Positions 1 to 64,000 of a stretch of 64,000 nt of DNA are shown piece after piece. Position 1 is the stretch's first letter. The number at the start of each line of letters is the position of its first letter. The translations under genes were made by a program, and so were the position numbers. Source of the DNA: an uncultured virus (IMG/VR IMGVR_UViG_3300009154_000046) (Duplodnaviria > Heunggongvirae > Uroviricota > Caudoviricetes); the IMG/VR virus record IMGVR_UViG_3300009154_000046, positions 1-64,000 of that record; one strand, 5' to 3'. The notes beneath the pieces were generated by a model, which ran no database searches, was not told where the DNA came from, and was given only the letters and a program-made list of their open reading frames with translations.

Positions 1-345
1 AAATTCAACTCCGGTCATTTTCTCAACTGCTTCTTTTACTGAATCCAGTCCTTCTTCATTTTCACAACTTCCGCAAGTAGTTCCTATTTCTCCTATCATT
101 TTTAATCTATAAGCACAATACGGGTTTGGTGTCTCACTATAATCCATAATTACATTATCAAGGTCATATCGGTCAGTACCATCTTTTGTAACCAATTCAC
201 CATCTCCATCACGTCTTAATTGAGCACTACGGCGATAACCACAATTATTACACATTACATATTCCTCACCCGTTTTATAATAAAAATCACTATGTGCTTC
301 ATGGCCGCAATTCGGGCAATCTATATAATCTATTACACTTCCCAT
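1..345 (-). CDS. partial Zn-ribbon hypothetical protein (runs off window start)
   Basis: ATG at 345, MGSVIDYIDCPNCGHEAH...CNNCG with two CxxC pairs; open to position 1. Confidence 0.75.
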   Translation of the reverse strand, partial: MGSVIDYIDCPNCGHEAHSDFYYKTGEEYVMCNNCGYRRSAQLRRDGDGELVTKDGTDRYDLDNVIMDYSETPNPYCAYRLKMIGEIGTTCGSCENEEGLDSVKEAVEKMTGVEF

Positions 346-390
346 TTTTTAAATTTTAACTTTTGAAAAATAACATTATACCAATCAATA

Positions 391-744
391 CTAATTGTTT
401 TGAGCTTTGGCCCACAAATACGCTTGAAATCTATCCATAAAATTCACTTTAGATTTTACTTCATCTAAACTGATTTTGGTATCACAAGCCTCGCCATTTA
501 CATTAGTACCAACTATAAGTCCATTACCGGCGAATGGTTGGTGCCCACCCTTTACAAAAAAGAACTCATTACATTCACTATTAAAGAGTCCTTCTTCATC
601 TACCATAATCGAGTCTTGCTCATCGAAGTATAATGCACATTCAACCATACCACAACCAATAGTTTCATACCAACTTTCCAGGTCACCGTTGATGTCTACT
701 TCCTTTACTTCTTTGTTTTTTGAGTCAATAAAAATTGCTTTCAT
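391..744 (-). CDS. DUF3846-like phage protein
   Basis: VDEEGL and PFAGNGLIVG motifs recalled from this family. Confidence 0.6.
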   Translation of the reverse strand: MKAIFIDSKNKEVKEVDINGDLESWYETIGCGMVECALYFDEQDSIMVDEEGLFNSECNEFFFVKGGHQPFAGNGLIVGTNVNGEACDTKISLDEVKSKVNFMDRFQAYLWAKAQNN

Positions 745-764
745 TTTGTTTTAAGTTTTAAGTT

Positions 765-1358
765 TTAATTAATTCCCATTGCTTTTCGGTATATACCTAA
801 CATTTTATTGGCTTCATCCCCACTTATTACAGCCAACTTAGTAACCGGCTGATTAAAATGTAAAGGAACAGTCGATGTTATATATTTCATATTTGTTTCA
901 ATGTATATATCCTCAGGTGTGAATCCAAAAATACCTTCACCATTAGTACCATAAGAACCATCTTCTGCCGGACTTGGAAGAACTGCAAGTTGTCCAACTG
1001 GTAAATCGTTTCCACTTCTTGAACCTGATATAATTTGCATTGTATTTGTTAATTGAGAATTAACTGAACTTACTTTATTTACTTGGTAATATCCTATTGG
1101 TTGCGCAACTCCTTCAATAAACACATACATATAAAACATTACGGAGCGGTCATTTTGTAACTTAAATCTTTTAGTAAGATTATCACGTTCCAAACTCCAT
1201 GTAATCGTTGGTGGTGGTTGTATCTTATTTAAGTTTTGCTGATTAAATTCAGTATGCGATTGTTCCTTAATTGCCGATGTATTATCGGGTGTATTTATAC
1301 GGTCACACGATACTAATACGATTGATACTACTAATACAATTGATAATAATTTTTTCAT
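765..1358 (-). CDS. putative lipoprotein
   Basis: signal peptide ending LVSC (lipobox); SPAEDGSYG motif. Confidence 0.65.
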   Translation of the reverse strand: MKKLLSIVLVVSIVLVSCDRINTPDNTSAIKEQSHTEFNQQNLNKIQPPPTITWSLERDNLTKRFKLQNDRSVMFYMYVFIEGVAQPIGYYQVNKVSSVNSQLTNTMQIISGSRSGNDLPVGQLAVLPSPAEDGSYGTNGEGIFGFTPEDIYIETNMKYITSTVPLHFNQPVTKLAVISGDEANKMLGIYRKAMGIN

Positions 1359-1373
1359 TTTGTTGTTTTTATT

Positions 1374-1763
1374 TTATTTATTATAATTTGAAAATTGATT
1401 TACGTCTAATTGATATGGTAGAGCGCTACTCTTCCAAACCTTTTTATCAATGTGCTTACTCTTAGCGTTGTATTCTTCGACCCATCTATTAAGATTTTGC
1501 TTAGTCGAATTGATACGTTGTGCTTTACTAAATTGGTCGAATTGTTTATCATTACCAGGTGTGGATTGAATGATACCCAAATCGGTATTTATTTTATTAC
1601 ATGTCGCATAGATGTCTTGATACTCATCATAACTAATCACTGCGTTTTCCATACTATTATACACATGATTCCGAAAGATGTCACACGACCTAAATGCGAA
1701 CGATACTACTGTAACCCCTATAAGGATTAATACTACTAACATAACTGTCCCAAATTTTCTCAT
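1374..1763 (-). CDS. membrane-anchored hypothetical protein
   Basis: N-terminal hydrophobic helix; co-oriented with the lipoprotein gene. Confidence 0.65.
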   Translation of the reverse strand: MRKFGTVMLVVLILIGVTVVSFAFRSCDIFRNHVYNSMENAVISYDEYQDIYATCNKINTDLGIIQSTPGNDKQFDQFSKAQRINSTKQNLNRWVEEYNAKSKHIDKKVWKSSALPYQLDVNQFSNYNK

Positions 1764-1779
1764 TTTTATTTGTTTTTAT

Positions 1780-2067
1780 TTAATTATCTAATAAATTTCT
1801 CCATATCTTCTGAGCTTCCCATGGATTGCTTACATACTCATTTACTTCTTTCATAGCTGACTCTACAGTTTCAAAAGCTATACTTTTACAGCCCACATTA
1901 ACCACACATCCTCTACTAAGGAATCTTAGTGTAATTTCATACTCCTGTAATACTTGTTGTTTACTTGGTCTATACTCTTTTTTATCTGGGTAGCGTTCTT
2001 CTACCGGCACTGGTTCGGGCATTGGTCCTTCCCAGCCTAATGGTGCTAATTTGTCAAAGCTTGGCAT
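1780..2067 (-). CDS. hypothetical protein
   Basis: ATG ORF in the minus-strand array. Confidence 0.65.
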   Translation of the reverse strand: MPSFDKLAPLGWEGPMPEPVPVEERYPDKKEYRPSKQQVLQEYEITLRFLSRGCVVNVGCKSIAFETVESAMKEVNEYVSNPWEAQKIWRNLLDN

Positions 2068-2096
2068 TTTACTTGTTTTTATGTTTGTTATTTAAT

Positions 2097-2279
2097 TTAG
2101 TTTTTAATTCCATCAATTACACTCGGGTAATAAAATGTATCTTCTATCTTTATAGAAAGAAGTTTACCACCGGTTTCGTTGTTATTAATTTCGTTTGCTT
2201 TTTCGGGTCTACTATCCCAAATAATTCCGTCCAATGATACTTTGTACTCTGATAATCTTTTAAATGATTTTAATTCCAT
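2097..2279 (-). CDS. hypothetical protein
   Basis: short ORF with A-rich leader. Confidence 0.55.
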   Translation of the reverse strand: MELKSFKRLSEYKVSLDGIIWDSRPEKANEINNNETGGKLLSIKIEDTFYYPSVIDGIKN

Positions 2280-2319
2280 AACTTTACTTTTTGTTTTATT
2301 GTTTATAATTGATTTATTT

Positions 2320-2727
2320 TTAAATTGTTCTTTTTAGTCCACACTTCCTACATTCTTCCTCACCGGAATATGAAGAGTCATTATTGATTGCTACCCAATC
2401 ACAACCGAAACATACATCGGTATTTGATGTTATTGTACCGGGTTCGGTATCACTAATCAATTCAATAGTTGAATCGCCACCATTATCACCGGGCTCCATA
2501 ATATCTTCGGTTTCGTAAAGATGCTCTTGCTCCGAAAATGTTTCACTACATAAATTATCATGAAATGCCTCAATCATTTCCTTACGAGCCGCTTCATAAC
2601 TTTCAGCCTGAATGTTGTGCGTTTCCCTAATCCATACCGTTACTTTTTTATCAACATAGAAACTGAAATCTTGTTTATCAATGTGCTCCATATTCTCGTT
2701 GTGTTTACCATCTCCGTAAATTGCCAT
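2320..2727 (-). CDS. hypothetical protein with C-terminal CxxC pairs
   Basis: acidic ORF; CFGC...CRKC. Confidence 0.65.
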   Translation of the reverse strand: MAIYGDGKHNENMEHIDKQDFSFYVDKKVTVWIRETHNIQAESYEAARKEMIEAFHDNLCSETFSEQEHLYETEDIMEPGDNGGDSTIELISDTEPGTITSNTDVCFGCDWVAINNDSSYSGEEECRKCGLKRTI

Positions 2728-2739
2728 ATTGTTTTGTTT

Positions 2740-3018
2740 TTATTTGTTATCTAATTTTTCAATAAATGCGAAAGGATGTGCTAAAGCAATCACTCTTAAA
2801 TGCGATATACAGTCGCCATCTGCACTACTAATAGCCCCTCTTAAATCATTGTTACAAATTGCTTGAACAAACGAACCACCCTGCATAATACCATCCCTAG
2901 TCAACATTACTGATGCGATTACATCAACAATATGGTCGGTATATGTGTAAGTTCCGCAATTGTGTAGATGTTTTTTAGCAGCATCTATATACTGCTCTCT
3001 TTGTTTTTGAAAATCCAT
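2740..3018 (-). CDS. hypothetical protein
   Basis: GGSFVQAICNNDL motif seen in small phage proteins. Confidence 0.65.
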   Translation of the reverse strand: MDFQKQREQYIDAAKKHLHNCGTYTYTDHIVDVIASVMLTRDGIMQGGSFVQAICNNDLRGAISSADGDCISHLRVIALAHPFAFIEKLDNK

Positions 3019-3022
3019 AGTT

Positions 3023-3349
3023 TTATATTAAGTTGGTTTTAATTAGTGTTTTTAGAATATCTTTTATGAAATGATTAATGAATAAATCCAAATCTTTCAT
3101 TAGATGCGGTATTAGTACCGCATCGGTTGCTAATACAGTACCACTTCTACCATTACCAGGTAGACACTTTATCAATGCGTATGTTTCTTTTCGCCAATCA
3201 ATATCAAAAAGTAATGGATTATATTTACGGTTATCACTATAAATCCACATATCGCCTAGTTCAGTAGAGTCTACTTCGATATAAAAATCATTTTCATTAA
3301 TTTTAAATTTAACACCATCTATTTTATTAAAGTTTATTGGTATATTCAT
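3023..3349 (-). CDS. hypothetical protein
   Basis: tightly packed ORF. Confidence 0.6.
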   Translation of the reverse strand: MNIPINFNKIDGVKFKINENDFYIEVDSTELGDMWIYSDNRKYNPLLFDIDWRKETYALIKCLPGNGRSGTVLATDAVLIPHLMKDLDLFINHFIKDILKTLIKTNLI

Positions 3350-3366
3350 TGTATGAGTTTTAGTTA

Positions 3367-3789
3367 TTAATATTCTTCTTCATCTTCTTCCGTATCATCA
3401 TCGTAAAAGAAGCCCTGAAATTCACAATTCTCAGGTCCTTTCGGGTCATATTGCCAACCCTCAGCCATCTCAACTAAATTCGGAAACTTCACTTCGGTAT
3501 TATCACCATTCGGCGAGTCTTTAAACGCCAAATTAATTCCATACTCTCTAGCTTGATCGGTGTATTGTTCACCATGCGTTTCGTAACTAATATCGGATGC
3601 GTACCCATTCATTTCAGCCAATAGTTCGTAGTAGTCCTTACCCATAAATACACCATAGCCTTCGTAATCATCTTCAGTCCATACATTACCTTTATCATCT
3701 AACATTTGAACACGAAAGGTACTATGTGTTGAATACTGGTTAGCTATACTAACATCAGTGTCTTGCGTTTTCCAACTAAAAAATCCCAT
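3367..3789 (-). CDS. hypothetical protein
   Basis: MGFFSW start, YEGYGVF motif, acidic tail. Confidence 0.7.
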   Translation of the reverse strand: MGFFSWKTQDTDVSIANQYSTHSTFRVQMLDDKGNVWTEDDYEGYGVFMGKDYYELLAEMNGYASDISYETHGEQYTDQAREYGINLAFKDSPNGDNTEVKFPNLVEMAEGWQYDPKGPENCEFQGFFYDDDTEEDEEEY

Positions 3790-3810
3790 ATTATTTTGTT
3801 TTAAGTTTGA

Positions 3811-3996
3811 TTAATTAAAGTATAAAAATTCTACACAGTCTGCGTGGTTGTATTTACCAATATCCTGAAAGTGTGAATATGCTCCATCAGCATCCGATAT
3901 ATCAACTACTGTTCTAACTTCACTTACTAAATTACTACCAAAGATGTCAATTGCTTCGGTTATCAAATCATTACTTGTCAAGTTCAAATCTTTCAT
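3811..3996 (-). CDS. hypothetical protein
   Basis: short ORF in array. Confidence 0.55.
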   Translation of the reverse strand: MKDLNLTSNDLITEAIDIFGSNLVSEVRTVVDISDADGAYSHFQDIGKYNHADCVEFLYFN

Positions 3997-4009
3997 TTTT
4001 ATTTTTGTT

Positions 4010-4360
4010 TTAAGTTTTTATTTTTGTATAATGCTTTATTATAAGATCAAGAAATTCTAAAAATATATGGGGTGATTGTAGATTGAGTTCCCAAATCGTA
4101 GAATCTTTACAAACATCATCAGGGCCTGTATTTTCCCAAAAACATATTGGATATGCCATAAAGGATTGCCAACGTTTATACTCGCCTTTTCTATTAATCT
4201 TTAGGAAAAACTCTCTACCAGGCCTATCCGTATGTGTAAAGACAATATCGTATGTATGTGCTGTGTGTGGATAGCTATAATTTGGTGTGTGTATTGCTAA
4301 TACGTTTGCCTTATACCCATCCATTCGTATTATCTTGTTTATATTCTTAATGCTTAGCAT
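4010..4360 (-). CDS. hypothetical protein
   Basis: ORF overlapping the upstream stop. Confidence 0.6.
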   Translation of the reverse strand: MLSIKNINKIIRMDGYKANVLAIHTPNYSYPHTAHTYDIVFTHTDRPGREFFLKINRKGEYKRWQSFMAYPICFWENTGPDDVCKDSTIWELNLQSPHIFLEFLDLIIKHYTKIKT

Positions 4361-5006
4361 AATTTTCAGTTATTTCGTGATGATCAAATTTAAACATTGA
4401 TTTAATAGGCTGGTCTTTCATAATCGAAACCACTTCGCTCATATCAATTGGATACAATTTATTACCGTCAACTCCAACATCCATCATCTTACCCGTACCA
4501 ATTCGTTTATCAGCCGTAAAGTGTACGTGTCCGTGTAAGTGGATAGCCCCTCTAGCCATATTATCCCACGATGCTATTGGAAAGTGCATCAAAGCAAATC
4601 GGTATTCCTTAGCTGCCAAAGTACCTACATTAGTTTTCACTACGAGGTTTTGGTATTTACTAACCGATGCGAATAAGGATTGACATCCATCTCTATTATT
4701 TTCAATGTGGTGGTCGTGGTTACCTGTAATGATATGTACATTCTGGCACACAATACGATTTCTAAATTCCTCAATCATTTCAAATCCACCAAACGACCAA
4801 TCTCCCAAATGAAATAGAATATCATTCTGCCCTACCACTTCATTGATGTTACCAACCAAAGTAGCGTTCATATGCTCCAATGATTTAAACTCTCTACAAG
4901 TCACCGGGTCAATCCATTTAGTAGTAGCTGAACAAATATTATCGTGATTATAATGTGTATCAGATGTAAAGAATAACCTTTGTCCTTTATTTAATGTTAG
5001 TTTCAT
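4347..5006 (-). CDS. calcineurin-like metallophosphoesterase
   Basis: SDTH, LGD, GNHD, HGHVH motifs. Confidence 0.9.
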   Translation of the reverse strand: MKLTLNKGQRLFFTSDTHYNHDNICSATTKWIDPVTCREFKSLEHMNATLVGNINEVVGQNDILFHLGDWSFGGFEMIEEFRNRIVCQNVHIITGNHDHHIENNRDGCQSLFASVSKYQNLVVKTNVGTLAAKEYRFALMHFPIASWDNMARGAIHLHGHVHFTADKRIGTGKMMDVGVDGNKLYPIDMSEVVSIMKDQPIKSMFKFDHHEITENYAKH

Positions 5007-5325
5007 CTTTTTTTGTTTTTATATGTTTACAATCTTTACCCCTACCGAATCCATGTGCCGGGCAACTACAACTCCAAAACCCTTCATCATTTACAACCCG
5101 ATATGTGTTGCCCTTACTTCCCTGTACTTTCCATTCCATCTTCACTTTGATATATTTGGATTTAGCTTCGGTTTTAACCATTTCCAATTTTTCCCACATT
5201 GGTTTAATTTCATTCCAAGAATATGGCCTATCAACTTTGTGCCATACACCACCCGCGATAATATACCAACATTTACTATAATCACCATATACACATACTG
5301 GTGGATATAAACTTTTGAATTTCAT
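4987..5325 (-). CDS. SWIM-type zinc finger protein
   Basis: GSKGNTYRV...CSCP...CKH. Confidence 0.75.
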   Translation of the reverse strand: MKFKSLYPPVCVYGDYSKCWYIIAGGVWHKVDRPYSWNEIKPMWEKLEMVKTEAKSKYIKVKMEWKVQGSKGNTYRVVNDEGFWSCSCPAHGFGRGKDCKHIKTKKDETNIK

Positions 5326-5389
5326 AATTATTTTTTAGATGTGTGTTGTTTTGAATAGAAATGTAATTTGTGTTAAACCAAATATGGTA

Positions 5390-5755
5390 TTACCACCAGC
5401 TTGTGTAATACACATACTCACCTTCTTCGATTGCTTTTAAAGCTTCTTCAACAAACTTCATATCGTTTTCCATATCTTCACGCGAAGATTCTCCAAAGAA
5501 AAATCCTGAAGTTTCTGGCAGAGAATTTGTTTTTAAATCTTCGTACAAATCCTTTAAATCCTGAAGGGTTAATTCCAAATTAACACAATTAAATGAATCA
5601 CTACCACCTTTAGCATAGTATAGGGTTTCCATCCAACCATGTAAGTTAGGATGTTTACGCCAATATTGTATTTGAGCATCGTTATCATCCCCTTTAAAAT
5701 CCGTTTCAGTTTCAGGCTTTACTTTTGTTCTGTAAGCGTACATGTCTAGTCCCAT
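5390..5755 (-). CDS. conserved phage hypothetical protein
   Basis: MGLDMY, YWRKHPNLHGWM, GFFFG, YYTSWW motifs. Confidence 0.75.
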   Translation of the reverse strand: MGLDMYAYRTKVKPETETDFKGDDNDAQIQYWRKHPNLHGWMETLYYAKGGSDSFNCVNLELTLQDLKDLYEDLKTNSLPETSGFFFGESSREDMENDMKFVEEALKAIEEGEYVYYTSWW

Positions 5756-5800
5756 AATGTTTGTTTTTAAATTTTAAATTTTAATAATTGATTCAGTGTT

Positions 5801-6163
5801 TCAGCTAAGCATATCAAAAAGATAATTTACTCCAATGTAAGTCCATTTTGCTGTACCATCGGTGATATTGCCTCTGGCGTGTTTAGCGGGTGCTTTCCAA
5901 GTTGCCGGTTTCAATAAGTCGCCCTTCTTAATAGGTACTCCTTTGTGGTCGCCATCAACTCTACTAATGAAACCCCAACAACGAGTCCCAGTCCATAGTC
6001 TGATAAACTTATTACCAATATCAGCCCTAATATATTCAGGGGTTAAATTAGTAAGATATTTTTCGTAGTATGTTTTGATTGCTTCGTTCACTTCAACAAT
6101 AAACCCTTTTACGATTGGATTGTTATCTAAGTAGTCTATATCTTTTTGTGTATCGCCTTTCAT
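5801..6163 (-). CDS. conserved phage hypothetical protein
   Basis: GDLLKPATWKAPAKHARGNI motif. Confidence 0.7.
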   Translation of the reverse strand: MKGDTQKDIDYLDNNPIVKGFIVEVNEAIKTYYEKYLTNLTPEYIRADIGNKFIRLWTGTRCWGFISRVDGDHKGVPIKKGDLLKPATWKAPAKHARGNITDGTAKWTYIGVNYLFDMLS

Positions 6164-6164
6164 A

Positions 6165-6542
6165 TTAGTTTAAGTTTATGTTATTCAGATTTAATGATTG
6201 TAGTATGCTATCACCCGTACTAATCCTTTCTTCTTTTTGTATTTCAGTTTCAATACCCCTCACAATATTTGTTAATTGAACTCTCAAATTGGAAATACCA
6301 AGCTCCAATTTCGCATCCTCACACACACTATCTATAGCTGCATCAAATGAATCAATTAAATATATATCTTCGGGTATCATCGATGAATTTATCATACTAA
6401 TCATTGCCGCTGCTACATGCGTACGCACATTGATAGGAACTTGCCCGTCAAACCCTTTTAAAATCTTCACTAAAGTAACGGCCATTGAAATACGTTGTTC
6501 ATTTGTTTTTTCAATCCTGCTTTGTATTTTTTGATTATTCAT
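6165..6542 (-). CDS. hypothetical protein
   Basis: ORF in array. Confidence 0.6.
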   Translation of the reverse strand: MNNQKIQSRIEKTNEQRISMAVTLVKILKGFDGQVPINVRTHVAAAMISMINSSMIPEDIYLIDSFDAAIDSVCEDAKLELGISNLRVQLTNIVRGIETEIQKEERISTGDSILQSLNLNNINLN

Positions 6543-6717
6543 ATTTTTTTGTTAGTTGTTTAAATATTAAGTAATAGTATTTAGGTGTATTTAATGTAGC
6601 AAGTATCAATACAATTGGAAACATACACAATGTAATTTCTATTTGTTTGTTCACTTCGTATATTATCGGCAATGTAACCAATAACCATGCAATTAGTAGT
6701 ATCATTTGATTTGTTTA

Positions 6718-6996
6718 TTAATTATGTTTCATACCACGACAAACACCATAGCCCTGTCGTTGTGCCAACCTTACAATGTTATCGGCAATATCTTTTGGTA
6801 GTATTTGAATTGTGTTACCTGTTTTATGATTTGTAATAGGTGCTCCGCCAACACGTTCTACGGTGGAACAATTAACACAATCTCTATAACCATACTTTAC
6901 TTTACGAAGTAGCGGCATATCACCACCACATTTTGTACAACTAATCATTTCTAATTTTTGTTTCACTATCATATATTTACTTTTAAAGGTTATCAT
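6718..6996 (-). CDS. DksA/TraR-like C4 zinc-finger protein
   Basis: CTKCGGDMPLLR...CVNC; start may be the internal Met. Confidence 0.45.
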   Translation of the reverse strand: MITFKSKYMIVKQKLEMISCTKCGGDMPLLRKVKYGYRDCVNCSTVERVGGAPITNHKTGNTIQILPKDIADNIVRLAQRQGYGVCRGMKHN

Positions 6997-7195
6997 TTTT
7001 ATATTGTCCGTTCACCACTCTATCTTCTTCGGTGAAACCGGCGGAGTCATATTCAGGTCCTACATCTTCCAACTCATTGATTTTACTTTTAAGAGAATCA
7101 ATTTTAGTTTGTCTGGCATACTTACCCATATTATTTACGGGAGTCATTTCTTGCCATTGCTTCAATTCTTTTTTCAATTCATTAATCTTATTCAT
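6983..7195 (-). CDS. hypothetical protein
   Basis: ORF in array; YDSAGFTEEDR motif. Confidence 0.6.
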   Translation of the reverse strand: MNKINELKKELKQWQEMTPVNNMGKYARQTKIDSLKSKINELEDVGPEYDSAGFTEEDRVVNGQYKNDNL

Positions 7196-7196
7196 A

Positions 7197-8030
7197 TTAT
7201 TTCACTTTGGTTTTAGTTTTAGATTTTATTTCTATCGGTGCGTAAACACTAAACTGGCTATCCATAGGAATAATAAATTTATTATTAGCCGTATCAATTT
7301 TGTTACGAACTTTCTTAAACTTAAGTCCTACAATAACACCTTGCTCGTCAATGTGCCTCATATCATATGCATCACCGTCAATTACTTTGTAACCCATAAA
7401 TTCAATAGGTAGCACTTTACCTTCAAATACCATAGCCACACGTCCTTTATTACTATTCAACAATTCTAAACATTGAAACATATTATATCCGCTGAATGAA
7501 TAAGTCAAATCGTAGTTAGTGTATTTATCTAACATACGGAAACGTTTGGCAACTTTTGTATAGTCATAGAAGATAACATCATCAAACAGGTCAAATATAA
7601 CTTTACCATTATGTTTGAATGTTGTAGGTTCAATATCCGATGTACCATTTAACCTTACTGAAAACGTATAACCTTTACTTTCAGCATCTGCTTTAGCTTT
7701 CTCAATTTCAGTCACTAACCAACCCATAAAGAATGCTCTTTCTTCAAAGAACAATTTAGTTTTTTTGATACGAGCTTTATTGATTGCGTTTTTCTTTACA
7801 TCGATACGATTATGACCCGATTCAGTCAAACAAGCTTCGGTACATTCTGCAGTACGCATCGGGCAAACTTCATAACCACTTTGATTAGCCGGCGCAAGAT
7901 ATAAAATATAAGTCATTTCGTTATACTTTAAACCTTTAGCTATCTTCGATGAAGAAGCAACCGAACCTAAATAAGATAATCCTGTAACTTTTTTGGCGTT
8001 ACCAACCGTAGTAAATTGTAATGTACTCAT
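7197..8030 (-). CDS. GP88-like protein (radical-SAM-like Cys motif)
   Basis: CPMRTAECTEAC, VRLNGTSDI, FYDYTK, DGDAYDMR motifs. Confidence 0.7.
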   Translation of the reverse strand: MSTLQFTTVGNAKKVTGLSYLGSVASSSKIAKGLKYNEMTYILYLAPANQSGYEVCPMRTAECTEACLTESGHNRIDVKKNAINKARIKKTKLFFEERAFFMGWLVTEIEKAKADAESKGYTFSVRLNGTSDIEPTTFKHNGKVIFDLFDDVIFYDYTKVAKRFRMLDKYTNYDLTYSFSGYNMFQCLELLNSNKGRVAMVFEGKVLPIEFMGYKVIDGDAYDMRHIDEQGVIVGLKFKKVRNKIDTANNKFIIPMDSQFSVYAPIEIKSKTKTKVK

Positions 8031-8066
8031 ATTGTTATTGATTTAATTATCAGATAATAGTGTAAT

Positions 8067-8270
8067 GGCATTACTTAGATGCCTTTACTTTGTAAAGATA
8101 CAACTTATCTTGGACATGGCCTAATGTTTTTGAAAGAATGTTTATTGATTATCAACAGGTTAGCTAGAGATGCCCCTAAAAACACGTAACCCATTGATAG
8201 TCAATAAAGCATTTTATCATTGATTATCAACGGGTTACTTAAAATTACCTAAAAACCTGGTATTTTTAGC
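8067..8270 (-). promoter_or_regulatory. promoter plus palindromic element, copy 1 (three arms)
   Basis: TTAG-N20-TATCTTTA at 8093-8124; arms 8141-8162, 8187-8208, 8219-8238 built on TTGAT-N-ATCAA. Confidence 0.8.
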
Positions 8271-8276
8271 TAAAAA

Positions 8277-8894
8277 CTAGCATGCGTACGGGTTTATGCT
8301 CTCTGGCCAATAATCTTCATCATCTGATACTGGTTCATTTGTATCGCTAAAGTACCATTTTTGAGTTTCGTTATTATATAGAACTGTACGGTTAGTTTCG
8401 TGATCAGAATATATGTAATCTCCAATTTCAGATCCGGTACACTCGCCATTTTCATAATCAACAAAACCACAAAAACTCACACCCGGTTCTTCGTATATCA
8501 GATGAAATGATAACTCAGGAAATTGCGCTGATATTTTATCCAACCATGCAACCGGTGGTCCCCACGCAGTATCAAAACACAAAATTAGATTTTGGTCATC
8601 ATTGACGGTGATGACACTTCCGGAAGCATCCCACTTTGTTCCCCAATTAGATATACGCCACATATACCAATCACTTGACCCGTATTTTTTGATTAAGGCC
8701 TCATAATTTTCACTTTGTTCAAAAACATTTTCTTCAAATAATTCCAGCGGAGTTGGTAATAAGTTATTGAATGTAAACTCCGCATCCCAATCTGGGTGTT
8801 CTTTGTTAGGTATTAATACCGCCTGTTTAAATTCTTTTAATCGTTCTACGTTTGTTGAATGTACATCTAATGTGTTACTGCACCAATTTGGCAT
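8277..8894 (-). CDS. YubB/DUF1281 ferredoxin-like fold protein
   Basis: MPNWCSN, WRISNWGTKW, FDTAWGPP, YEEPG motifs. Confidence 0.75.
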   Translation of the reverse strand: MPNWCSNTLDVHSTNVERLKEFKQAVLIPNKEHPDWDAEFTFNNLLPTPLELFEENVFEQSENYEALIKKYGSSDWYMWRISNWGTKWDASGSVITVNDDQNLILCFDTAWGPPVAWLDKISAQFPELSFHLIYEEPGVSFCGFVDYENGECTGSEIGDYIYSDHETNRTVLYNNETQKWYFSDTNEPVSDDEDYWPESINPYAC

Positions 8895-8905
8895 GTTGTT
8901 TAATT

Positions 8906-10099
8906 TTAAAGTTTATCTAAATTTATTATTATATTGTTTTTATTTTCGTATAAAGCACCATAAATAATTCTCATATCTTTTTTATGGTTTTTTAAAATTG
9001 TTTGTAGTCCAACTGTATGACCCGCTGCTCCAACTTTCTTCCAATCTTCCTTCATCAAATTGGTAAAACAAACAAACCATCTGTCCATATCTTCATTGTA
9101 GGTTACTAATATATATTTACCTTCACGTATACCTTGGCCACCTTGCCATTGTGTTTGAGTTCCTTTGTAAGTAGCTACTTTAATCTCAACCCTATCATCT
9201 ATATCTTTATGGAATATATCCGGATCAGACCAGTGACCTTTCGCCGTAACAACATCATGCCCATCGGCTCGTAACAGAGCGCCACCTATTGTCATAATAG
9301 TATCAGATACAATCCCTGCTATCCTAGCTGGTTCAAAATCATATAAAGGATTATAATCTTCATCGCCAATCTTTACTTCTAATCCATACATTCTATTCAT
9401 ATAGCTAGATGTCCTTGCCATTAGTTTTTTAAATAAAGTATCGGTATATATACCATCCCAATCATAGGTTAAATTTTGAGATGTTTTTACCTTCACACCA
9501 GTCTTACCAGTTGCCTCATCATAGGCAGCTTTTATAGTAATATCATCATCATCAATAAGTTTAAGCAATGATGGCTTCTCTATAAGAATTGTATTTAATT
9601 TATCCAAAGTAGCCCTTGTTGTTTCCAATCTTTTTATATGTGCATTTTGAATTGAATTAGGACGCTTTGTTCCAAACTCTATTTCATACGCATCATTCAT
9701 CTTATTAAACTCGTTCAATTTAATTGACCAAGTCATTTTACGATAAAGATTTGTACTCGTTATTGTGGTATATGTCTGATATGGTTTATTAGGATCGGGG
9801 TATGGCTCATCGGAATATTCTACCCATAATAACTCAACATCGGCCCTCGGAGCAGCGGCAAGACGTGTATTACCGGCTTCGACTAATCCATCTTTCCAAA
9901 TCAATACAGGTTGCTGATTTGGACATAGCTTTTTAGAAACTCTTTTACGGTATGTATCTGCTATTTCTTGAATCTTACTTCTTTCTTCGTTTGTATCAGC
10001 ATAGACTACGGGATTGAATGGGTTTATTTTCAAATCCTTTACATAGGCGTATCTTTTGCCGCTAATGATTTCTAATTTAATTGTTTTACCTTTGCTCAT
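8906..10099 (-). CDS. ParB/Srx-like N-terminal domain fused to a PD-(D/E)xK nuclease-like domain
   Basis: LKINPFN...QPVLI...AGNTRLAA in the N-terminus; PDI...VEIK near the C-terminus. Confidence 0.55.
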   Translation of the reverse strand: MSKGKTIKLEIISGKRYAYVKDLKINPFNPVVYADTNEERSKIQEIADTYRKRVSKKLCPNQQPVLIWKDGLVEAGNTRLAAAPRADVELLWVEYSDEPYPDPNKPYQTYTTITSTNLYRKMTWSIKLNEFNKMNDAYEIEFGTKRPNSIQNAHIKRLETTRATLDKLNTILIEKPSLLKLIDDDDITIKAAYDEATGKTGVKVKTSQNLTYDWDGIYTDTLFKKLMARTSSYMNRMYGLEVKIGDEDYNPLYDFEPARIAGIVSDTIMTIGGALLRADGHDVVTAKGHWSDPDIFHKDIDDRVEIKVATYKGTQTQWQGGQGIREGKYILVTYNEDMDRWFVCFTNLMKEDWKKVGAAGHTVGLQTILKNHKKDMRIIYGALYENKNNIIINLDKL

Positions 10100-10125
10100 T
10101 GTTTTTAAATTTTAAGTTTTAAAGT

Positions 10126-10482
10126 TTATTTTGTTCCGTAATGGTCTTCAAATTTGCCACACACTATTCTATGTAACATTGTATGTAATGTATCATAGAA
10201 GATAGGCATATGTTTTACTATATCAATATTTATCCAAGTATTCCACGTTTGAGGTGATACTGAATTAGTATCTCTATATGAACTAAATGCTATTCTATAT
10301 CTATTACCAAATTCGGATGATTCGTACTCACGTCTTACAATTGCTTTGTAGCTTATACCTTGATACCGTATCGAAAATGTATAATTATATATATCCATAC
10401 CCACATCGGTAACAATAGGATAGATTGTAGGATTGCCAGGCGGAGTCCATCCTTTTAATTTTTCTATGTTTTCTATTTTCAT
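10126..10482 (-). CDS. hypothetical protein
   Basis: ATG 10482 (MKIENIE) preferred because it avoids overlap. Confidence 0.6.
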   Translation of the reverse strand: MKIENIEKLKGWTPPGNPTIYPIVTDVGMDIYNYTFSIRYQGISYKAIVRREYESSEFGNRYRIAFSSYRDTNSVSPQTWNTWINIDIVKHMPIFYDTLHTMLHRIVCGKFEDHYGTK

Positions 10483-10486
10483 TGTT

Positions 10487-10825
10487 TTAAACTCTATAAT
10501 GAACGTAATTTGAGATAATAATACCATCTAAAAATCGGCACCATGAGTGCATATCGTTTAGAACTTCATGTCTAACATTCGTTTCCGATATTTTTAAATT
10601 AATACCAAGGCTATAATCAGCTGCCCATACTTCAACTGGCCAGCCTGGCATAAAATCTCGCTCTCCACCAAGTTTTACAGACCATTCAATATCTTTATAT
10701 AGAAATTTAAAAAAGTATTTACCACCTACTTCATCCCAACACTCAACCATTTGCTTTTCGTGATTTCTAAAAAAATTATTTGCATAATCATTAAATTTCC
10801 AAAAGTTTTTTATAACCAGTTTCAT
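10487..10825 (-). CDS. hypothetical protein
   Basis: ORF in array. Confidence 0.6.
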   Translation of the reverse strand: MKLVIKNFWKFNDYANNFFRNHEKQMVECWDEVGGKYFFKFLYKDIEWSVKLGGERDFMPGWPVEVWAADYSLGINLKISETNVRHEVLNDMHSWCRFLDGIIISNYVHYRV

Positions 10826-10866
10826 TTTATATGAGTTTTATTTAATTAAACATAACTGTAGTATAT

Positions 10867-11196
10867 TTATTCTGGTCCCTCATCTTCTGTTGGGATAGAA
10901 TCTTTCCAATCGTCTTGTGTTAGTATTGAGTTAATGTATTGTTCTTTTATAGGAGCATCATAATCACGTCTTTCATAATTTCTTTCTTGATATTCTCTGC
11001 TTACACCTGCTACAAAAGCATCACTAATTACTTGTTCCAGTTCTTCTCTACTTAGAACATATTTGTTTGTTTCTTCTTTAACTAAACCTTTATTTGTAAA
11101 TCCTTGATTGATTGTATAAATCTCATCTAAATAATCAGGTAGTTCCTCAGCCAAAGTTACAGGTACAAATACCTTGTCTGTTATTGTTAGTTTCAT
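10867..11196 (-). CDS. hypothetical protein
   Basis: AAACAATG start context. Confidence 0.6.
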   Translation of the reverse strand: MKLTITDKVFVPVTLAEELPDYLDEIYTINQGFTNKGLVKEETNKYVLSREELEQVISDAFVAGVSREYQERNYERRDYDAPIKEQYINSILTQDDWKDSIPTEDEGPE

Positions 11197-11318
11197 TGTT
11201 TAATAGTTTTGATTATTTCTCAATTTTATTAGTATTTAGGAGTTTTGATTGTTTGGAAAATAATATTGTATATAATTTACGTTTGGTTGGATATATACTA
11301 TCCCAAAAGAGTGCTGTA

Positions 11319-11528
11319 TCATTTTTTATTCAATTTATATTTTTTCTGAAAATGATATTGAAGCCATAAAACATAATCTCTAAAGTAAAATATAATTAAT
11401 AAATTAAATCTCATTTTATTATTTTTATACCTAACTCTTGGTATATATTTTCTAACCCAATCAAAATCTTTAAATATTCCACAATTAAAGTTTTTGTATT
11501 CAAACGACCTTATTGATTTTGCAGACAT
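11319..11528 (-). CDS. hypothetical protein
   Basis: short ORF in array. Confidence 0.5.
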   Translation of the reverse strand: MSAKSIRSFEYKNFNCGIFKDFDWVRKYIPRVRYKNNKMRFNLLIIFYFRDYVLWLQYHFQKKYKLNKK

Positions 11529-11530
11529 AA

Positions 11531-11944
11531 TTAATCATTTTTTACTTTTAATACCACCCAATTCTTTGTAGTGTCTATGTTGTTTGCTTTTAGAAAGGAA
11601 TCCCAACTCTCTAATGCTGTATTTATAGTTTCATATTCACTTGTATAAGAATGGTAAGTATTTCTTTTATAAGGTTTTACTACATAAATTATTTGTTCAA
11701 CAAATGGCTCAACATCTTTATCAGTTAATGTAGATGTAGTTCCAATGATTTCAAAATTATCTGCATTATATTTAGAATCTTCCATTATAGTAATGTCAGT
11801 AAATCCATCTTCTTGTTCATAAACTAAACATATATCATTTTGGAATCCATTTATATAGTCATCTGATAATTTAAAATCATAAGCATCTAAAGGAACTTCA
11901 ATTAGTATTAATGTATCTCCTTTATGTGTTGTTATTTTATTCAT
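11531..11944 (-). CDS. hypothetical protein
   Basis: AAACAATG start context. Confidence 0.65.
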   Translation of the reverse strand: MNKITTHKGDTLILIEVPLDAYDFKLSDDYINGFQNDICLVYEQEDGFTDITIMEDSKYNADNFEIIGTTSTLTDKDVEPFVEQIIYVVKPYKRNTYHSYTSEYETINTALESWDSFLKANNIDTTKNWVVLKVKND

Positions 11945-12107
11945 TGTTTATTTTTTTATTATACAATTTAGCTATTTTAAACCAAAACTCACCTTCTACT
12001 AAATCTTTTACTCCAGCTTTTCTTGTTCTTTCAATTTCTGCTATTGTAAGATTTTTTTTATCTAATTCAATATAACATTCAATAAATGTTTTTTCTTTTT
12101 TATTCAT
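11937..12107 (-). CDS. small hypothetical protein (56 aa, not in ORF track)
   Basis: MNKKEKTFIEC...KKINNE*, translated by hand; overlaps both neighbours. Confidence 0.6.
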   Translation of the reverse strand: MNKKEKTFIECYIELDKKNLTIAEIERTRKAGVKDLVEGEFWFKIAKLYNKKINNE

Positions 12108-12324
12108 TGTTTAATAGTTTAAAATAATTTGATTTTGGTTGCATATTCATTATTTTTTCAACTTCTTTTTTATTAGAAGGACAATACATAACAAAACAAT
12201 TCTTTATTTGAACTTCTAATGCTTTAAGTTTTTCAAAATCATTATCAACAAGTCCTAATAACATTTCGGTCTGACCTTTACTTCTATTTATTTGTTGTGA
12301 TAACCATTGTAATTTGTTATTCAT
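12100..12324 (-). CDS. hypothetical protein
   Basis: coupled start and stop. Confidence 0.6.
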   Translation of the reverse strand: MNNKLQWLSQQINRSKGQTEMLLGLVDNDFEKLKALEVQIKNCFVMYCPSNKKEVEKIMNMQPKSNYFKLLNNE

Positions 12325-12521
12325 TGTTTACTTTTTTTCTTTTGATGATACTCACCTTTTTCATCTTGATACCAATCCCCTACTTTTAAAGATTCATAAT
12401 TTTCACACCAGCTACACTTAAAATTCTTAGTATCATTTTCTTTTGATGAATAATGTATATTGGGATTTGAATAGTCCTTAAATACTTGTTTTTTACAAGA
12501 CGTGCATTTTATATAACTCAT
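12321..12521 (-). CDS. small Zn-ribbon protein
   Basis: CTSC...CSWC. Confidence 0.6.
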   Translation of the reverse strand: MSYIKCTSCKKQVFKDYSNPNIHYSSKENDTKNFKCSWCENYESLKVGDWYQDEKGEYHQKKKSKQ

Positions 12522-12530
12522 TTTGTTAGT

Positions 12531-13049
12531 TTATTCATTGTTTAAAATTTTAATAGCTTTTTCAGCATCTGATTGACTAAGTCCCTCTGTTGGATGTGTA
12601 TGTATAAAATATGGATGTTGGGTTAATAACATATCATTATCATCATCTAATATGACATAGGTATAATCTATACCAACTCTTTTTTTAACATAAGCCCCAG
12701 TACTATTTTCTCTACAAATGTAATTATCAATCCAATGTTTTATTTCTACACCTCTTGGTATAGACATAGGGAATCCTTTTTCTATATGTTTATACCCTCT
12801 GATAGTAACACCAACTATTTTGCCACCAAATCTAAAATTAGCATTGGTTAGTTTTATTACAGTTTCTTCAACGTTATGTTTTCTCCAACTGCTGCTAATA
12901 ACTAACTTAGCATTTGTTTTTTCCAAGATGTTTCCTAATAGGTCTTGCTTACTATCAACCAATCCCCACATTCTATCCTCTGTTAAACTTTCTGGGGTGG
13001 CAATTACTCCATCTATATCAAGAAATATGTACTTATCCATTGTTTCCAT
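12531..13049 (-). CDS. HAD-family protein, Swiss-Army-Knife RNA-repair type
   Basis: FLDIDGV, ISSSWR, RGVEI, YVILDD motifs. Confidence 0.8.
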   Translation of the reverse strand: METMDKYIFLDIDGVIATPESLTEDRMWGLVDSKQDLLGNILEKTNAKLVISSSWRKHNVEETVIKLTNANFRFGGKIVGVTIRGYKHIEKGFPMSIPRGVEIKHWIDNYICRENSTGAYVKKRVGIDYTYVILDDDNDMLLTQHPYFIHTHPTEGLSQSDAEKAIKILNNE

Positions 13050-13338
13050 TGTCTATATCATTTAATTCCTTTAATGTTCTAAAAAAGGCTGTAACAGCTT
13101 TAGGGTTAGCTTTGAGATAATTAGTATTGTCTAATGTACCAGAATTACTAAAATTAGTTTGACTATAATCTTTTGTTGAAACTACACTATCAAGTATAGG
13201 ACTTCTACTTGGTGGTAAGCCAGTTAATTGATTTATGATTTTACTACCATTACATACAGTGCATATTGGAATATTAGAATGTATTCCTATTGTTGGTTCT
13301 ACACCACTTCCTTTACATTGGGGACATTGTTGCCACAT
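13033..13338 (-). CDS. DnaJ-like zinc finger protein
   Basis: CPQCKGSG...CTVCNGS. Confidence 0.6.
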   Translation of the reverse strand: MWQQCPQCKGSGVEPTIGIHSNIPICTVCNGSKIINQLTGLPPSRSPILDSVVSTKDYSQTNFSNSGTLDNTNYLKANPKAVTAFFRTLKELNDIDNGNNG

Positions 13339-13426
13339 AGTTTTATTATTTATTAGTTACTCCTCCTGAAATATATCCTACTATTTTACCACCTATAACA
13401 ATAGGCTGCCATATTTGTATCATTGT

Positions 13427-13654
13427 TTACTTTTTAAATGTTATTGTATCCCCTACTGAATATTTGTTACAACTGTCTTTAAAATAAGAATATTGTCCTC
13501 TATTTATAATATAACCATATTCACATATATTATTTCCTTTATATTGTACTGATGTTATCTTACATTCAAAAGGTTCTATTTTTGTACTATCTGGAATGTC
13601 ACACCCAATAGTAAACATAGATGCAATAAGTAGTGTTGTTAGTGTTCTTTTCAT
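13427..13654 (-). CDS. small lipoprotein
   Basis: signal peptide with TIGC lipobox. Confidence 0.6.
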   Translation of the reverse strand: MKRTLTTLLIASMFTIGCDIPDSTKIEPFECKITSVQYKGNNICEYGYIINRGQYSYFKDSCNKYSVGDTITFKK

Positions 13655-13665
13655 ACCTTGTTTTA

Positions 13666-14220
13666 TTATAGTGTTAAATATTTTCTACAGATGTCTGCTT
13701 GTTCCTTTAAAGATTGTTTTCGAGCTGCAACACGAGTAGCAACACGAGTAGCATCAGCAGCAGTAGCAGCAGCATAAGCAGCAGCATAAGCATAAGCAGC
13801 AGCATAAGCATCAGTAGCAGCAGCAGCAGTAGCAGCAGCAGCATAAGCAGCAGCATAAGCATCAGTAGCAGCAGCACGAGCAGCACGAGCAGTAGCATGA
13901 GCAGTAGCATGAGCAGCATGAGCAGCAGCAGCATAAGCATCTAATTCTTCTCTACTTATCTTACCTTCACCAAACTGGATAGCTGCATCTATTGCATTTA
14001 TACTATGTTCATCTCGCATAAGATTCCTAACAGTATTAACACAATGACCCTTGGCAAGAGTTAATTCTCGTAAGTTGTCAGGATAGAGTTTTGCATATGT
14101 CCATAACATCCAATCGGCTCTTTCACATGTTGCAAATGCTTCTTGCAACGTTTTATTCCCTAACCAATTTAGAGCTTCTTCACAAGCGTTAATCGCTTTA
14201 AGTTGTTCTTTAAATGTCAT
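13666..14220 (-). CDS. Ala-rich low-complexity protein
   Basis: ACEEALNW...RADWMLW N-terminus, long poly-Ala tract, QADICR end. Confidence 0.7.
   Translation of the reverse strand: MTFKEQLKAINACEEALNWLGNKTLQEAFATCERADWMLWTYAKLYPDNLRELTLAKGHCVNTVRNLMRDEHSINAIDAAIQFGEGKISREELDAYAAAAHAAHATAHATARAARAAATDAYAAAYAAAATAAAATDAYAAAYAYAAAYAAATAADATRVATRVAARKQSLKEQADICRKYLTL
13722..13940. repeat. imperfect (GCA)n-based tandem repeat encoding the Ala tract
   Basis: gcagcagca/gcataagca units. Confidence 0.9.
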
Positions 14221-14371
14221 AACTTGTTTGTTTTAATTTTCATATTCGTTATTACAGCAATCACATCTATAATAATACTGGTTGCTAAATCCCCATACTA
14301 TTTTATAGAATGTTTTAAATTCCTGGCAAAATTTACAATATAAGTGTTTCATTAATTACTTATTTATATAC

Positions 14372-14403
14372 TAAAGATAAGGACTTTATCTTGATTTACC
14401 AAC
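14372..14403 (-). promoter_or_regulatory. Bacteroidota-type promoter
   Basis: GTTG-N20-TATCTTTA. Confidence 0.55.
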
Positions 14404-15126
14404 TTTAAATTCAGAATTTTCATAAATTAAATATTCTCCGCTGCTACCCTGTGTATCGATGAAGTAGTATTTTCCTCCGGTTGATTTGCCCTTGATGTCA
14501 ATTTGTGATTGATGGGTATGCCCAACTACTTGGATTAAGTCCTTCTTTAGTACACTCTCCTTATTTGCCTTCATTAAGTAGTCGGGTCTAATCCATATTG
14601 GTGTCTGACCTTCACTGTTTCCGTAGTTATCTCCAAATCGAGTCGGAGTAAAACAAAACAGCTTTGGTTTGTGTTTAAACAATTCGTTTAGGTCTGCAGC
14701 TAGTGTATCTATTGACCATTCTCCTAATTCCAATTCTCGGTATGTATTATCCATAAATACACTTGATACGCCAGCATGTGTACACAATATGTTTTCAAAC
14801 TGATAGGCCATTTGTAGGTGTTCTCTATTCTCGTCTACTACCTGTATGATAGAAGGTGCTAGATTATATTGATAGCCACTAGTACCCGTATAACCTATTT
14901 CTGGGAGGTAATGATGATCGTGATTACCAATTAGCAGCACTACTTCTTTACCAGATGTCTTCTTATATTCAATAATCTCTTTGAAGTTATGAATTTGGTC
15001 TACACCCGGTATATCAAACGAATCAAAATAATCTCCAACAAAGATTACTCTATCAGGATTTTCTTGATGCACCATTAGTTTCCAGGTTGCCCTACCGTGT
15101 ACGTCTCCTATAAAAATTGTTTTCAT
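14386..15126 (-). CDS. metallophosphoesterase
   Basis: GDVHG, GDYFD, GNHD, HAG, VGHT motifs. Confidence 0.9.
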   Translation of the reverse strand: MKTIFIGDVHGRATWKLMVHQENPDRVIFVGDYFDSFDIPGVDQIHNFKEIIEYKKTSGKEVVLLIGNHDHHYLPEIGYTGTSGYQYNLAPSIIQVVDENREHLQMAYQFENILCTHAGVSSVFMDNTYRELELGEWSIDTLAADLNELFKHKPKLFCFTPTRFGDNYGNSEGQTPIWIRPDYLMKANKESVLKKDLIQVVGHTHQSQIDIKGKSTGGKYYFIDTQGSSGEYLIYENSEFKVGKSR

Positions 15127-15428
15127 AATTTATTTTTTTTAAATTGTTCAAAATTATACATAGCATGTAGCTTGTTTTCTGATATTTGGTGGAATGGTAC
15201 TTTCATAAGCTCACTAATATAACAATAAGTGTCGAAAGCAAAATTAATTATATCTTCTTCGGTAAATGTATTTTTCATCCCACACCTATACCCATGCATC
15301 CAATATTCTCTTTCACTTAATGTTCCTTCATTGTTCATATTCTCCCATGCTTGTTCGGCTTGTAGTTTCTCTTTATGTCTCTGTAGCTTTCTCTTAGTAA
15401 TAGCTTCTTCACTCATGTCTGCTGTCAT
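15123..15428 (-). CDS. hypothetical protein
   Basis: ATGA overlap; FEQFKK end shared with other small ORFs. Confidence 0.6.
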   Translation of the reverse strand: MTADMSEEAITKRKLQRHKEKLQAEQAWENMNNEGTLSEREYWMHGYRCGMKNTFTEEDIINFAFDTYCYISELMKVPFHQISENKLHAMYNFEQFKKNKL

Positions 15429-15784
15429 AATTTATTTAATTTAGATTGTCCTATTGTATACACTTGATGAAAGTCTTCCCATTCTTCAGGTGTTAGTTCT
15501 AATAATCTTTCTCCAACACTTCTTAATTCCCAGTCTTCACTACCCTTTTCTATAAAAGCAATAACAATACAAGTTTCTGGTAAGATAAAAGAACCCTTTG
15601 AAATACTACTTCCTCCTTTCTGTAAAAAATTATCACCAAAACTATCTACATACCCATCTTTTCTGTATTCTTCTTCTTTACCAAAATAAATATTTGTATA
15701 CCATTTTACTATTTCATATAATGGTTTTTTAGTTTTAGTAGATGTGTATTCTCTAAATTCAAGATTGTTTATTCTAATTTTCAT
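15425..15784 (-). CDS. hypothetical protein
   Basis: ATGA overlap. Confidence 0.65.
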   Translation of the reverse strand: MKIRINNLEFREYTSTKTKKPLYEIVKWYTNIYFGKEEEYRKDGYVDSFGDNFLQKGGSSISKGSFILPETCIVIAFIEKGSEDWELRSVGERLLELTPEEWEDFHQVYTIGQSKLNKL

Positions 15785-16020
15785 AACTTACTTATTTTAT
15801 ATTCTACTTTATCAATTAATTCACCTGGTAATCCATCACAATAAAATCTACCCATCCCAAACTTTTCTTTTATTTGTGTAAACTTAAAGCCTGGGTATGT
15901 AATAAACTTTTCAAATTGTCCGTCTAACCATTTGATAAATTCATCATCTCCTAAACTTAATCCATAATGTCCTTCTTCTAAATAATCTTTATATTTTTCG
16001 TTAAATTGTTCTATTGTCAT
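15781..16020 (-). CDS. conserved phage hypothetical protein
   Basis: QIKEKFG.RFY motif. Confidence 0.65.
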   Translation of the reverse strand: MTIEQFNEKYKDYLEEGHYGLSLGDDEFIKWLDGQFEKFITYPGFKFTQIKEKFGMGRFYCDGLPGELIDKVEYKISKL

Positions 16021-16026
16021 AATTGT

Positions 16027-16332
16027 TTATTTTGTTTCAAATTCTTTTTTAAGTTTTAGATACTCTGTATATCTTTCTTCTGTACGTTTAGCTTTTAATG
16101 CTTCCAAATGAAGTTTAAATTGTTTCTTTTCTTCTTCTGTTTGTTCTCTATAATGAGTTATAACTACATGGGTTTCTCCTTCATCCCAACCACTATTACC
16201 AAATTCTCCTCTTTCAACATTTATCATTATGTTATTCTCAGGTATTAATAACTCTGGAGGTAGATCAGAAATAGGTATAGAAACTCTCTCTCCACGATAT
16301 GTCTTTTCAAATAATGTTGCTGTTATTTTCAT
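16027..16332 (-). CDS. hypothetical protein
   Basis: ORF in array. Confidence 0.6.
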   Translation of the reverse strand: MKITATLFEKTYRGERVSIPISDLPPELLIPENNIMINVERGEFGNSGWDEGETHVVITHYREQTEEEKKQFKLHLEALKAKRTEERYTEYLKLKKEFETK

Positions 16333-16366
16333 AATTCTAATATTTTATTCTGTTTTAAATAACTAT

Positions 16367-16591
16367 TTAATCCAATTCTTCCCATTGACCTTTTACACCT
16401 AATAAAAATGCTTCTTCAACTGTAATATTTTTAGGAAAGTATAATACATGTGTTTGTTTATATTCACCCATTAATCCTCCACCTTCTAAAGTCCATTTAC
16501 ATAAACAAGGATATTCTTTTGGGTAATTTTTAATTTGGTCTTTTGAATATGGATAAAATTCTTCAAATTCTTTTTTATTATTAATTTTCAT
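16367..16591 (-). CDS. hypothetical protein
   Basis: ORF in array. Confidence 0.6.
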   Translation of the reverse strand: MKINNKKEFEEFYPYSKDQIKNYPKEYPCLCKWTLEGGGLMGEYKQTHVLYFPKNITVEEAFLLGVKGQWEELD

Positions 16592-16911
16592 ATTTTATTT
16601 TTTAGTAAATAATCATCTAATACAGATGTGATTGATTCTTTGTCAATCCAAGTAAAGTCCTGAATAGATTTAGTTGGGCACTCATCTTGAGTAAGTATAT
16701 TAGCATTATCAGCAGCTTTATCTAATAACTCTTTACCAAATTCTCTTTTGAATTGTTCAAATTCTTCTGGTGTGAAACAATAGCAATTCATTTCAACTAA
16801 ATCTTGAATATATTTTCCATTAGAATTACATAATGTAAATCCATTGTATTCTTCATTAAATACTGAGTCTGTAAATTCTACATATACTTCTTGTATTTTA
16901 GGTTGTATCAT
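16588..16911 (-). CDS. hypothetical protein
   Basis: ATG 16911 (MIQPKIQE) preferred over the TTG start. Confidence 0.6.
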   Translation of the reverse strand: MIQPKIQEVYVEFTDSVFNEEYNGFTLCNSNGKYIQDLVEMNCYCFTPEEFEQFKREFGKELLDKAADNANILTQDECPTKSIQDFTWIDKESITSVLDDYLLKNKI

Positions 16912-16913
16912 AA

Positions 16914-17075
16914 TTATTCTATTAATTGATAAATGTATAATGTTTTGGTTTTCCAAGCCTTAACATATTCTCTTGCTTTTTCTAAAGTAGAAATAGGATT
17001 ACTAAGTTGAGATAACCCATCATTTTCAGAAATTTCAAATACTACATAACTATTCTCTTGTTTAGGTTGTATCAT
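16914..17075 (-). CDS. small hypothetical protein (53 aa, not in ORF track)
   Basis: MIQPKQENSY...IYQLIE*; same start sequence as the next gene. Confidence 0.55.
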   Translation of the reverse strand: MIQPKQENSYVVFEISENDGLSQLSNPISTLEKAREYVKAWKTKTLYIYQLIE

Positions 17076-17344
17076 AATTGTTCAATATAAAGTTTAAAAA
17101 GTTGTTCTGTTGTTAAAATAGTAACATGTCCTAAATTAAACCAAATGTTATCAATTAACATATATTCATTAATATTTAGCCATTCAGCAAATGCTTTACA
17201 ATGTCTTTCTATACTTTCAAAACATTTTTTAGTTGCCGCATCAACATCTAATTCTCTTATACATTCATCTTCACCATTAAAAAAGAATCCATCAAGATAA
17301 TTACTTTCTATTGACCATTTAAGTTCGTGTTCTATTTTATTCAT
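17072..17344 (-). CDS. hypothetical protein
   Basis: ATGA overlap. Confidence 0.6.
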   Translation of the reverse strand: MNKIEHELKWSIESNYLDGFFFNGEDECIRELDVDAATKKCFESIERHCKAFAEWLNINEYMLIDNIWFNLGHVTILTTEQLFKLYIEQL

Positions 17345-17550
17345 TGTTTAATTTTATTTAATCAGGTAATTTATTCCATTGGCCGGTTACTAAGTACCAA
17401 GTCAATTCCAATACTTCGGAGTAACACATACGTTCTTCAAACAACCACATTATACTTCCCATTAATACCGTGATGGGACATAAGATAATTCCAAATGGTA
17501 TTCTTATTATTCGCTTCATAATTTTTATTTTTTATTTTTACAGGCCATCT

Positions 17551-17859
17551 CTAAAAAGGTACCTGCAGGTAACTATCATGTAGTATTTCTCCTCCAATCG
17601 CATCTACTGCATTATCTATATCAGCAAACCAATCCCCTGCTACCTGACTACCACTACCAAAACGGTAGCAAACGAAGCCGTATTCATTAAGGGTTGGACT
17701 TCTATCTAATCGAACCAGTACTGAGTCACCCACTCCATTCTGGCACCCAAAGATGTATTTATCAAGGATTACATCTGCAAAATAGATGTACCAATCCGTA
17801 TAGGGTATCCGCCGACCGATTATCTTTGTTAGATTTGTTATATACAATTCACTACTCAT
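17551..17859 (-). CDS. hypothetical protein
   Basis: ORF in array. Confidence 0.6.
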   Translation of the reverse strand: MSSELYITNLTKIIGRRIPYTDWYIYFADVILDKYIFGCQNGVGDSVLVRLDRSPTLNEYGFVCYRFGSGSQVAGDWFADIDNAVDAIGGEILHDSYLQVPF

Positions 17860-17873
17860 AACGTTTTGTTTTT

Positions 17874-18113
17874 TTATTTAATGGTTTCTTCGTAACCGGT
17901 CTTTCCTACCTGTTGAGTTGTACTGGTCTCGCCCTTATTCGTAAAGTAATGAGGAATGCTCCCATCGTAGAATCGGTACACCTTTATACCATCGTGCTCG
18001 AATAGGAGGTCTACCTTAATTCCATTGCCTTCTATATTTGTGGTTTGTGGTTCTTTGTAACATCCCGTAATCCCCATTGCCGCAATAATTGCTACCCCTA
18101 ATAACTTTTTCAT
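17874..18113 (-). CDS. DUF4884-like lipoprotein
   Basis: ITGC lipobox; LLFEHDGIKVYRFYD motif. Confidence 0.7.
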   Translation of the reverse strand: MKKLLGVAIIAAMGITGCYKEPQTTNIEGNGIKVDLLFEHDGIKVYRFYDGSIPHYFTNKGETSTTQQVGKTGYEETIK

Positions 18114-18257
18114 TTTGTTTGGTTTATTTATTTATTAATTTATTAATTTATTAGGCACTGGTAGTACCTTAAAAGCATTTTATTTAAACTATCAAGAAAT
18201 TTTCCTATTTAACGACTGGTCTCCCCAGCCCCTCCGAATGTTTCGTTATAGTATTGT

Positions 18258-18485
18258 TCATAGCTTTATTATTTCTTGCTTAACTTGTTGATAATATTCA
18301 ATTCCAAATTTATTATATTTTTCATTTACTGTATTCAATCCTTCCAATACTACATCAACTGATATTAAAGCAGATTGTTTTGAAAGTAGACTTACTATAA
18401 TTTCGTTTCCATAATCTTCGCCATCATTCATAAATAACATTCTATATCTATGTACTAATTCTTCTGCTTTTTGTTTTGGTATCAT
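18258..18485 (-). CDS. hypothetical protein
   Basis: PKQKAEELV...YYQQVKQEI family pattern. Confidence 0.65.
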   Translation of the reverse strand: MIPKQKAEELVHRYRMLFMNDGEDYGNEIIVSLLSKQSALISVDVVLEGLNTVNEKYNKFGIEYYQQVKQEIIKL

Positions 18486-18706
18486 TGTTTATTTATTTTA
18501 TTATTATGTAATTCTACTATATATTCTGCCATAGCTTTATTAATTGATGCCGATGAAACTATACATACTTCTTCTATATCATCTTTATCAAATTTAATAG
18601 GAACTTTTGGAACAATCAATCTACACCAACATTGTTCTCCCGAAAAGCAAGGTTCTACTTTCCATTCTACTTCTAATGCTTGTTTATAAGCCTCTTGATA
18701 TGTCAT
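18482..18706 (-). CDS. hypothetical protein
   Basis: CFSGEQCWCR, AEYIVELHN. Confidence 0.65.
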   Translation of the reverse strand: MTYQEAYKQALEVEWKVEPCFSGEQCWCRLIVPKVPIKFDKDDIEEVCIVSSASINKAMAEYIVELHNNKINKQ

Positions 18707-18709
18707 TGT

Positions 18710-18979
18710 TTATTTATTAAAATTTTGATTGTAATATTTTTCACCACTTATGTATTCTTCTTGTTTCTCTTTGAGCATCGCAACTCCAAAACTGAAACCT
18801 TTGTCGTAAGCATCAATTATCTGCTGCTCAAACATTTTATTAGCTTGTTCTAAAATTTCTTTTCTCCTAACCCAATAAGTTTCTCTACTAATTAAAGTCA
18901 TATCAAACTCTACATCAAGTCCAATTATTTTATCATTAAGCCATTCTACTGTTGGCATTTGCTTATTCATATTCTTCAC
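18710..18979 (-). CDS. hypothetical protein
   Basis: TVEWL...EQQIIDAY...YYNQNF pattern. Confidence 0.6.
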   Translation of the reverse strand: MKNMNKQMPTVEWLNDKIIGLDVEFDMTLISRETYWVRRKEILEQANKMFEQQIIDAYDKGFSFGVAMLKEKQEEYISGEKYYNQNFNK

Positions 18980-20075
18980 GATTTATTTTGATTACATAAG
19001 GAAAACGGGGTATACCTGCTGGTGTTAAGTTAAAATATTTTATAGTTGCCGATTTACCAATTAGCTTCTTACGGTCTTTCAACATTTGTGCGGTTTCTTC
19101 AAACGTACCCTTTACATTTGATTTGAAAGTTTGGCCATCTTCCGTTTGGAATACCATATATCCACACGTACCAGTCCGATTACCTTCGCCTTCCACTACA
19201 TCAATAATTTCGTATTCATCGTCCTGAAATGATTTGTGTTTCAGCAGAAACTTACTACGTTTGTTTTCGTACATATCATTCACTCTTAACATCTGTCCCT
19301 CATAGCCCTGCTCCATATACATTTCGTACAACTTCATTAACATAGTTTCATTAGTTGCTAATCTAGTATCTACAACCACACACTTCGTATTACGGAATAC
19401 CTTATCATGCTTTTCCATAATTGCCAACTGATTCTGTCTGCCGAAGAAATTCGTTTTGTAACTTGGTAAATCGTAAATATGATACTCAATAACGTCTGCA
19501 CTCTCTTTAAGTTCATCAGCCGTTGGTTTGCTTTTCTTTACCAATGAAACAATTTTGTTGAAATCATTAGCCAACTTATCACAATACAATTCCCCATCAA
19601 ATATCAATTCAGGATTTGCTTCAAACAACGGCTTAAGCCCTTCAAATATATGTGGCGCTGATAAGATTGGTTTGCCATTACGAGTCCACATTCCGTCCTC
19701 TTTAACGATACAACGAATACCATCAAGCTTTGGTTGAGAATGTATTGGAAACTCCACTTTGTGTTTTTCATCATTCCAATCTTTAGCCAACATCGGTTTA
19801 AAGTATTGTGTTTCATCAATGTTACTAATCGTTTCATAGTAACCACGCTCCAACTTCAACTTGCGTTTTGCTTCAGCCTCTTTCATTGCTTGCTCTTTAT
19901 CGGTAGTTTCATTTGCTCTACCGGCGTTCTTACCGAACACTACAGTCCATTCATTGATAACTTTCTTACCGTCAGTCTGACCTGATATGGTGCGATACTT
20001 ATTACCCACTACTTCAATAGTCCACTCTTGCGTTTTACCTGTCTCTGTTCTTTTGTAGATAGTTGCTAATTTCAT
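18963..20075 (-). CDS. ATP-dependent DNA ligase
   Basis: PMLA, PKLDGIRC (motif I), FDGELY, YEGQMLR, LLKHK, PRFP. Confidence 0.93.
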   Translation of the reverse strand: MKLATIYKRTETGKTQEWTIEVVGNKYRTISGQTDGKKVINEWTVVFGKNAGRANETTDKEQAMKEAEAKRKLKLERGYYETISNIDETQYFKPMLAKDWNDEKHKVEFPIHSQPKLDGIRCIVKEDGMWTRNGKPILSAPHIFEGLKPLFEANPELIFDGELYCDKLANDFNKIVSLVKKSKPTADELKESADVIEYHIYDLPSYKTNFFGRQNQLAIMEKHDKVFRNTKCVVVDTRLATNETMLMKLYEMYMEQGYEGQMLRVNDMYENKRSKFLLKHKSFQDDEYEIIDVVEGEGNRTGTCGYMVFQTEDGQTFKSNVKGTFEETAQMLKDRKKLIGKSATIKYFNLTPAGIPRFPYVIKINREEYE

Positions 20076-20077
20076 AT

Positions 20078-21166
20078 TTATATTTCTTTAAAGTTTTTTA
20101 AAAATGGTTTATCGTATTTTGGTTTGATTAGTTTCCATATGATGTGGTCATATGGTTTCTTATCCCACATTGCGAAACATACTGCTCTCAAAGCAGGTTC
20201 GGTATTTTTAAGATACTCAGCGAATTGCTTTTTGGTAGGTTCCGGATATACATCGCCATACTTACCATATCGGAAGTGGTCGTATATCTTACCATACCTT
20301 TCACCAATAGAGAATTTAGCGTATCGTAAGTTACCTATGGTTTGCTTTACCCATGCATCAAATTCATCTGGCACCCTATCTAAAAATTCATCCAAAGGTT
20401 TACCGTCACGTAGTAACTCCCATATATCAACGGATGAAAAGTTAGTTAGTATTTTATGTAAGCGTATGTATTCAGTACCTTTTATTTTCATTCTCATTCC
20501 ACCTTTGAACCTGATTACATAACCTTCGGCATCCTTTGATATATTTTCTTTCAATTCCTTAAAATCAGTTATACCATCGTACTTTTTCACTACGTCAAAA
20601 TTATCCATATAGTAAGGAATGTGTATATCTGATTCAATTCCATCCGCTGAACTATCTATACAAGCCAACATAACCATTCTTTCGGAGTTACCATAATCAA
20701 CCACTATTCTATTTCCAGTGTATATTATCTCAAACAAATAGGTATAGCCGGGCGATAGTAAATCGGTATCATACTTCTTTAATATCTCTGCTCCCATTAT
20801 TGATTGTTCCGATGTGAATGAGCCTCTGGTTGCTACTCTCCATTTACCTTCGTAATAAAACACAATACCCAAAGAGCCATCCATTTTTTCAAACACTTCA
20901 AAAGATTCATTTGGTATCTTTGATGTTCTAAATGTCATACCTTCCAATTCTTCGTAGTTAAAGAATTTAGGAAACGATTTAGCCATTACATTACCTTCTC
21001 TGTCTAATACCAGTCCCCTACATTCAATAGTCAAATCATCCCATTTAGATTCGTACTGGCACGTACGAGAATAATTGTAAATTGATATTGGATATTCAGG
21101 GTGGTCTTGCTTCACTATCAAGCCATCTGCTATGTATTTGTTTATTCTATCTAAGTCGTATTTCAT
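20078..21166 (-). CDS. T4 Rnl1-like RNA ligase
   Basis: ECRGLV, FPKFFN, EKMDGSLG, ATRGSF, EGYVI, RMKIK motifs. Confidence 0.9.
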   Translation of the reverse strand: MKYDLDRINKYIADGLIVKQDHPEYPISIYNYSRTCQYESKWDDLTIECRGLVLDREGNVMAKSFPKFFNYEELEGMTFRTSKIPNESFEVFEKMDGSLGIVFYYEGKWRVATRGSFTSEQSIMGAEILKKYDTDLLSPGYTYLFEIIYTGNRIVVDYGNSERMVMLACIDSSADGIESDIHIPYYMDNFDVVKKYDGITDFKELKENISKDAEGYVIRFKGGMRMKIKGTEYIRLHKILTNFSSVDIWELLRDGKPLDEFLDRVPDEFDAWVKQTIGNLRYAKFSIGERYGKIYDHFRYGKYGDVYPEPTKKQFAEYLKNTEPALRAVCFAMWDKKPYDHIIWKLIKPKYDKPFLKNFKEI

Positions 21167-21211
21167 ATATTAAAATTTATCGTATAATGCCCTACTACCT
21201 GCCGGACAATA

Positions 21212-21333
21212 CAAAGATACTACATTTTTGCGTAATGGCCTAATATTATACAATAAAAGTTTATTGATAATCAACTAATTAGCAAAACCCATATTTTTAG
21301 GTAATCATAACTGTTTGATTATCAATAAACTTT
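21212..21333 (-). promoter_or_regulatory. promoter plus palindromic element, copy 2
   Basis: TTAG-N20-TATCTTTG; inverted arms 21256-21281 and 21308-21333. Confidence 0.8.
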
Positions 21334-21356
21334 CTATTAGTCTATTCTAAGGTTTT

Positions 21357-21743
21357 TTACAATTTCACCACAAATCTTGCTTTCATTTGATTAATTTTAT
21401 CAGCGGGTACATTATGTATGTTTTTACCATTGTGTGTAGTTTCAACTATAACCGAATGAACACGATACCCGTTTGCTTCGGCTAACATATTGTAGTGCTC
21501 CATTTCCCATTCCATTGTAAAGGTATTAGATACCACAATTTTTTCAACTCCATTTTCCATAGATAATTTCACTTTGTTTTGACACCAAGCATGCGCATCT
21601 TTTATACGAGATGGGTCAAAGTTATAGTTTCCGTTATCATCTACAAAGTACATATCTGCCTCATAGTGTACACCACCTAGTTCGGTTGCTAATGTTGATT
21701 TACCACTTCCAGGCAAACCACGCAATAATATTAATTTTTTCAT
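21357..21743 (-). CDS. polynucleotide-kinase-like P-loop protein (AAA_33)
   Basis: LRGLPGSGKST, EADMY, VSNT, HNVP motifs. Confidence 0.8.
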   Translation of the reverse strand: MKKLILLRGLPGSGKSTLATELGGVHYEADMYFVDDNGNYNFDPSRIKDAHAWCQNKVKLSMENGVEKIVVSNTFTMEWEMEHYNMLAEANGYRVHSVIVETTHNGKNIHNVPADKINQMKARFVVKL

Positions 21744-21745
21744 TG

Positions 21746-21994
21746 TTATTTCTTTTTAAATTGTTTAAACCAATCTTTTGCAAGTAATAACGGTAATCTT
21801 TCTTTGTAGCTTTTTAAAACAAAAGCAGAGTATTCTTCCATATCACTATACATTCTTTCAGACTTCCATCTACTAATAGATTTTAAAGCATTAATAGAAT
21901 TACCATACTGTAAAGCATTCATTTCTATTTTACAATTAGGGTAAAGATAATTTAGTACTTTATCACAAACTTCTTCAAGTGTTTCTTCTGTCAT
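21746..21994 (-). CDS. hypothetical protein (ETLEE/ERMYS module)
   Basis: paralogous to the C-terminus of the adjacent gene. Confidence 0.6.
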   Translation of the reverse strand: MTEETLEEVCDKVLNYLYPNCKIEMNALQYGNSINALKSISRWKSERMYSDMEEYSAFVLKSYKERLPLLLAKDWFKQFKKK

Positions 21995-21996
21995 TG

Positions 21997-22782
21997 TTAT
22001 TTCTTTTTTAATTGTTTAGTTAAAAGTAAATACTCAGCAGTTAATCCTGTTGTCTTGCTTTTTTCTACTATTGCAATAACTTCTTTCTCACTATACATTC
22101 TTTCTTTCTGCCATTTAATTATTTCTTTACAAACAGCAATCATTAACATTCCGTTTGGAGTTGTAGTTTCAAATGATTTTGTATCTACTCTTGTTTCATA
22201 ACCAAAACTTGGTGCTAACTTCTCATAAGTATTATGAAATAAAATAGCTAATTCAACTTCTTCAAGTGTTTCTTTTTTAGGTTCTACCTTATCAAGCATT
22301 TGAGCATCTAAAGAAGTTTTATATCCTAATATTACATCTTTAGGTTCTTCTTTTGGAAAAACTACATTATACAAAATTTTATCTCCCATTGAAAAAGTAT
22401 CTAAATCAACTTTCTCACAACTTGGGTTCTTAACAAACCATTCTAAGAAATCGTCATCAATACTCTGTACACCATCATTAATTAAGTCTTGGTCTGTTGT
22501 TAGGATGATTTTTTTACAATATGCAATGGGTTCATAACTATCTCTATCAAAATAAATGTACTCTATTTTAGCATCAGAGCATTTAAAAACACCCTCATAA
22601 GTAGTTTGTATAAACCAATCCCCTTCTTTAATTTCTTCATCATTAGTGATGTAGATGTTAAACTTTTTTCTATTTTTTCTGTCATTTTTAAATGACTTAT
22701 TAGATTGGTAGCATAATTGATTTGCATCATTATAAATTATCCTACTTGGTTTATCTGTTGGTATTAAATGTATATTTTTCAT
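21997..22782 (-). CDS. modular hypothetical protein
   Basis: MKNIHLIPTDKPSR, KIILTTDQDLI, ETLEE and ERMYSE modules. Confidence 0.7.
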   Translation of the reverse strand: MKNIHLIPTDKPSRIIYNDANQLCYQSNKSFKNDRKNRKKFNIYITNDEEIKEGDWFIQTTYEGVFKCSDAKIEYIYFDRDSYEPIAYCKKIILTTDQDLINDGVQSIDDDFLEWFVKNPSCEKVDLDTFSMGDKILYNVVFPKEEPKDVILGYKTSLDAQMLDKVEPKKETLEEVELAILFHNTYEKLAPSFGYETRVDTKSFETTTPNGMLMIAVCKEIIKWQKERMYSEKEVIAIVEKSKTTGLTAEYLLLTKQLKKK

Positions 22783-22793
22783 TGTTGTTTATT

Positions 22794-23078
22794 TTATTGA
22801 CCACATAAACTTAAATCAAAGTCTATTTGAGGGTCTCCTGTTACAAGATAATCGTTATTAAATCTACTTCTATATGTATTGGAAGGTTTATGGTCATTCA
22901 TAGTATATAACCTATGTTTTAATTCTATTAAAATATGTCTTGATAAAGTAACATTTCCACATTTTTCCTTCATCCATTTTAAATAATTAGGATTAATCTT
23001 TAAAACTTCTCCCACTGTTTTATCTTTGTATTTACCAAAAGGAATTAAAGAATTATTTGTTTCTAATTGAATATTCAT
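22794..23078 (-). CDS. exonuclease-X C-terminal-like small protein
   Basis: PFGKYKDKTVGEV...PNYLKWM. Confidence 0.55.
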   Translation of the reverse strand: MNIQLETNNSLIPFGKYKDKTVGEVLKINPNYLKWMKEKCGNVTLSRHILIELKHRLYTMNDHKPSNTYRSRFNNDYLVTGDPQIDFDLSLCGQ

Positions 23079-23084
23079 TGTTGT

Positions 23085-23393
23085 TTATTTTTTTCTGTCT
23101 TCTCTTATCATAGTTAATACCATATTAGATATAGTATCGTACCCTTTAACCTTATTGATTAATTTCCCATCCTCTCTAAAATTAAATACCACGCCTAGAT
23201 CATCAACTATCCCTAAATCATTAGCAGTCGTATGAGATAGATTACCTAATGCTACTTCGAGTTGAATATTTCTAACGTCATATTCTGTTAATTCTACTTC
23301 TCCAATATAGTATTTGGGTGGTGGTATGATAGGTATTACCACGTGACCGCTTTTAATCTTTATAACCTTATAGTTATTGTTTAGTACTTTCAT
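23085..23393 (-). CDS. hypothetical protein
   Basis: ORF in array. Confidence 0.6.
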   Translation of the reverse strand: MKVLNNNYKVIKIKSGHVVIPIIPPPKYYIGEVELTEYDVRNIQLEVALGNLSHTTANDLGIVDDLGVVFNFREDGKLINKVKGYDTISNMVLTMIREDRKK

Positions 23394-23584
23394 AATTTTT
23401 GTATTTGATGTTCTCCAACATATAAATCTGGAAATAATCTTCCTTTTAGGTTTTCACTATCAACTAAGTAATACCATGTACCTTGATGAGTTTCTCTTGT
23501 ATACCAAATATACATTTCCTTATCATGCCATTTAGGATATTCTTTAGCTATTACTTTTACCCTTTCCATCTTTAACAATTTCAA
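23390..23584 (-). CDS. hypothetical protein
   Basis: short ORF, start uncertain. Confidence 0.5.
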   Translation of the reverse strand: MKLLKMERVKVIAKEYPKWHDKEMYIWYTRETHQGTWYYLVDSENLKGRLFPDLYVGEHQIQKL

Positions 23585-23963
23585 TTAATTTAATTAAACA
23601 TTCAAGTTCTGCTTCTTCGTAGGTTCTTGGTTTATTAAAATCTGTAACTTCTTTGTTTGGTGTAATTTTCAAATCAGTAAATTCTAAAATTTCAAATCCC
23701 CATTTAGAAATATGATAATAAGAAAATTGACAACATAATCTATACCTCTCTCTAAACCATCTAAATGCTTGTGAGAATGTTGGTGCAGATGTAAATAAAA
23801 CTTTATCTTCAAATTCTGAGTTCTTACACCAGCATCTACTTTTAAATGAATCTTTCATAAACATTGCAAAACATTCTTCATCAAAACCTAATTCTTTAAG
23901 TTCTAATGCTTGCTGATATGGAATAAATTCTTTAGTCATTGTTTTTAATTTGTTTAACAGCAT
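23544..23963 (-). CDS. hypothetical protein
   Basis: EFIPYQQALELKELGF, APTFSQAFRWFRE, TYEEAE family pattern. Confidence 0.7.
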   Translation of the reverse strand: MLLNKLKTMTKEFIPYQQALELKELGFDEECFAMFMKDSFKSRCWCKNSEFEDKVLFTSAPTFSQAFRWFRERYRLCCQFSYYHISKWGFEILEFTDLKITPNKEVTDFNKPRTYEEAELECLIKLIEIVKDGKGKSNS

Positions 23964-24035
23964 TTTTAAGTTCTAATAATCTTTGTTTGCTTGGGTTCAT
24001 AACATCATTATAAATCTCTATTGGTGTATTCATTG

Positions 24036-24521
24036 TTAAATTATTTGTTTTGTACCAATATTAAATACTGGAGATAAATTGCGAATATTAGTGTATTTGC
24101 CAGTAAATTCTTTAGTTAAAAAATCACATAATAGCATTTGAGGATAAGCATTTCCATCAAAAAAAGCATAATATAATCTTGAATGAAATAAAACTATTGT
24201 ACCATATCCATAAGACTTTAATTTATGTTTAGGGAAATCAGACCATTTGTAATTTAGTAATGTTCCGTGTTTATCAATCTCAAAATTATCTAATTTCTTA
24301 AAATAAGAATGTTCAAACTTCCATTCGTGTTTATTGTTTTTAAACCAAATATTCAATTCTTCAAGATATTTGTTCTTTTTTAGTTTAATAGGATTGGAAT
24401 TATCAAAATCTTCTTTACTAATTTCTTTTTTCAATTCATAAGTAGATTTTAATCTATAAGTATTATTAAACTTAACAATAATTCCCAAATCTGTTTTATA
24501 ATAAAATGTATTGTTATTCAT
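24036..24521 (-). CDS. hypothetical protein
   Basis: ORF in array. Confidence 0.6.
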   Translation of the reverse strand: MNNNTFYYKTDLGIIVKFNNTYRLKSTYELKKEISKEDFDNSNPIKLKKNKYLEELNIWFKNNKHEWKFEHSYFKKLDNFEIDKHGTLLNYKWSDFPKHKLKSYGYGTIVLFHSRLYYAFFDGNAYPQMLLCDFLTKEFTGKYTNIRNLSPVFNIGTKQII

Positions 24522-24525
24522 TAGA

Positions 24526-24732
24526 TTAAATTTTAATATGACCTTTGCCTTTATTTAAAGAATAAGGAATGTTTTTACAACTATGATTATCTTCACAAAC
24601 AAGTTTACCTAAATATTCAGTTCCACTTTTATAAACAATAACATCATAATTCCATTCACTTTTTAATTTATCTCCAACAAAAATTGGTTGTTTATTATCA
24701 TCGTAATACCCTGTAAATTTATTGTTATTCAT
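24526..24732 (-). CDS. YopX-like small protein
   Basis: FTGYYDDNKQPIFVGD motif. Confidence 0.5.
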   Translation of the reverse strand: MNNNKFTGYYDDNKQPIFVGDKLKSEWNYDVIVYKSGTEYLGKLVCEDNHSCKNIPYSLNKGKGHIKI

Positions 24733-24811
24733 ATTTGTTATTTAGTTTTAAGTGCTTTTTTAATTTGTTCTAAGGTATAGCATCTAATACCATTTATAGT
24801 ATACATCATTG

Positions 24812-25537
24812 TTATTGTTTTTTAATTAATGTGTAATTGTTTTGTTTCAAAAACATTAAAAAAGAACTACTACTACCATTATTAATATCTGAATTAATAA
24901 AAACATTCCATACTTCATCCCAACTATTATCTTCTACTTTAGGTTGTGGGCAAATACATTTTTGACTTAATGAATTTCTGCAAGAAGATGGTTGTTTACA
25001 ATGTATATTAAATTGCAAAAATGCCTCATTTAATATTCTTTCATTTTCTTGTTCTTCTGTTTCTTCATCCATTTCAACATCTTTATTTACTGATAATGGT
25101 TGTTCAGGTATCATTTCAGCTTCTTTGGTTTCTGTTTTTACAGCCCAAATATTTTGAACCTCTCTACCTGTTAATTGAGTATAATTTAATGCTGGAGTAA
25201 ATACTTTTGATTTATATTCCTCAAAATAATGTCGTTTACTAATAATAGTATTTGAACTATCAAATGGCAATGTTTCCCACCAATCTAAAGCTATTCTACG
25301 ATAATTTTCTGTTGGTTCTTCTTTAGAATGTTCTTTAAGGTATCTTTCTTTTATTCTTTCTTCGGTTGAATCAAATACTGATGCTGGGTTATTTGCTGCC
25401 CATTTAAGAATTACCTCATTATAGAATATGTTTTCTATTTCTTCATCTGATAAATTATTATGAGGTGATAATCTGTGATATTCTTTAATATCTAAATCAT
25501 TGAACCAATTTAAGGCTAAGTTTTTTATAGTATTCAT
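24812..25537 (-). CDS. hypothetical protein with internal repeat
   Basis: ALNWF...LSDEEIENIF and ALDWW...LTGREVQNIW look like two copies of one module. Confidence 0.65.
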   Translation of the reverse strand: MNTIKNLALNWFNDLDIKEYHRLSPHNNLSDEEIENIFYNEVILKWAANNPASVFDSTEERIKERYLKEHSKEEPTENYRRIALDWWETLPFDSSNTIISKRHYFEEYKSKVFTPALNYTQLTGREVQNIWAVKTETKEAEMIPEQPLSVNKDVEMDEETEEQENERILNEAFLQFNIHCKQPSSCRNSLSQKCICPQPKVEDNSWDEVWNVFINSDINNGSSSSFLMFLKQNNYTLIKKQ

Positions 25538-25695
25538 TGTTGTTTTATTTTTTGTTGTTTAAAAATAGAAAATAGTAGTCTGAATTGACAGACATTGATT
25601 AATTATTCTTACTTCTTTTAGGTGTTAAAATACCACATATTACTGTGACTGTTAAACCTTTAATCAATTAAACCAAATGTTTATACTATTTTAAT

Positions 25696-25771
25696 GTTGA
25701 GAACTCATCTGTGTTTTAGTGGTTACTTGGTTCACTATTTACGGCATTCCTTTCTCAAGGGAAAAACACAC
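25696..25771 (-). ncRNA. candidate pseudoknotted structured RNA
   Basis: stems TGTGTTTT/AAAACACA, TTCC/GGAA, TAGTG/CACTA; loop TTGAGAA complementary to 3' TTCTCAA. Confidence 0.55.
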
Positions 25772-25934
25772 TAATTTTATAATTTATTTGTTTACATTCT
25801 ATTATGATAGAAGTATTTACTGTCATGTGAAGGGCAGCTTGTTCTACTACAGCTACACATACCAATAATTAATAACATAATTAAGAAGATTTGTCCTGGA
25901 GTTAATTCTTTTGTCATGTTTTTAATTTAGATTG

Positions 25935-26132
25935 TTATTGTAATAGATGGCTAATTAAGATGATTAACCCACTTAATATGAACATTAATAAATTAATGAA
26001 AACTAATGAGTTCTCATCATAATTAAAGTAATCTTTAATCGTCCTAACTGTTGTTGTTTGTCGAAGCGTTTTGAATATGATTAAGTTACTATAAAGTATC
26101 AAAAACAACGCTAATAAAATTGAATGTCCCAT
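25935..26132 (-). CDS. small two-TM membrane protein
   Basis: two hydrophobic segments. Confidence 0.55.
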   Translation of the reverse strand: MGHSILLALFLILYSNLIIFKTLRQTTTVRTIKDYFNYDENSLVFINLLMFILSGLIILISHLLQ

Positions 26133-26170
26133 AATGTTTTTTTTGTAAAGATATGAAAAAATATTTTATA

Positions 26171-26209
26171 GAATTAGGGGAACAGTATTATCTGCTCCCC
26201 TTTAATTCC
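26171..26209 (-). terminator. hairpin after the MoxR gene
   Basis: GGGGAGCAG-ataata-CTGTTCCCC stem. Confidence 0.55.
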
Positions 26210-26228
26210 AATCCACCATTAAAAACTA

Positions 26229-27653
26229 CTACCAAGTAATAGTGGTGCTATCAACTGAATCATCAGTAACTTCATTGAATAACTTACTTTCATCTTCGGT
26301 TGATTTGTTGAACTTTTGTATCAACTGCTTCATAAACACTCTTTCACTATCCAGTCCACCATCATTACTGAAATATGGTAGGATTGCTATTTCGGCCGCC
26401 TCCATTAAGGTAAACCCATCATAGATAAGTCCGGCTGCTTCAACATTCACACGCGTTGAAACGATTGTTGAAATTTTACTAGCGTCCGTTTTGATTAACT
26501 GACGAGTAGTATCGGCGATTTCAGCCAAAGCGTTCAATGAATAATCATCAGCTTCAGCGAATTTGTATTTCAACAATTCGTATTCACTTTGCTTATCTAA
26601 TAAATCCATTTCAATTTGAACAAATCTGTCCATAATAGCCCTATCCATTATACGAGTCGATGTGTACTCATTACCGATATTAGCCGTAGCGATAAAGGTA
26701 ACACCACTGGCAACTTTTACGATTGGTGAACCTTCGGCCTCATCTAATCTTAGGTATCTTTGACCAGCATCTAACACAGTCATTAAGATATTCCAAGCTT
26801 CTGGGTGAGAACGAGAAATTTCATCCAATAAGATAATAGCGTTTGGCGTTTTGATAGCCTTAACGAAAGCCGATTCACTAAAGAATGTACCACTCTCTTT
26901 ATTAAAGTGCGTATTACCTATTAGGGTTGCTCGGGGGTCTTGCGTTGCACCTAAGTTGAAATAGAAGTCAGGACGTTTCAATGAACGAACAAGCGATTGA
27001 GCGGCAAGTGTCTTACCACAACCAGTCGGTCCGGTCATCATTATATTTTTACCACGTACCGCTGAACGTAACAAATACTTCCATTTCAAATCTTCAATGA
27101 ATAACCCAGTCGGTTTAAGCGATACACCATTATCATGTATAAATGCTTTAAGTGCATCGTGCGTTTCAAATGCTTCACTTACCGAGTCACAAGCATTTTC
27201 TTCAATAATGTTAGCAATCTTTTTGAACTCGTCCATTTCAACCAATTTGTAAGTAACACTACCAGTCTTACCTACATACCCACGGATTGCTTTGTTTTCA
27301 GCCTCCGCCTGTTTGATACGGCTACGGCTGATACCATTTACCGAAGTTACTGGCTTATTATCAGTAGTCATAAGAGCGAATGTTTTACCTACTAATATTG
27401 GTTTGTAAATTTCATTCGTAAACCCTACAACAATATCGGATTTTTTTGTTGTTACTCTTTTTACCGTAGGTTTTTTTGTTGCTACTTTCTTAGCTACTAC
27501 CGTTCTCTTTACGGTTGTGTTTTTCTTAGCTACTACTTTTTTCTTAGCTACTGGTGTACGTTTAGCCGTCGCTGATACTTTACTCATACTTTTTGTTTTA
27601 GATTTTAGTGTTGAAGATTTATTTACTTTGTTTGTTACTTTCTTAATAGCCAT
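26229..27653 (-). CDS. MoxR-family AAA+ ATPase with Lys-rich N-terminal tail
   Basis: GPTGCGKT Walker A, LLDEISR Walker B, ATAN, DRAIMDRF. Confidence 0.88.
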   Translation of the reverse strand: MAIKKVTNKVNKSSTLKSKTKSMSKVSATAKRTPVAKKKVVAKKNTTVKRTVVAKKVATKKPTVKRVTTKKSDIVVGFTNEIYKPILVGKTFALMTTDNKPVTSVNGISRSRIKQAEAENKAIRGYVGKTGSVTYKLVEMDEFKKIANIIEENACDSVSEAFETHDALKAFIHDNGVSLKPTGLFIEDLKWKYLLRSAVRGKNIMMTGPTGCGKTLAAQSLVRSLKRPDFYFNLGATQDPRATLIGNTHFNKESGTFFSESAFVKAIKTPNAIILLDEISRSHPEAWNILMTVLDAGQRYLRLDEAEGSPIVKVASGVTFIATANIGNEYTSTRIMDRAIMDRFVQIEMDLLDKQSEYELLKYKFAEADDYSLNALAEIADTTRQLIKTDASKISTIVSTRVNVEAAGLIYDGFTLMEAAEIAILPYFSNDGGLDSERVFMKQLIQKFNKSTEDESKLFNEVTDDSVDSTTITW

Positions 27654-27797
27654 ATTTTATTTTATTTTTTTTATAATTTTTACTGAATAATACTTTGTGG
27701 TTTCCACTTCATATACGAAGGTACGTTTAACTAATAAACATAGAAACACAACCAATACACATATATACTTTTTACTTACTACCATACTATTTGATTA

Positions 27798-27927
27798 CCT
27801 TTACTTTGTAAAGATACAACTTATCTTGGACATGGCCAAATTATAGGATAAATTGGTTTATTGATAATCAATCAGTTAGCAAGACCCCTATTTTTAGGTT
27901 GCCATAACTGATTGATTACTAATAAAC
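27798..27927 (-). promoter_or_regulatory. promoter plus palindromic element, copy 3
   Basis: 40 bp identical to 8082-8121; arms 27856-27878 and 27905-27927. Confidence 0.85.
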
Positions 27928-27954
27928 ATTCTTTTCAGTATCTAGTATTTTTGG

Positions 27955-30267
27955 TTAGTCCCTATTACTTTTTTGTAAAAATAGGTCATTCATTGATTTA
28001 GCAACTTGCATTATATTTTCAACATTTACATACTTAGCACTTTTATCATACGATTTTTGGAATGTTCGCCAGTCTTGTGTATTTTCAAAACTAGATTCAC
28101 TTTTTTCAGTAATGAAGTAGGATAACACATTTATACCACTCTCACGCATTTTTTTCACTTGCTTATTTGTATGAAGGGCGGCCGATTCACCACCATAAGT
28201 AATATTATCAGTTTTTGATATGATACTATAACAAGGTTGCCCATCTGAGAAGTTTAAGAAATAAGAGTCAACTGAATTATCAGCCGGTATCAAATACTTT
28301 TGGATTGCTTCAAAACATAAACCTTCCGGTGTTGTATTACTACAATCCAATATAGTCATATACTTAGCGAATTGTTTGAATGAATCTCTACGAGAGTCGT
28401 GTATCAAACAAATATAAGGTAACGATTTACCACCACTACTACTACAATCAGTTGAACGTATTGAAACCTGAACATTTAAGTTACGAGCCATCTCACACGC
28501 CTTAACTATTGCTACTACAGAGGTAATTGTTTTTCTTAACTTGCTACCACCCATTGAGCCCGAATAATCAAGAGATATATGTAGGTTTGCTTTCTTATAC
28601 TGGTCGATTTCGTTTGTATAGAATACACCGTCATTATCATACCCAAGCGAAGCAATCATTCTCTTATCAATTCTACCTTTTTTCAAGCGGCTGAATACCG
28701 TTTCACGACTCTCACTTCTTATTTGTAATTTCTTACCTAACAATTTACCCAATGTTATACCACGATTAACTTCTTCTTCTGCCCATGCTTTAACTACCGC
28801 ATCCTTTCCCCATCCGCTAGTATGTGAGAATGGAAAGTCTTTGGATTGAATTAGATTATTAGTCAACTTTTTAACTACGATACAATCAACACCTTGCGAT
28901 ATTCTACCATAGCCGGTTTCCATACCACTACCTACACGAACCAATTCAGTTTCACTTTCAGCAATATCTTTAAGTTTGTTAGAATCTGCGGTACTCAAAG
29001 TTTTTTTCTTTATGTTACCATTAAGGAAGTCCTTTTGTTTTTGGAATTTCTTACTTAGAATATCTGATACTTTCTTACTTAGTGCATTATCCGATGAGTT
29101 TGATTTCTTACCGTCAGTAGAAGTAGCATCGGCATCCATACCACTACCACCTGCCTCATTATCCATATCACCACTCATACCGTCTGGTGCCTTACCATTA
29201 CCGGCTGTATTTTCCTCAGCTTCATCATTTCCACCATTAGCCCCATTACCCTGCGCCGATTGTGGCATCTGACCTCCGTTTTTATCCATTACATTTGTAA
29301 GGATGATTTCCATAATATCAATCGCTAAATTCAAAGAATCAGTTGAACTATTTAATCGGCCGATATTTTTCAAATCTAATAAACGATAAATGGCTCTCAA
29401 TCCTTTCAATTTTGATAAGTCGGTATTTTCATTCATTAGGTTAATGATACGAAACATATACGAATCTATCGTTTCATCGGTGAAATCATCAGAAGCTATA
29501 CCTTTTGTTACACTCTTATCGTTAAAGTAGTAATCATACATCGAAGTATAGTAATCTCTATAACCAGGAGCCGATTTGAATATATACATATCAATACGTC
29601 TATCCTCAATCCAATTTGTTAAACCACTAATAGTATTAGTAATTTGTTCCGTTAAAATACCCTTACTACCAATCTTACCATTGGAAAGGAATATCTCATT
29701 TAATTGATTACGATACGCCGGATATTGCTTAATAACCTCTAGTATAGAAGCATCTAACGAATATGGAATATTAGGGTATGTTGGTGGTAGGTTATTTTCA
29801 ATGTCCTGAGCGTTTGTATGCTCAAACCTCGAAACATCCCATTTATACGAATCACTACAATTAGACATTGCGTATAATAATTTAAAATCTGATAAGATAA
29901 TATGCGAGCCCTCATGCAATGCCAATCCAACCGATACATCAAAGTTATCGTCAACATCGGCTGATAATATCACTTTCTCACCATCGGTTTTACTATCACT
30001 TTTTGTAGCAAAGGTAACCGGAACCGATTTAGTTGTTACGATTTGTACGAAATTGGCGATTGCTCTACGAACTGATGCCATTTTATATAAATCATTAGAA
30101 CGTTTATACGCATTCAATTCATCGGTATTATATGAACTATACTTATCAAGATATTCATACTTAGTATCATAATCATCATACCAAAATGAAGATACTGATT
30201 TTTTACTGCCTGTATAGCCGGTATTACCACTACTATACTTACTAACGTTTTTACTACTTTTACTCAT
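27955..30267 (-). CDS. VWA-domain protein with N-terminal HExxH metallopeptidase-like domain
   Basis: ALHEGSH, NWIEDRRID, low-complexity linker, DYSGSM MIDAS, TPEG, FSDG. Confidence 0.85.
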   Translation of the reverse strand: MSKSSKNVSKYSSGNTGYTGSKKSVSSFWYDDYDTKYEYLDKYSSYNTDELNAYKRSNDLYKMASVRRAIANFVQIVTTKSVPVTFATKSDSKTDGEKVILSADVDDNFDVSVGLALHEGSHIILSDFKLLYAMSNCSDSYKWDVSRFEHTNAQDIENNLPPTYPNIPYSLDASILEVIKQYPAYRNQLNEIFLSNGKIGSKGILTEQITNTISGLTNWIEDRRIDMYIFKSAPGYRDYYTSMYDYYFNDKSVTKGIASDDFTDETIDSYMFRIINLMNENTDLSKLKGLRAIYRLLDLKNIGRLNSSTDSLNLAIDIMEIILTNVMDKNGGQMPQSAQGNGANGGNDEAEENTAGNGKAPDGMSGDMDNEAGGSGMDADATSTDGKKSNSSDNALSKKVSDILSKKFQKQKDFLNGNIKKKTLSTADSNKLKDIAESETELVRVGSGMETGYGRISQGVDCIVVKKLTNNLIQSKDFPFSHTSGWGKDAVVKAWAEEEVNRGITLGKLLGKKLQIRSESRETVFSRLKKGRIDKRMIASLGYDNDGVFYTNEIDQYKKANLHISLDYSGSMGGSKLRKTITSVVAIVKACEMARNLNVQVSIRSTDCSSSGGKSLPYICLIHDSRRDSFKQFAKYMTILDCSNTTPEGLCFEAIQKYLIPADNSVDSYFLNFSDGQPCYSIISKTDNITYGGESAALHTNKQVKKMRESGINVLSYFITEKSESSFENTQDWRTFQKSYDKSAKYVNVENIMQVAKSMNDLFLQKSNRD

Positions 30268-30313
30268 AATGTGTATTTATTTATATTTTACTTAATAAAA
30301 TTTGAACCATAGA

Positions 30314-30461
30314 GGCATTACTCTGATGCCTTTACTTTGTAAAGATACAACTTATATTTGACATGGCCAAACTGGGAAAGAAGAAGGTTTATTGATAATC
30401 AACCAGTTAGCAAAACCCGTATTTTTAGGTTGCCATAACTGGTTGATTATCAATAAACCTT
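30314..30461 (-). promoter_or_regulatory. promoter plus palindromic element, copy 4
   Basis: TTTG-N20-TATCTTTA; perfect 26-bp inverted repeat 30384-30409 / 30436-30461. Confidence 0.85.
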
Positions 30462-30490
30462 TATTATAGATAATTTAATAAATTACAATT

Positions 30491-30673
30491 TTATAAAATA
30501 AAATCTTCGCTATTATCTAATTTTATGTTATTTGTTGTTGCTTTATTACCTACAACGGTAATTTTTGTTTGTGGATTTGTTTGTTGTGCTTCTAGCAATA
30601 CGTTTTGATTCTCTAATAGCTTCTTAATATCATTCAATAATGAGATTATACTATAACTTTGTTCTGGTGTCAT
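30491..30673 (-). CDS. hypothetical protein
   Basis: short ORF. Confidence 0.55.
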   Translation of the reverse strand: MTPEQSYSIISLLNDIKKLLENQNVLLEAQQTNPQTKITVVGNKATTNNIKLDNSEDFIL

Positions 30674-30678
30674 ATATT

Positions 30679-30876
30679 TTATGCTTTTCTTTCTAATGTA
30701 ATATTTTTACAAAACCTTATTTCTTTATTATTCAATGTCCATATTTCGCCATCATCCATAGCACACGTAAATAATAAGTCATGCTCTTGTGAATAATCTA
30801 TAACAAGAAAAGCATATCCTTCCATTTGGTCGGATATGCGTTTAATTGGTATCATAGGATTCAATTGTATTATCAT
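30679..30876 (-). CDS. conserved phage hypothetical protein
   Basis: QLNPMIP...IDYSQEHDL...GEIW. Confidence 0.7.
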   Translation of the reverse strand: MIIQLNPMIPIKRISDQMEGYAFLVIDYSQEHDLLFTCAMDDGEIWTLNNKEIRFCKNITLERKA

Positions 30877-30896
30877 AATTTTAAGTTATGAGTGGA

Positions 30897-31448
30897 TTAG
30901 TCCCACCAACCACGAAGACCGGAGCCATCAAATTGCTGATTGAAATCTTTTTTCTTACTGAATTTTGAATAATCTTGTCCTTTGAGTATTGTATATAGTT
31001 CAGCCCATTGCTCTTCTTCAATCTCTGAAGATCTTTTAAAGATTGCTCTGTTATGTTCTTTCTCTTCGGGTGTATCATTATCTACCAAAACAGATAAATT
31101 CGGATTATCTTCCGATGGAACAAACTCCATTGAACGCATAACTAACTCACCTAGCTCTGCTTCAGCTTGATCTATGAAATTATCTACCATAAAGTTGTTA
31201 TATAGTTCAGCTGCTCTACGCATCTTTTGGACTTTTTTAAGACGAGATTCTTCAACTTCATATCCATACTTTTCAATTGCATCGGCGATAATAGTAAGAC
31301 CGATATTATTCATTACATAGATGCCATACGGGTCATATGAACGAAACTGCCATAGCCCCTTACGGAAGCGCCATATGTTTTTTAAGAAATTTGGTAGATC
31401 GTATCTAACCATATACAATGCTTTTCTAATTTTGTATTTTATACTCAT
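30897..31448 (-). CDS. conserved phage hypothetical protein
   Basis: ends GSGLRGWWD. Confidence 0.7.
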   Translation of the reverse strand: MSIKYKIRKALYMVRYDLPNFLKNIWRFRKGLWQFRSYDPYGIYVMNNIGLTIIADAIEKYGYEVEESRLKKVQKMRRAAELYNNFMVDNFIDQAEAELGELVMRSMEFVPSEDNPNLSVLVDNDTPEEKEHNRAIFKRSSEIEEEQWAELYTILKGQDYSKFSKKKDFNQQFDGSGLRGWWD

Positions 31449-31453
31449 AATTT

Positions 31454-31933
31454 TTATTTTAAGTCTCCATTTTTAATTGCCAATCGTGTCGTTTTCACTT
31501 CGCTAGAAAGTACTCGGTATGTGTGTTCTATCTTAACCATTACACAACTTTCTTTCAATTCACAACTTTTTAAATAGCCGTTTATGTGGTTCATTATATT
31601 AATAGCTCCTACCGGATTTGCTGAATGACAATATACTTTTGGTAAAGGTATATGATTATCCATAGATAAATTCACAATGTATCTTGCACAATCCAATCCG
31701 GTTTTTTCGGTTATATTGTTATATTCCAAATAACCATTGGTTTTTACATTACGATAATACTCCTGCATTGCTTCTTCACCTAAATCGTGGTCAAGAGATA
31801 TACACTCATAATTTTCCAATCCGTGTAAATTTACATGCTTTACAAATTCATCATAATTCGTAACCACTTCCCATTGATTATCTTTTGGGATACGAACATC
31901 ATCTAAATATAACCATATTTTTCTTTGTATCAT
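31454..31933 (-). CDS. cyclic-phosphate-processing receiver-like domain protein
   Basis: LYLDDVR, ISLDHDLG, TGLDC, HSANPVG motifs. Confidence 0.75.
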   Translation of the reverse strand: MIQRKIWLYLDDVRIPKDNQWEVVTNYDEFVKHVNLHGLENYECISLDHDLGEEAMQEYYRNVKTNGYLEYNNITEKTGLDCARYIVNLSMDNHIPLPKVYCHSANPVGAINIMNHINGYLKSCELKESCVMVKIEHTYRVLSSEVKTTRLAIKNGDLK

Positions 31934-31957
31934 TTTATAGGAGTTTTTTTTTAAAAT

Positions 31958-32338
31958 TACATTATCGTTCTTTGATTATTTTATTTTAATCGTTTAGTAA
32001 TTGTTTTTTGTTTTGTACTTTATCAACTCTGGAGTCCGTATAAGCCATACATTCACGTCTTAAATCTTCCGTATACTTGTCAATATTGTTACGGACATTG
32101 TGTATTTCACTATACATATTTCTCTCAACATCCGATGTCTGTCTATGTATAAGTTCAACTTCACGTCCGACTGTCTGCTCTAAATTTTCTAATTTGTTTG
32201 CTAATCTAATCACCTTTACCATACCTACAACAATTACTACCAACATTGTGATAGCAACCATCGCAAGCATACCAAAAGCAAATGCTAATTGTGTATTCAT
32301 ATTTTGTTTTCTCCTATATATCAAAGAACGATAATGTA
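31958..32338. repeat. perfect 19-bp inverted repeat pair enclosing one ORF
   Basis: tacattatcgttctttgat (31958-31976) / atcaaagaacgataatgta (32320-32338). Confidence 0.9.
31986..32300 (-). CDS. single-TM coiled-coil membrane protein
   Basis: ATG 32300 preceded by AGGAG; hydrophobic N-terminus then heptad-like region. Confidence 0.7.
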   Translation of the reverse strand: MNTQLAFAFGMLAMVAITMLVVIVVGMVKVIRLANKLENLEQTVGREVELIHRQTSDVERNMYSEIHNVRNNIDKYTEDLRRECMAYTDSRVDKVQNKKQLLND

Positions 32339-32341
32339 TAG

Positions 32342-32457
32342 TACAGCAGATAGGATTTGCACCTATATAGTTTAGTTACCTATTTAACTGACCTCCGAAG
32401 AGCCCTACGTCTAACTTACGGATTTATGTCGACATTATCCGTTTCCGCCACTGCTGT
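32342..32457 (-). ncRNA. tRNA-like element A (no anticodon arm)
   Basis: acceptor ACAGCAG/CTGCTGT-A, TGGCGGAA...AGACG D arm with inserted hairpin, T arm ATAGG-TGCAAAT-CCTAT. Confidence 0.7.
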
Positions 32458-32461
32458 ATGT

Positions 32462-32586
32462 TAGGAAAGTAGAAGATGGGCGAGTGGACATCTACTTTTA
32501 TGAACGGCTTTACTTGCTTACACCTCCGATAGAATGTAGATTTTCACTAACTCGTTTTAGCGGTCTATCTTTCCCCGTTCAACCTA
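32462..32586 (-). ncRNA. candidate structured RNA
   Basis: stems TGAACGG/CCGTTCA and AAAGTAGA/TCTACTTT inside an AGG/CCT closure. Confidence 0.5.
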
Positions 32587-32589
32587 TTG

Positions 32590-32672
32590 TAGTCAGGACA
32601 GGATTCGAACCTGCTTGAGGGCTTACGACCTCGGCTATTCTATTTACGACAACACCATACCGCCACCTGACT
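32590..32672 (-). ncRNA. tRNA-like element B (no anticodon stem)
   Basis: acceptor AGTCAGG/CCTGACT-A, T arm GCAGG-TTCGAAT-CCTGT. Confidence 0.7.
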
Positions 32673-32676
32673 ATTT

Positions 32677-32792
32677 TGCAACTTTTAACAGGTCAGTATG
32701 AGTTGCCAACATATCCAGCTTACGATCTGGCTCCATAGTGTGCATCAGTTGAGAGGCGAGGAGGAACTACGACCTTGTGGCCTGCAAGGTAC
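32677..32792 (-). ncRNA. candidate structured RNA 3' of tRNA-Glu
   Basis: hairpins ACCTTG/CAAGGT, CCAG/CTGG, GCAACT/AGTTGC. Confidence 0.45.
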
Positions 32793-32796
32793 ATCG

Positions 32797-32868
32797 TACC
32801 ACCGAGGAGAATCGAACTCCCGTTTGAAGAATGAAAATCTTCCGTCCTAACCGTTAGACGACGGCGGC
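32797..32868 (-). tRNA. tRNA-Glu(TTC)
   Basis: 72-nt cloverleaf; anticodon arm GAAGA-TTTTCAT-TCTTC; CCA not encoded. Confidence 0.92.
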
Positions 32869-32872
32869 ATTG

Positions 32873-33271
32873 TTATAAATTCTCTTTAATGTATTTATGT
32901 ACCTTTGCCATATTCTTATCACACTCATAATCATATCCACCCGTACTAAATAGTTTGCCTTTACCCTCGTACATTCTATACCACAATGCTTGTCTTTCAG
33001 ATTTTTCCAACCTAAACTGGCCTTCAAATCCATAGCACGAACAATGTGAGCCATGCATTTCATATAATTTACCTTTATTATCTTTGAATAAAAAGAATGA
33101 AGTGGAATCACATCCCCACGACCCTACTGATTCGTATGCCACTAAAATTTCTAAATCTTGCAAAGCCTTTGTTATTTCATCAACATCCACACCTTCACCG
33201 GAGTATTTTAATTCCAAATGCTGCTTGATTTGTAATTCAGTCATTGCTTTTAAATCTTCTAATGCTAACAT
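32873..33271 (-). CDS. conserved phage hypothetical protein inside the tRNA island
   Basis: LYEMHGSHCSCYGFEGQF motif. Confidence 0.7.
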   Translation of the reverse strand: MLALEDLKAMTELQIKQHLELKYSGEGVDVDEITKALQDLEILVAYESVGSWGCDSTSFFLFKDNKGKLYEMHGSHCSCYGFEGQFRLEKSERQALWYRMYEGKGKLFSTGGYDYECDKNMAKVHKYIKENL

Positions 33272-33291
33272 AGTATGTAATTTTAAGTAAC

Positions 33292-33324
33292 AAAAAACCC
33301 CAAACTCATGTTCGGGGGGTTCTT
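33292..33324 (-). terminator. intrinsic terminator after tRNA-Gly
   Basis: CCCCGAAC-atga-GTTTGGGG followed by TTTTTT. Confidence 0.75.
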
Positions 33325-33333
33325 CATATTATG

Positions 33334-33404
33334 AGCGGGACCAAAGAATCGAACTTCATCCTGCAGCCTGGAGGGCTGCTGTGCTACCATTACACTAATT
33401 CCGC
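33334..33404 (-). tRNA. tRNA-Gly(TCC), atypical
   Basis: 71-nt cloverleaf; GCAGC-CCTCCAG-GCTGC; C at position 33, one acceptor mismatch, weak T stem. Confidence 0.8.
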
Positions 33405-33409
33405 TTATA

Positions 33410-34270
33410 AACCATGAGATTATTGGTTTGGGTGTACCATCTTTGGAAGGGTTATTGTTTTCCTTCGTATCCACTTCCTTTTGAGAAGTATCAGTACAGT
33501 GTCGGTCCGTAATGCGAACCACTCATAAAGTCATAAACTACTCTCTAACTAATCTGCTTCTTCAAGTCTGCCGACCTGATTAACACTTGCGGCGTTAGAA
33601 GTTTTTCATTAGAATCACAGACCACTTGCGGTGGTATCGTGGCAACGAACAACTCGTTACTATGTAGACACCTTTCGTCTATAACTGGCAAACACTTTTG
33701 CTTTATGATTATTTTTTGAATAAAAAAAAGTTGTTGTGGTTTGTAGATTGATTCAGGTAGCGGTCTGCCACTAGCTCTCTCACCTTTTGAGTCAGAGAAT
33801 ACTAAACTACCCGATGCAATATCCCTATTGCCATATTTTGAGTCATCTTCATACAAATATGTTGGTACATAAAATGTAAGGATAGTAACAGCACCACCTG
33901 TACACAGTCTTATCTAGCGTCCTTTCGGATAGATTGATGTTAAGACCACTCTGATATTGAGTAACGAAATGATACGAAGGGATTAAGTTCGTATTTCTCA
34001 CATATACTCTATGAGTTATTCCTATTGCTCTTCCGAGCTCAATTAGAGTATCTACTTACCCTAATCATTCAAACTTTTCTGTTACAGTGTCACCCTCACA
34101 TACAGAGCTCAAACAGTATCTCACTTGTCTACATGCGTTCCAACCTTACAGGGTTGAAACTGCAGAATGCTTAACCAAACATTCCACTTTATCCTACTTT
34201 CGTAGTTTATCTAAAACCGAGCATAGACACCCGTCGTTAATTGTGTAAGACGAACTTACTATATTAACAA
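33410..34270 (-). ncRNA. large structured ncRNA, GOLLD-like
   Basis: ~860 nt without a credible ORF, many GNRA-capped hairpins, own promoter, ends just before a tRNA; size and context match GOLLD; boundaries approximate. Confidence 0.6.
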
Positions 34271-34303
34271 TATCTTTATAATCAAAGAACTTTCTTTGTT
34301 TAA

Positions 34304-34344
34304 TTAAAGATACGATAAATTTTTCATTCTACCAAATCTTTTTT
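34304..34344 (-). promoter_or_regulatory. repeated promoter, copy 1 of 3
   Basis: TTTG-GTAGAATGAAAAATTTATCG-TATCTTTA; followed by boxA-like GTTCTTTGA at 34282-34290. Confidence 0.85.
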
Positions 34345-34357
34345 AATCTTTTTTTTT

Positions 34358-34472
34358 AAACTGATTAATGATAACCGGCTTTATAGTATCGTTTCACTCT
34401 CAAGATACTAATGTTTATAGAGTCACACATTCGGTTTTATTAGATGTTGGCTTCAACCATTCATCAGTTTGT
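34358..34472 (-). ncRNA. candidate small RNA between tandem promoters
   Basis: ends pair (AAACTGAT/ATCAGTTT, AATGGT/ATCATT); no ORF; starts right after a promoter. Confidence 0.45.
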
Positions 34473-34475
34473 TTG

Positions 34476-34516
34476 TTAAAGATACGATAAATTTTTTAAT
34501 CTACCAAATCTTTTTT
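34476..34516 (-). promoter_or_regulatory. repeated promoter, copy 2 of 3
   Basis: 2 mismatches to copy 1. Confidence 0.85.
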
Positions 34517-34731
34517 TAAATTGTTTTTGTATTCGGTATATCCGTAGTATATGTAGATCCGCCAGCTATTGTTCTATTGCCTGTACCTGTATATGTAAAC
34601 ATTGTAGGCTTTATACCATCCTCAACAATATCATCTAATACCTTCGTAAGTTCATTTTTAACTTTTAAAGGTAACTCATTACTACCAGCTATATAACCTC
34701 TTAACCAATTTGTAAAATCTTTTGATGTCAT
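34516..34731 (-). CDS. hypothetical protein
   Basis: MTSKDFTNWLRGY motif; own promoter. Confidence 0.65.
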   Translation of the reverse strand: MTSKDFTNWLRGYIAGSNELPLKVKNELTKVLDDIVEDGIKPTMFTYTGTGNRTIAGGSTYTTDIPNTKTI

Positions 34732-34752
34732 ACTTATTATTTCTTTGATATA

Positions 34753-34793
34753 TTAAAGATACGATAAATTTTTCATTCTACCAAATCTTTTTT
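34753..34793 (-). promoter_or_regulatory. repeated promoter, copy 3 of 3
   Basis: 41 bp identical to copy 1. Confidence 0.85.
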
Positions 34794-34811
34794 ATTTTTT
34801 TAACTTAATTA

Positions 34812-34850
34812 AGTTTGTCATAGTATATGCTATTATACATATGACAAACT
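34812..34850. terminator. hairpin downstream of tmRNA
   Basis: agtttgtcata / tatgacaaact stem. Confidence 0.6.
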
Positions 34851-34863
34851 CAAAAAAGTTGAC

Positions 34864-35413
34864 GGTGGAGATGACGGGACTCGAACCCGTGTCTTGATAT
34901 GGAATTGCAACACCAACGTCTCACACGCTTAGCTACTCTGTTCTACACAGAAGCAGGAGGTAAATCTAGGGTGGAATGCTTATCACAGCAGCAAACGTAC
35001 TAAACGTTCCCTTGATTAGTAATGGGACTATATTGGTTAAATACAGTAGATCCACCACTTAGTTGATTCGGGTTCAACCAAGAAAACCTTTAGAGATCGC
35101 CTACCAAAGGTAAATGATTAACTCAACCGCCCCGATTACACACATTCTTGACGGGGATCATTCCAACATTGTGACCACTTTACGGTAGTTGGATATGCAC
35201 TTTTGTAACTATTCTGTTCCAAGGTCAGTTACCAACCTGAAGACTACGCTGCTACAGCAAATGACTCGAAAGCCATGTTGATGATAGATGCACCGATTTC
35301 TTGACGAGATGTTTTTTCTGCGTTTATTGTTTTACAAGTATTTAAGGACATTCATGCTTTGTCCGCGTGTGGTGCTACCCTTCTGCATACCAATCAAATG
35401 CCAGGACATCCCC
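34864..35413 (-). ncRNA. ssrA: tmRNA
   Basis: GGGGATG/CATCTCC-A acceptor with G3-U wobble, GGTTCGAGTCC T arm, ATAAAC-GCA resume context, tag AEKTSRQEIGASIINMAFESFAVAA* at 35321-35244. Confidence 0.92.
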
Positions 35414-35425
35414 ATATTATTTCAG

Positions 35426-35554
35426 TAGTCAGTACAGGATTTGAACCTGTATGAGTTTTGCTTGCGCCTACATGACTTTAACTCAAAAAGTTCTCTTCTT
35501 ATTTAATGATGGAAGGTCACCATCGTTTGCGTCTACCAATTCCGCCAACTGACT
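35426..35554 (-). ncRNA. tRNA-like element C (Leu-like frame, expanded centre)
   Basis: acceptor AGTCAGT/ACTGACT-A, D arm GCGGAATTGGTAGACGC, T arm ACAGG-TTCAAAT-CCTGT, ~75-nt non-canonical centre. Confidence 0.75.
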
Positions 35555-35640
35555 ATCCTTAAAAGGTAATGGAAGTTCCTCGACCTCTCCCTAAGTTCAG
35601 TATCTTTGTGCCCTGCCCTTTGTTTTATACCTCTTCGTTA

Positions 35641-35805
35641 TTATATTTCATCTACTTTAAGGTATCCCTTTGCTAGTGTTATAATACCGGTTATTATAAA
35701 TAGTACTCTAAGAAACGTTACTGGTTTATCCATAGCATGTATCACGGTAAATGAACCCAATGTTATTTGCAACATGCCCCATATAAATCTTAGTAGTAAT
35801 CTCAT
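35641..35805 (-). CDS. small two-TM protein (54 aa, not in ORF track)
   Basis: MRLLLRFIWG...KVDEI*, translated by hand. Confidence 0.5.
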   Translation of the reverse strand: MRLLLRFIWGMLQITLGSFTVIHAMDKPVTFLRVLFIITGIITLAKGYLKVDEI

Positions 35806-35843
35806 AATTTGTTGATTTCTTTATTATACCTTTGTTATTAGTT

Positions 35844-36023
35844 CTAATTATTATCTCCAAGAAATGCATGATGTATAGGAGTCCACAAACAATATACCCC
35901 AACACCTTCCAAAAAGGTTAAATGTGGTAATATATTAGAAAATAACGTTGTCAAATATGATATTAGTAATCCAATTATGCAACTTACTATTGTTATATTA
36001 AGTATTAACTTAAATTTTTTCAT
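35844..36023 (-). CDS. small membrane protein (59 aa, not in ORF track)
   Basis: MKKFKLILNITIV..., directly after the promoter at 36047-36078. Confidence 0.55.
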   Translation of the reverse strand: MKKFKLILNITIVSCIIGLLISYLTTLFSNILPHLTFLEGVGVYCLWTPIHHAFLGDNN

Positions 36024-36046
36024 AACTATTTTGTTTTATTATATAT

Positions 36047-36078
36047 CAAATATACGAAAAGTTTTTGGATTTTCCAAA
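36047..36078 (-). promoter_or_regulatory. Bacteroidota-type promoter
   Basis: TTTG-N20-TATATTTG. Confidence 0.85.
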
Positions 36079-36079
36079 T

Positions 36080-36631
36080 TTATGGTAAAACCCCAAGCAT
36101 TCCTCTCCACTTAGCTCCTATTGAGATACAATTCCACATTTCGTTAGCATTTATTGTATCTAACGAATTACCAGTTCCACTACGCAGTGGTGCCCATCCA
36201 TTTTCATTATTTATACTAACAGGTTGCTCAGTAGTATTAACTATGATTATTGTTCCGCCATTATTAGTCTCTGGGTTTGGAAATGCAATTCGTCCATTTG
36301 GGTTTACTATCTCAAATATCCCGCTATATGGTATATCATAATATACAATATCGCTTAAATTTAGTGTTGTTGTATAGTATGGTACTATACTTCCCAATTC
36401 AACTTCTAAATGTTTATTTATTTTAACTTTTTGATTATTATCATCGACTGTTAGTTTAGTTCCGTTATAATTTTGATTGTAATCACCTATAATTGTCTGC
36501 TGGCTGGTGTATGAGCCAAGTACAATTGATATAGGATTACCTAAACCATCCGCAAATTCTGACCCACTAACTTGTACGAGTCTTCCGTATGTTTCATCTA
36601 TGTATGAGCCTGATAATGTTGGTATTGCCAT
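36080..36631 (-). CDS. hypothetical protein, possibly virion-associated
   Basis: LSGSYIDETYGRLVQ N-terminus, beta-rich. Confidence 0.6.
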   Translation of the reverse strand: MAIPTLSGSYIDETYGRLVQVSGSEFADGLGNPISIVLGSYTSQQTIIGDYNQNYNGTKLTVDDNNQKVKINKHLEVELGSIVPYYTTTLNLSDIVYYDIPYSGIFEIVNPNGRIAFPNPETNNGGTIIIVNTTEQPVSINNENGWAPLRSGTGNSLDTINANEMWNCISIGAKWRGMLGVLP

Positions 36632-36645
36632 AATTTAATCATAAC

Positions 36646-37209
36646 TTATTTTAATAATTGCTTAAGAACATTTGTCCTTTGTAAACCACTTTTATCACAA
36701 AATTCGTTAAAAACCCTTCTATTCCTTTCGCTTGACATAGCCATCTTTAAACTTTCTGCGCTTCCATTGTATAATGTGTTATCTTCAAGATAATTTTTTA
36801 TTTCACTTATTGAAGATTTTTTTTCTATCTTCTTTACGGGTTTTAATTGTTGTTTTGGAATATCCACAACTACTTCCACCATTGTTTTTTTAGTAGTTGA
36901 ATCGTTCTGTATTACTTCGACAGTCACACCTTTCGATTCTTCTAACTCATATGTACTTTCGTATGGTACAAATAGTGTATCATCTGCAATGACCTCTAAT
37001 CTAATCTTACCACTTTCCATTAAGTTACTAAAAGTTTTTAACTTTCCCAAATTTACTCTACAACGAGTTCCTTCTATATTCCCTTTAAATGAATATTCGC
37101 ATCCAGTTCCTTCTAAAAATAGTCTAACTTTTGCCGTTTTTTCACTAGCTCCAACGAGTTTAATCTCACATTGAAATTCGTTATTTTTATCCTTTAATAA
37201 TTTGTACAT
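36646..37209 (-). CDS. conserved phage hypothetical protein
   Basis: LEVIADDTLFVPY motif. Confidence 0.7.
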   Translation of the reverse strand: MYKLLKDKNNEFQCEIKLVGASEKTAKVRLFLEGTGCEYSFKGNIEGTRCRVNLGKLKTFSNLMESGKIRLEVIADDTLFVPYESTYELEESKGVTVEVIQNDSTTKKTMVEVVVDIPKQQLKPVKKIEKKSSISEIKNYLEDNTLYNGSAESLKMAMSSERNRRVFNEFCDKSGLQRTNVLKQLLK

Positions 37210-37579
37210 CGCTTAATATTATTTGTGTTTTTAATGATTCTTCTATTTTATTACGAATATCGGAAAGTAATTGAGTAGATATATCATCATTGACTTCCTT
37301 TTCAATCATACTCTTGTTATCTCCACAAATAAATATCAATTTTATTTTTCTTTTTACTTTTTTCTTCTCGTAGTCTTCAACAATACCACCACCACCATTA
37401 GATACTGGTTCTATTACAACATCAACAGTAAATACATTATTCCACAATACACTACCACCAATTGATACTGTTATACCATACTCGTCTAACAAATATTTCT
37501 TATATGCATCTCCTAACTTAAAATCACTCCAAAGATAGTGTGCAGTATTCCAATTTATTTTATGTATTGTTTTTGACAT
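37187..37579 (-). CDS. hypothetical protein
   Basis: coupled ORF. Confidence 0.65.
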   Translation of the reverse strand: MSKTIHKINWNTAHYLWSDFKLGDAYKKYLLDEYGITVSIGGSVLWNNVFTVDVVIEPVSNGGGGIVEDYEKKKVKRKIKLIFICGDNKSMIEKEVNDDISTQLLSDIRNKIEESLKTQIILSDVQIIKG

Positions 37580-38037
37580 AATTCATCTTTATCTATTATA
37601 AGTATACTATTGCCATTTGAGTCCAAAAATACTTCTTTAATAGGTAAAACCCTATGTATGTATTTTATTGCTATTTTATTCTTTCGCTCATCGTTTACAA
37701 ACATTCCATCATTTGCAGGCTTTCCACCAAACAATTTAATGTGTGGAACTTCGCCATTTACTTTTGGAACTAATTTATATAATGATGCCAAATAGCATTG
37801 AGAAAGTATATTATATAAAGTAAATGCATTCTTTATAGATACCTGCTCATACTGATATTCTTCTGTCTTATACAACAACTGAATTTCATATCCACCATTA
37901 GTTTCATCTACTCTATAATTAATTTCAGCATTATAGGTATAACCTGCTAATCCGAATCGGTATATATCACACCCAAAATATTTTTCACCATCATTAAAAA
38001 ATTCAAATATTAATTCAAATGGCTTATCATTTTCCAT
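37555..38037 (-). CDS. hypothetical protein
   Basis: ATG 38037 just after a promoter. Confidence 0.6.
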   Translation of the reverse strand: MENDKPFELIFEFFNDGEKYFGCDIYRFGLAGYTYNAEINYRVDETNGGYEIQLLYKTEEYQYEQVSIKNAFTLYNILSQCYLASLYKLVPKVNGEVPHIKLFGGKPANDGMFVNDERKNKIAIKYIHRVLPIKEVFLDSNGNSILIIDKDELCQKQYIK

Positions 38038-38041
38038 ATTA

Positions 38042-38073
38042 CGAATATACAAAAACTTTTTGAATATACCAAA
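38042..38073 (-). promoter_or_regulatory. Bacteroidota-type promoter
   Basis: TTTG-N20-TATATTCG. Confidence 0.7.
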
Positions 38074-38074
38074 T

Positions 38075-38102
38075 AAAAAAACCCAACCTTACGGGATTGG
38101 GC
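38075..38102 (-). terminator. intrinsic terminator after the endolysin gene
   Basis: CCCAATC-ccgtaa-GGTTGGG plus T7. Confidence 0.8.
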
Positions 38103-38139
38103 TATGGTCTATTGTCCTAAAGGTAGCACTTTAGTATTT

Positions 38140-38730
38140 TTATGCTAATAAAGCATGATATTCTTTGAAATGTTTTAATCTGTCTGGTAATCCGATTGTA
38201 CCACCATTTACACATTTAGTTACTGCTGTTACAGCCGCATCCGATGCATCGGTGCATTTAGGTAAACATCGTGTGAAAAACCAAGCTGCTGATGCTAATG
38301 GGTATTTAGTTGCTACTAAATCTGGATTAGCAATACAATCTTCTCCGATTGATTTTGAAAAAGCTTCGTAGTTTTGTTTGCCGGTTAATTGTATATATCC
38401 TCTACCATGAAACTTCCATCCATCACCCGTTGCTTCTACACCATTACCCATTCTACCACCATAAATTCTATTAGCGATTTTTTGTGGTTGTCTTTCATAT
38501 TGCTTGGCTAATGCTTCATTTGGAAAATACTTTTTAAATAATCCTAACAATCCCTTTGCACCATAGTTAAGATTTTCTTGTGTTAATTTAAAACCACCAC
38601 TTTCGTGTCCACATTGTGATAAGAAATGTGCTAATTTTAATGCAGTGTCAATTTTGAATTTGGTCATAACTTCAGGTATCTGAGCTATAACACTGTCAGG
38701 AATGTGTCCTTTGAGTTTTTGTAAGTCCAT
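38140..38730 (-). CDS. GH19 chitinase-like endolysin
   Basis: AHFLSQCGHESGGF, ENLNY, GRGYIQLTG, SAAWFF, VNGG motifs. Confidence 0.9.
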   Translation of the reverse strand: MDLQKLKGHIPDSVIAQIPEVMTKFKIDTALKLAHFLSQCGHESGGFKLTQENLNYGAKGLLGLFKKYFPNEALAKQYERQPQKIANRIYGGRMGNGVEATGDGWKFHGRGYIQLTGKQNYEAFSKSIGEDCIANPDLVATKYPLASAAWFFTRCLPKCTDASDAAVTAVTKCVNGGTIGLPDRLKHFKEYHALLA

Positions 38731-38751
38731 ATTTTATTGGTTTTGTATTTA

Positions 38752-39189
38752 TTAAAAGTCTTTATTAATTCCAAATGAAAAACTATTCGTTGTAAGTCCA
38801 AATGCACTTTGAGCTCCGTAAGTTATCACTATTGATTTATTCTTTGGTAATTTAATACTATAATTAAAATCATATTCCAATGTAATATCATTATAGTTGT
38901 AAAAATATCCGGCACACAATGTAATTGAAAAGTTTGAATTTGGTATTGGCAATCCAACTACAAAGTCCGTATATATATTATCTACATTTAAAGAATATAT
39001 TCCCGTTCTAAGTCCGATTGATACATCTTTATTCAAATACTTTCCAACTTCAACACATCCACCTATTAGGTTTTTAGTATCTGATAATTGCGTATCAAAT
39101 GCTATACTTGGTCCAATATAAGTATAATATTTTTGTGAGTAAGCTACTGAACTTATTAATAAAAATATTGCTAATATTAATTTTTTCAT
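38752..39189 (-). CDS. secreted beta-barrel outer-membrane-like protein
   Basis: signal peptide, alternating strands, C-terminal Phe. Confidence 0.55.
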   Translation of the reverse strand: MKKLILAIFLLISSVAYSQKYYTYIGPSIAFDTQLSDTKNLIGGCVEVGKYLNKDVSIGLRTGIYSLNVDNIYTDFVVGLPIPNSNFSITLCAGYFYNYNDITLEYDFNYSIKLPKNKSIVITYGAQSAFGLTTNSFSFGINKDF

Positions 39190-39195
39190 TTTTAA

Positions 39196-39594
39196 TTATT
39201 TTTTTTGATGTGATTCAAGAACACTTAAACGTGCTTTAATATCTGCCCTTTCTTGCATTGCATTGATTTGAACTGATGTAATCTTGTCAGAAATCTCCAT
39301 TTTCATGTCCGCCCTTGCTTGTGCCGCAGCTGCTCTAAGAGTTTCCAATTCAATAGTAGTTCCTTGAGGTGGAATTGCTTTATTCTCAGCATTAACAACG
39401 ATATTAACTTTATTTTGTAGTACTGTTACCTTATCACTTAATTCATTTACTTGAGTAAGTAGCCAACCTATTGCTGATACGCATACCGGAAATAAAATAA
39501 ATACTAATTTTTCTACTAATTCCGATTTACCTTTATCAATAGCGATTGTTTTTTCTAATTCTAATGTTTTTTCTTCGTGCTTTGTTGCTGACAT
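39196..39594 (-). CDS. single-TM coiled-coil protein
   Basis: TM helix followed by heptads; located in the lysis region. Confidence 0.6.
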   Translation of the reverse strand: MSATKHEEKTLELEKTIAIDKGKSELVEKLVFILFPVCVSAIGWLLTQVNELSDKVTVLQNKVNIVVNAENKAIPPQGTTIELETLRAAAAQARADMKMEISDKITSVQINAMQERADIKARLSVLESHQKK

Positions 39595-39595
39595 G

Positions 39596-40324
39596 TTACT
39601 TTTTATTTGTTGGTTTTTTAATAGGTTTTTTATTAGTAACTGGGTTTTTAGTTGCTGTTTTCTTTTTTGTAACCGTCTTTTTGGTTGCTTTCTTTACTGG
39701 TTGTTTTTCCCTCCTATCTCTAATAATTGAGTATATGATTGAACCGGCTAACATTACTGCTAATGCCAATGCTCCAACCATAAAATTATCAAATGTTGCT
39801 ATTAGTGATAACATTTTTACAGTCTCTTCTTGTCCAACTCTAGTTTGCAAATCAGTTAACCAGTTTACTTTATTTGTAATCGATGGTATTGATTCTTTAA
39901 TGTGACTTTCATCTAATAGTTTTTGTGCTGCGATTTTATCTGATACTGCTAAATCGAATAGTGCATCAATTTTCTTATCAAGTTCTTGCATTTCTTTATC
40001 GGCCAAATGCGCAACCGAATCTTCTTCCGGTACCAAATATGTAGCAAGATATGATTTCCAATCTTTTCCCGTACTTTCTCTTGCTTTTAGTATATCAGCT
40101 TTATGAGCAAGTAAAGTATCTATATTACTTATATTGGCTGAGAACGCATCATCAATATATGTGCCATAATAATCAAATCTATGCGATAGGAGTGGGCCGG
40201 GTTTTAATCGGTCTTCAAGTATTGTAGTTGCCGATGCGTGTATTTTACCATCAACATATTTACCAAAAGATGCTACAGCAACTATGATTGCCGTAAGAAT
40301 AATCATTATTGTAGAACTTTTCAT
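39596..40324 (-). CDS. two-TM protein with four-helix-bundle sensor-like periplasmic domain
   Basis: TM-(TTILEDRLKP...W..YL)-TM, then a Lys-rich tail. Confidence 0.5.
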   Translation of the reverse strand: MKSSTIMIILTAIIVAVASFGKYVDGKIHASATTILEDRLKPGPLLSHRFDYYGTYIDDAFSANISNIDTLLAHKADILKARESTGKDWKSYLATYLVPEEDSVAHLADKEMQELDKKIDALFDLAVSDKIAAQKLLDESHIKESIPSITNKVNWLTDLQTRVGQEETVKMLSLIATFDNFMVGALALAVMLAGSIIYSIIRDRREKQPVKKATKKTVTKKKTATKNPVTNKKPIKKPTNKK

Positions 40325-40325
40325 A

Positions 40326-40715
40326 TTAACCGTGTTTTGTTCTTGTTGTCTTTTTAGTTACTTTTTTAGTAGGAGGTGCACCACCTGTTTTTATATTTTT
40401 AAGAAACTCCGCTGGATTATTAGCAAAATTAGTTGATATTTTTATTATGCCTGTTAATATTTCGGGTGAGTTCAATCCCACCATACCATAAATAATAGCC
40501 TTATACATAGATGCTACTTCAAATTGCTCTAATATAAACCAAGCAATTAGTGAAGCAATCATTGCCGCAGCAATATTGCCAACAATATGTCCAGGGGTTT
40601 TATCCTCTGGGTTTTTACTTGTCGCAAGTCTAGCTATCATTCCGGCTGCTCCAATAAGTAATACAATCCATCCACCTCCAAAAAATAGAGGAATGAATTT
40701 ACTTAAATCATCCAT
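40326..40715 (-). CDS. holin-like membrane protein
   Basis: three hydrophobic helices, basic C-terminal tail, near endolysin. Confidence 0.5.
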   Translation of the reverse strand: MDDLSKFIPLFFGGGWIVLLIGAAGMIARLATSKNPEDKTPGHIVGNIAAAMIASLIAWFILEQFEVASMYKAIIYGMVGLNSPEILTGIIKISTNFANNPAEFLKNIKTGGAPPTKKVTKKTTRTKHG

Positions 40716-40758
40716 TTCAAGTCAATTTAAAAGTTATAGTAACCCTTATATTAACCTA

Positions 40759-41013
40759 TTATTCTTCCGTTTTTTCTTCTTTAACCTTTTTATGAGTAAA
40801 CTTGTCCAAGCTATCTGCTCCCATTCCGATTGCTGTGATAACCATAACTGCGTTTACTAAATTATCAGCTGGTTTAAAATGTTCTTCTGTAAAACTATTA
40901 GCCAACATTGTTCCACATAGAAATAATGCGCCAACAAATGCAACTACCGGTTTTATTGATGTTGAACCCCGTTCATCTTTGAAAAGGTCAATTATCCATT
41001 GTTTGAAATCCAT
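40759..41013 (-). CDS. small two-TM holin-like protein
   Basis: DERGSTSIKP, two TMs, charged tail. Confidence 0.5.
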   Translation of the reverse strand: MDFKQWIIDLFKDERGSTSIKPVVAFVGALFLCGTMLANSFTEEHFKPADNLVNAVMVITAIGMGADSLDKFTHKKVKEEKTEE

Positions 41014-41038
41014 AGGTTTATATTTATTTTATTATAAA

Positions 41039-41605
41039 TTATTTTTCAGATGGTCTAAAAAGTCCACATTTAATACATTCTTCATGCCCATCGTGGTCTT
41101 CATCGGCCCATTCGTGTTCACATTGTCTATGCGTATGATATTCAAATTCCAACTCTTCCATTTTTTGTTTGTGCTCTTGTTGGTCTTTTACTAATTCAAA
41201 CTCTTGTCTATTTTCTACTACTGCTAACTCCCTTGCTGCTTGAGCTCCTACTACAAATGCATCTGGCATAAGTGGGGCAAATGGTTTGTTAGTTTCCTTC
41301 ATATCGTTTGTATGAGATAATGATACACCATCTTCTTCATCCATTTTTTGTACTAACATTTTATCTTTATCAGTATCGCTAAACCAGTAATCTATAATTT
41401 TACCATAAGAACCAATAAATGCACCTAGCAATAACATTAACAACTCTTTCCAAGCTGCTGCCATTGGAGTTTGCGATGTGATTGCCGCAAATATGCCACC
41501 AATGATTAATATAAACCCACCCAAAACCATAGCGGTAATGTACCACCTACGTTTCATCATTGCGCTTAATAAATCTCTAAATCCAGTCGGTTTATTGTTT
41601 TCCAT
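41039..41605 (-). CDS. two-TM membrane protein
   Basis: two TMs, IIDYWFS, C-terminal CEH...CIKC. Confidence 0.65.
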   Translation of the reverse strand: MENNKPTGFRDLLSAMMKRRWYITAMVLGGFILIIGGIFAAITSQTPMAAAWKELLMLLLGAFIGSYGKIIDYWFSDTDKDKMLVQKMDEEDGVSLSHTNDMKETNKPFAPLMPDAFVVGAQAARELAVVENRQEFELVKDQQEHKQKMEELEFEYHTHRQCEHEWADEDHDGHEECIKCGLFRPSEK

Positions 41606-41626
41606 AATATTGCTATTAGTATAAAT

Positions 41627-41664
41627 AAAAAATGGTTATACCTGCTTTCGCAAATATAACCAAA
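41627..41664 (-). terminator. intrinsic terminator
   Basis: TGGTTATATTTGC-GAAA-GCAGGTATAACCA plus T6. Confidence 0.75.
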
Positions 41665-41691
41665 TTAAGTTGTTTAATATAAATATAAAAT

Positions 41692-42744
41692 CTATTTCAA
41701 AAAAGAAGATAATTTAAAATATCTTTTTTCCGCAATTGGAGCAGGTCCGCCTCCGGCTCCGGTATCAGCTGCTTTGGCCCGAATACCAATGTGCTCAGCG
41801 AAATCATTTGAAGTTTTTACAAGCGGTTTAATTGGTTGGTCAATAACCCTTACATTCATATCAATTTGCTTATCAGGGTTTGCTGCGTTATGCGCAACTA
41901 CTGCTGCCCAACGATGGTGCCCATCTAATACATACCCATCGTTACTTACATAGATAGGAGCTGTTATTTTCTTATATGCCGGATGGTCTGGGTTATCCAA
42001 TACCTTACTCATTCCGGCAACTTTAACTCCAACTAATTCAGATTGAGTTGCTTTTAAACGGTCGGCCGGTACTGCTGCTGGTTCTGATACTTTGATACCT
42101 TTATCGTTTAACATTTTTTTGAAAAACTCTTCTGTATCTGCTTCACCGTTTTCATCCTTTGGAAGTTTATCCGCTGGTGAGCCTGGTCGAGGTGTACCTT
42201 TGAATTGTGGCATATCCGCTCTATCAATACCTTTATTTCCCTCACAATAGAGGTTTGTTCCAGGTATAGTTACCTTACACAAATTATAATTGGGAGCCTT
42301 CTCACCCTTTGCTTTTGCTTCTGCACCCAATTTGGCCAATTCATCAATCTTTGCTGAAATCTTTTGACGTTCAATCGGTGAAATATCAGCCAATCCCTTT
42401 TTGGTTGTATCCATTCCAGGCATTAATGCTTTTAACTTTGAAGTTTCTGCATTACCACTTTTATCCGTTTCAGCAGATGTTTTAAAATCTGCAGCTCCAA
42501 TTTTAGTAGGTTCTGGTTTGTTACTTGGTTTAGCGTTTGGTGCCGGTTGCTTTGGTTTTGGCTTATCTCCTACTGGCAATTTACCACCATTTGCAGCTTT
42601 TGTTTTTTCTACTTCCGCTGGTGTTGGTTTATCGTGCTTTGAAGGGTCGAATTGTTTAACTTTATAGACATTACCTGTCTTTTTGTTTTTAACAACATCA
42701 TCTTCATTAATAAAGTTATATAATTTTCTTTCTATTGTATTCAT
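41692..42744 (-). CDS. protein with C-terminal ParB/Srx-like domain
   Basis: LKATQSE, PIYVSNDGYVLDGHHRWAA; Pro/Lys-rich N-terminus. Confidence 0.7.
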   Translation of the reverse strand: MNTIERKLYNFINEDDVVKNKKTGNVYKVKQFDPSKHDKPTPAEVEKTKAANGGKLPVGDKPKPKQPAPNAKPSNKPEPTKIGAADFKTSAETDKSGNAETSKLKALMPGMDTTKKGLADISPIERQKISAKIDELAKLGAEAKAKGEKAPNYNLCKVTIPGTNLYCEGNKGIDRADMPQFKGTPRPGSPADKLPKDENGEADTEEFFKKMLNDKGIKVSEPAAVPADRLKATQSELVGVKVAGMSKVLDNPDHPAYKKITAPIYVSNDGYVLDGHHRWAAVVAHNAANPDKQIDMNVRVIDQPIKPLVKTSNDFAEHIGIRAKAADTGAGGGPAPIAEKRYFKLSSFLK

Positions 42745-42746
42745 AA

Positions 42747-42878
42747 TTATCTACCTTGACCTCTATAGTCTTTTGGTTTTGATGTATGTTTGTTATAGCT
42801 TTTTTGTGCACTACCTGTTTTTCTTTTGCCAAAACTAACTTTATTAGATGATCCGTTAGAAACTTTTGCCTTTGCCAT
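42747..42878 (-). CDS. small basic protein (43 aa, not in ORF track)
   Basis: MAKAKVSNGSSNKVSFGKRKTGSAQKSYNKHTSKPKDYRGQGR*. Confidence 0.65.
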   Translation of the reverse strand: MAKAKVSNGSSNKVSFGKRKTGSAQKSYNKHTSKPKDYRGQGR

Positions 42879-42931
42879 TTTTAAGATGTTTTACTTTACA
42901 AATATTTTTATATAAATATAAAGTTTTATCT

Positions 42932-43180
42932 TTAATCCTCACCATATAGCGAAAATCTTTTTAAAGGCTTTTCAACTTCTTGCTCTGTAATAATTTCTAC
43001 AGTTCCACTACGTGCATCTATATAGAATCTAGTATCACCATTTGTTTGATACCAACCCTCCAAAGCATCAGTTAGGGATGGGAAAACTATCCCACCCCTC
43101 TCTGCTGCGAAGACCCATTTATCTCCTGGAGGAACTCGTTTAAGTACAATTTCTTTTTGCTCTTTGATTTCCGTTTCCAT
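42932..43180 (-). CDS. conserved phage hypothetical protein
   Basis: RVPPGDKW, SLTDALE. Confidence 0.7.
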   Translation of the reverse strand: METEIKEQKEIVLKRVPPGDKWVFAAERGGIVFPSLTDALEGWYQTNGDTRFYIDARSGTVEIITEQEVEKPLKRFSLYGED

Positions 43181-43181
43181 A

Positions 43182-43388
43182 TTAGATTATTTCTATGATT
43201 TTTGTTTCTGAAACTTTCTCAACTTGATACTCCAGCTGGACTGCCTCTTTTGTGAATTTTTTTACCAACTTTGCTTCAGCTTCGGTACAGGACATAGCAT
43301 CTACCAAATATTGTTCTTTTTGTTTTTTAATCTTACCTTTAGCATCTTCTATTTCTACTGCTACAGTAACTGCGTAATACTTTGCCAT
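43182..43388 (-). CDS. DUF4494-like protein
   Basis: KEQYLVDAMSCTEAEAK...ETKI motif. Confidence 0.7.
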   Translation of the reverse strand: MAKYYAVTVAVEIEDAKGKIKKQKEQYLVDAMSCTEAEAKLVKKFTKEAVQLEYQVEKVSETKIIEII

Positions 43389-43416
43389 ATTTTGTTGTTT
43401 TATTGTTTAAAATTTA

Positions 43417-45036
<1,620 letters not shown>

Positions 45037-45058
45037 TTATTTTATTTTGCTTTGTTTT

Positions 45059-45090
45059 TAAAAATAATGATAATTTTTGAATTTACCAAA
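45059..45090 (-). promoter_or_regulatory. promoter upstream of groEL
   Basis: TTTG-N20-TATTTTTA. Confidence 0.65.
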
Positions 45091-45092
45091 CA

Positions 45093-45120
45093 AAAATGGG
45101 AAAACTTACGTTCTCCCAAA
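45093..45120 (-). terminator. intrinsic terminator
   Basis: TGGGAGAAC-GTAA-GTTTTCCCA plus T5. Confidence 0.75.
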
Positions 45121-45141
45121 TTTTCTTAATATGTGTAATAA

Positions 45142-45675
45142 TTAAAACTTATAGATAACACCGAATTTTGCTGTTGCAAATGGGTTTGTTACTCCGGTAA
45201 ATCCAATAGTTGTTACTGAGCTACCTTCAGCGCTTTTATAACTGATTAAATCGGCTACATGCATTGTAAGTCCTAAATGTTTGGTAACTGAATAATTTGC
45301 TACCAATCCTAAATTAGCTGATGTTGATGTTGATTTAACACCTGCTACTTTTGATGAATTACTAGTCAAATCTACTTGCGAAAACACGTGACAGTGTTGT
45401 CCAATGTTTAAGAATACGCATCTTGCAAATACACCTACATTTGTAGTTGTTTCAGTTGCGGTTTCGCCAAAAGAACCCAATACACCTACTGAAACTTTAT
45501 CAGTTACAAAATATCCAACCAACGGGTTGATACTATAAGATGCTTTTACATCAGTTGCTTTTGAATACGATACCGTACCACTTACGATTTTTGAACCTTT
45601 CTGAGCGTTCACTCCGGTTATTACAGCCAATAACATTGTTATTGCTAAAATACCTACTTTAAATCCTCTTTTCAT
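45142..45675 (-). CDS. Bacteroidota-type outer-membrane beta-barrel protein
   Basis: signal peptide ending VNA-Q, PLVGYFVTDKVSVG, terminal GVIYKF. Confidence 0.75.
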   Translation of the reverse strand: MKRGFKVGILAITMLLAVITGVNAQKGSKIVSGTVSYSKATDVKASYSINPLVGYFVTDKVSVGVLGSFGETATETTTNVGVFARCVFLNIGQHCHVFSQVDLTSNSSKVAGVKSTSTSANLGLVANYSVTKHLGLTMHVADLISYKSAEGSSVTTIGFTGVTNPFATAKFGVIYKF

Positions 45676-45734
45676 TTTTGTTTTTGTTTTGTTAAAAAAT
45701 TGTTTGTTAAACTACTTTTATTTCGTTTACTATG

Positions 45735-45766
45735 TAAATATAATGATAATTTTTGAAGCTACCAAA
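45735..45766 (-). promoter_or_regulatory. Bacteroidota-type promoter
   Basis: TTTG-N20-TATATTTA; near-copy of the groEL promoter. Confidence 0.7.
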
Positions 45767-45798
45767 TTTATTTAGATTCTTCTTTTTTCTATATGTAG

Positions 45799-46002
45799 TT
45801 ATCTTCCACGCTTTCTATATAACTCCCATGCTTTATACATATGGGCTTTGTATGAGTATTCTACTGATATTGGTCCGTTTGGTTGCTTTGCAAGGTCATA
45901 TTTCCAAATCGACTTACAATCTTCATCTTCAAATATTCGTTCAAATTTTGTTGGCTTATCTATCGGAGAGTTCTTCTTCATCTGGTATTCCATTTTCTTC
46001 AT
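45799..46002 (-). CDS. hypothetical protein
   Basis: IWKYDL...NGPISVE; start uncertain. Confidence 0.6.
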   Translation of the reverse strand: MKKMEYQMKKNSPIDKPTKFERIFEDEDCKSIWKYDLAKQPNGPISVEYSYKAHMYKAWELYRKRGR

Positions 46003-46522
46003 ACCAATTTTTTACATTACGTTCTCCAACTAATAAGAAGAAGCAATTGTAACAGAGTGGTCTGATATTATCTAATTTTCTATTATTTAAGTTTCCATCC
46101 AAAAAGTCTATCAATAAAGGCATCTTGCCATCTGTGATTCTTTCTTCGCCAAATCCACAGCTTCCACATGCCTTTGGTATATATCCACTATCGAATAGTT
46201 TGTTTTTAAATTTATGCAAAGGATAACGTAAATGCTTACCATCAATTAAATCTTCAATATGATACTTATTATTTCTTATACCAACTTTTCTATCAATACC
46301 AATTCCGCGGGGGTTTTTTAAATCTTCAAATATCCCATAAAGTCTTGCATATTTCTTATAGGTATTGTATGATATACCCAATGTTCTTGCTGTCTCTAAT
46401 GCTGATCTTGATTTAGCTTGTGCTGCTTTTATTTGCTCTTGCAGAATTGGGCGAGCTCCCAATCCACGTTTTGTAATTCGATTTTCCAGGTTCGGAAAAA
46501 ATCCTTCACTTTGTTCTTCCAT
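45956..46522 (-). CDS. HTH plus degenerate HNH-fold Zn protein
   Basis: ARTLGISYNTYKKYA; CGSC...IDFLDGN..N...N...LCYNC. Confidence 0.6.
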   Translation of the reverse strand: MEEQSEGFFPNLENRITKRGLGARPILQEQIKAAQAKSRSALETARTLGISYNTYKKYARLYGIFEDLKNPRGIGIDRKVGIRNNKYHIEDLIDGKHLRYPLHKFKNKLFDSGYIPKACGSCGFGEERITDGKMPLLIDFLDGNLNNRKLDNIRPLCYNCFFLLVGERNVKNWYEENGIPDEEELSDR

Positions 46523-46564
46523 ACTAATAACTATTTATCTTGTTACTTATAAGTATATCAAATT

Positions 46565-47161
46565 TTATTTTTTCTTTAATTTATAAATAAAAATATTTTT
46601 TGGCAACGTTTCCAATACTTTGACATTTGGGTCTTTTTGTTTATATCTACGATTGATTTCTACGCCATAAGGTCGGTCTAACATTGATAAAGTTCTTATA
46701 TGAAAACGTTTGCCATCAACTTCTAAAGTCTTTCCAACTCCAGTCACACCGAGATATTCAAAATTTGATGCTCTATATATAACTCCACTATGTCCTTGTT
46801 CCATATCTGCATAGGATAGTATAAACTCCCATTTGGAATTTTTCTTCAACCATTTAATTGTTCGTGATACAAAAAATGATTCTGCGTTTTTGGGCGTTGC
46901 ATCTATTAGACACAATCTACGAAGTTCCAATACCCTATCAGGTGCTTCGGGATAATAACTCTGCGCTGCCGTTGGTCCAGCTGGTCTTGTGTAAATACAC
47001 ACACCTACCATTTCTGGTATTCCAAAATTGCCTACTTTAAAAAGACAGAATGTATGTTTTGATTGGATGTTGACATAATCAGAATAATGCCATTTTTTGA
47101 GAAATTTTCTAACTGTATGATTGAATGTAGTTTCCTCAACCCAATAACCTTGTAATGCCAT
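46565..47161 (-). CDS. Mom-like DNA modification enzyme (GNAT fold)
   Basis: WHYS, ELRRL, KNAESFFVS, SYAD..QGHSGVIYRASNF.YLG. Confidence 0.75.
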   Translation of the reverse strand: MALQGYWVEETTFNHTVRKFLKKWHYSDYVNIQSKHTFCLFKVGNFGIPEMVGVCIYTRPAGPTAAQSYYPEAPDRVLELRRLCLIDATPKNAESFFVSRTIKWLKKNSKWEFILSYADMEQGHSGVIYRASNFEYLGVTGVGKTLEVDGKRFHIRTLSMLDRPYGVEINRRYKQKDPNVKVLETLPKNIFIYKLKKK

Positions 47162-47167
47162 AATTAA

Positions 47168-47199
47168 CAAATATACGAATAAAATCCGAATATTCCAAA
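47168..47199 (-). promoter_or_regulatory. Bacteroidota-type promoter
   Basis: TTTG-N20-TATATTTG. Confidence 0.85.
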
Positions 47200-47634
47200 T
47201 TAAATTAAAACCTTTAAGAGTTTTTTAAACGTTTCATCTATTGAATTTGTTGTATCCAAATCAACAAAGAATGAAATAGGAGGCTCATAGTTTTCAATTA
47301 TTGCCGTTTTATTTTTACTATTATGACAGTAGATTTCTTTAATATCGTATTCTGATTTATATTTTTCACGTAGATTTCTAATTGGTGATGTAGTCGAAAT
47401 TATAACATCACTACCGTTTAAATTTATATATTTACCAATATTGAAACACATTTGGTCAATATCGGCGTATTCAATTAGATTATATGTTTTTTTAATTTGC
47501 TCCTCGTCTATATGGAATACCGTCTTACGCCAATTACGTTTATCGGTTTGCAACCAAAATTGTAAACGTTTCGCCACAGTTGTCTTTCCACTAACTGGTT
47601 GACCAATGAGCCAGTAGATTTGCGAATTTTTCAT
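47200..47634 (-). CDS. APS-kinase-like P-loop protein (divergent)
   Basis: YWLIGQPVSGKTT, SP...R, YEPP. Confidence 0.6.
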   Translation of the reverse strand: MKNSQIYWLIGQPVSGKTTVAKRLQFWLQTDKRNWRKTVFHIDEEQIKKTYNLIEYADIDQMCFNIGKYINLNGSDVIISTTSPIRNLREKYKSEYDIKEIYCHNSKNKTAIIENYEPPISFFVDLDTTNSIDETFKKLLKVLI

Positions 47635-47654
47635 AACCTATCTTATTAAATTAA

Positions 47655-48512
47655 TTATTTTGTTTTTAATGATCGTACTGCTGCTTTATATACTGATGAA
47701 TTTTTATCATATCCCAATGCGGATGTTACTTTTATTTCACGACCCGTATCTGGGTTTTTAACTTTTCTATCTAATGCAGATTTTGGCACCATCGATTTTA
47801 GTTTAGTTACATCATTTTTAGATTTTGCACCTGTTTTATCAACCATAGCCGGCATAGCGGGCATTTCGTGTCTAACTGTTCTTACCTTTAATTTTATATC
47901 CGGATGTTGCTTTTTTAATGCATGTACTGCTGATACGTTTTTATGAGAGTCATCAATAAAGAATACATCATTATACCCTGTTTTTATTTTATCGGAAATC
48001 CAATCTGCTTTCTTTTGGGGATTGCCATCTGCTAATGCTATTACATATATACCATCTAGTCCAATATCTTTTAGGTATTGTTTAACAGGCTTATATGCGC
48101 CTCTTGCTGTAAGTATTACGGTCTTTCTATCTCCTTCTGCTGCATGTATTGTTCTTAATAATTTTGTTACACCTTTGATTTCCTGCGGTTGTTTCACCTT
48201 TTCAAAATCAGAGAAGTCAAACTTATCATCTTTTTTTGCATCGTATATTGCATATTGTCCTGGCGTTAATGTTGATTTCTTACCATCGCCATGCGTAACG
48301 TATATATGTGAGTCGGTGGTCACAAGTGTATCATCAAAATCAAACACACGTAGTTTCTTACCCTTTGGTAATTCATCTTCATTTATAGGCGCAGCAAATG
48401 CATTGAACATTGGGTCAGTATATACTTTGCCAAATTCAACTTGTCTACCATTCCAAACGCCCATTGTTGGTTTAGTTATAAATTCTTTTAATATATCTAC
48501 CAATCCTTTCAT
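47655..48512 (-). CDS. HAD-superfamily hydrolase
   Basis: VFDFDDTL, ILTAR, FIDDS motifs. Confidence 0.8.
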   Translation of the reverse strand: MKGLVDILKEFITKPTMGVWNGRQVEFGKVYTDPMFNAFAAPINEDELPKGKKLRVFDFDDTLVTTDSHIYVTHGDGKKSTLTPGQYAIYDAKKDDKFDFSDFEKVKQPQEIKGVTKLLRTIHAAEGDRKTVILTARGAYKPVKQYLKDIGLDGIYVIALADGNPQKKADWISDKIKTGYNDVFFIDDSHKNVSAVHALKKQHPDIKLKVRTVRHEMPAMPAMVDKTGAKSKNDVTKLKSMVPKSALDRKVKNPDTGREIKVTSALGYDKNSSVYKAAVRSLKTK

Positions 48513-49342
48513 TAGTTAAATTTGGTTTTAGTTAAATCCTTAATTCTTATTTTAATTTTTGGTGTGTAGCCATCAGGTAATTCGGTTCTAACACCAGTAA
48601 ATCCTTCAATTCTATCGCCAAAGTAGTTTAAAGTAAATATACGTTTTGTAAGATTAAGCTGCATTTGTGATGTAGTTTTCATCTTATCAGTATTTCTAGT
48701 CATATTATTTGGGTTGTCGTGTGAGTATTTGTTTTTTCTCAATGCTTCCAACTCCTTTGTCCAATCTTCTAATTGACCAATAGCTGCTCTTGCAGTTGCT
48801 CTACGAATTACTGAGCTTTTGTAATCAGGCCCTTCCGTATATCCGGCTTCAGGGTGAGATAAACCGTGATTTGTCCTTACATATATTTCCGATGGGTCTT
48901 GCTTTTTAATTATTGCCTTATGCTTTGATGTCATTTCAATAGTAATCAAATCATTAGGGTCTGCAAGGAATGTGTGTCCCTTAATGCCACCATCATATAA
49001 TACAACGGATTTAACTGCATCTTTTAATTTTTTCTGCCCTAGTGCGTAACGTATTCTTAGACCATCCTGCGATTTCTTTCCGGTCTTTGCTACTAATTGT
49101 TTTTCTTTCTCATCGAATCCAACCATTAACGCTGAATTGACAATGCCTATGCCATATTCATTCATACCCTCGCTCCAGTCGGTTGTTATATCATGTAGAT
49201 AGACAACTTCAACCTCATTTATAAAGGTATGTACTATCTCTATAAGTGGTTTATAAGCCCTGTCACGATTTTTAGCGAGTACCATATCGTTGCCAAATTT
49301 CTTTGAAACGATTATACATTCTTTTAATAGTTCTTTAGCCAT
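48512..49342 (-). CDS. Ntn-hydrolase-like protein (C45/choloylglycine hydrolase-like)
   Basis: Cys near the N-terminus, LAKNRDR, EGMNEYG, RTNH. Confidence 0.65.
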   Translation of the reverse strand: MAKELLKECIIVSKKFGNDMVLAKNRDRAYKPLIEIVHTFINEVEVVYLHDITTDWSEGMNEYGIGIVNSALMVGFDEKEKQLVAKTGKKSQDGLRIRYALGQKKLKDAVKSVVLYDGGIKGHTFLADPNDLITIEMTSKHKAIIKKQDPSEIYVRTNHGLSHPEAGYTEGPDYKSSVIRRATARAAIGQLEDWTKELEALRKNKYSHDNPNNMTRNTDKMKTTSQMQLNLTKRIFTLNYFGDRIEGFTGVRTELPDGYTPKIKIRIKDLTKTKFN

Positions 49343-49658
49343 TTAATATTTTCTTTGTTGTTTTAAGTCCTTTCTCTAATTTTTCATTTTCATCGGTAAG
49401 GAACTCAACTTTAACACGTAGTTCTGCTACTTGCGCCGTTAATTGTAATATTAAACTACGAAGTTCATCTTTCTCTTTTGCACTTGCTTCAAGTAGGGCT
49501 TCTAATTTAGAAATTCTATCACGACAATCGTGTCTGATGAAATCTTCATCCTTCTCTTTATGTGCGGCTCTTCTTTCATAATATCTCCATGCTGCGCCAC
49601 CACTTAACATTGTTATAGCAGTGATTATTATACTAGTTACATTACTATCTAATGCCAT
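49335..49658 (-). CDS. TM plus coiled-coil protein
   Basis: N-terminal TM, heptad repeat. Confidence 0.65.
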   Translation of the reverse strand: MALDSNVTSIIITAITMLSGGAAWRYYERRAAHKEKDEDFIRHDCRDRISKLEALLEASAKEKDELRSLILQLTAQVAELRVKVEFLTDENEKLEKGLKTTKKILNG

Positions 49659-49660
49659 AA

Positions 49661-50275
49661 TTATTTAGATTTTAATTGTCCTTTATTAGTTGGATCGTTA
49701 TAACCTGTATTTGCTTGGTTAATAAAATTTTGGGATTGCGATATATGGTCTTGTACCCACCCTGGTAAATCTATTTCAGTTGTTCCAATTTTACCTTTAA
49801 GTTCATTAGCGTTTTTAATTATATCATTAAGTAAATTCATAGCCATACTCACTTCATGATCATCACTTTCATATATATTATTTTCGCCTATTTGTGAAAG
49901 ATTGTATTTGTTACCATCCATGTCAAGATATTCATTATCCATAACTTTAAGGTTCAACTCCTTATTGCCATCTTGTGACATTAAATCGGCTTGATTATTA
50001 GTAGAATTTTTTACGCTCCACTTTCCCAAGTCTTTTCCGTTTCTAGTTACGGAAACTTGTACGCCTGGTCTTAGTAATTCGTTTATTTTATTTTTTTTTT
50101 CTTTTATTGCGTATTTTAGTAATTCTGTAAGTTTATTAAATACTTGCTCACCCTTACTTTCTCCAAGTCTATATGCTCCGCCTAACTTTTCATAAACTTT
50201 AATCTTATGGGATACTGGAATATTTTTCTCTTGTAGTTTTTCCCATATTTTAGGATTAGTTAATTCTAATTTCAT
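49661..50275 (-). CDS. hypothetical protein
   Basis: DHEVSMA, LPGWVQDHI motif. Confidence 0.65.
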   Translation of the reverse strand: MKLELTNPKIWEKLQEKNIPVSHKIKVYEKLGGAYRLGESKGEQVFNKLTELLKYAIKEKKNKINELLRPGVQVSVTRNGKDLGKWSVKNSTNNQADLMSQDGNKELNLKVMDNEYLDMDGNKYNLSQIGENNIYESDDHEVSMAMNLLNDIIKNANELKGKIGTTEIDLPGWVQDHISQSQNFINQANTGYNDPTNKGQLKSK

Positions 50276-50309
50276 ATTATATAATTATACCTCTATAAAT
50301 ATAAACATT

Positions 50310-51197
50310 TTATCTATTACTAAAATTATTTAGCTCTAAATTAAAATTTTGTTCTGCTATTCTTCTAAATTCTTCTTTTCTATTCTTTGATACTATAAAA
50401 GATTTAATGGTATTATTTGTTCTAGTTTTGTGCAACTCACCTGCTATAAGGTTTGATAATACTAATTGAGATACAATCTCACCACGTTGTTTCATTATCT
50501 GACAACAATACATAACAAATGTATCTTCAAGTCCATAATGTCCAAATGATTCTGGTACACCGGTTTTATCCAATATGGATTTTGATATTAAAGTAAACCA
50601 GCCACCCGCAAATTTGAATGTAGGAATTTCGTATATTTCAATTTCATCCGAACTCAATAGGGAGTCTTTTTGAATATTGGTTGTTTTATAGTAATCAGTT
50701 GGTGCGAAATGATAATTCTTATTAACAATAACATCCCAAGTATCATCCCATTGTTTTACAAATTCTGGAGTTACTACAACCATATCCAATCCATTGCCTT
50801 TTGCTAATTTGTATGTATCGGTTATATAATGTAGTGTTGTATCTTTGAAAAACATATCAGTATCTAGCCATATAAAGAAATCAGCATCTGGATTGTTTTC
50901 TAAACTATAGCGTCTTTGCGATACGCACCCCAATATATTGTTGGAATCGCATATCAACTCCCATTCACACCAATCCAAATACTTTTCAACCAATTCAATA
51001 GTCCTATCTTTAATATATTCTTTTGGCAACCGTGTCTTATTCCAATCAGTCAATTCATCCGAAAGGCACATCGTTATTTCAACTCTAAAATTAATACTAT
51101 CATCTAAAAATACTGAATTTCTTTTTAATCCGTTTAATGTTAATGCCAAATCTTCCAACTCTTGTGGTAGACAAAATATTGTTATAACTCCTTTCAT
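50310..51197 (-). CDS. GT-A fold glycosyltransferase
   Basis: WLDTD DxD motif, GHYGLEDT. Confidence 0.65.
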   Translation of the reverse strand: MKGVITIFCLPQELEDLALTLNGLKRNSVFLDDSINFRVEITMCLSDELTDWNKTRLPKEYIKDRTIELVEKYLDWCEWELICDSNNILGCVSQRRYSLENNPDADFFIWLDTDMFFKDTTLHYITDTYKLAKGNGLDMVVVTPEFVKQWDDTWDVIVNKNYHFAPTDYYKTTNIQKDSLLSSDEIEIYEIPTFKFAGGWFTLISKSILDKTGVPESFGHYGLEDTFVMYCCQIMKQRGEIVSQLVLSNLIAGELHKTRTNNTIKSFIVSKNRKEEFRRIAEQNFNLELNNFSNR

Positions 51198-51685
51198 ATT
51201 AAATCTTTTACTTTTATCATTTTACCAAAAATACTTAATTGGTTTTGTGCTATTATTGGTAGATTATCAGTCAATGCTAACAATTGCTCTTTATTAATCA
51301 TAAATTTATATTCATCCGATATATAAACTGATTCATTATTTTTAATTTTATTTTTTAAATAATTTAAAAATGTATTTGGATTACTACCCCACATAATGTT
51401 TCCTATTCGTATTATATTATAATTTTGAAAATTATCCTTTATGTAATCTTCCATTTGCTTTTTATGTTGTAAGTATTTACTTATTTCATATTTTTCGTTA
51501 TTATCAATTGCTATTGAACTGAAATAGAATATACATTTTGATTTATCTTGTTTAGATATCAAATCCAATTCTCTTTTAAATTCAGATTCAGTTGTTTCCG
51601 AGCTATTTGAAACTCCTGATGCGAAGAATATTATTCCATCTCTATCATTTAAAATTGATGCTATATCGCCTGTACCTACAATCAT
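51194..51685 (-). CDS. short NAD-dependent epimerase-like protein
   Basis: IVGTGDIA, FASGVSNS, YLQHK. Confidence 0.65.
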   Translation of the reverse strand: MIVGTGDIASILNDRDGIIFFASGVSNSSETTESEFKRELDLISKQDKSKCIFYFSSIAIDNNEKYEISKYLQHKKQMEDYIKDNFQNYNIIRIGNIMWGSNPNTFLNYLKNKIKNNESVYISDEYKFMINKEQLLALTDNLPIIAQNQLSIFGKMIKVKDLI

Positions 51686-51688
51686 AAC

Positions 51689-52540
51689 TTATTTATATTT
51701 AGCCTCTAATACCGATTTCCATTCAGGAACTCTATCGTATTGATGTATTAATGTAAATGGTATACCCGTGCTTGTTTTAACAATGTCGCCATCTAAATAT
51801 GGTTGTGGTTCTACTAAGTTATTCTTATTAATTGATACTACTTTGGCATCTACGGTTGTACCGGCTTGGCATGCCCAAGCTTCTTCGGAGTTTGTAAATC
51901 TTGTAACCGATTTATATACATCAAACGATAATAGAGTATTTAGTGCGGCTTGGTCTGGTGTTTCATTTGAGCTGCCTATACACATAAGATATATATTTAA
52001 AAATAATTCACTCATTATTTTCCATTCTCCACTTACAGTTCCACAATTATAAATTAAATTATCTTGACAACGTTCATATACAAAATCACCAAAGCTTTCA
52101 ATTAAATTATTTTTACCCCACTCTTCGTGTTTATACTTTAAGCTTTCAGATCCAACATTTATTTTTTTATCTCCTATGTTATTCTCAATCCAAATAGATG
52201 GATTTTGCTGAAATATTACATCGCGTGGGTCACAAGCTATTACATACCTCAAATCGCCATATTCTTCATTTAGAGATTGTAATGATTGATAATAATGCAA
52301 TTGCCTATCGCAAATTATTCTAAAATTATCTTTATATGTATACCATTGATTTACCTCATCACGGTTAAACCCAACAACTATCCAACCACGTTTACGCAAT
52401 TCATCAACGGTTGAAAATGGTACATTATAGACAATCATTACTTTATATCCGTCAAAGCCTGATTTTTCTAATGAATTAATAAATATTTCTATTTTATCAA
52501 ATGTATAATTTGTTATACAACCTAATACTACGTCTTTCAT
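51689..52540 (-). CDS. putative glycosyltransferase
   Basis: DPRDVIFQ.NP, DQAALN, HQYDR motifs. Confidence 0.7.
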   Translation of the reverse strand: MKDVVLGCITNYTFDKIEIFINSLEKSGFDGYKVMIVYNVPFSTVDELRKRGWIVVGFNRDEVNQWYTYKDNFRIICDRQLHYYQSLQSLNEEYGDLRYVIACDPRDVIFQQNPSIWIENNIGDKKINVGSESLKYKHEEWGKNNLIESFGDFVYERCQDNLIYNCGTVSGEWKIMSELFLNIYLMCIGSSNETPDQAALNTLLSFDVYKSVTRFTNSEEAWACQAGTTVDAKVVSINKNNLVEPQPYLDGDIVKTSTGIPFTLIHQYDRVPEWKSVLEAKYK

Positions 52541-52544
52541 AAAC

Positions 52545-53330
52545 TTATAATTTAATTATTGAGTGTTCTTTTAATCCACATACCATTTCGTATTCTTGTC
52601 CAAGATAATTTTTTCCGCCTAACCAATTTGGGTCTTCCCATGGCTGTGCTGTATATAAATTTTCAATAAGATCATAACCTCCAATCATCATCACAAATTG
52701 AACTATAAAATCCTGCCATCCAATTATTTTGTTAATACTTTTTAAAGTATCATAATCGTTCCAAAGTGGTTCTCTACATTTTTCCCAAGATTTTACAAAC
52801 TCATCTGGTTTAAAAATGCAACCACCACCAGCTCCATATGTGATTGCGCTGGCTAATCCTCCCAAATTATAAGAATACAACATAAATTCATTTGGTAAAT
52901 AATTAGGGCGATATGTTCCAGTTGCCGATGGTGCGGATGCATGTATTGCCATTGAAAAATCCGTATTTAATATAGATAATTCTTTTAAAAGATAATTATC
53001 TTCTTCTAGAATCATAATATACTTTGTAGTACATTTTTTACAAGCCTCATACAACCCACGTATCCATTCAAAAGTTTCTTCCCTAGTCCAACATGGTTTT
53101 CCAACTATTACATCGCCAAAATCACCACAATATCCTACTTGAAAATTATTAACTGTAAGTTCTGCTTTATATTTTTCTGCTACCTTTTTATAATTTTCAA
53201 CATCCCCATCATAATCTACATTTATAAAAATATCGGAATCTGGGTAATATTTTTTCAATGTTCCAATTGCCTTATCTCCTGCTTCATAATTCGTCCAAGC
53301 CCATATGTATGCGCTAATTATTTTTTCCAT
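52545..53330 (-). CDS. putative GT-A glycosyltransferase
   Basis: ATG 53330 preferred; MILEED, GWQD. Confidence 0.6.
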   Translation of the reverse strand: MEKIISAYIWAWTNYEAGDKAIGTLKKYYPDSDIFINVDYDGDVENYKKVAEKYKAELTVNNFQVGYCGDFGDVIVGKPCWTREETFEWIRGLYEACKKCTTKYIMILEEDNYLLKELSILNTDFSMAIHASAPSATGTYRPNYLPNEFMLYSYNLGGLASAITYGAGGGCIFKPDEFVKSWEKCREPLWNDYDTLKSINKIIGWQDFIVQFVMMIGGYDLIENLYTAQPWEDPNWLGGKNYLGQEYEMVCGLKEHSIIKL

Positions 53331-53340
53331 ATAATTTATT

Positions 53341-54057
53341 TTAAAATTTTTTACCATAATCATCACTACGCAATACTTTATATAAGTCATTTGCATACGG
53401 TGTTCTGCTATCATTTAGCCCTCCAATAAAACGGTCATCTAGCCATTGTACTTGCTCTTTGCCTACTCTATTAACGAGTGGAATATAAAAGTTATGCAAT
53501 CCTACATTAACGCCTCTTGGTGGCACTATTTTCATTTCTATAATGCAGTCAATCATAGTTTGTACCATAGAATGTGGAAATACAATGAATGTATCATTTA
53601 CTATTGGTAAATCGTGATACTCCGGTTCTCTCCATAAAAAATTACATTTTGTAAAATCGTAATTATAAATTTTAAATGGATTTTTTAAAAAGAACATATC
53701 AAACCTAGTAGAAACTACAACATCCAAATCTTCACCAATTAATTGATTTAAACTATTAATATAAGTTAGTGCCTGCATTTTGAATAAATCCGTTGGTAAA
53801 TCTATATTACCCATAAATTTATTATAATTCTCCTCTACAAATGTTGATTTTTTTATGTTTGGATACGCTTTTAAAATATCATTCTTTTTAATACTATCAT
53901 ATGTAAATATGTAAGTTGATAAATCGTGCCCATCTTCTATTAATGGTGTGATTATATTATTTGTAAATCCTTCCAATGAATCCACATAGTTTCTGTATCG
54001 TTCTACTATACTACCATCATTATAAGATACTCCGGTTAAATTAAGTCCTATTTTCAT
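53341..54057 (-). CDS. hypothetical protein, possible glycosyltransferase
   Basis: STRFD motif; cluster context. Confidence 0.5.
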   Translation of the reverse strand: MKIGLNLTGVSYNDGSIVERYRNYVDSLEGFTNNIITPLIEDGHDLSTYIFTYDSIKKNDILKAYPNIKKSTFVEENYNKFMGNIDLPTDLFKMQALTYINSLNQLIGEDLDVVVSTRFDMFFLKNPFKIYNYDFTKCNFLWREPEYHDLPIVNDTFIVFPHSMVQTMIDCIIEMKIVPPRGVNVGLHNFYIPLVNRVGKEQVQWLDDRFIGGLNDSRTPYANDLYKVLRSDDYGKKF

Positions 54058-54059
54058 TT

Positions 54060-55211
54060 TTAATTATTAATAATATTTGCTATTGTTTCAATTTCTAAAT
54101 TTGTTAAGTAATGATGATTTGGTATATAAAACCCATACTTATCAATTAAATTGGCATTATGTAAATCATTTGAATTTCCATTAACGTTATACCAAAATGG
54201 TTTATTCGCAATATTACCAGCTATTAGTGGTCTAACTTCCACATTTTCTAACATTAAGGATTTTATAATTTCATTTCTCTTATACGATACAATAGGATAT
54301 GCAAAATTTGATATAAAATCTTCATTTTTTACTCTTAAATTGAGTTCATTATTTTTAATCAAAGAATTATAATAGTTAAAATTTTTGTTTCTTAATAAAG
54401 AATACGAATCAAGTTTATCAATTGCCCTTAATCCTATAAAGGCTTGTAAATCGGTAGACCTCACATTTAAACCAGGAACGTAAAAGCAATACAATGATTC
54501 AAATTCATCAACATTGTATCGTTTTCTCAAATAATCTTGCTTAAATTTTGGTAAATCTCTATCCCAACCATGACTTCGCATCATTAATAACATATAATAA
54601 AATTCTTCATCATTTGTATTTATAAATCCGCCCTCTATTGTACTCAAATGATGTCCAAAATATGTTGAAAATACAGAAGCAAATCCAAATGCTCCTAAAT
54701 ATTTTTTATTATATTTTGACCCCATTGATTCACACACATCCTCTAATAAGATAACTTCATATTTTTCACATAAATTTATCAGCGAATCCATATCAGGAAC
54801 TAATCCTAATGGACATACTGATATAAAAACCGATGGTTTATGCTTTATAAATAATTCTTCTAAATGATTCAAATCGCATGATAAATCTTCCAAATTGCAA
54901 TCGCACAAATATGTTTTATAATCTAATAGCATTGGTGAACTGACATCAGTCGCCCAACTTAAAGCTGGAGCTATTATTACATTATTCTTTAAAATTTTAA
55001 ATTGCTTTAAAGCAGCAAGCATTAAAAGAATGGCAGAAGAGCCTGAATTTACAAATACGGAATATTTTGTTCCTATTTTTTCTGCCCACTTTTTTTCCAA
55101 TTCAACAGTTAAATTACCTTTTGTTAATCTAGGCATTTCATCGGCCGATAACCATTCAATTAATGCCGATATATCGTTTTTATCAATAGTATCACTAACT
55201 AGTTTTATCAT
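54060..55211 (-). CDS. colD: ColD-like GDP-4-keto-6-deoxy-mannose 3-dehydratase (DegT fold)
   Basis: VNSGSSA, EDVCESMG, STYFGHHLSTIEGG (His replacing the PLP Lys), MRSHGW. Confidence 0.7.
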   Translation of the reverse strand: MIKLVSDTIDKNDISALIEWLSADEMPRLTKGNLTVELEKKWAEKIGTKYSVFVNSGSSAILLMLAALKQFKILKNNVIIAPALSWATDVSSPMLLDYKTYLCDCNLEDLSCDLNHLEELFIKHKPSVFISVCPLGLVPDMDSLINLCEKYEVILLEDVCESMGSKYNKKYLGAFGFASVFSTYFGHHLSTIEGGFINTNDEEFYYMLLMMRSHGWDRDLPKFKQDYLRKRYNVDEFESLYCFYVPGLNVRSTDLQAFIGLRAIDKLDSYSLLRNKNFNYYNSLIKNNELNLRVKNEDFISNFAYPIVSYKRNEIIKSLMLENVEVRPLIAGNIANKPFWYNVNGNSNDLHNANLIDKYGFYIPNHHYLTNLEIETIANIINN

Positions 55212-55215
55212 AACA

Positions 55216-55247
55216 CAAATATATGAATAATTTTTTAAAATTCCAAA
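55216..55247 (-). promoter_or_regulatory. Bacteroidota-type promoter
   Basis: TTTG-N20-TATATTTG. Confidence 0.85.
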
Positions 55248-56146
55248 TTAATATTATTATATGTTTTTTTAATCCCATTAAATAAAGATAATGGATTAAA
55301 ATTTGGAATAACTTTTTTCAATAATTCTATTGATATATCTTTTTGATATTGCCCATCAGGTAAGTTTGTATCAAATTTTATTTCTAAATCATTCATATTG
55401 CAAGCTTCTAAAGCAATGTTAGCTATTTCTCTTATTGAAAGTATTTCATTTGTGGCAACGTTCATATTATCATATATTCCATTTTCCATACAATATTTTA
55501 TAACATATGCCAAATCATCCGCATGCATAAATTGTCTTAAAGGATTCCCTGTACCAAATAATATTATACTGCTCTGATTAGTTTTTTTAGCAATATAAAT
55601 TTTTTTAATGAGAGATGCTACAAAGTGACTGTTATCACCATACTTATCATATTCGCCATATAAATTGCAAGGTATGAGGTATTGATAATTTAAACCATAT
55701 TGCTTATTATATGCATCGGTTTGAACTGCTAAGCATCTTTTAGCATATGCGTATGAAAAATTAGTCGGAGTTGGTGGGCCGGAATGAAGTACACTTTCTG
55801 TCATTGGATACGAATCAACAATATCCGGATAAATACAACTACTTAATATTCCTATAAATCTTTCTATGCCAAATTCATATACAGACTCTAATAATAATGT
55901 ATTCATTAAAATATTTTCATTGAAATATTGAACTGGATATTTTATATTATCGAGTATACCCCCAACCTTTGCTGCTAAATGTATAACCATATCGGGCTCA
56001 TAACGATATAATAGATTATCAATTTCTTTCTTTGAAGTTAAATTACAATCTTTTGATGATAAATAAATTGCATCTGGTAAAATATTTTTTAAAGATTTAC
56101 CAACAAGGCCAGTTCCGCCTGTAACTAATATTTTTTTATATTGCAT
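55235..56146 (-). CDS. fcl: GDP-L-fucose synthase / ColC-like epimerase-reductase
   Basis: GGTGLVG, LAAKVGGI, SSCIYP, YAYAK, PCNLYG, GTGNPLRQF. Confidence 0.88.
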   Translation of the reverse strand: MQYKKILVTGGTGLVGKSLKNILPDAIYLSSKDCNLTSKKEIDNLLYRYEPDMVIHLAAKVGGILDNIKYPVQYFNENILMNTLLLESVYEFGIERFIGILSSCIYPDIVDSYPMTESVLHSGPPTPTNFSYAYAKRCLAVQTDAYNKQYGLNYQYLIPCNLYGEYDKYGDNSHFVASLIKKIYIAKKTNQSSIILFGTGNPLRQFMHADDLAYVIKYCMENGIYDNMNVATNEILSIREIANIALEACNMNDLEIKFDTNLPDGQYQKDISIELLKKVIPNFNPLSLFNGIKKTYNNINLEF

Positions 56147-56148
56147 AA

Positions 56149-57018
56149 TTATTTATTTCTAACGATATATCCATTTTCAAATCTAGTATCTATTACATTC
56201 CAATCGGGTTCATATATACTATCATATGGTGCTCCAGGCGTTTCACCACTCCATGTACCTGGACCCGATGGTCCGAACCATATACTTGGCGCATATGTAG
56301 ATTTATTTTTATTTTTATTTAAGAACTGAGCCCACCAGCTGTATGTTGAGTTTGATATAATATTAGTATTACACATACTCATTAGCCACATTTCTTCATA
56401 ATTCTCTAATCCAGAAACAATCCTCATATTTTTAAAATTCAATGTATTTGCGTATGCCTTATCATTTGAAAATATTAACAAATTATCGTATTCCCCAATA
56501 TTACTTATACATTCCTCAAAGTAAGAAATATCAGTAACAGGCAATATATGTGAAACATTAAAAAAATCACCTCTACGAATGTGCATTGATACTGTTTTTC
56601 GACTTTGAATTTCAGGATATAATATGTTTGCTTTTTCTATAAACTCATTTGTTGGTCCAAATGTATCTTTTATTTTTTCATCATATCCCAAAAAGTTTTT
56701 CCAGCTTTCAAAGTAACCCCTAAATAAAACTGTTTTTTCAAAATTTATATTTTGATTTATAAATTTATTATAATTGAAACTATCTTCTTCAAGTAAAACA
56801 TAATCACCTATATCATCTACAAATTTTAAATTTCTATAAACATTATTTATAAAATGCTGTGGCCACATATCGGGTTGATAACTATAAGATAGGTATAATT
56901 TAGTAGAAAACGCAGGCTCTATACCATATTTCCAACCTTGAGCACAAGCATGCGCTATTTGGAATAGTTGAGCTCCGAGGCCTCCACCTAAATTTGCTGT
57001 TGAGTATATTTCATTCAT
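56149..57018 (-). CDS. GT11 alpha-1,2-fucosyl/colitosyltransferase
   Basis: GGLGAQLFQ, GYFES, HIRRGD, NSTYSWWA. Confidence 0.85.
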   Translation of the reverse strand: MNEIYSTANLGGGLGAQLFQIAHACAQGWKYGIEPAFSTKLYLSYSYQPDMWPQHFINNVYRNLKFVDDIGDYVLLEEDSFNYNKFINQNINFEKTVLFRGYFESWKNFLGYDEKIKDTFGPTNEFIEKANILYPEIQSRKTVSMHIRRGDFFNVSHILPVTDISYFEECISNIGEYDNLLIFSNDKAYANTLNFKNMRIVSGLENYEEMWLMSMCNTNIISNSTYSWWAQFLNKNKNKSTYAPSIWFGPSGPGTWSGETPGAPYDSIYEPDWNVIDTRFENGYIVRNK

Positions 57019-57033
57019 TTTTATATATTTAAT

Positions 57034-57795
57034 TTAATTATTTAAGTAATGATTTATTAAATCGGATAAATTTTTGGCAGTTGGACGTGCGTTTACATTA
57101 AAATCTATAAATTGTTCTCTAGTTCGTTTATGGTCTAAATCATCTCCTGGATTAGAATTTGGATTTAATTTACTTTTAAAAGATAATTTTCTTTTTAAAG
57201 TTATTTCGTTTAATGGGCAATATCCATAATATAAAATAGCAAAATCGGTTGTATATGGTTTGTATATATGTTGATTTTGTGGTGTATTAAAATGCCTACC
57301 AGCGCCACCCAAATATTTTACATAATCTAAATTAAAATTATGCATGGACCTACCAAATCTATAAAATCCGTTTTCAAAAGGGCTTTGTCCCCAATGGCGT
57401 TCTTTAATCAAATCTTCTTTAATTTCAGTAAATTCCGTATCTGGCATATCTACCATAAGATATTGTGGTATTATGAATTGTGTTGGATTAGTTATATAAT
57501 TCAATATATCGTATTTGCCTAATAAAAATTCAGTAGTATTTAAACATATTTTAAATCCATCAATTTCCGATTCTAATTCGCTTACTTCGGAATCTACAGC
57601 AACGGCTTCAAAATAAGAATTTCGACTTGTAACAACCTTCCAATCTGGACATATTTCTTTTATTATTTCAACGCTTCTATCTGTGGAGTTATAATCAATT
57701 AGAATACCATAATCAAAATATTTTTTATGATATTTTAACCAGTGTGGTAACAAATATTCTTCATTATAGAAGTGACTTATAATTGTTTTTTTCAT
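57034..57795 (-). CDS. GT2-like glycosyltransferase
   Basis: FYNEEYLLPHWL, IDYNSTDRS. Confidence 0.7.
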   Translation of the reverse strand: MKKTIISHFYNEEYLLPHWLKYHKKYFDYGILIDYNSTDRSVEIIKEICPDWKVVTSRNSYFEAVAVDSEVSELESEIDGFKICLNTTEFLLGKYDILNYITNPTQFIIPQYLMVDMPDTEFTEIKEDLIKERHWGQSPFENGFYRFGRSMHNFNLDYVKYLGGAGRHFNTPQNQHIYKPYTTDFAILYYGYCPLNEITLKRKLSFKSKLNPNSNPGDDLDHKRTREQFIDFNVNARPTAKNLSDLINHYLNN

Positions 57796-57801
57796 TTTTT
57801 A

Positions 57802-59037
57802 TTAATTAATTTTTTGTATAAAAAATTCTGGAAAATATTGTATGAATAAATCATCGGATATGTTTCTTTTTTGCTTAATCCTTTTACAAATTTCATTGAA
57901 AAAATTCCAAGCAAGTGGAACAAATACAACTTTTGCGGTTTTATCCAATTCTTCTAAATAAGAAGGATTGTATATGGGTATATCCATACCAGGCGTTAAT
58001 AATCCTTGTTTTAATGGATTATCATCTATTATACAATCAAGTTCAATTTTTGTAAAATTTAGTAAAGTATTTCCTTTCGCTGCAGCGCCATACCCTATTA
58101 ATGTATATCCATCATTTTTAAACTCTAATAATCTTTGCTTTAATGAGAAAGCTGCTTTATAGCATTTCATTGAATATTCAGGATATGTAAGAATGTTATA
58201 AAGACCATTTGCTTTTTCATTTTCATATTGAATATGTAAATTATCAGATATTTCGTTTTTATGAGAAATAATGAATACATAGCTAGTTCCATGTATATCT
58301 GTCTTTTTTACATCAACCAGATTCAATCCGGCTCGTTTAACTAAAGTCATCATTGAATTGATATTAAAAAAAGATAAGTGTTCGTGATATATTGTATCAA
58401 ATTCATTATTTATTACCATATTTGCTTGAGAAGTTTGTATAAACAACTTCCCATCGGTAGCTAATATTTCTGAACATGCTTTTAGAAAATCATATGTAAA
58501 CCTAGTATGAGCAAAAACATTTTGTGCTGTAATAATATCAAATTTAGTATCTTCAAGCTTTTTTACTGTTACGGTATTAAAGTAATCGCAAATTATATTG
58601 TGGCCTTTTTCTACGGAGTCATTATATAAATTTTCAGCAGGGTCTATTCCATAAGTTTCCAATCCCAATCTCTTATATGAATCTAATTGAGTTCCATCAT
58701 TGCAAGCAATATCTAAAACTTTTTTTGCATTTGGAACTTGCTCAAGTGTTATTTTTGCAAAGAAATCAAAATAATCTTTCAAAGTTTTTGTTGTACCACT
58801 TACATAAAGATAATTTTTAAACATTAAATCAGGATTTACCGCATGGCTTAATTGTAAATGATAGCAATTGGTACATAGATTTAATTTTAAAGGATATTCA
58901 TCCAATAAATCGCCTTTATGATAATCATTTGCCAATGGCTGTTTGCCTAAATCAATAATCGTTTTTAGATTAGTTGAACTACCACATGCTAAGCACTCAT
59001 CATTGGCTATACATTTTTTTGAAAATTCGTTAAACAT
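57802..59037 (-). CDS. NDP-hexose C-methyltransferase
   Basis: CLAC, LGKQPLAN, DIACNDG, IYHEH, YGAAAKG. Confidence 0.85.
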   Translation of the reverse strand: MFNEFSKKCIANDECLACGSSTNLKTIIDLGKQPLANDYHKGDLLDEYPLKLNLCTNCYHLQLSHAVNPDLMFKNYLYVSGTTKTLKDYFDFFAKITLEQVPNAKKVLDIACNDGTQLDSYKRLGLETYGIDPAENLYNDSVEKGHNIICDYFNTVTVKKLEDTKFDIITAQNVFAHTRFTYDFLKACSEILATDGKLFIQTSQANMVINNEFDTIYHEHLSFFNINSMMTLVKRAGLNLVDVKKTDIHGTSYVFIISHKNEISDNLHIQYENEKANGLYNILTYPEYSMKCYKAAFSLKQRLLEFKNDGYTLIGYGAAAKGNTLLNFTKIELDCIIDDNPLKQGLLTPGMDIPIYNPSYLEELDKTAKVVFVPLAWNFFNEICKRIKQKRNISDDLFIQYFPEFFIQKIN

Positions 59038-59953
59038 AATGTTTTATATTGTTTCTATTTGTAAATTTTGATTTATTATTTGTTTCTATTAATTCTAAAA
59101 CTATACTTTCCGGTGTTTCTTGAAATTTATAGTTAAATGTTTCTGAAAACTTTTCGGAATTTATAGAAAAATTATAGTATTTAGGTTTAATATCTCCCGT
59201 TGCACTTGGGTCGGAATTATAATCCAATACCTTTACTCCTGTAATCTTGCCAACCATATATGCAAGTTTTTCAGCGGTACTATTAAATGATGCCAAATTA
59301 TAAATTCCCCTGCAATCTTCAGTCGTTTCTATTATTTTTTGAATTGCTCTTGATAAATCACTTATACCAAGAATAGGCCTTATTATATCTTTAATGTATA
59401 ATTGTATTTCTCCTTTATTTAAGGCACTGTAAGTCATTGAATTTAACATAACATCGTTTCTTATGTGAGATGCTGCGCCATTAACTGTACCAAATCGTAA
59501 TCCGTAATATTCAATATCATATAGATTTGCATATAAATCTATAATATATTTTGTGGTATCGTAGTGGTTGTGTTGTACAAAGTTTGTAAAACTTTCATTT
59601 ACGCATTTATCCGCAACATTTCCATAAACAGAAGAACTACTTGCATATATAAACTTTTGTTTCTTTGAAAGCTTAGGTAAAAGATTAACGAAGTTTCTTA
59701 CATTGTTATTAAAGCTATATTGCGGATTACCTTCGCACATCTTTACGCTAGAATGAGCTGCTAATAAAATTACAACATCAAACTTATGTATTGTTGATTC
59801 TTGCAATTCATTGTAATCAATAGTATGACACCCATCTGGCACATCGCTGAACCAGCATAAATCCACATTTGTTATATCATACCGATTACGATAATCTTCT
59901 ATTAGTCGGGTTCCAATATAGCCACTCCCACCAATTATTAAAAGTTTTTTCAT
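59030..59953 (-). CDS. NAD-dependent epimerase/dehydratase
   Basis: GGSGYIG, YASSSSVYG, YDTTK, LRFGTV. Confidence 0.85.
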   Translation of the reverse strand: MKKLLIIGGSGYIGTRLIEDYRNRYDITNVDLCWFSDVPDGCHTIDYNELQESTIHKFDVVILLAAHSSVKMCEGNPQYSFNNNVRNFVNLLPKLSKKQKFIYASSSSVYGNVADKCVNESFTNFVQHNHYDTTKYIIDLYANLYDIEYYGLRFGTVNGAASHIRNDVMLNSMTYSALNKGEIQLYIKDIIRPILGISDLSRAIQKIIETTEDCRGIYNLASFNSTAEKLAYMVGKITGVKVLDYNSDPSATGDIKPKYYNFSINSEKFSETFNYKFQETPESIVLELIETNNKSKFTNRNNIKHYV

Positions 59954-60532
59954 TTATTTATTATTTTTAGGAGTATATGAAACATTACATATACCACCAT
60001 ATCCTTTGATTCTATCCAATTTTTCCCAATCGCTTTTCAACAATCCAATGTGAATACTATCAAGCCATTCTCCACATTTGTATATTGATTTTCTTCTAAC
60101 TCCCTCTTTTGTAAAGCCAACATACTCCGCTGATTTCATACTAGCTATGTTATTCTCTAATACTTGCCCGTCAATTCTATTCATATTTAAAACTTCAAAC
60201 GCAAAATCAGTACCGGCGCATAAAACTGGTTTTGAAAAGCCCTTACCTCTATGTGATTTGAATACATCGTGCGATGAATCATATGTCCTGTTATACCAAT
60301 CAATGTTTTGAATCTTATACAACCCAACTCGTTCATCCGATGAAGCTTCAATACCAATTAAAATTAAATGAGTTTTGCTATTTAAAGATTCAAACCAACG
60401 TTGCTGGTCTAAATCATTTAGAAAATTAATATTATGAGTACCAAACCACGATTCATTTTTAAGTTCCTTTAATAGTGGTAAGTCTTCTCTTTCAAGCTTT
60501 CGTAATGCGATTCCCTCTTTGTGTATATACAT
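59954..60532 (-). CDS. GNAT N-acyltransferase (RimJ/PseH-like)
   Basis: HRGKG, VLENN.AS, GFTKEG. Confidence 0.8.
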   Translation of the reverse strand: MYIHKEGIALRKLEREDLPLLKELKNESWFGTHNINFLNDLDQQRWFESLNSKTHLILIGIEASSDERVGLYKIQNIDWYNRTYDSSHDVFKSHRGKGFSKPVLCAGTDFAFEVLNMNRIDGQVLENNIASMKSAEYVGFTKEGVRRKSIYKCGEWLDSIHIGLLKSDWEKLDRIKGYGGICNVSYTPKNNK

Positions 60533-60533
60533 T

Positions 60534-61178
60534 TTAAAGTCCTCCGTCTATTCTTAAATTAGTTCCACAAATATATTCGTTTTCAATTATAAAATTGATA
60601 GTATTATATAATTCTTCCATAGATCCCCAGCGTTTTAGTCCAATTTTATCCTTTGCCATTTCTTGATATTTTTTTTCAACTCTATAACACATGCCACCAT
60701 CCCAATATCCTAGCTGAATTGTATTACAAGTTATACCATACTTAATATTTTCTTTATTTGCGGTTGCTATCAATCTATCTACAAATGCCTTTGAAGCGCA
60801 ATAGATTGAATTTTTTGGTACATTTAGTTCTGAAAAAACCGAAGATATTGCAATTACTCTACCGTATTTTTTTTCAATCATTTTGGGAAGACATCCTGCC
60901 AATATGTTAATATTACCTTTCATATTAACATCCATCATAGAATCAATTTCATTGATATCGGCCGCATCTATCTTACTCAAGAATACATCATATTTTTTCC
61001 CACTCATATTTAATACAATATCAATATCATTGGAATTAAAAAACTTTTTAGTTTGCTCCAGTGATGTAATATCAACTTCTCTACTACTGATTGGGATTAT
61101 TTGATATTTTTTTTCTAATAGAGGAATTAGCTTTTGTCCTAAACCACCACTAGCTCCAAATATAACCATTTTTTTCAT
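60534..61178 (-). CDS. SDR oxidoreductase (FabG-like)
   Basis: GASGGLG, YCASK, IDGG. Confidence 0.8.
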   Translation of the reverse strand: MKKMVIFGASGGLGQKLIPLLEKKYQIIPISSREVDITSLEQTKKFFNSNDIDIVLNMSGKKYDVFLSKIDAADINEIDSMMDVNMKGNINILAGCLPKMIEKKYGRVIAISSVFSELNVPKNSIYCASKAFVDRLIATANKENIKYGITCNTIQLGYWDGGMCYRVEKKYQEMAKDKIGLKRWGSMEELYNTINFIIENEYICGTNLRIDGGL

Positions 61179-61184
61179 ATTATA

Positions 61185-62120
61185 CTATTTAATATATTTT
61201 AAAACACTTACACCCCATGTCCAACCAGAACCTACTGCTGGCATTACTAATATGTTTCCATTTTTTAATTTATTTTCTCTATATAAACAATCTAATGCCA
61301 TTGGGATTGATGCTCCTGCTGTATTACCAAAATTGCCCATATTGAATATAACTTTATCATTTGGAAAATTTAAAATTTCGGATGTTTTAAATAATACTCT
61401 ATGTCCCGGCTGATGTGGTACTATCCAATCAATATCATTTAATGATAAATTATTTGAAAGTAATGCTTTCGTTATTGCATCGGGTAAAACTTTCGTTGCA
61501 ATATCGTAAACTGCCCTTGCATTCATTAAAAATTTTGAAGAATGATGGCATGTAAACCCTTCTTTACCTGAGCCATCTCCATATAAATCCGTACTTATCC
61601 AAGCTCCATTCACATTTGATATAATCACAGCGCCTGCGCCATCTCCAAAAAATACACAATTCCTATCATTCCAATCTGTTATTTTAGAATAAGCATCTGC
61701 TCCAACTAATAATATGTTCTTATATTGTTTTGTTGAAATTAAATTGGTAGCTAATTGTATTCCATAAACGAATCCACTACATACCGCATTAATATCAAAT
61801 GCTGGACATTTAATATCCAATTTATTAGCTAATATACATGCGGTTGATGGCGATATTCTATCCGGACTTGAGGTTGCTAATATAATTAAATCAATATCAT
61901 TCTTATTTATACCCGAGTCGGTAATTGCAGAAATTGAAGCATGGTATGCCAAATCCGATGGTAGTTCATCCACTACATTTCGTCTTTGTTTTATTCCTAA
62001 ATTTTTATAAGTCCAATCCGAATTTGTTCCTATATTTAGGAAATCAATATTTTCATTTGATACTATTTTTTCAGGAACATACGAGCCTATACCAACTATA
62101 CCAACATTTTGAATTTTCAT
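61185..62120 (-). CDS. fabH: 3-oxoacyl-ACP synthase III
   Basis: AVCSGF, FGDGAGA, PHQ, GNTAGAS catalytic triad. Confidence 0.88.
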   Translation of the reverse strand: MKIQNVGIVGIGSYVPEKIVSNENIDFLNIGTNSDWTYKNLGIKQRRNVVDELPSDLAYHASISAITDSGINKNDIDLIILATSSPDRISPSTACILANKLDIKCPAFDINAVCSGFVYGIQLATNLISTKQYKNILLVGADAYSKITDWNDRNCVFFGDGAGAVIISNVNGAWISTDLYGDGSGKEGFTCHHSSKFLMNARAVYDIATKVLPDAITKALLSNNLSLNDIDWIVPHQPGHRVLFKTSEILNFPNDKVIFNMGNFGNTAGASIPMALDCLYRENKLKNGNILVMPAVGSGWTWGVSVLKYIK

Positions 62121-62134
62121 TATGTTTATTTTAA

Positions 62135-62166
62135 CAAATATATGTAAAATATATCAAATTACCAAA
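62135..62166 (-). promoter_or_regulatory. Bacteroidota-type promoter
   Basis: TTTG-N20-TATATTTG. Confidence 0.85.
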
Positions 62167-62172
62167 TTATTT

Positions 62173-63363
62173 TTACCAACCTTTTTTAATACAATCAACA
62201 ATATATTGTCTTTGCTCTTCCGTTACCCACCAACCAACTGGTATACATACTACTTTACCAATAGTCCTTTCTAAATTAGGTAAATGGCTTCTAAATTCTT
62301 TAACGCAAGTATGCTTATCATTTCTTTCATGTACCTGTGATACAACTATACCACAATCTTTCATATGTTTGTAAAAGCCATTGCGGTTTTCAACTAACAT
62401 AGAATATATCCAAAATGCCGAGTCGTGTCCTTTATGTCTATCTAATAGAGTAACACCATAAATTCCTTTTAAATTTTGGTCATAGAATTTTGCGTTATCT
62501 CGATGCTTACCAATTATCCATTCAGCATCTTTTAGGTTTTCAATACCAACCGTTGCACAAACATCGTTCATATGGAATTTAAAACCCCATTCCTCAATAT
62601 CTGCTTCACAACGGAAGTCCTTTCTATTACCATCTCTATCAATACCATACCAACGAATTAGCTTTGCTCTATTGTAAAGTTCTTGATGTGGTAAAACTAA
62701 TAGCCCACCATCAACTGCCGTAATATGTTTAATAGCTTGTAAGCTATACATAACCATATTACCGTGATTACCTAACTTCTTATCTTTATATTCCGAACCA
62801 AATGAGTGCGCACCATCTTCAATAATAGCCGGTGCGTATCCATATATTTGCTTTGATTTTTCTTGTATAGCTTTTAATCTATCCAAATCATTCGGATAAC
62901 CGCCCCAATGAACTACTATAATTGCTTTTGTTTTTGGACCTATTTTTCTTTCCAAATCATCTAAATCCATATTCAATGTTGTAGGGTCTATATCTACCCA
63001 CTTAATCGTTAAACCATTTGCTAATACTGGCCAATTTGATGCCGTACAAGTTAATGGAGTACATAGTATTTCATCTCCATCTTTTAAACCCGGCCAGAAT
63101 TTATGGAGTGTAGAATATCCATCGGCCCATACGCGTGCTGATGGTTTTTTTAATAAATGCAATGCTAAATGCAATCCGGAAGTTCCTGAATTTAATGTAA
63201 CTACTTTATCTGAATTAAAATATTCTTTTAAGTTTGATTCAAACTCTTCTACTTTTGGTCCTTGTCCAATATACCCACTATCCAATATTTTTCCAACTTC
63301 TACTTTTGCGTTTGGATTCATATGAACTTTAAATAATTGTATTGGTGTTTCTACTTTTTTCAT
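62173..63363 (-). CDS. DegT/DnrJ sugar aminotransferase
   Basis: NSGTSGLHLA, VHWGG, EDGAH, SLQAIKH (Lys retained), DGG. Confidence 0.88.
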   Translation of the reverse strand: MKKVETPIQLFKVHMNPNAKVEVGKILDSGYIGQGPKVEEFESNLKEYFNSDKVVTLNSGTSGLHLALHLLKKPSARVWADGYSTLHKFWPGLKDGDEILCTPLTCTASNWPVLANGLTIKWVDIDPTTLNMDLDDLERKIGPKTKAIIVVHWGGYPNDLDRLKAIQEKSKQIYGYAPAIIEDGAHSFGSEYKDKKLGNHGNMVMYSLQAIKHITAVDGGLLVLPHQELYNRAKLIRWYGIDRDGNRKDFRCEADIEEWGFKFHMNDVCATVGIENLKDAEWIIGKHRDNAKFYDQNLKGIYGVTLLDRHKGHDSAFWIYSMLVENRNGFYKHMKDCGIVVSQVHERNDKHTCVKEFRSHLPNLERTIGKVVCIPVGWWVTEEQRQYIVDCIKKGW

Positions 63364-63367
63364 ATTT

Positions 63368-63727
63368 TTATATTTTTATATTTTTAATTCCAGTATTTCT
63401 TTCTATATTAAACGCATACGCTGATTCGGCTCCATCCGGCTTTTTATCATTAATCAATATCCGATTACCTCCACCAATGCCCATAATTAAACTATCATAA
63501 AAAATACCTAATTCAGATAATTGTTTTTCTGTGGAGTTTCTCATAGATTCCCTTCTTCCTGTAATCAATATAATGTTATATCCCGATGCATCCCACTCAA
63601 TAAATTTTTCTATGGTTCCAGGCAATAACTTTAATTTTTTAGAATATGGTGTATTATTTGTAGGGTTTTCATGCTCAACCAATGTACCATCAATATCGCA
63701 AATTATGGTTTTAGGTCTATTATTCAT
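63368..63727 (-). CDS. small HAD phosphatase
   Basis: DIDGTL, TGR, INDK. Confidence 0.8.
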   Translation of the reverse strand: MNNRPKTIICDIDGTLVEHENPTNNTPYSKKLKLLPGTIEKFIEWDASGYNIILITGRRESMRNSTEKQLSELGIFYDSLIMGIGGGNRILINDKKPDGAESAYAFNIERNTGIKNIKI

Positions 63728-64000
63728 ATAACTGAATTAGTTTGTTTTTTATATTTTTTTTAATTTCAAAATCTATATCGACCATATCACTTTTAACTTC
63801 GATAATAAATCTTTCATTTGATAAAACGTAATGCCCACATATTTCTATAAGTTCTTTTTTATTTTTATATGGGTCAAAATTAGAATCTACCCATTTTACC
63901 CATTTTTTAGAATCATAGCATATTTGCCAATACTTTTCAAATATACTACTATTTTTTATATTTGCCAAATAAGTTTTTGTTTCAATAAGACCGAACTCAG
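63720..64000 (-). CDS. partial CDS (C-terminus), possibly aldolase-like
   Basis: frame open to the window end: EFGLIET...WVKWV...ICGHYV. Confidence 0.5.
   Translation of the reverse strand, partial: EFGLIETKTYLANIKNSSIFEKYWQICYDSKKWVKWVDSNFDPYKNKKELIEICGHYVLSNERFIIEVKSDMVDIDFEIKKNIKNKLIQLYE

Follow-up and report, generated by a model that had tools for sequence, protein, structure and literature searches.

Gene content and features of the locus

The window, by which we mean the whole 64,000-nucleotide stretch analyzed here, comes from a 75-kb virus record carrying genes for GroEL, an endolysin, DNA and RNA ligases, a tmRNA, and tRNAs. On its minus strand, a promoter is followed by a boxA-like site, a leader hairpin, an RNA of about 825 nt that we assign to the GOLLD family, a non-canonical tRNA-Gly, and a terminator-like hairpin (Table 1). 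The RNA gene lies near tRNA genes, as tRNA-Gly, tRNA-Glu, and the tmRNA are all found in its vicinity. We consider the source to be a large phage likely infecting Bacteroidota, the host phylum being suggested by its repeated TAnnTTTG-type promoter together with the boxA motifs. A homologous locus (L019) identical to the window over 1,100 nt was found on a 192-kb contig.

Table 1. Positions of the features described in the text (window numbering unless stated otherwise)
Feature	Position	Strand	Basis or remark
Promoter of the Bacteroidota primary-sigma type	34305..34336	-	TTTG 34336-34333, 20-nt spacer, TATCTTTA 34312-34305
boxA-like site (rRNA-leader motif of Bacteroidia)	34282..34290	-	homologue leaders and Bacteroidia 16S leaders
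Leader hairpin before P1	34234..34270	-	fold; 23-sequence alignment (A1); retained within the window's clade
GOLLD 5' domain, env-38 type (P1-P13 region; cage cap)	33815..34235	-	env-38 colinearity, covariation
GOLLD conserved 3' domain	33411..33814	-	RF02032 match
Variable A/U-rich linker without embedded tRNA	33709..33738	-	equivalent of env-38 497-538; GC count
Non-canonical tRNA-Gly(UCC)	33333..33404	-	43.9 bits; 6 nt behind the GOLLD end
Intrinsic-terminator-like hairpin and T run	33290..33317	-	stem 33317-33298
tmRNA	34863..35413	-	about 551 nt vs 374-position model
Promoter-led non-coding segment, 110 nt	34360..34470	-	paired ends; fold z only -1.7
tRNA-like gene	32590..32672	-	25.5 bits, below Rfam cut-off
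tRNA-like gene	32342..32458	-	27.0 bits, below Rfam cut-off
Gene for 104-aa membrane-anchored protein	31986..32300	-	134 homologues, no known family
Perfect 19-bp inverted repeat around the 104-aa gene	31958..32338		second boxA-like site in 5' arm
184-aa ORF	13666..14220	-	low-complexity alanine-rich repeat
Long ORF run	47600..64000, continuing at 64000..72000 of the genome	-	sugar-nucleotide/glycosyltransferase-like by N-terminal sequence only

The tmRNA carries large insertions and was missed by ARAGORN, and both tRNA-like genes have intact acceptor and T arms with enlarged D arms, the one at 32342-32458 bearing a long hairpin in its D loop. The short promoter-led segment is located just upstream of the GOLLD promoter.

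Identity, domain layout, and covariation of the RNA

Judging from its sequence, the RNA encoded at 33411-34235 is a full-length GOLLD RNA of a freshwater phage. The Rfam GOLLD model (RF02032; gathering cut-off, 150 bits) matched the 3' part from end to end (model positions 1-416 of 416) with 299.8 bits and an E value of 8.7e-85. This model spans the conserved 3' region only, and the 5' half, being outside its span, had no Rfam match. We therefore turned to env-38, a GOLLD RNA of 833 nt whose structure was solved by cryo-electron microscopy as a 14-mer nanocage of D7 symmetry (Kretsch et al. 2025, PMC12286853; PDB 9MEE according to PMC12990946). Its sequence and bridge table were taken from the supplement of PMC12286853 and numbered by hand, the residues cited in its tables serving as checks; the comparison with the window was made by eye and is hence given without a percent identity. 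The two RNAs are colinear from about 34235 to 33411, including the 5' half. The assignment to GOLLD rests on the Rfam score, this colinearity, and covariation in both halves (see below), and the first-pass annotation, which had proposed a GOLLD-like noncoding RNA, is thereby borne out; of the Rfam models that it had named, GOLLD matched and ROOL did not. That annotation had also considered that the RNA might represent a new large-RNA class or be a remnant of a group I or II intron. The 5' half without an Rfam match could be taken in favor of either, but the Rfam model is limited to the 3' 416 positions and the 5' half aligns with env-38, while the group I intron, group II intron, and ROOL models gave no match at gathering score across the 64-kb window and none at E ≤ 1 within 31900-35700. 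We count this reading as already refuted, with a negligible probability left to it. A weak match to 5.8S rRNA (17 bits against a cut-off of 42) was dismissed as chance.

The five hairpins listed in the first-pass annotation are all present on the minus strand (34205-34194, 34038-34027, 33929-33920, 33635-33621, and 33597-33581), and its claim of raised GC content holds as well, since 33410-34270 has 38.4% GC versus 31.8% for the whole window, where 4.1% of 861-nt windows are equally GC rich. The A/U-rich linker that it described exists (22% GC over 33700-33745) but does not divide two domains. In env-38, the boundary falls at residue 420/421, the 5' domain comprising residues 1-420, and the linker at 497-538 is disordered and located inside the cage (PMC12286853); by this correspondence, the boundary lies here at about 33815 and the linker at about 33709-33738, within the 3' region. 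No tRNA was detected inside the linker by ARAGORN or Rfam. The annotated 5' limit, 34270, likewise needs adjusting, as it corresponds to the foot of the leader hairpin, and homology to env-38 begins at about 34235. The only ORF of any size in the RNA (33545-33856; TTG start, 103 aa) was rejected as a gene: its frame is free of stops in two of seven homologues checked (L031 and L020) and broken in the other five, including one that is 94% identical (L008), and RNA-library contigs of relatives carry 1-nt indels within it. The earlier statement that the stretch contains no credible ORF thus stands.

Homologues were collected with pattern scans. A first pattern found no match among viral sequences, and a looser one returned 31 loci, of which 21 were not GOLLD. 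INPHARED yielded only two distant records, both GOLLD by Rfam. In total, the pattern scans and the two INPHARED records gave 181 loci, 92 of them with a full-length copy; these, together with the window, were collapsed at 97% identity to 76 sequences (mean identity, 69%) and, after removal of L035, to 75. The homologues are 772 to 850 nt long, near or above 800 nt as is the window RNA. L035, at about 988 nt, is roughly 150 nt longer than the others, and no tRNA was detected inside it. In the alignment of 75 homologues, 52 column pairs scored above a tree-aware null, defined as the largest G-APC score (32.2) in a set of 10 alignments that were simulated along the tree under site independence. 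Of these, 51 are base-pairing with a separation of more than 3, and the window forms pairs at all 51, so that the lack of covariation, which would have spoken against the first-pass annotation, is not what was found. In the 5' domain, all 21 significant covarying pairs are base-pairing. The single-sequence fold of the 5' part taken by itself beats shuffled controls by a moderate margin only (z = -2.7), and the case for its structure therefore rests on covariation. A candidate pairing between L4 and the linker (34176-34173 with 33738-33741) is paired in 92 to 96% of homologues, with a best G of 21.8, below the null.

Inter-chain bridges and the predicted cage

To compare the window with the env-38 cage, the inter-chain bridges B1-B10 (Supplementary Table 2 of PMC12286853) were mapped by hand and counted in the 75-sequence alignment. 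At the level of sequence, all ten bridges keep compatible residues, two of them through compensatory change. The A547:U617 pair of B7 is replaced by C33700:G33629 in the window, and across the family this pair is C-G in 50, G-C in 21, and A-U in 4 of 75 sequences, with a G of 35.0, above the null. The B6 receptor pair U669:A682 has become A33577:U33564. Apart from these two pairs, U150 of B2, which is G in the window, and the bulged G, G694, which is U, the bridge residues match those of env-38. The B9 dinucleotide is GC in 68 and CG in 7 of 75, and the adenosines or guanosines of B3, B5, B6, and B10 are kept in 70 to 75 of 75. In the B4 kiss, conservation of the outer pairs is poor (58% and 36% pairing across the family), and the invariance of A34/A35 in B1 is circular, since most loci were retrieved with the L3 motif.

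The window RNA therefore resembles env-38 in length, stem order, 5'/3' layout, tRNA-free linker, bridge residues, and its context in a phage tRNA island. It differs in its stem sequences and in the exchanges just described, and its leader and trailing tRNA-Gly lie outside the solved construct. The GOLLD RNA of Streptococcus agalactiae, at 700 nt, forms a 12-mer, and its 3' domain a 10-mer (PMC12990946). It shares the conserved 3' domain with the window but lacks P9, P11a-c, and P21b, whereas the window retains the GAAA hairpin of P11a (33929-33920) and the L21b loop (33571-33569). From these comparisons, the window RNA likely builds a hollow cage like that of env-38, and we are confident that it would at least be multimeric. 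A 14-mer with D7 symmetry is, on the whole, the favored stoichiometry, because the window RNA retains every bridge of env-38, even those that the 12-mer of S. agalactiae lacks.

Promoter and boxA-like leader

The promoter proposed in the first-pass annotation was found (TTTG, a 20-nt spacer, and TATCTTTA) and belongs to a family repeated in this genome. In Flavobacterium, promoters carry the TAnnTTTG box at -12 to -5 (PMC9723704), from which the transcription start is predicted at about 34300. The boxA-like site, likewise announced in that annotation, lies shortly behind. Two of the 75 homologues do not have 150 nt of leader; of the other 73, 71 carry a boxA-like pattern no more than 150 nt from P1, where shuffling predicts 0.5. 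On the opposite strand it was found in none of 73, and in downstream control windows in 8 of 146. The spacing between the pattern and P1 varies from 4 to 108 nt. Because the homologues are related, neither these counts nor those of the trailers below represent independent events. The genome has 14 minus-strand matches to the promoter, and only the one of GOLLD is followed by a boxA-like site.

The same pattern was looked for in rRNA operons of the likely host lineage. In a class-wide sample of Bacteroidia 16S leaders, the strict form was present in 23 of 28 and the loose form in 26 of 28. In Flavobacteriaceae leaders, the strict form was found in 2 of 10, both times upstream of the main promoter; these leaders carry a one-letter variant, and a looser pattern was found in 12 of 16 leaders and in all four 16S-23S spacers that could be parsed, out of 20 loci. 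In rrn leaders, boxA loads NusB-S10 (PMC13753749). The window motif, 15 nt behind its promoter, thus resembles an rrn boxA, but it precedes a phage noncoding RNA, has neither a boxB hairpin nor a leader-trailer helix, and its binding of NusB is putative. Another GOLLD clade has a hairpin at a boxB-like place in the leader. The stretch 34232-34300, which includes the window's own leader hairpin, folds with a z of -2.3. A leader-trailer helix around GOLLD was rejected, as z fell below -2 in only 4 of 72 loci (median, 0.2; window, 0.1). No paper joining boxA and GOLLD was found in a literature search that covered mainly open-access papers and does not prove novelty, and the main text of PMC12286853 mentions neither boxA nor "Bacteroid".

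The trailing tRNA-Gly and 3' ends across the family

Both the tRNA-Gly and the terminator reported in the first-pass annotation were recovered, and similar hairpins follow the tRNA in L020, L165, L031, and L008. The tRNA-Gly has a C at position 33, an A5-C68 mismatch, and a weak T stem (U-G/G-U/A-U/A-U/G-C) yet retains G1-C72, C2-G71, G3-C70, U73, and the UCC anticodon. By the EF-Tu T-stem rules and the identity elements of tRNAs, it may be read as charged by GlyRS but poorly bound by EF-Tu or ribosomes. Among the 75 homologues, the trailer is this odd tRNA-Gly in 17, another tRNA in 16, a mini-elbow in 8, a terminator in 29, and none of these in 5, so that a tRNA or tRNA-like element or a terminator ends 70 of 75; a tRNA or tRNA elbow lies within about 22 nt in 41 of 75, with at least five different identities. 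The mini-elbow, a mimic of about 45 nt consisting of acceptor and T arms, replaces the tRNA-Gly in L072, L053, L099, L162, L168, L171, L174, and L181.

Within the odd tRNA-Gly family, 16 of the 17 trailers next to GOLLD retain UCC in a parse that set no condition on the anticodon, while the base at position 33 varies among C, U, and G, the loop has 7 or 8 nt, the T stem contains one to three G-U pairs, and the T loop drifts. In one trailer (L177), the D loop is interrupted by an inserted hairpin, and two loci (L160 and L090) have a second tRNA-Gly(UCC) further on. A separate scan for this family gave 32 matches, of which 18 lie immediately behind GOLLD and 14 in other places, so that its role is not limited to tagging for processing. 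By analogy, its features fit a tag for processing that also has some use outside translation. The non-proteogenic tRNA-Gly(UCC) of staphylococci also keeps UCC with altered T and D arms, consistent with weak use by EF-Tu and the ribosome (PMC7826273), but the window tRNA is of an unrelated lineage, is phage-borne, and has no identified glycyl transferase partner, so that the likeness is one of analogy only. A literature search for phage non-proteogenic tRNAs returned nothing relevant.

A neighboring gene with rRNA-like packaging

The gene for the 104-aa membrane-anchored protein downstream of the tRNA-like genes deserves separate mention. A leader-trailer helix of 15 to 20 bp encloses it in 16 of 16 loci (the window and L248-L262; z = -4.3 to -8.6), and in the 15 relatives, which have 33 to 62% identity, the helix arms change together. 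An AGGAG ribosome site is present in 13 of the 16 loci, a site that just 3 of 100 minus-strand ORFs in the genome have, and 9 of the 16 loci begin 35 to 61 nt behind a tRNA called by ARAGORN. This gene appears to encode an mRNA packed like 16S rRNA, a more unusual arrangement than GOLLD itself.

Occurrence in RNA libraries and bacterial genomes

Of 24 sequencing runs listed for the stretch, 21 are recorded as RNA, and none contains half of the sampled words. Contigs from lake or freshwater RNA libraries mapped to GOLLD in all eight runs compared, these runs having been chosen for containing this stretch; the comparison was confined to RNA libraries, and the data are assembled contigs, which are silent on strand, transcript ends, and level. 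Pieces 99 to 100% identical to the window occurred in X1-X3 and X12 (33798-34246 in X3, 33995-34237 in X2, and 34101-34268 in X1), and a contig identical to the window extends to 34268. The flanking protein genes were mostly uncovered (bins with depth, 6-8 of 30), which is not evidence because the runs were selected for the GOLLD stretch. None of the contigs bridges GOLLD and the tRNA, which says nothing on processing. A scan of GTDB genomes gave 11 matches, only two of which are GOLLD by Rfam; a match in a cultured Flavobacterium is not among them. Of the two, one lies on a 7-kb contig in a metagenome-assembled genome (MAG) of Flavobacterium and the other on a 16-kb contig in a MAG of Melioribacteraceae; being short contigs in bins, they are weak host evidence.

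Discussion

Taken as a whole, we consider the following reading quite probable: the GOLLD gene is predicted to be transcribed like an rRNA operon, and its RNA is likely trimmed by RNase P, is predicted to form a cage, and likely serves phage protein synthesis; the individual steps are graded separately. Host RNA polymerase would start at about 34300, boxA would load NusB-S10, and an rrn-type antitermination complex would prevent Rho from ending the 1-kb transcript, which is not translated, before the terminator is reached, a series of steps that we consider probable. A cut by RNase P at 33404 would then release the GOLLD 3' end, for which we see a little better than an even chance; relatives would obtain the same end from another tRNA, a mini acceptor/T arm, or a terminator. 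RNase P forms the 3' end of the eukaryotic long noncoding RNA MALAT1 at the tRNA-like mascRNA. Here, too, the tRNA-like element that immediately follows a long noncoding RNA would set the 3' end of that RNA, although the eukaryotic system has no homology with the window. Titles and abstract openings of papers found for GOLLD together with RNase P, mainly open-access ones, showed no 3' processing. Once released, the RNA would self-assemble into the env-38-type cage, with the confidence expressed above for the cage and for its D7 symmetry. The weakest step, which we put forward only tentatively, is that the cage may act as an abundant, stable container or scaffold binding ribosomes or tRNAs in lytic growth and may work with the neighboring tRNAs and tmRNA to sustain translation; such a role was hypothesized by the authors of PMC12286853, whose Discussion contains a cargo hypothesis and a ribosome pull-down.

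Other explanations deserve weighing. The tRNA-Gly, working or decaying, might be placed there by accident, with the GOLLD 3' end set by the terminator and exonucleases. The constancy of UCC behind GOLLD, the 14 matches away from it, and the 29 homologues in which a terminator alone suffices all agree with this, but a tRNA or elbow of changing identity, in eight cases a bare mimic, close behind 41 of 75 homologues does not. Position 33, the loop size, and the T loop also drift in ways that are rarely tolerated in a translating tRNA; incidental placement is the less likely reading. The cage itself might instead be a defensive decoy that captures the RNA-binding proteins or nucleases with which the host fights phages, the odd tRNAs being part of a decoy island. 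GOLLD does lie among degenerate tRNA-like genes, and the cages are high-copy and stable (PMC12286853), the rest of this case being what we infer; such a role, which we find unlikely, would require neither an empty interior nor the conservation of ten bridges between chains. Less likely by far is a virion assembly or packaging scaffold comparable to the pRNA of phi29. A ring-like symmetric, phage-borne multimer whose expression rises at lysis (PMC12286853) would suit it, but the D7 cage is closed rather than an open ring, and the gene sits in a tRNA/tmRNA island with no recognizable head genes among the 18 neighbors scanned.

The reading of an rRNA-like transcript trimmed into a cage subunit also has a bolder form, in which GOLLD would be a counterfeit rRNA that takes up NusB-S10 at boxA and from which RNase P frees the cage subunit by removing a tRNA-shaped tag. 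The tag would represent an undescribed family of glycine tRNAs that are chargeable but kept out of translation, either feeding a non-ribosomal phage reaction with activated glycine or acting as decoys. We regard this form as rather improbable.

As GOLLD is already catalogued and its structure solved, the window copy by itself adds little. Its value lies in the material that it brings to the function and biogenesis of GOLLD, namely, 75 full-length homologues and a natural compensatory swap at B7. The rRNA-type leader and the processing site are both testable, and the likely host phylum has cultured, tractable members.
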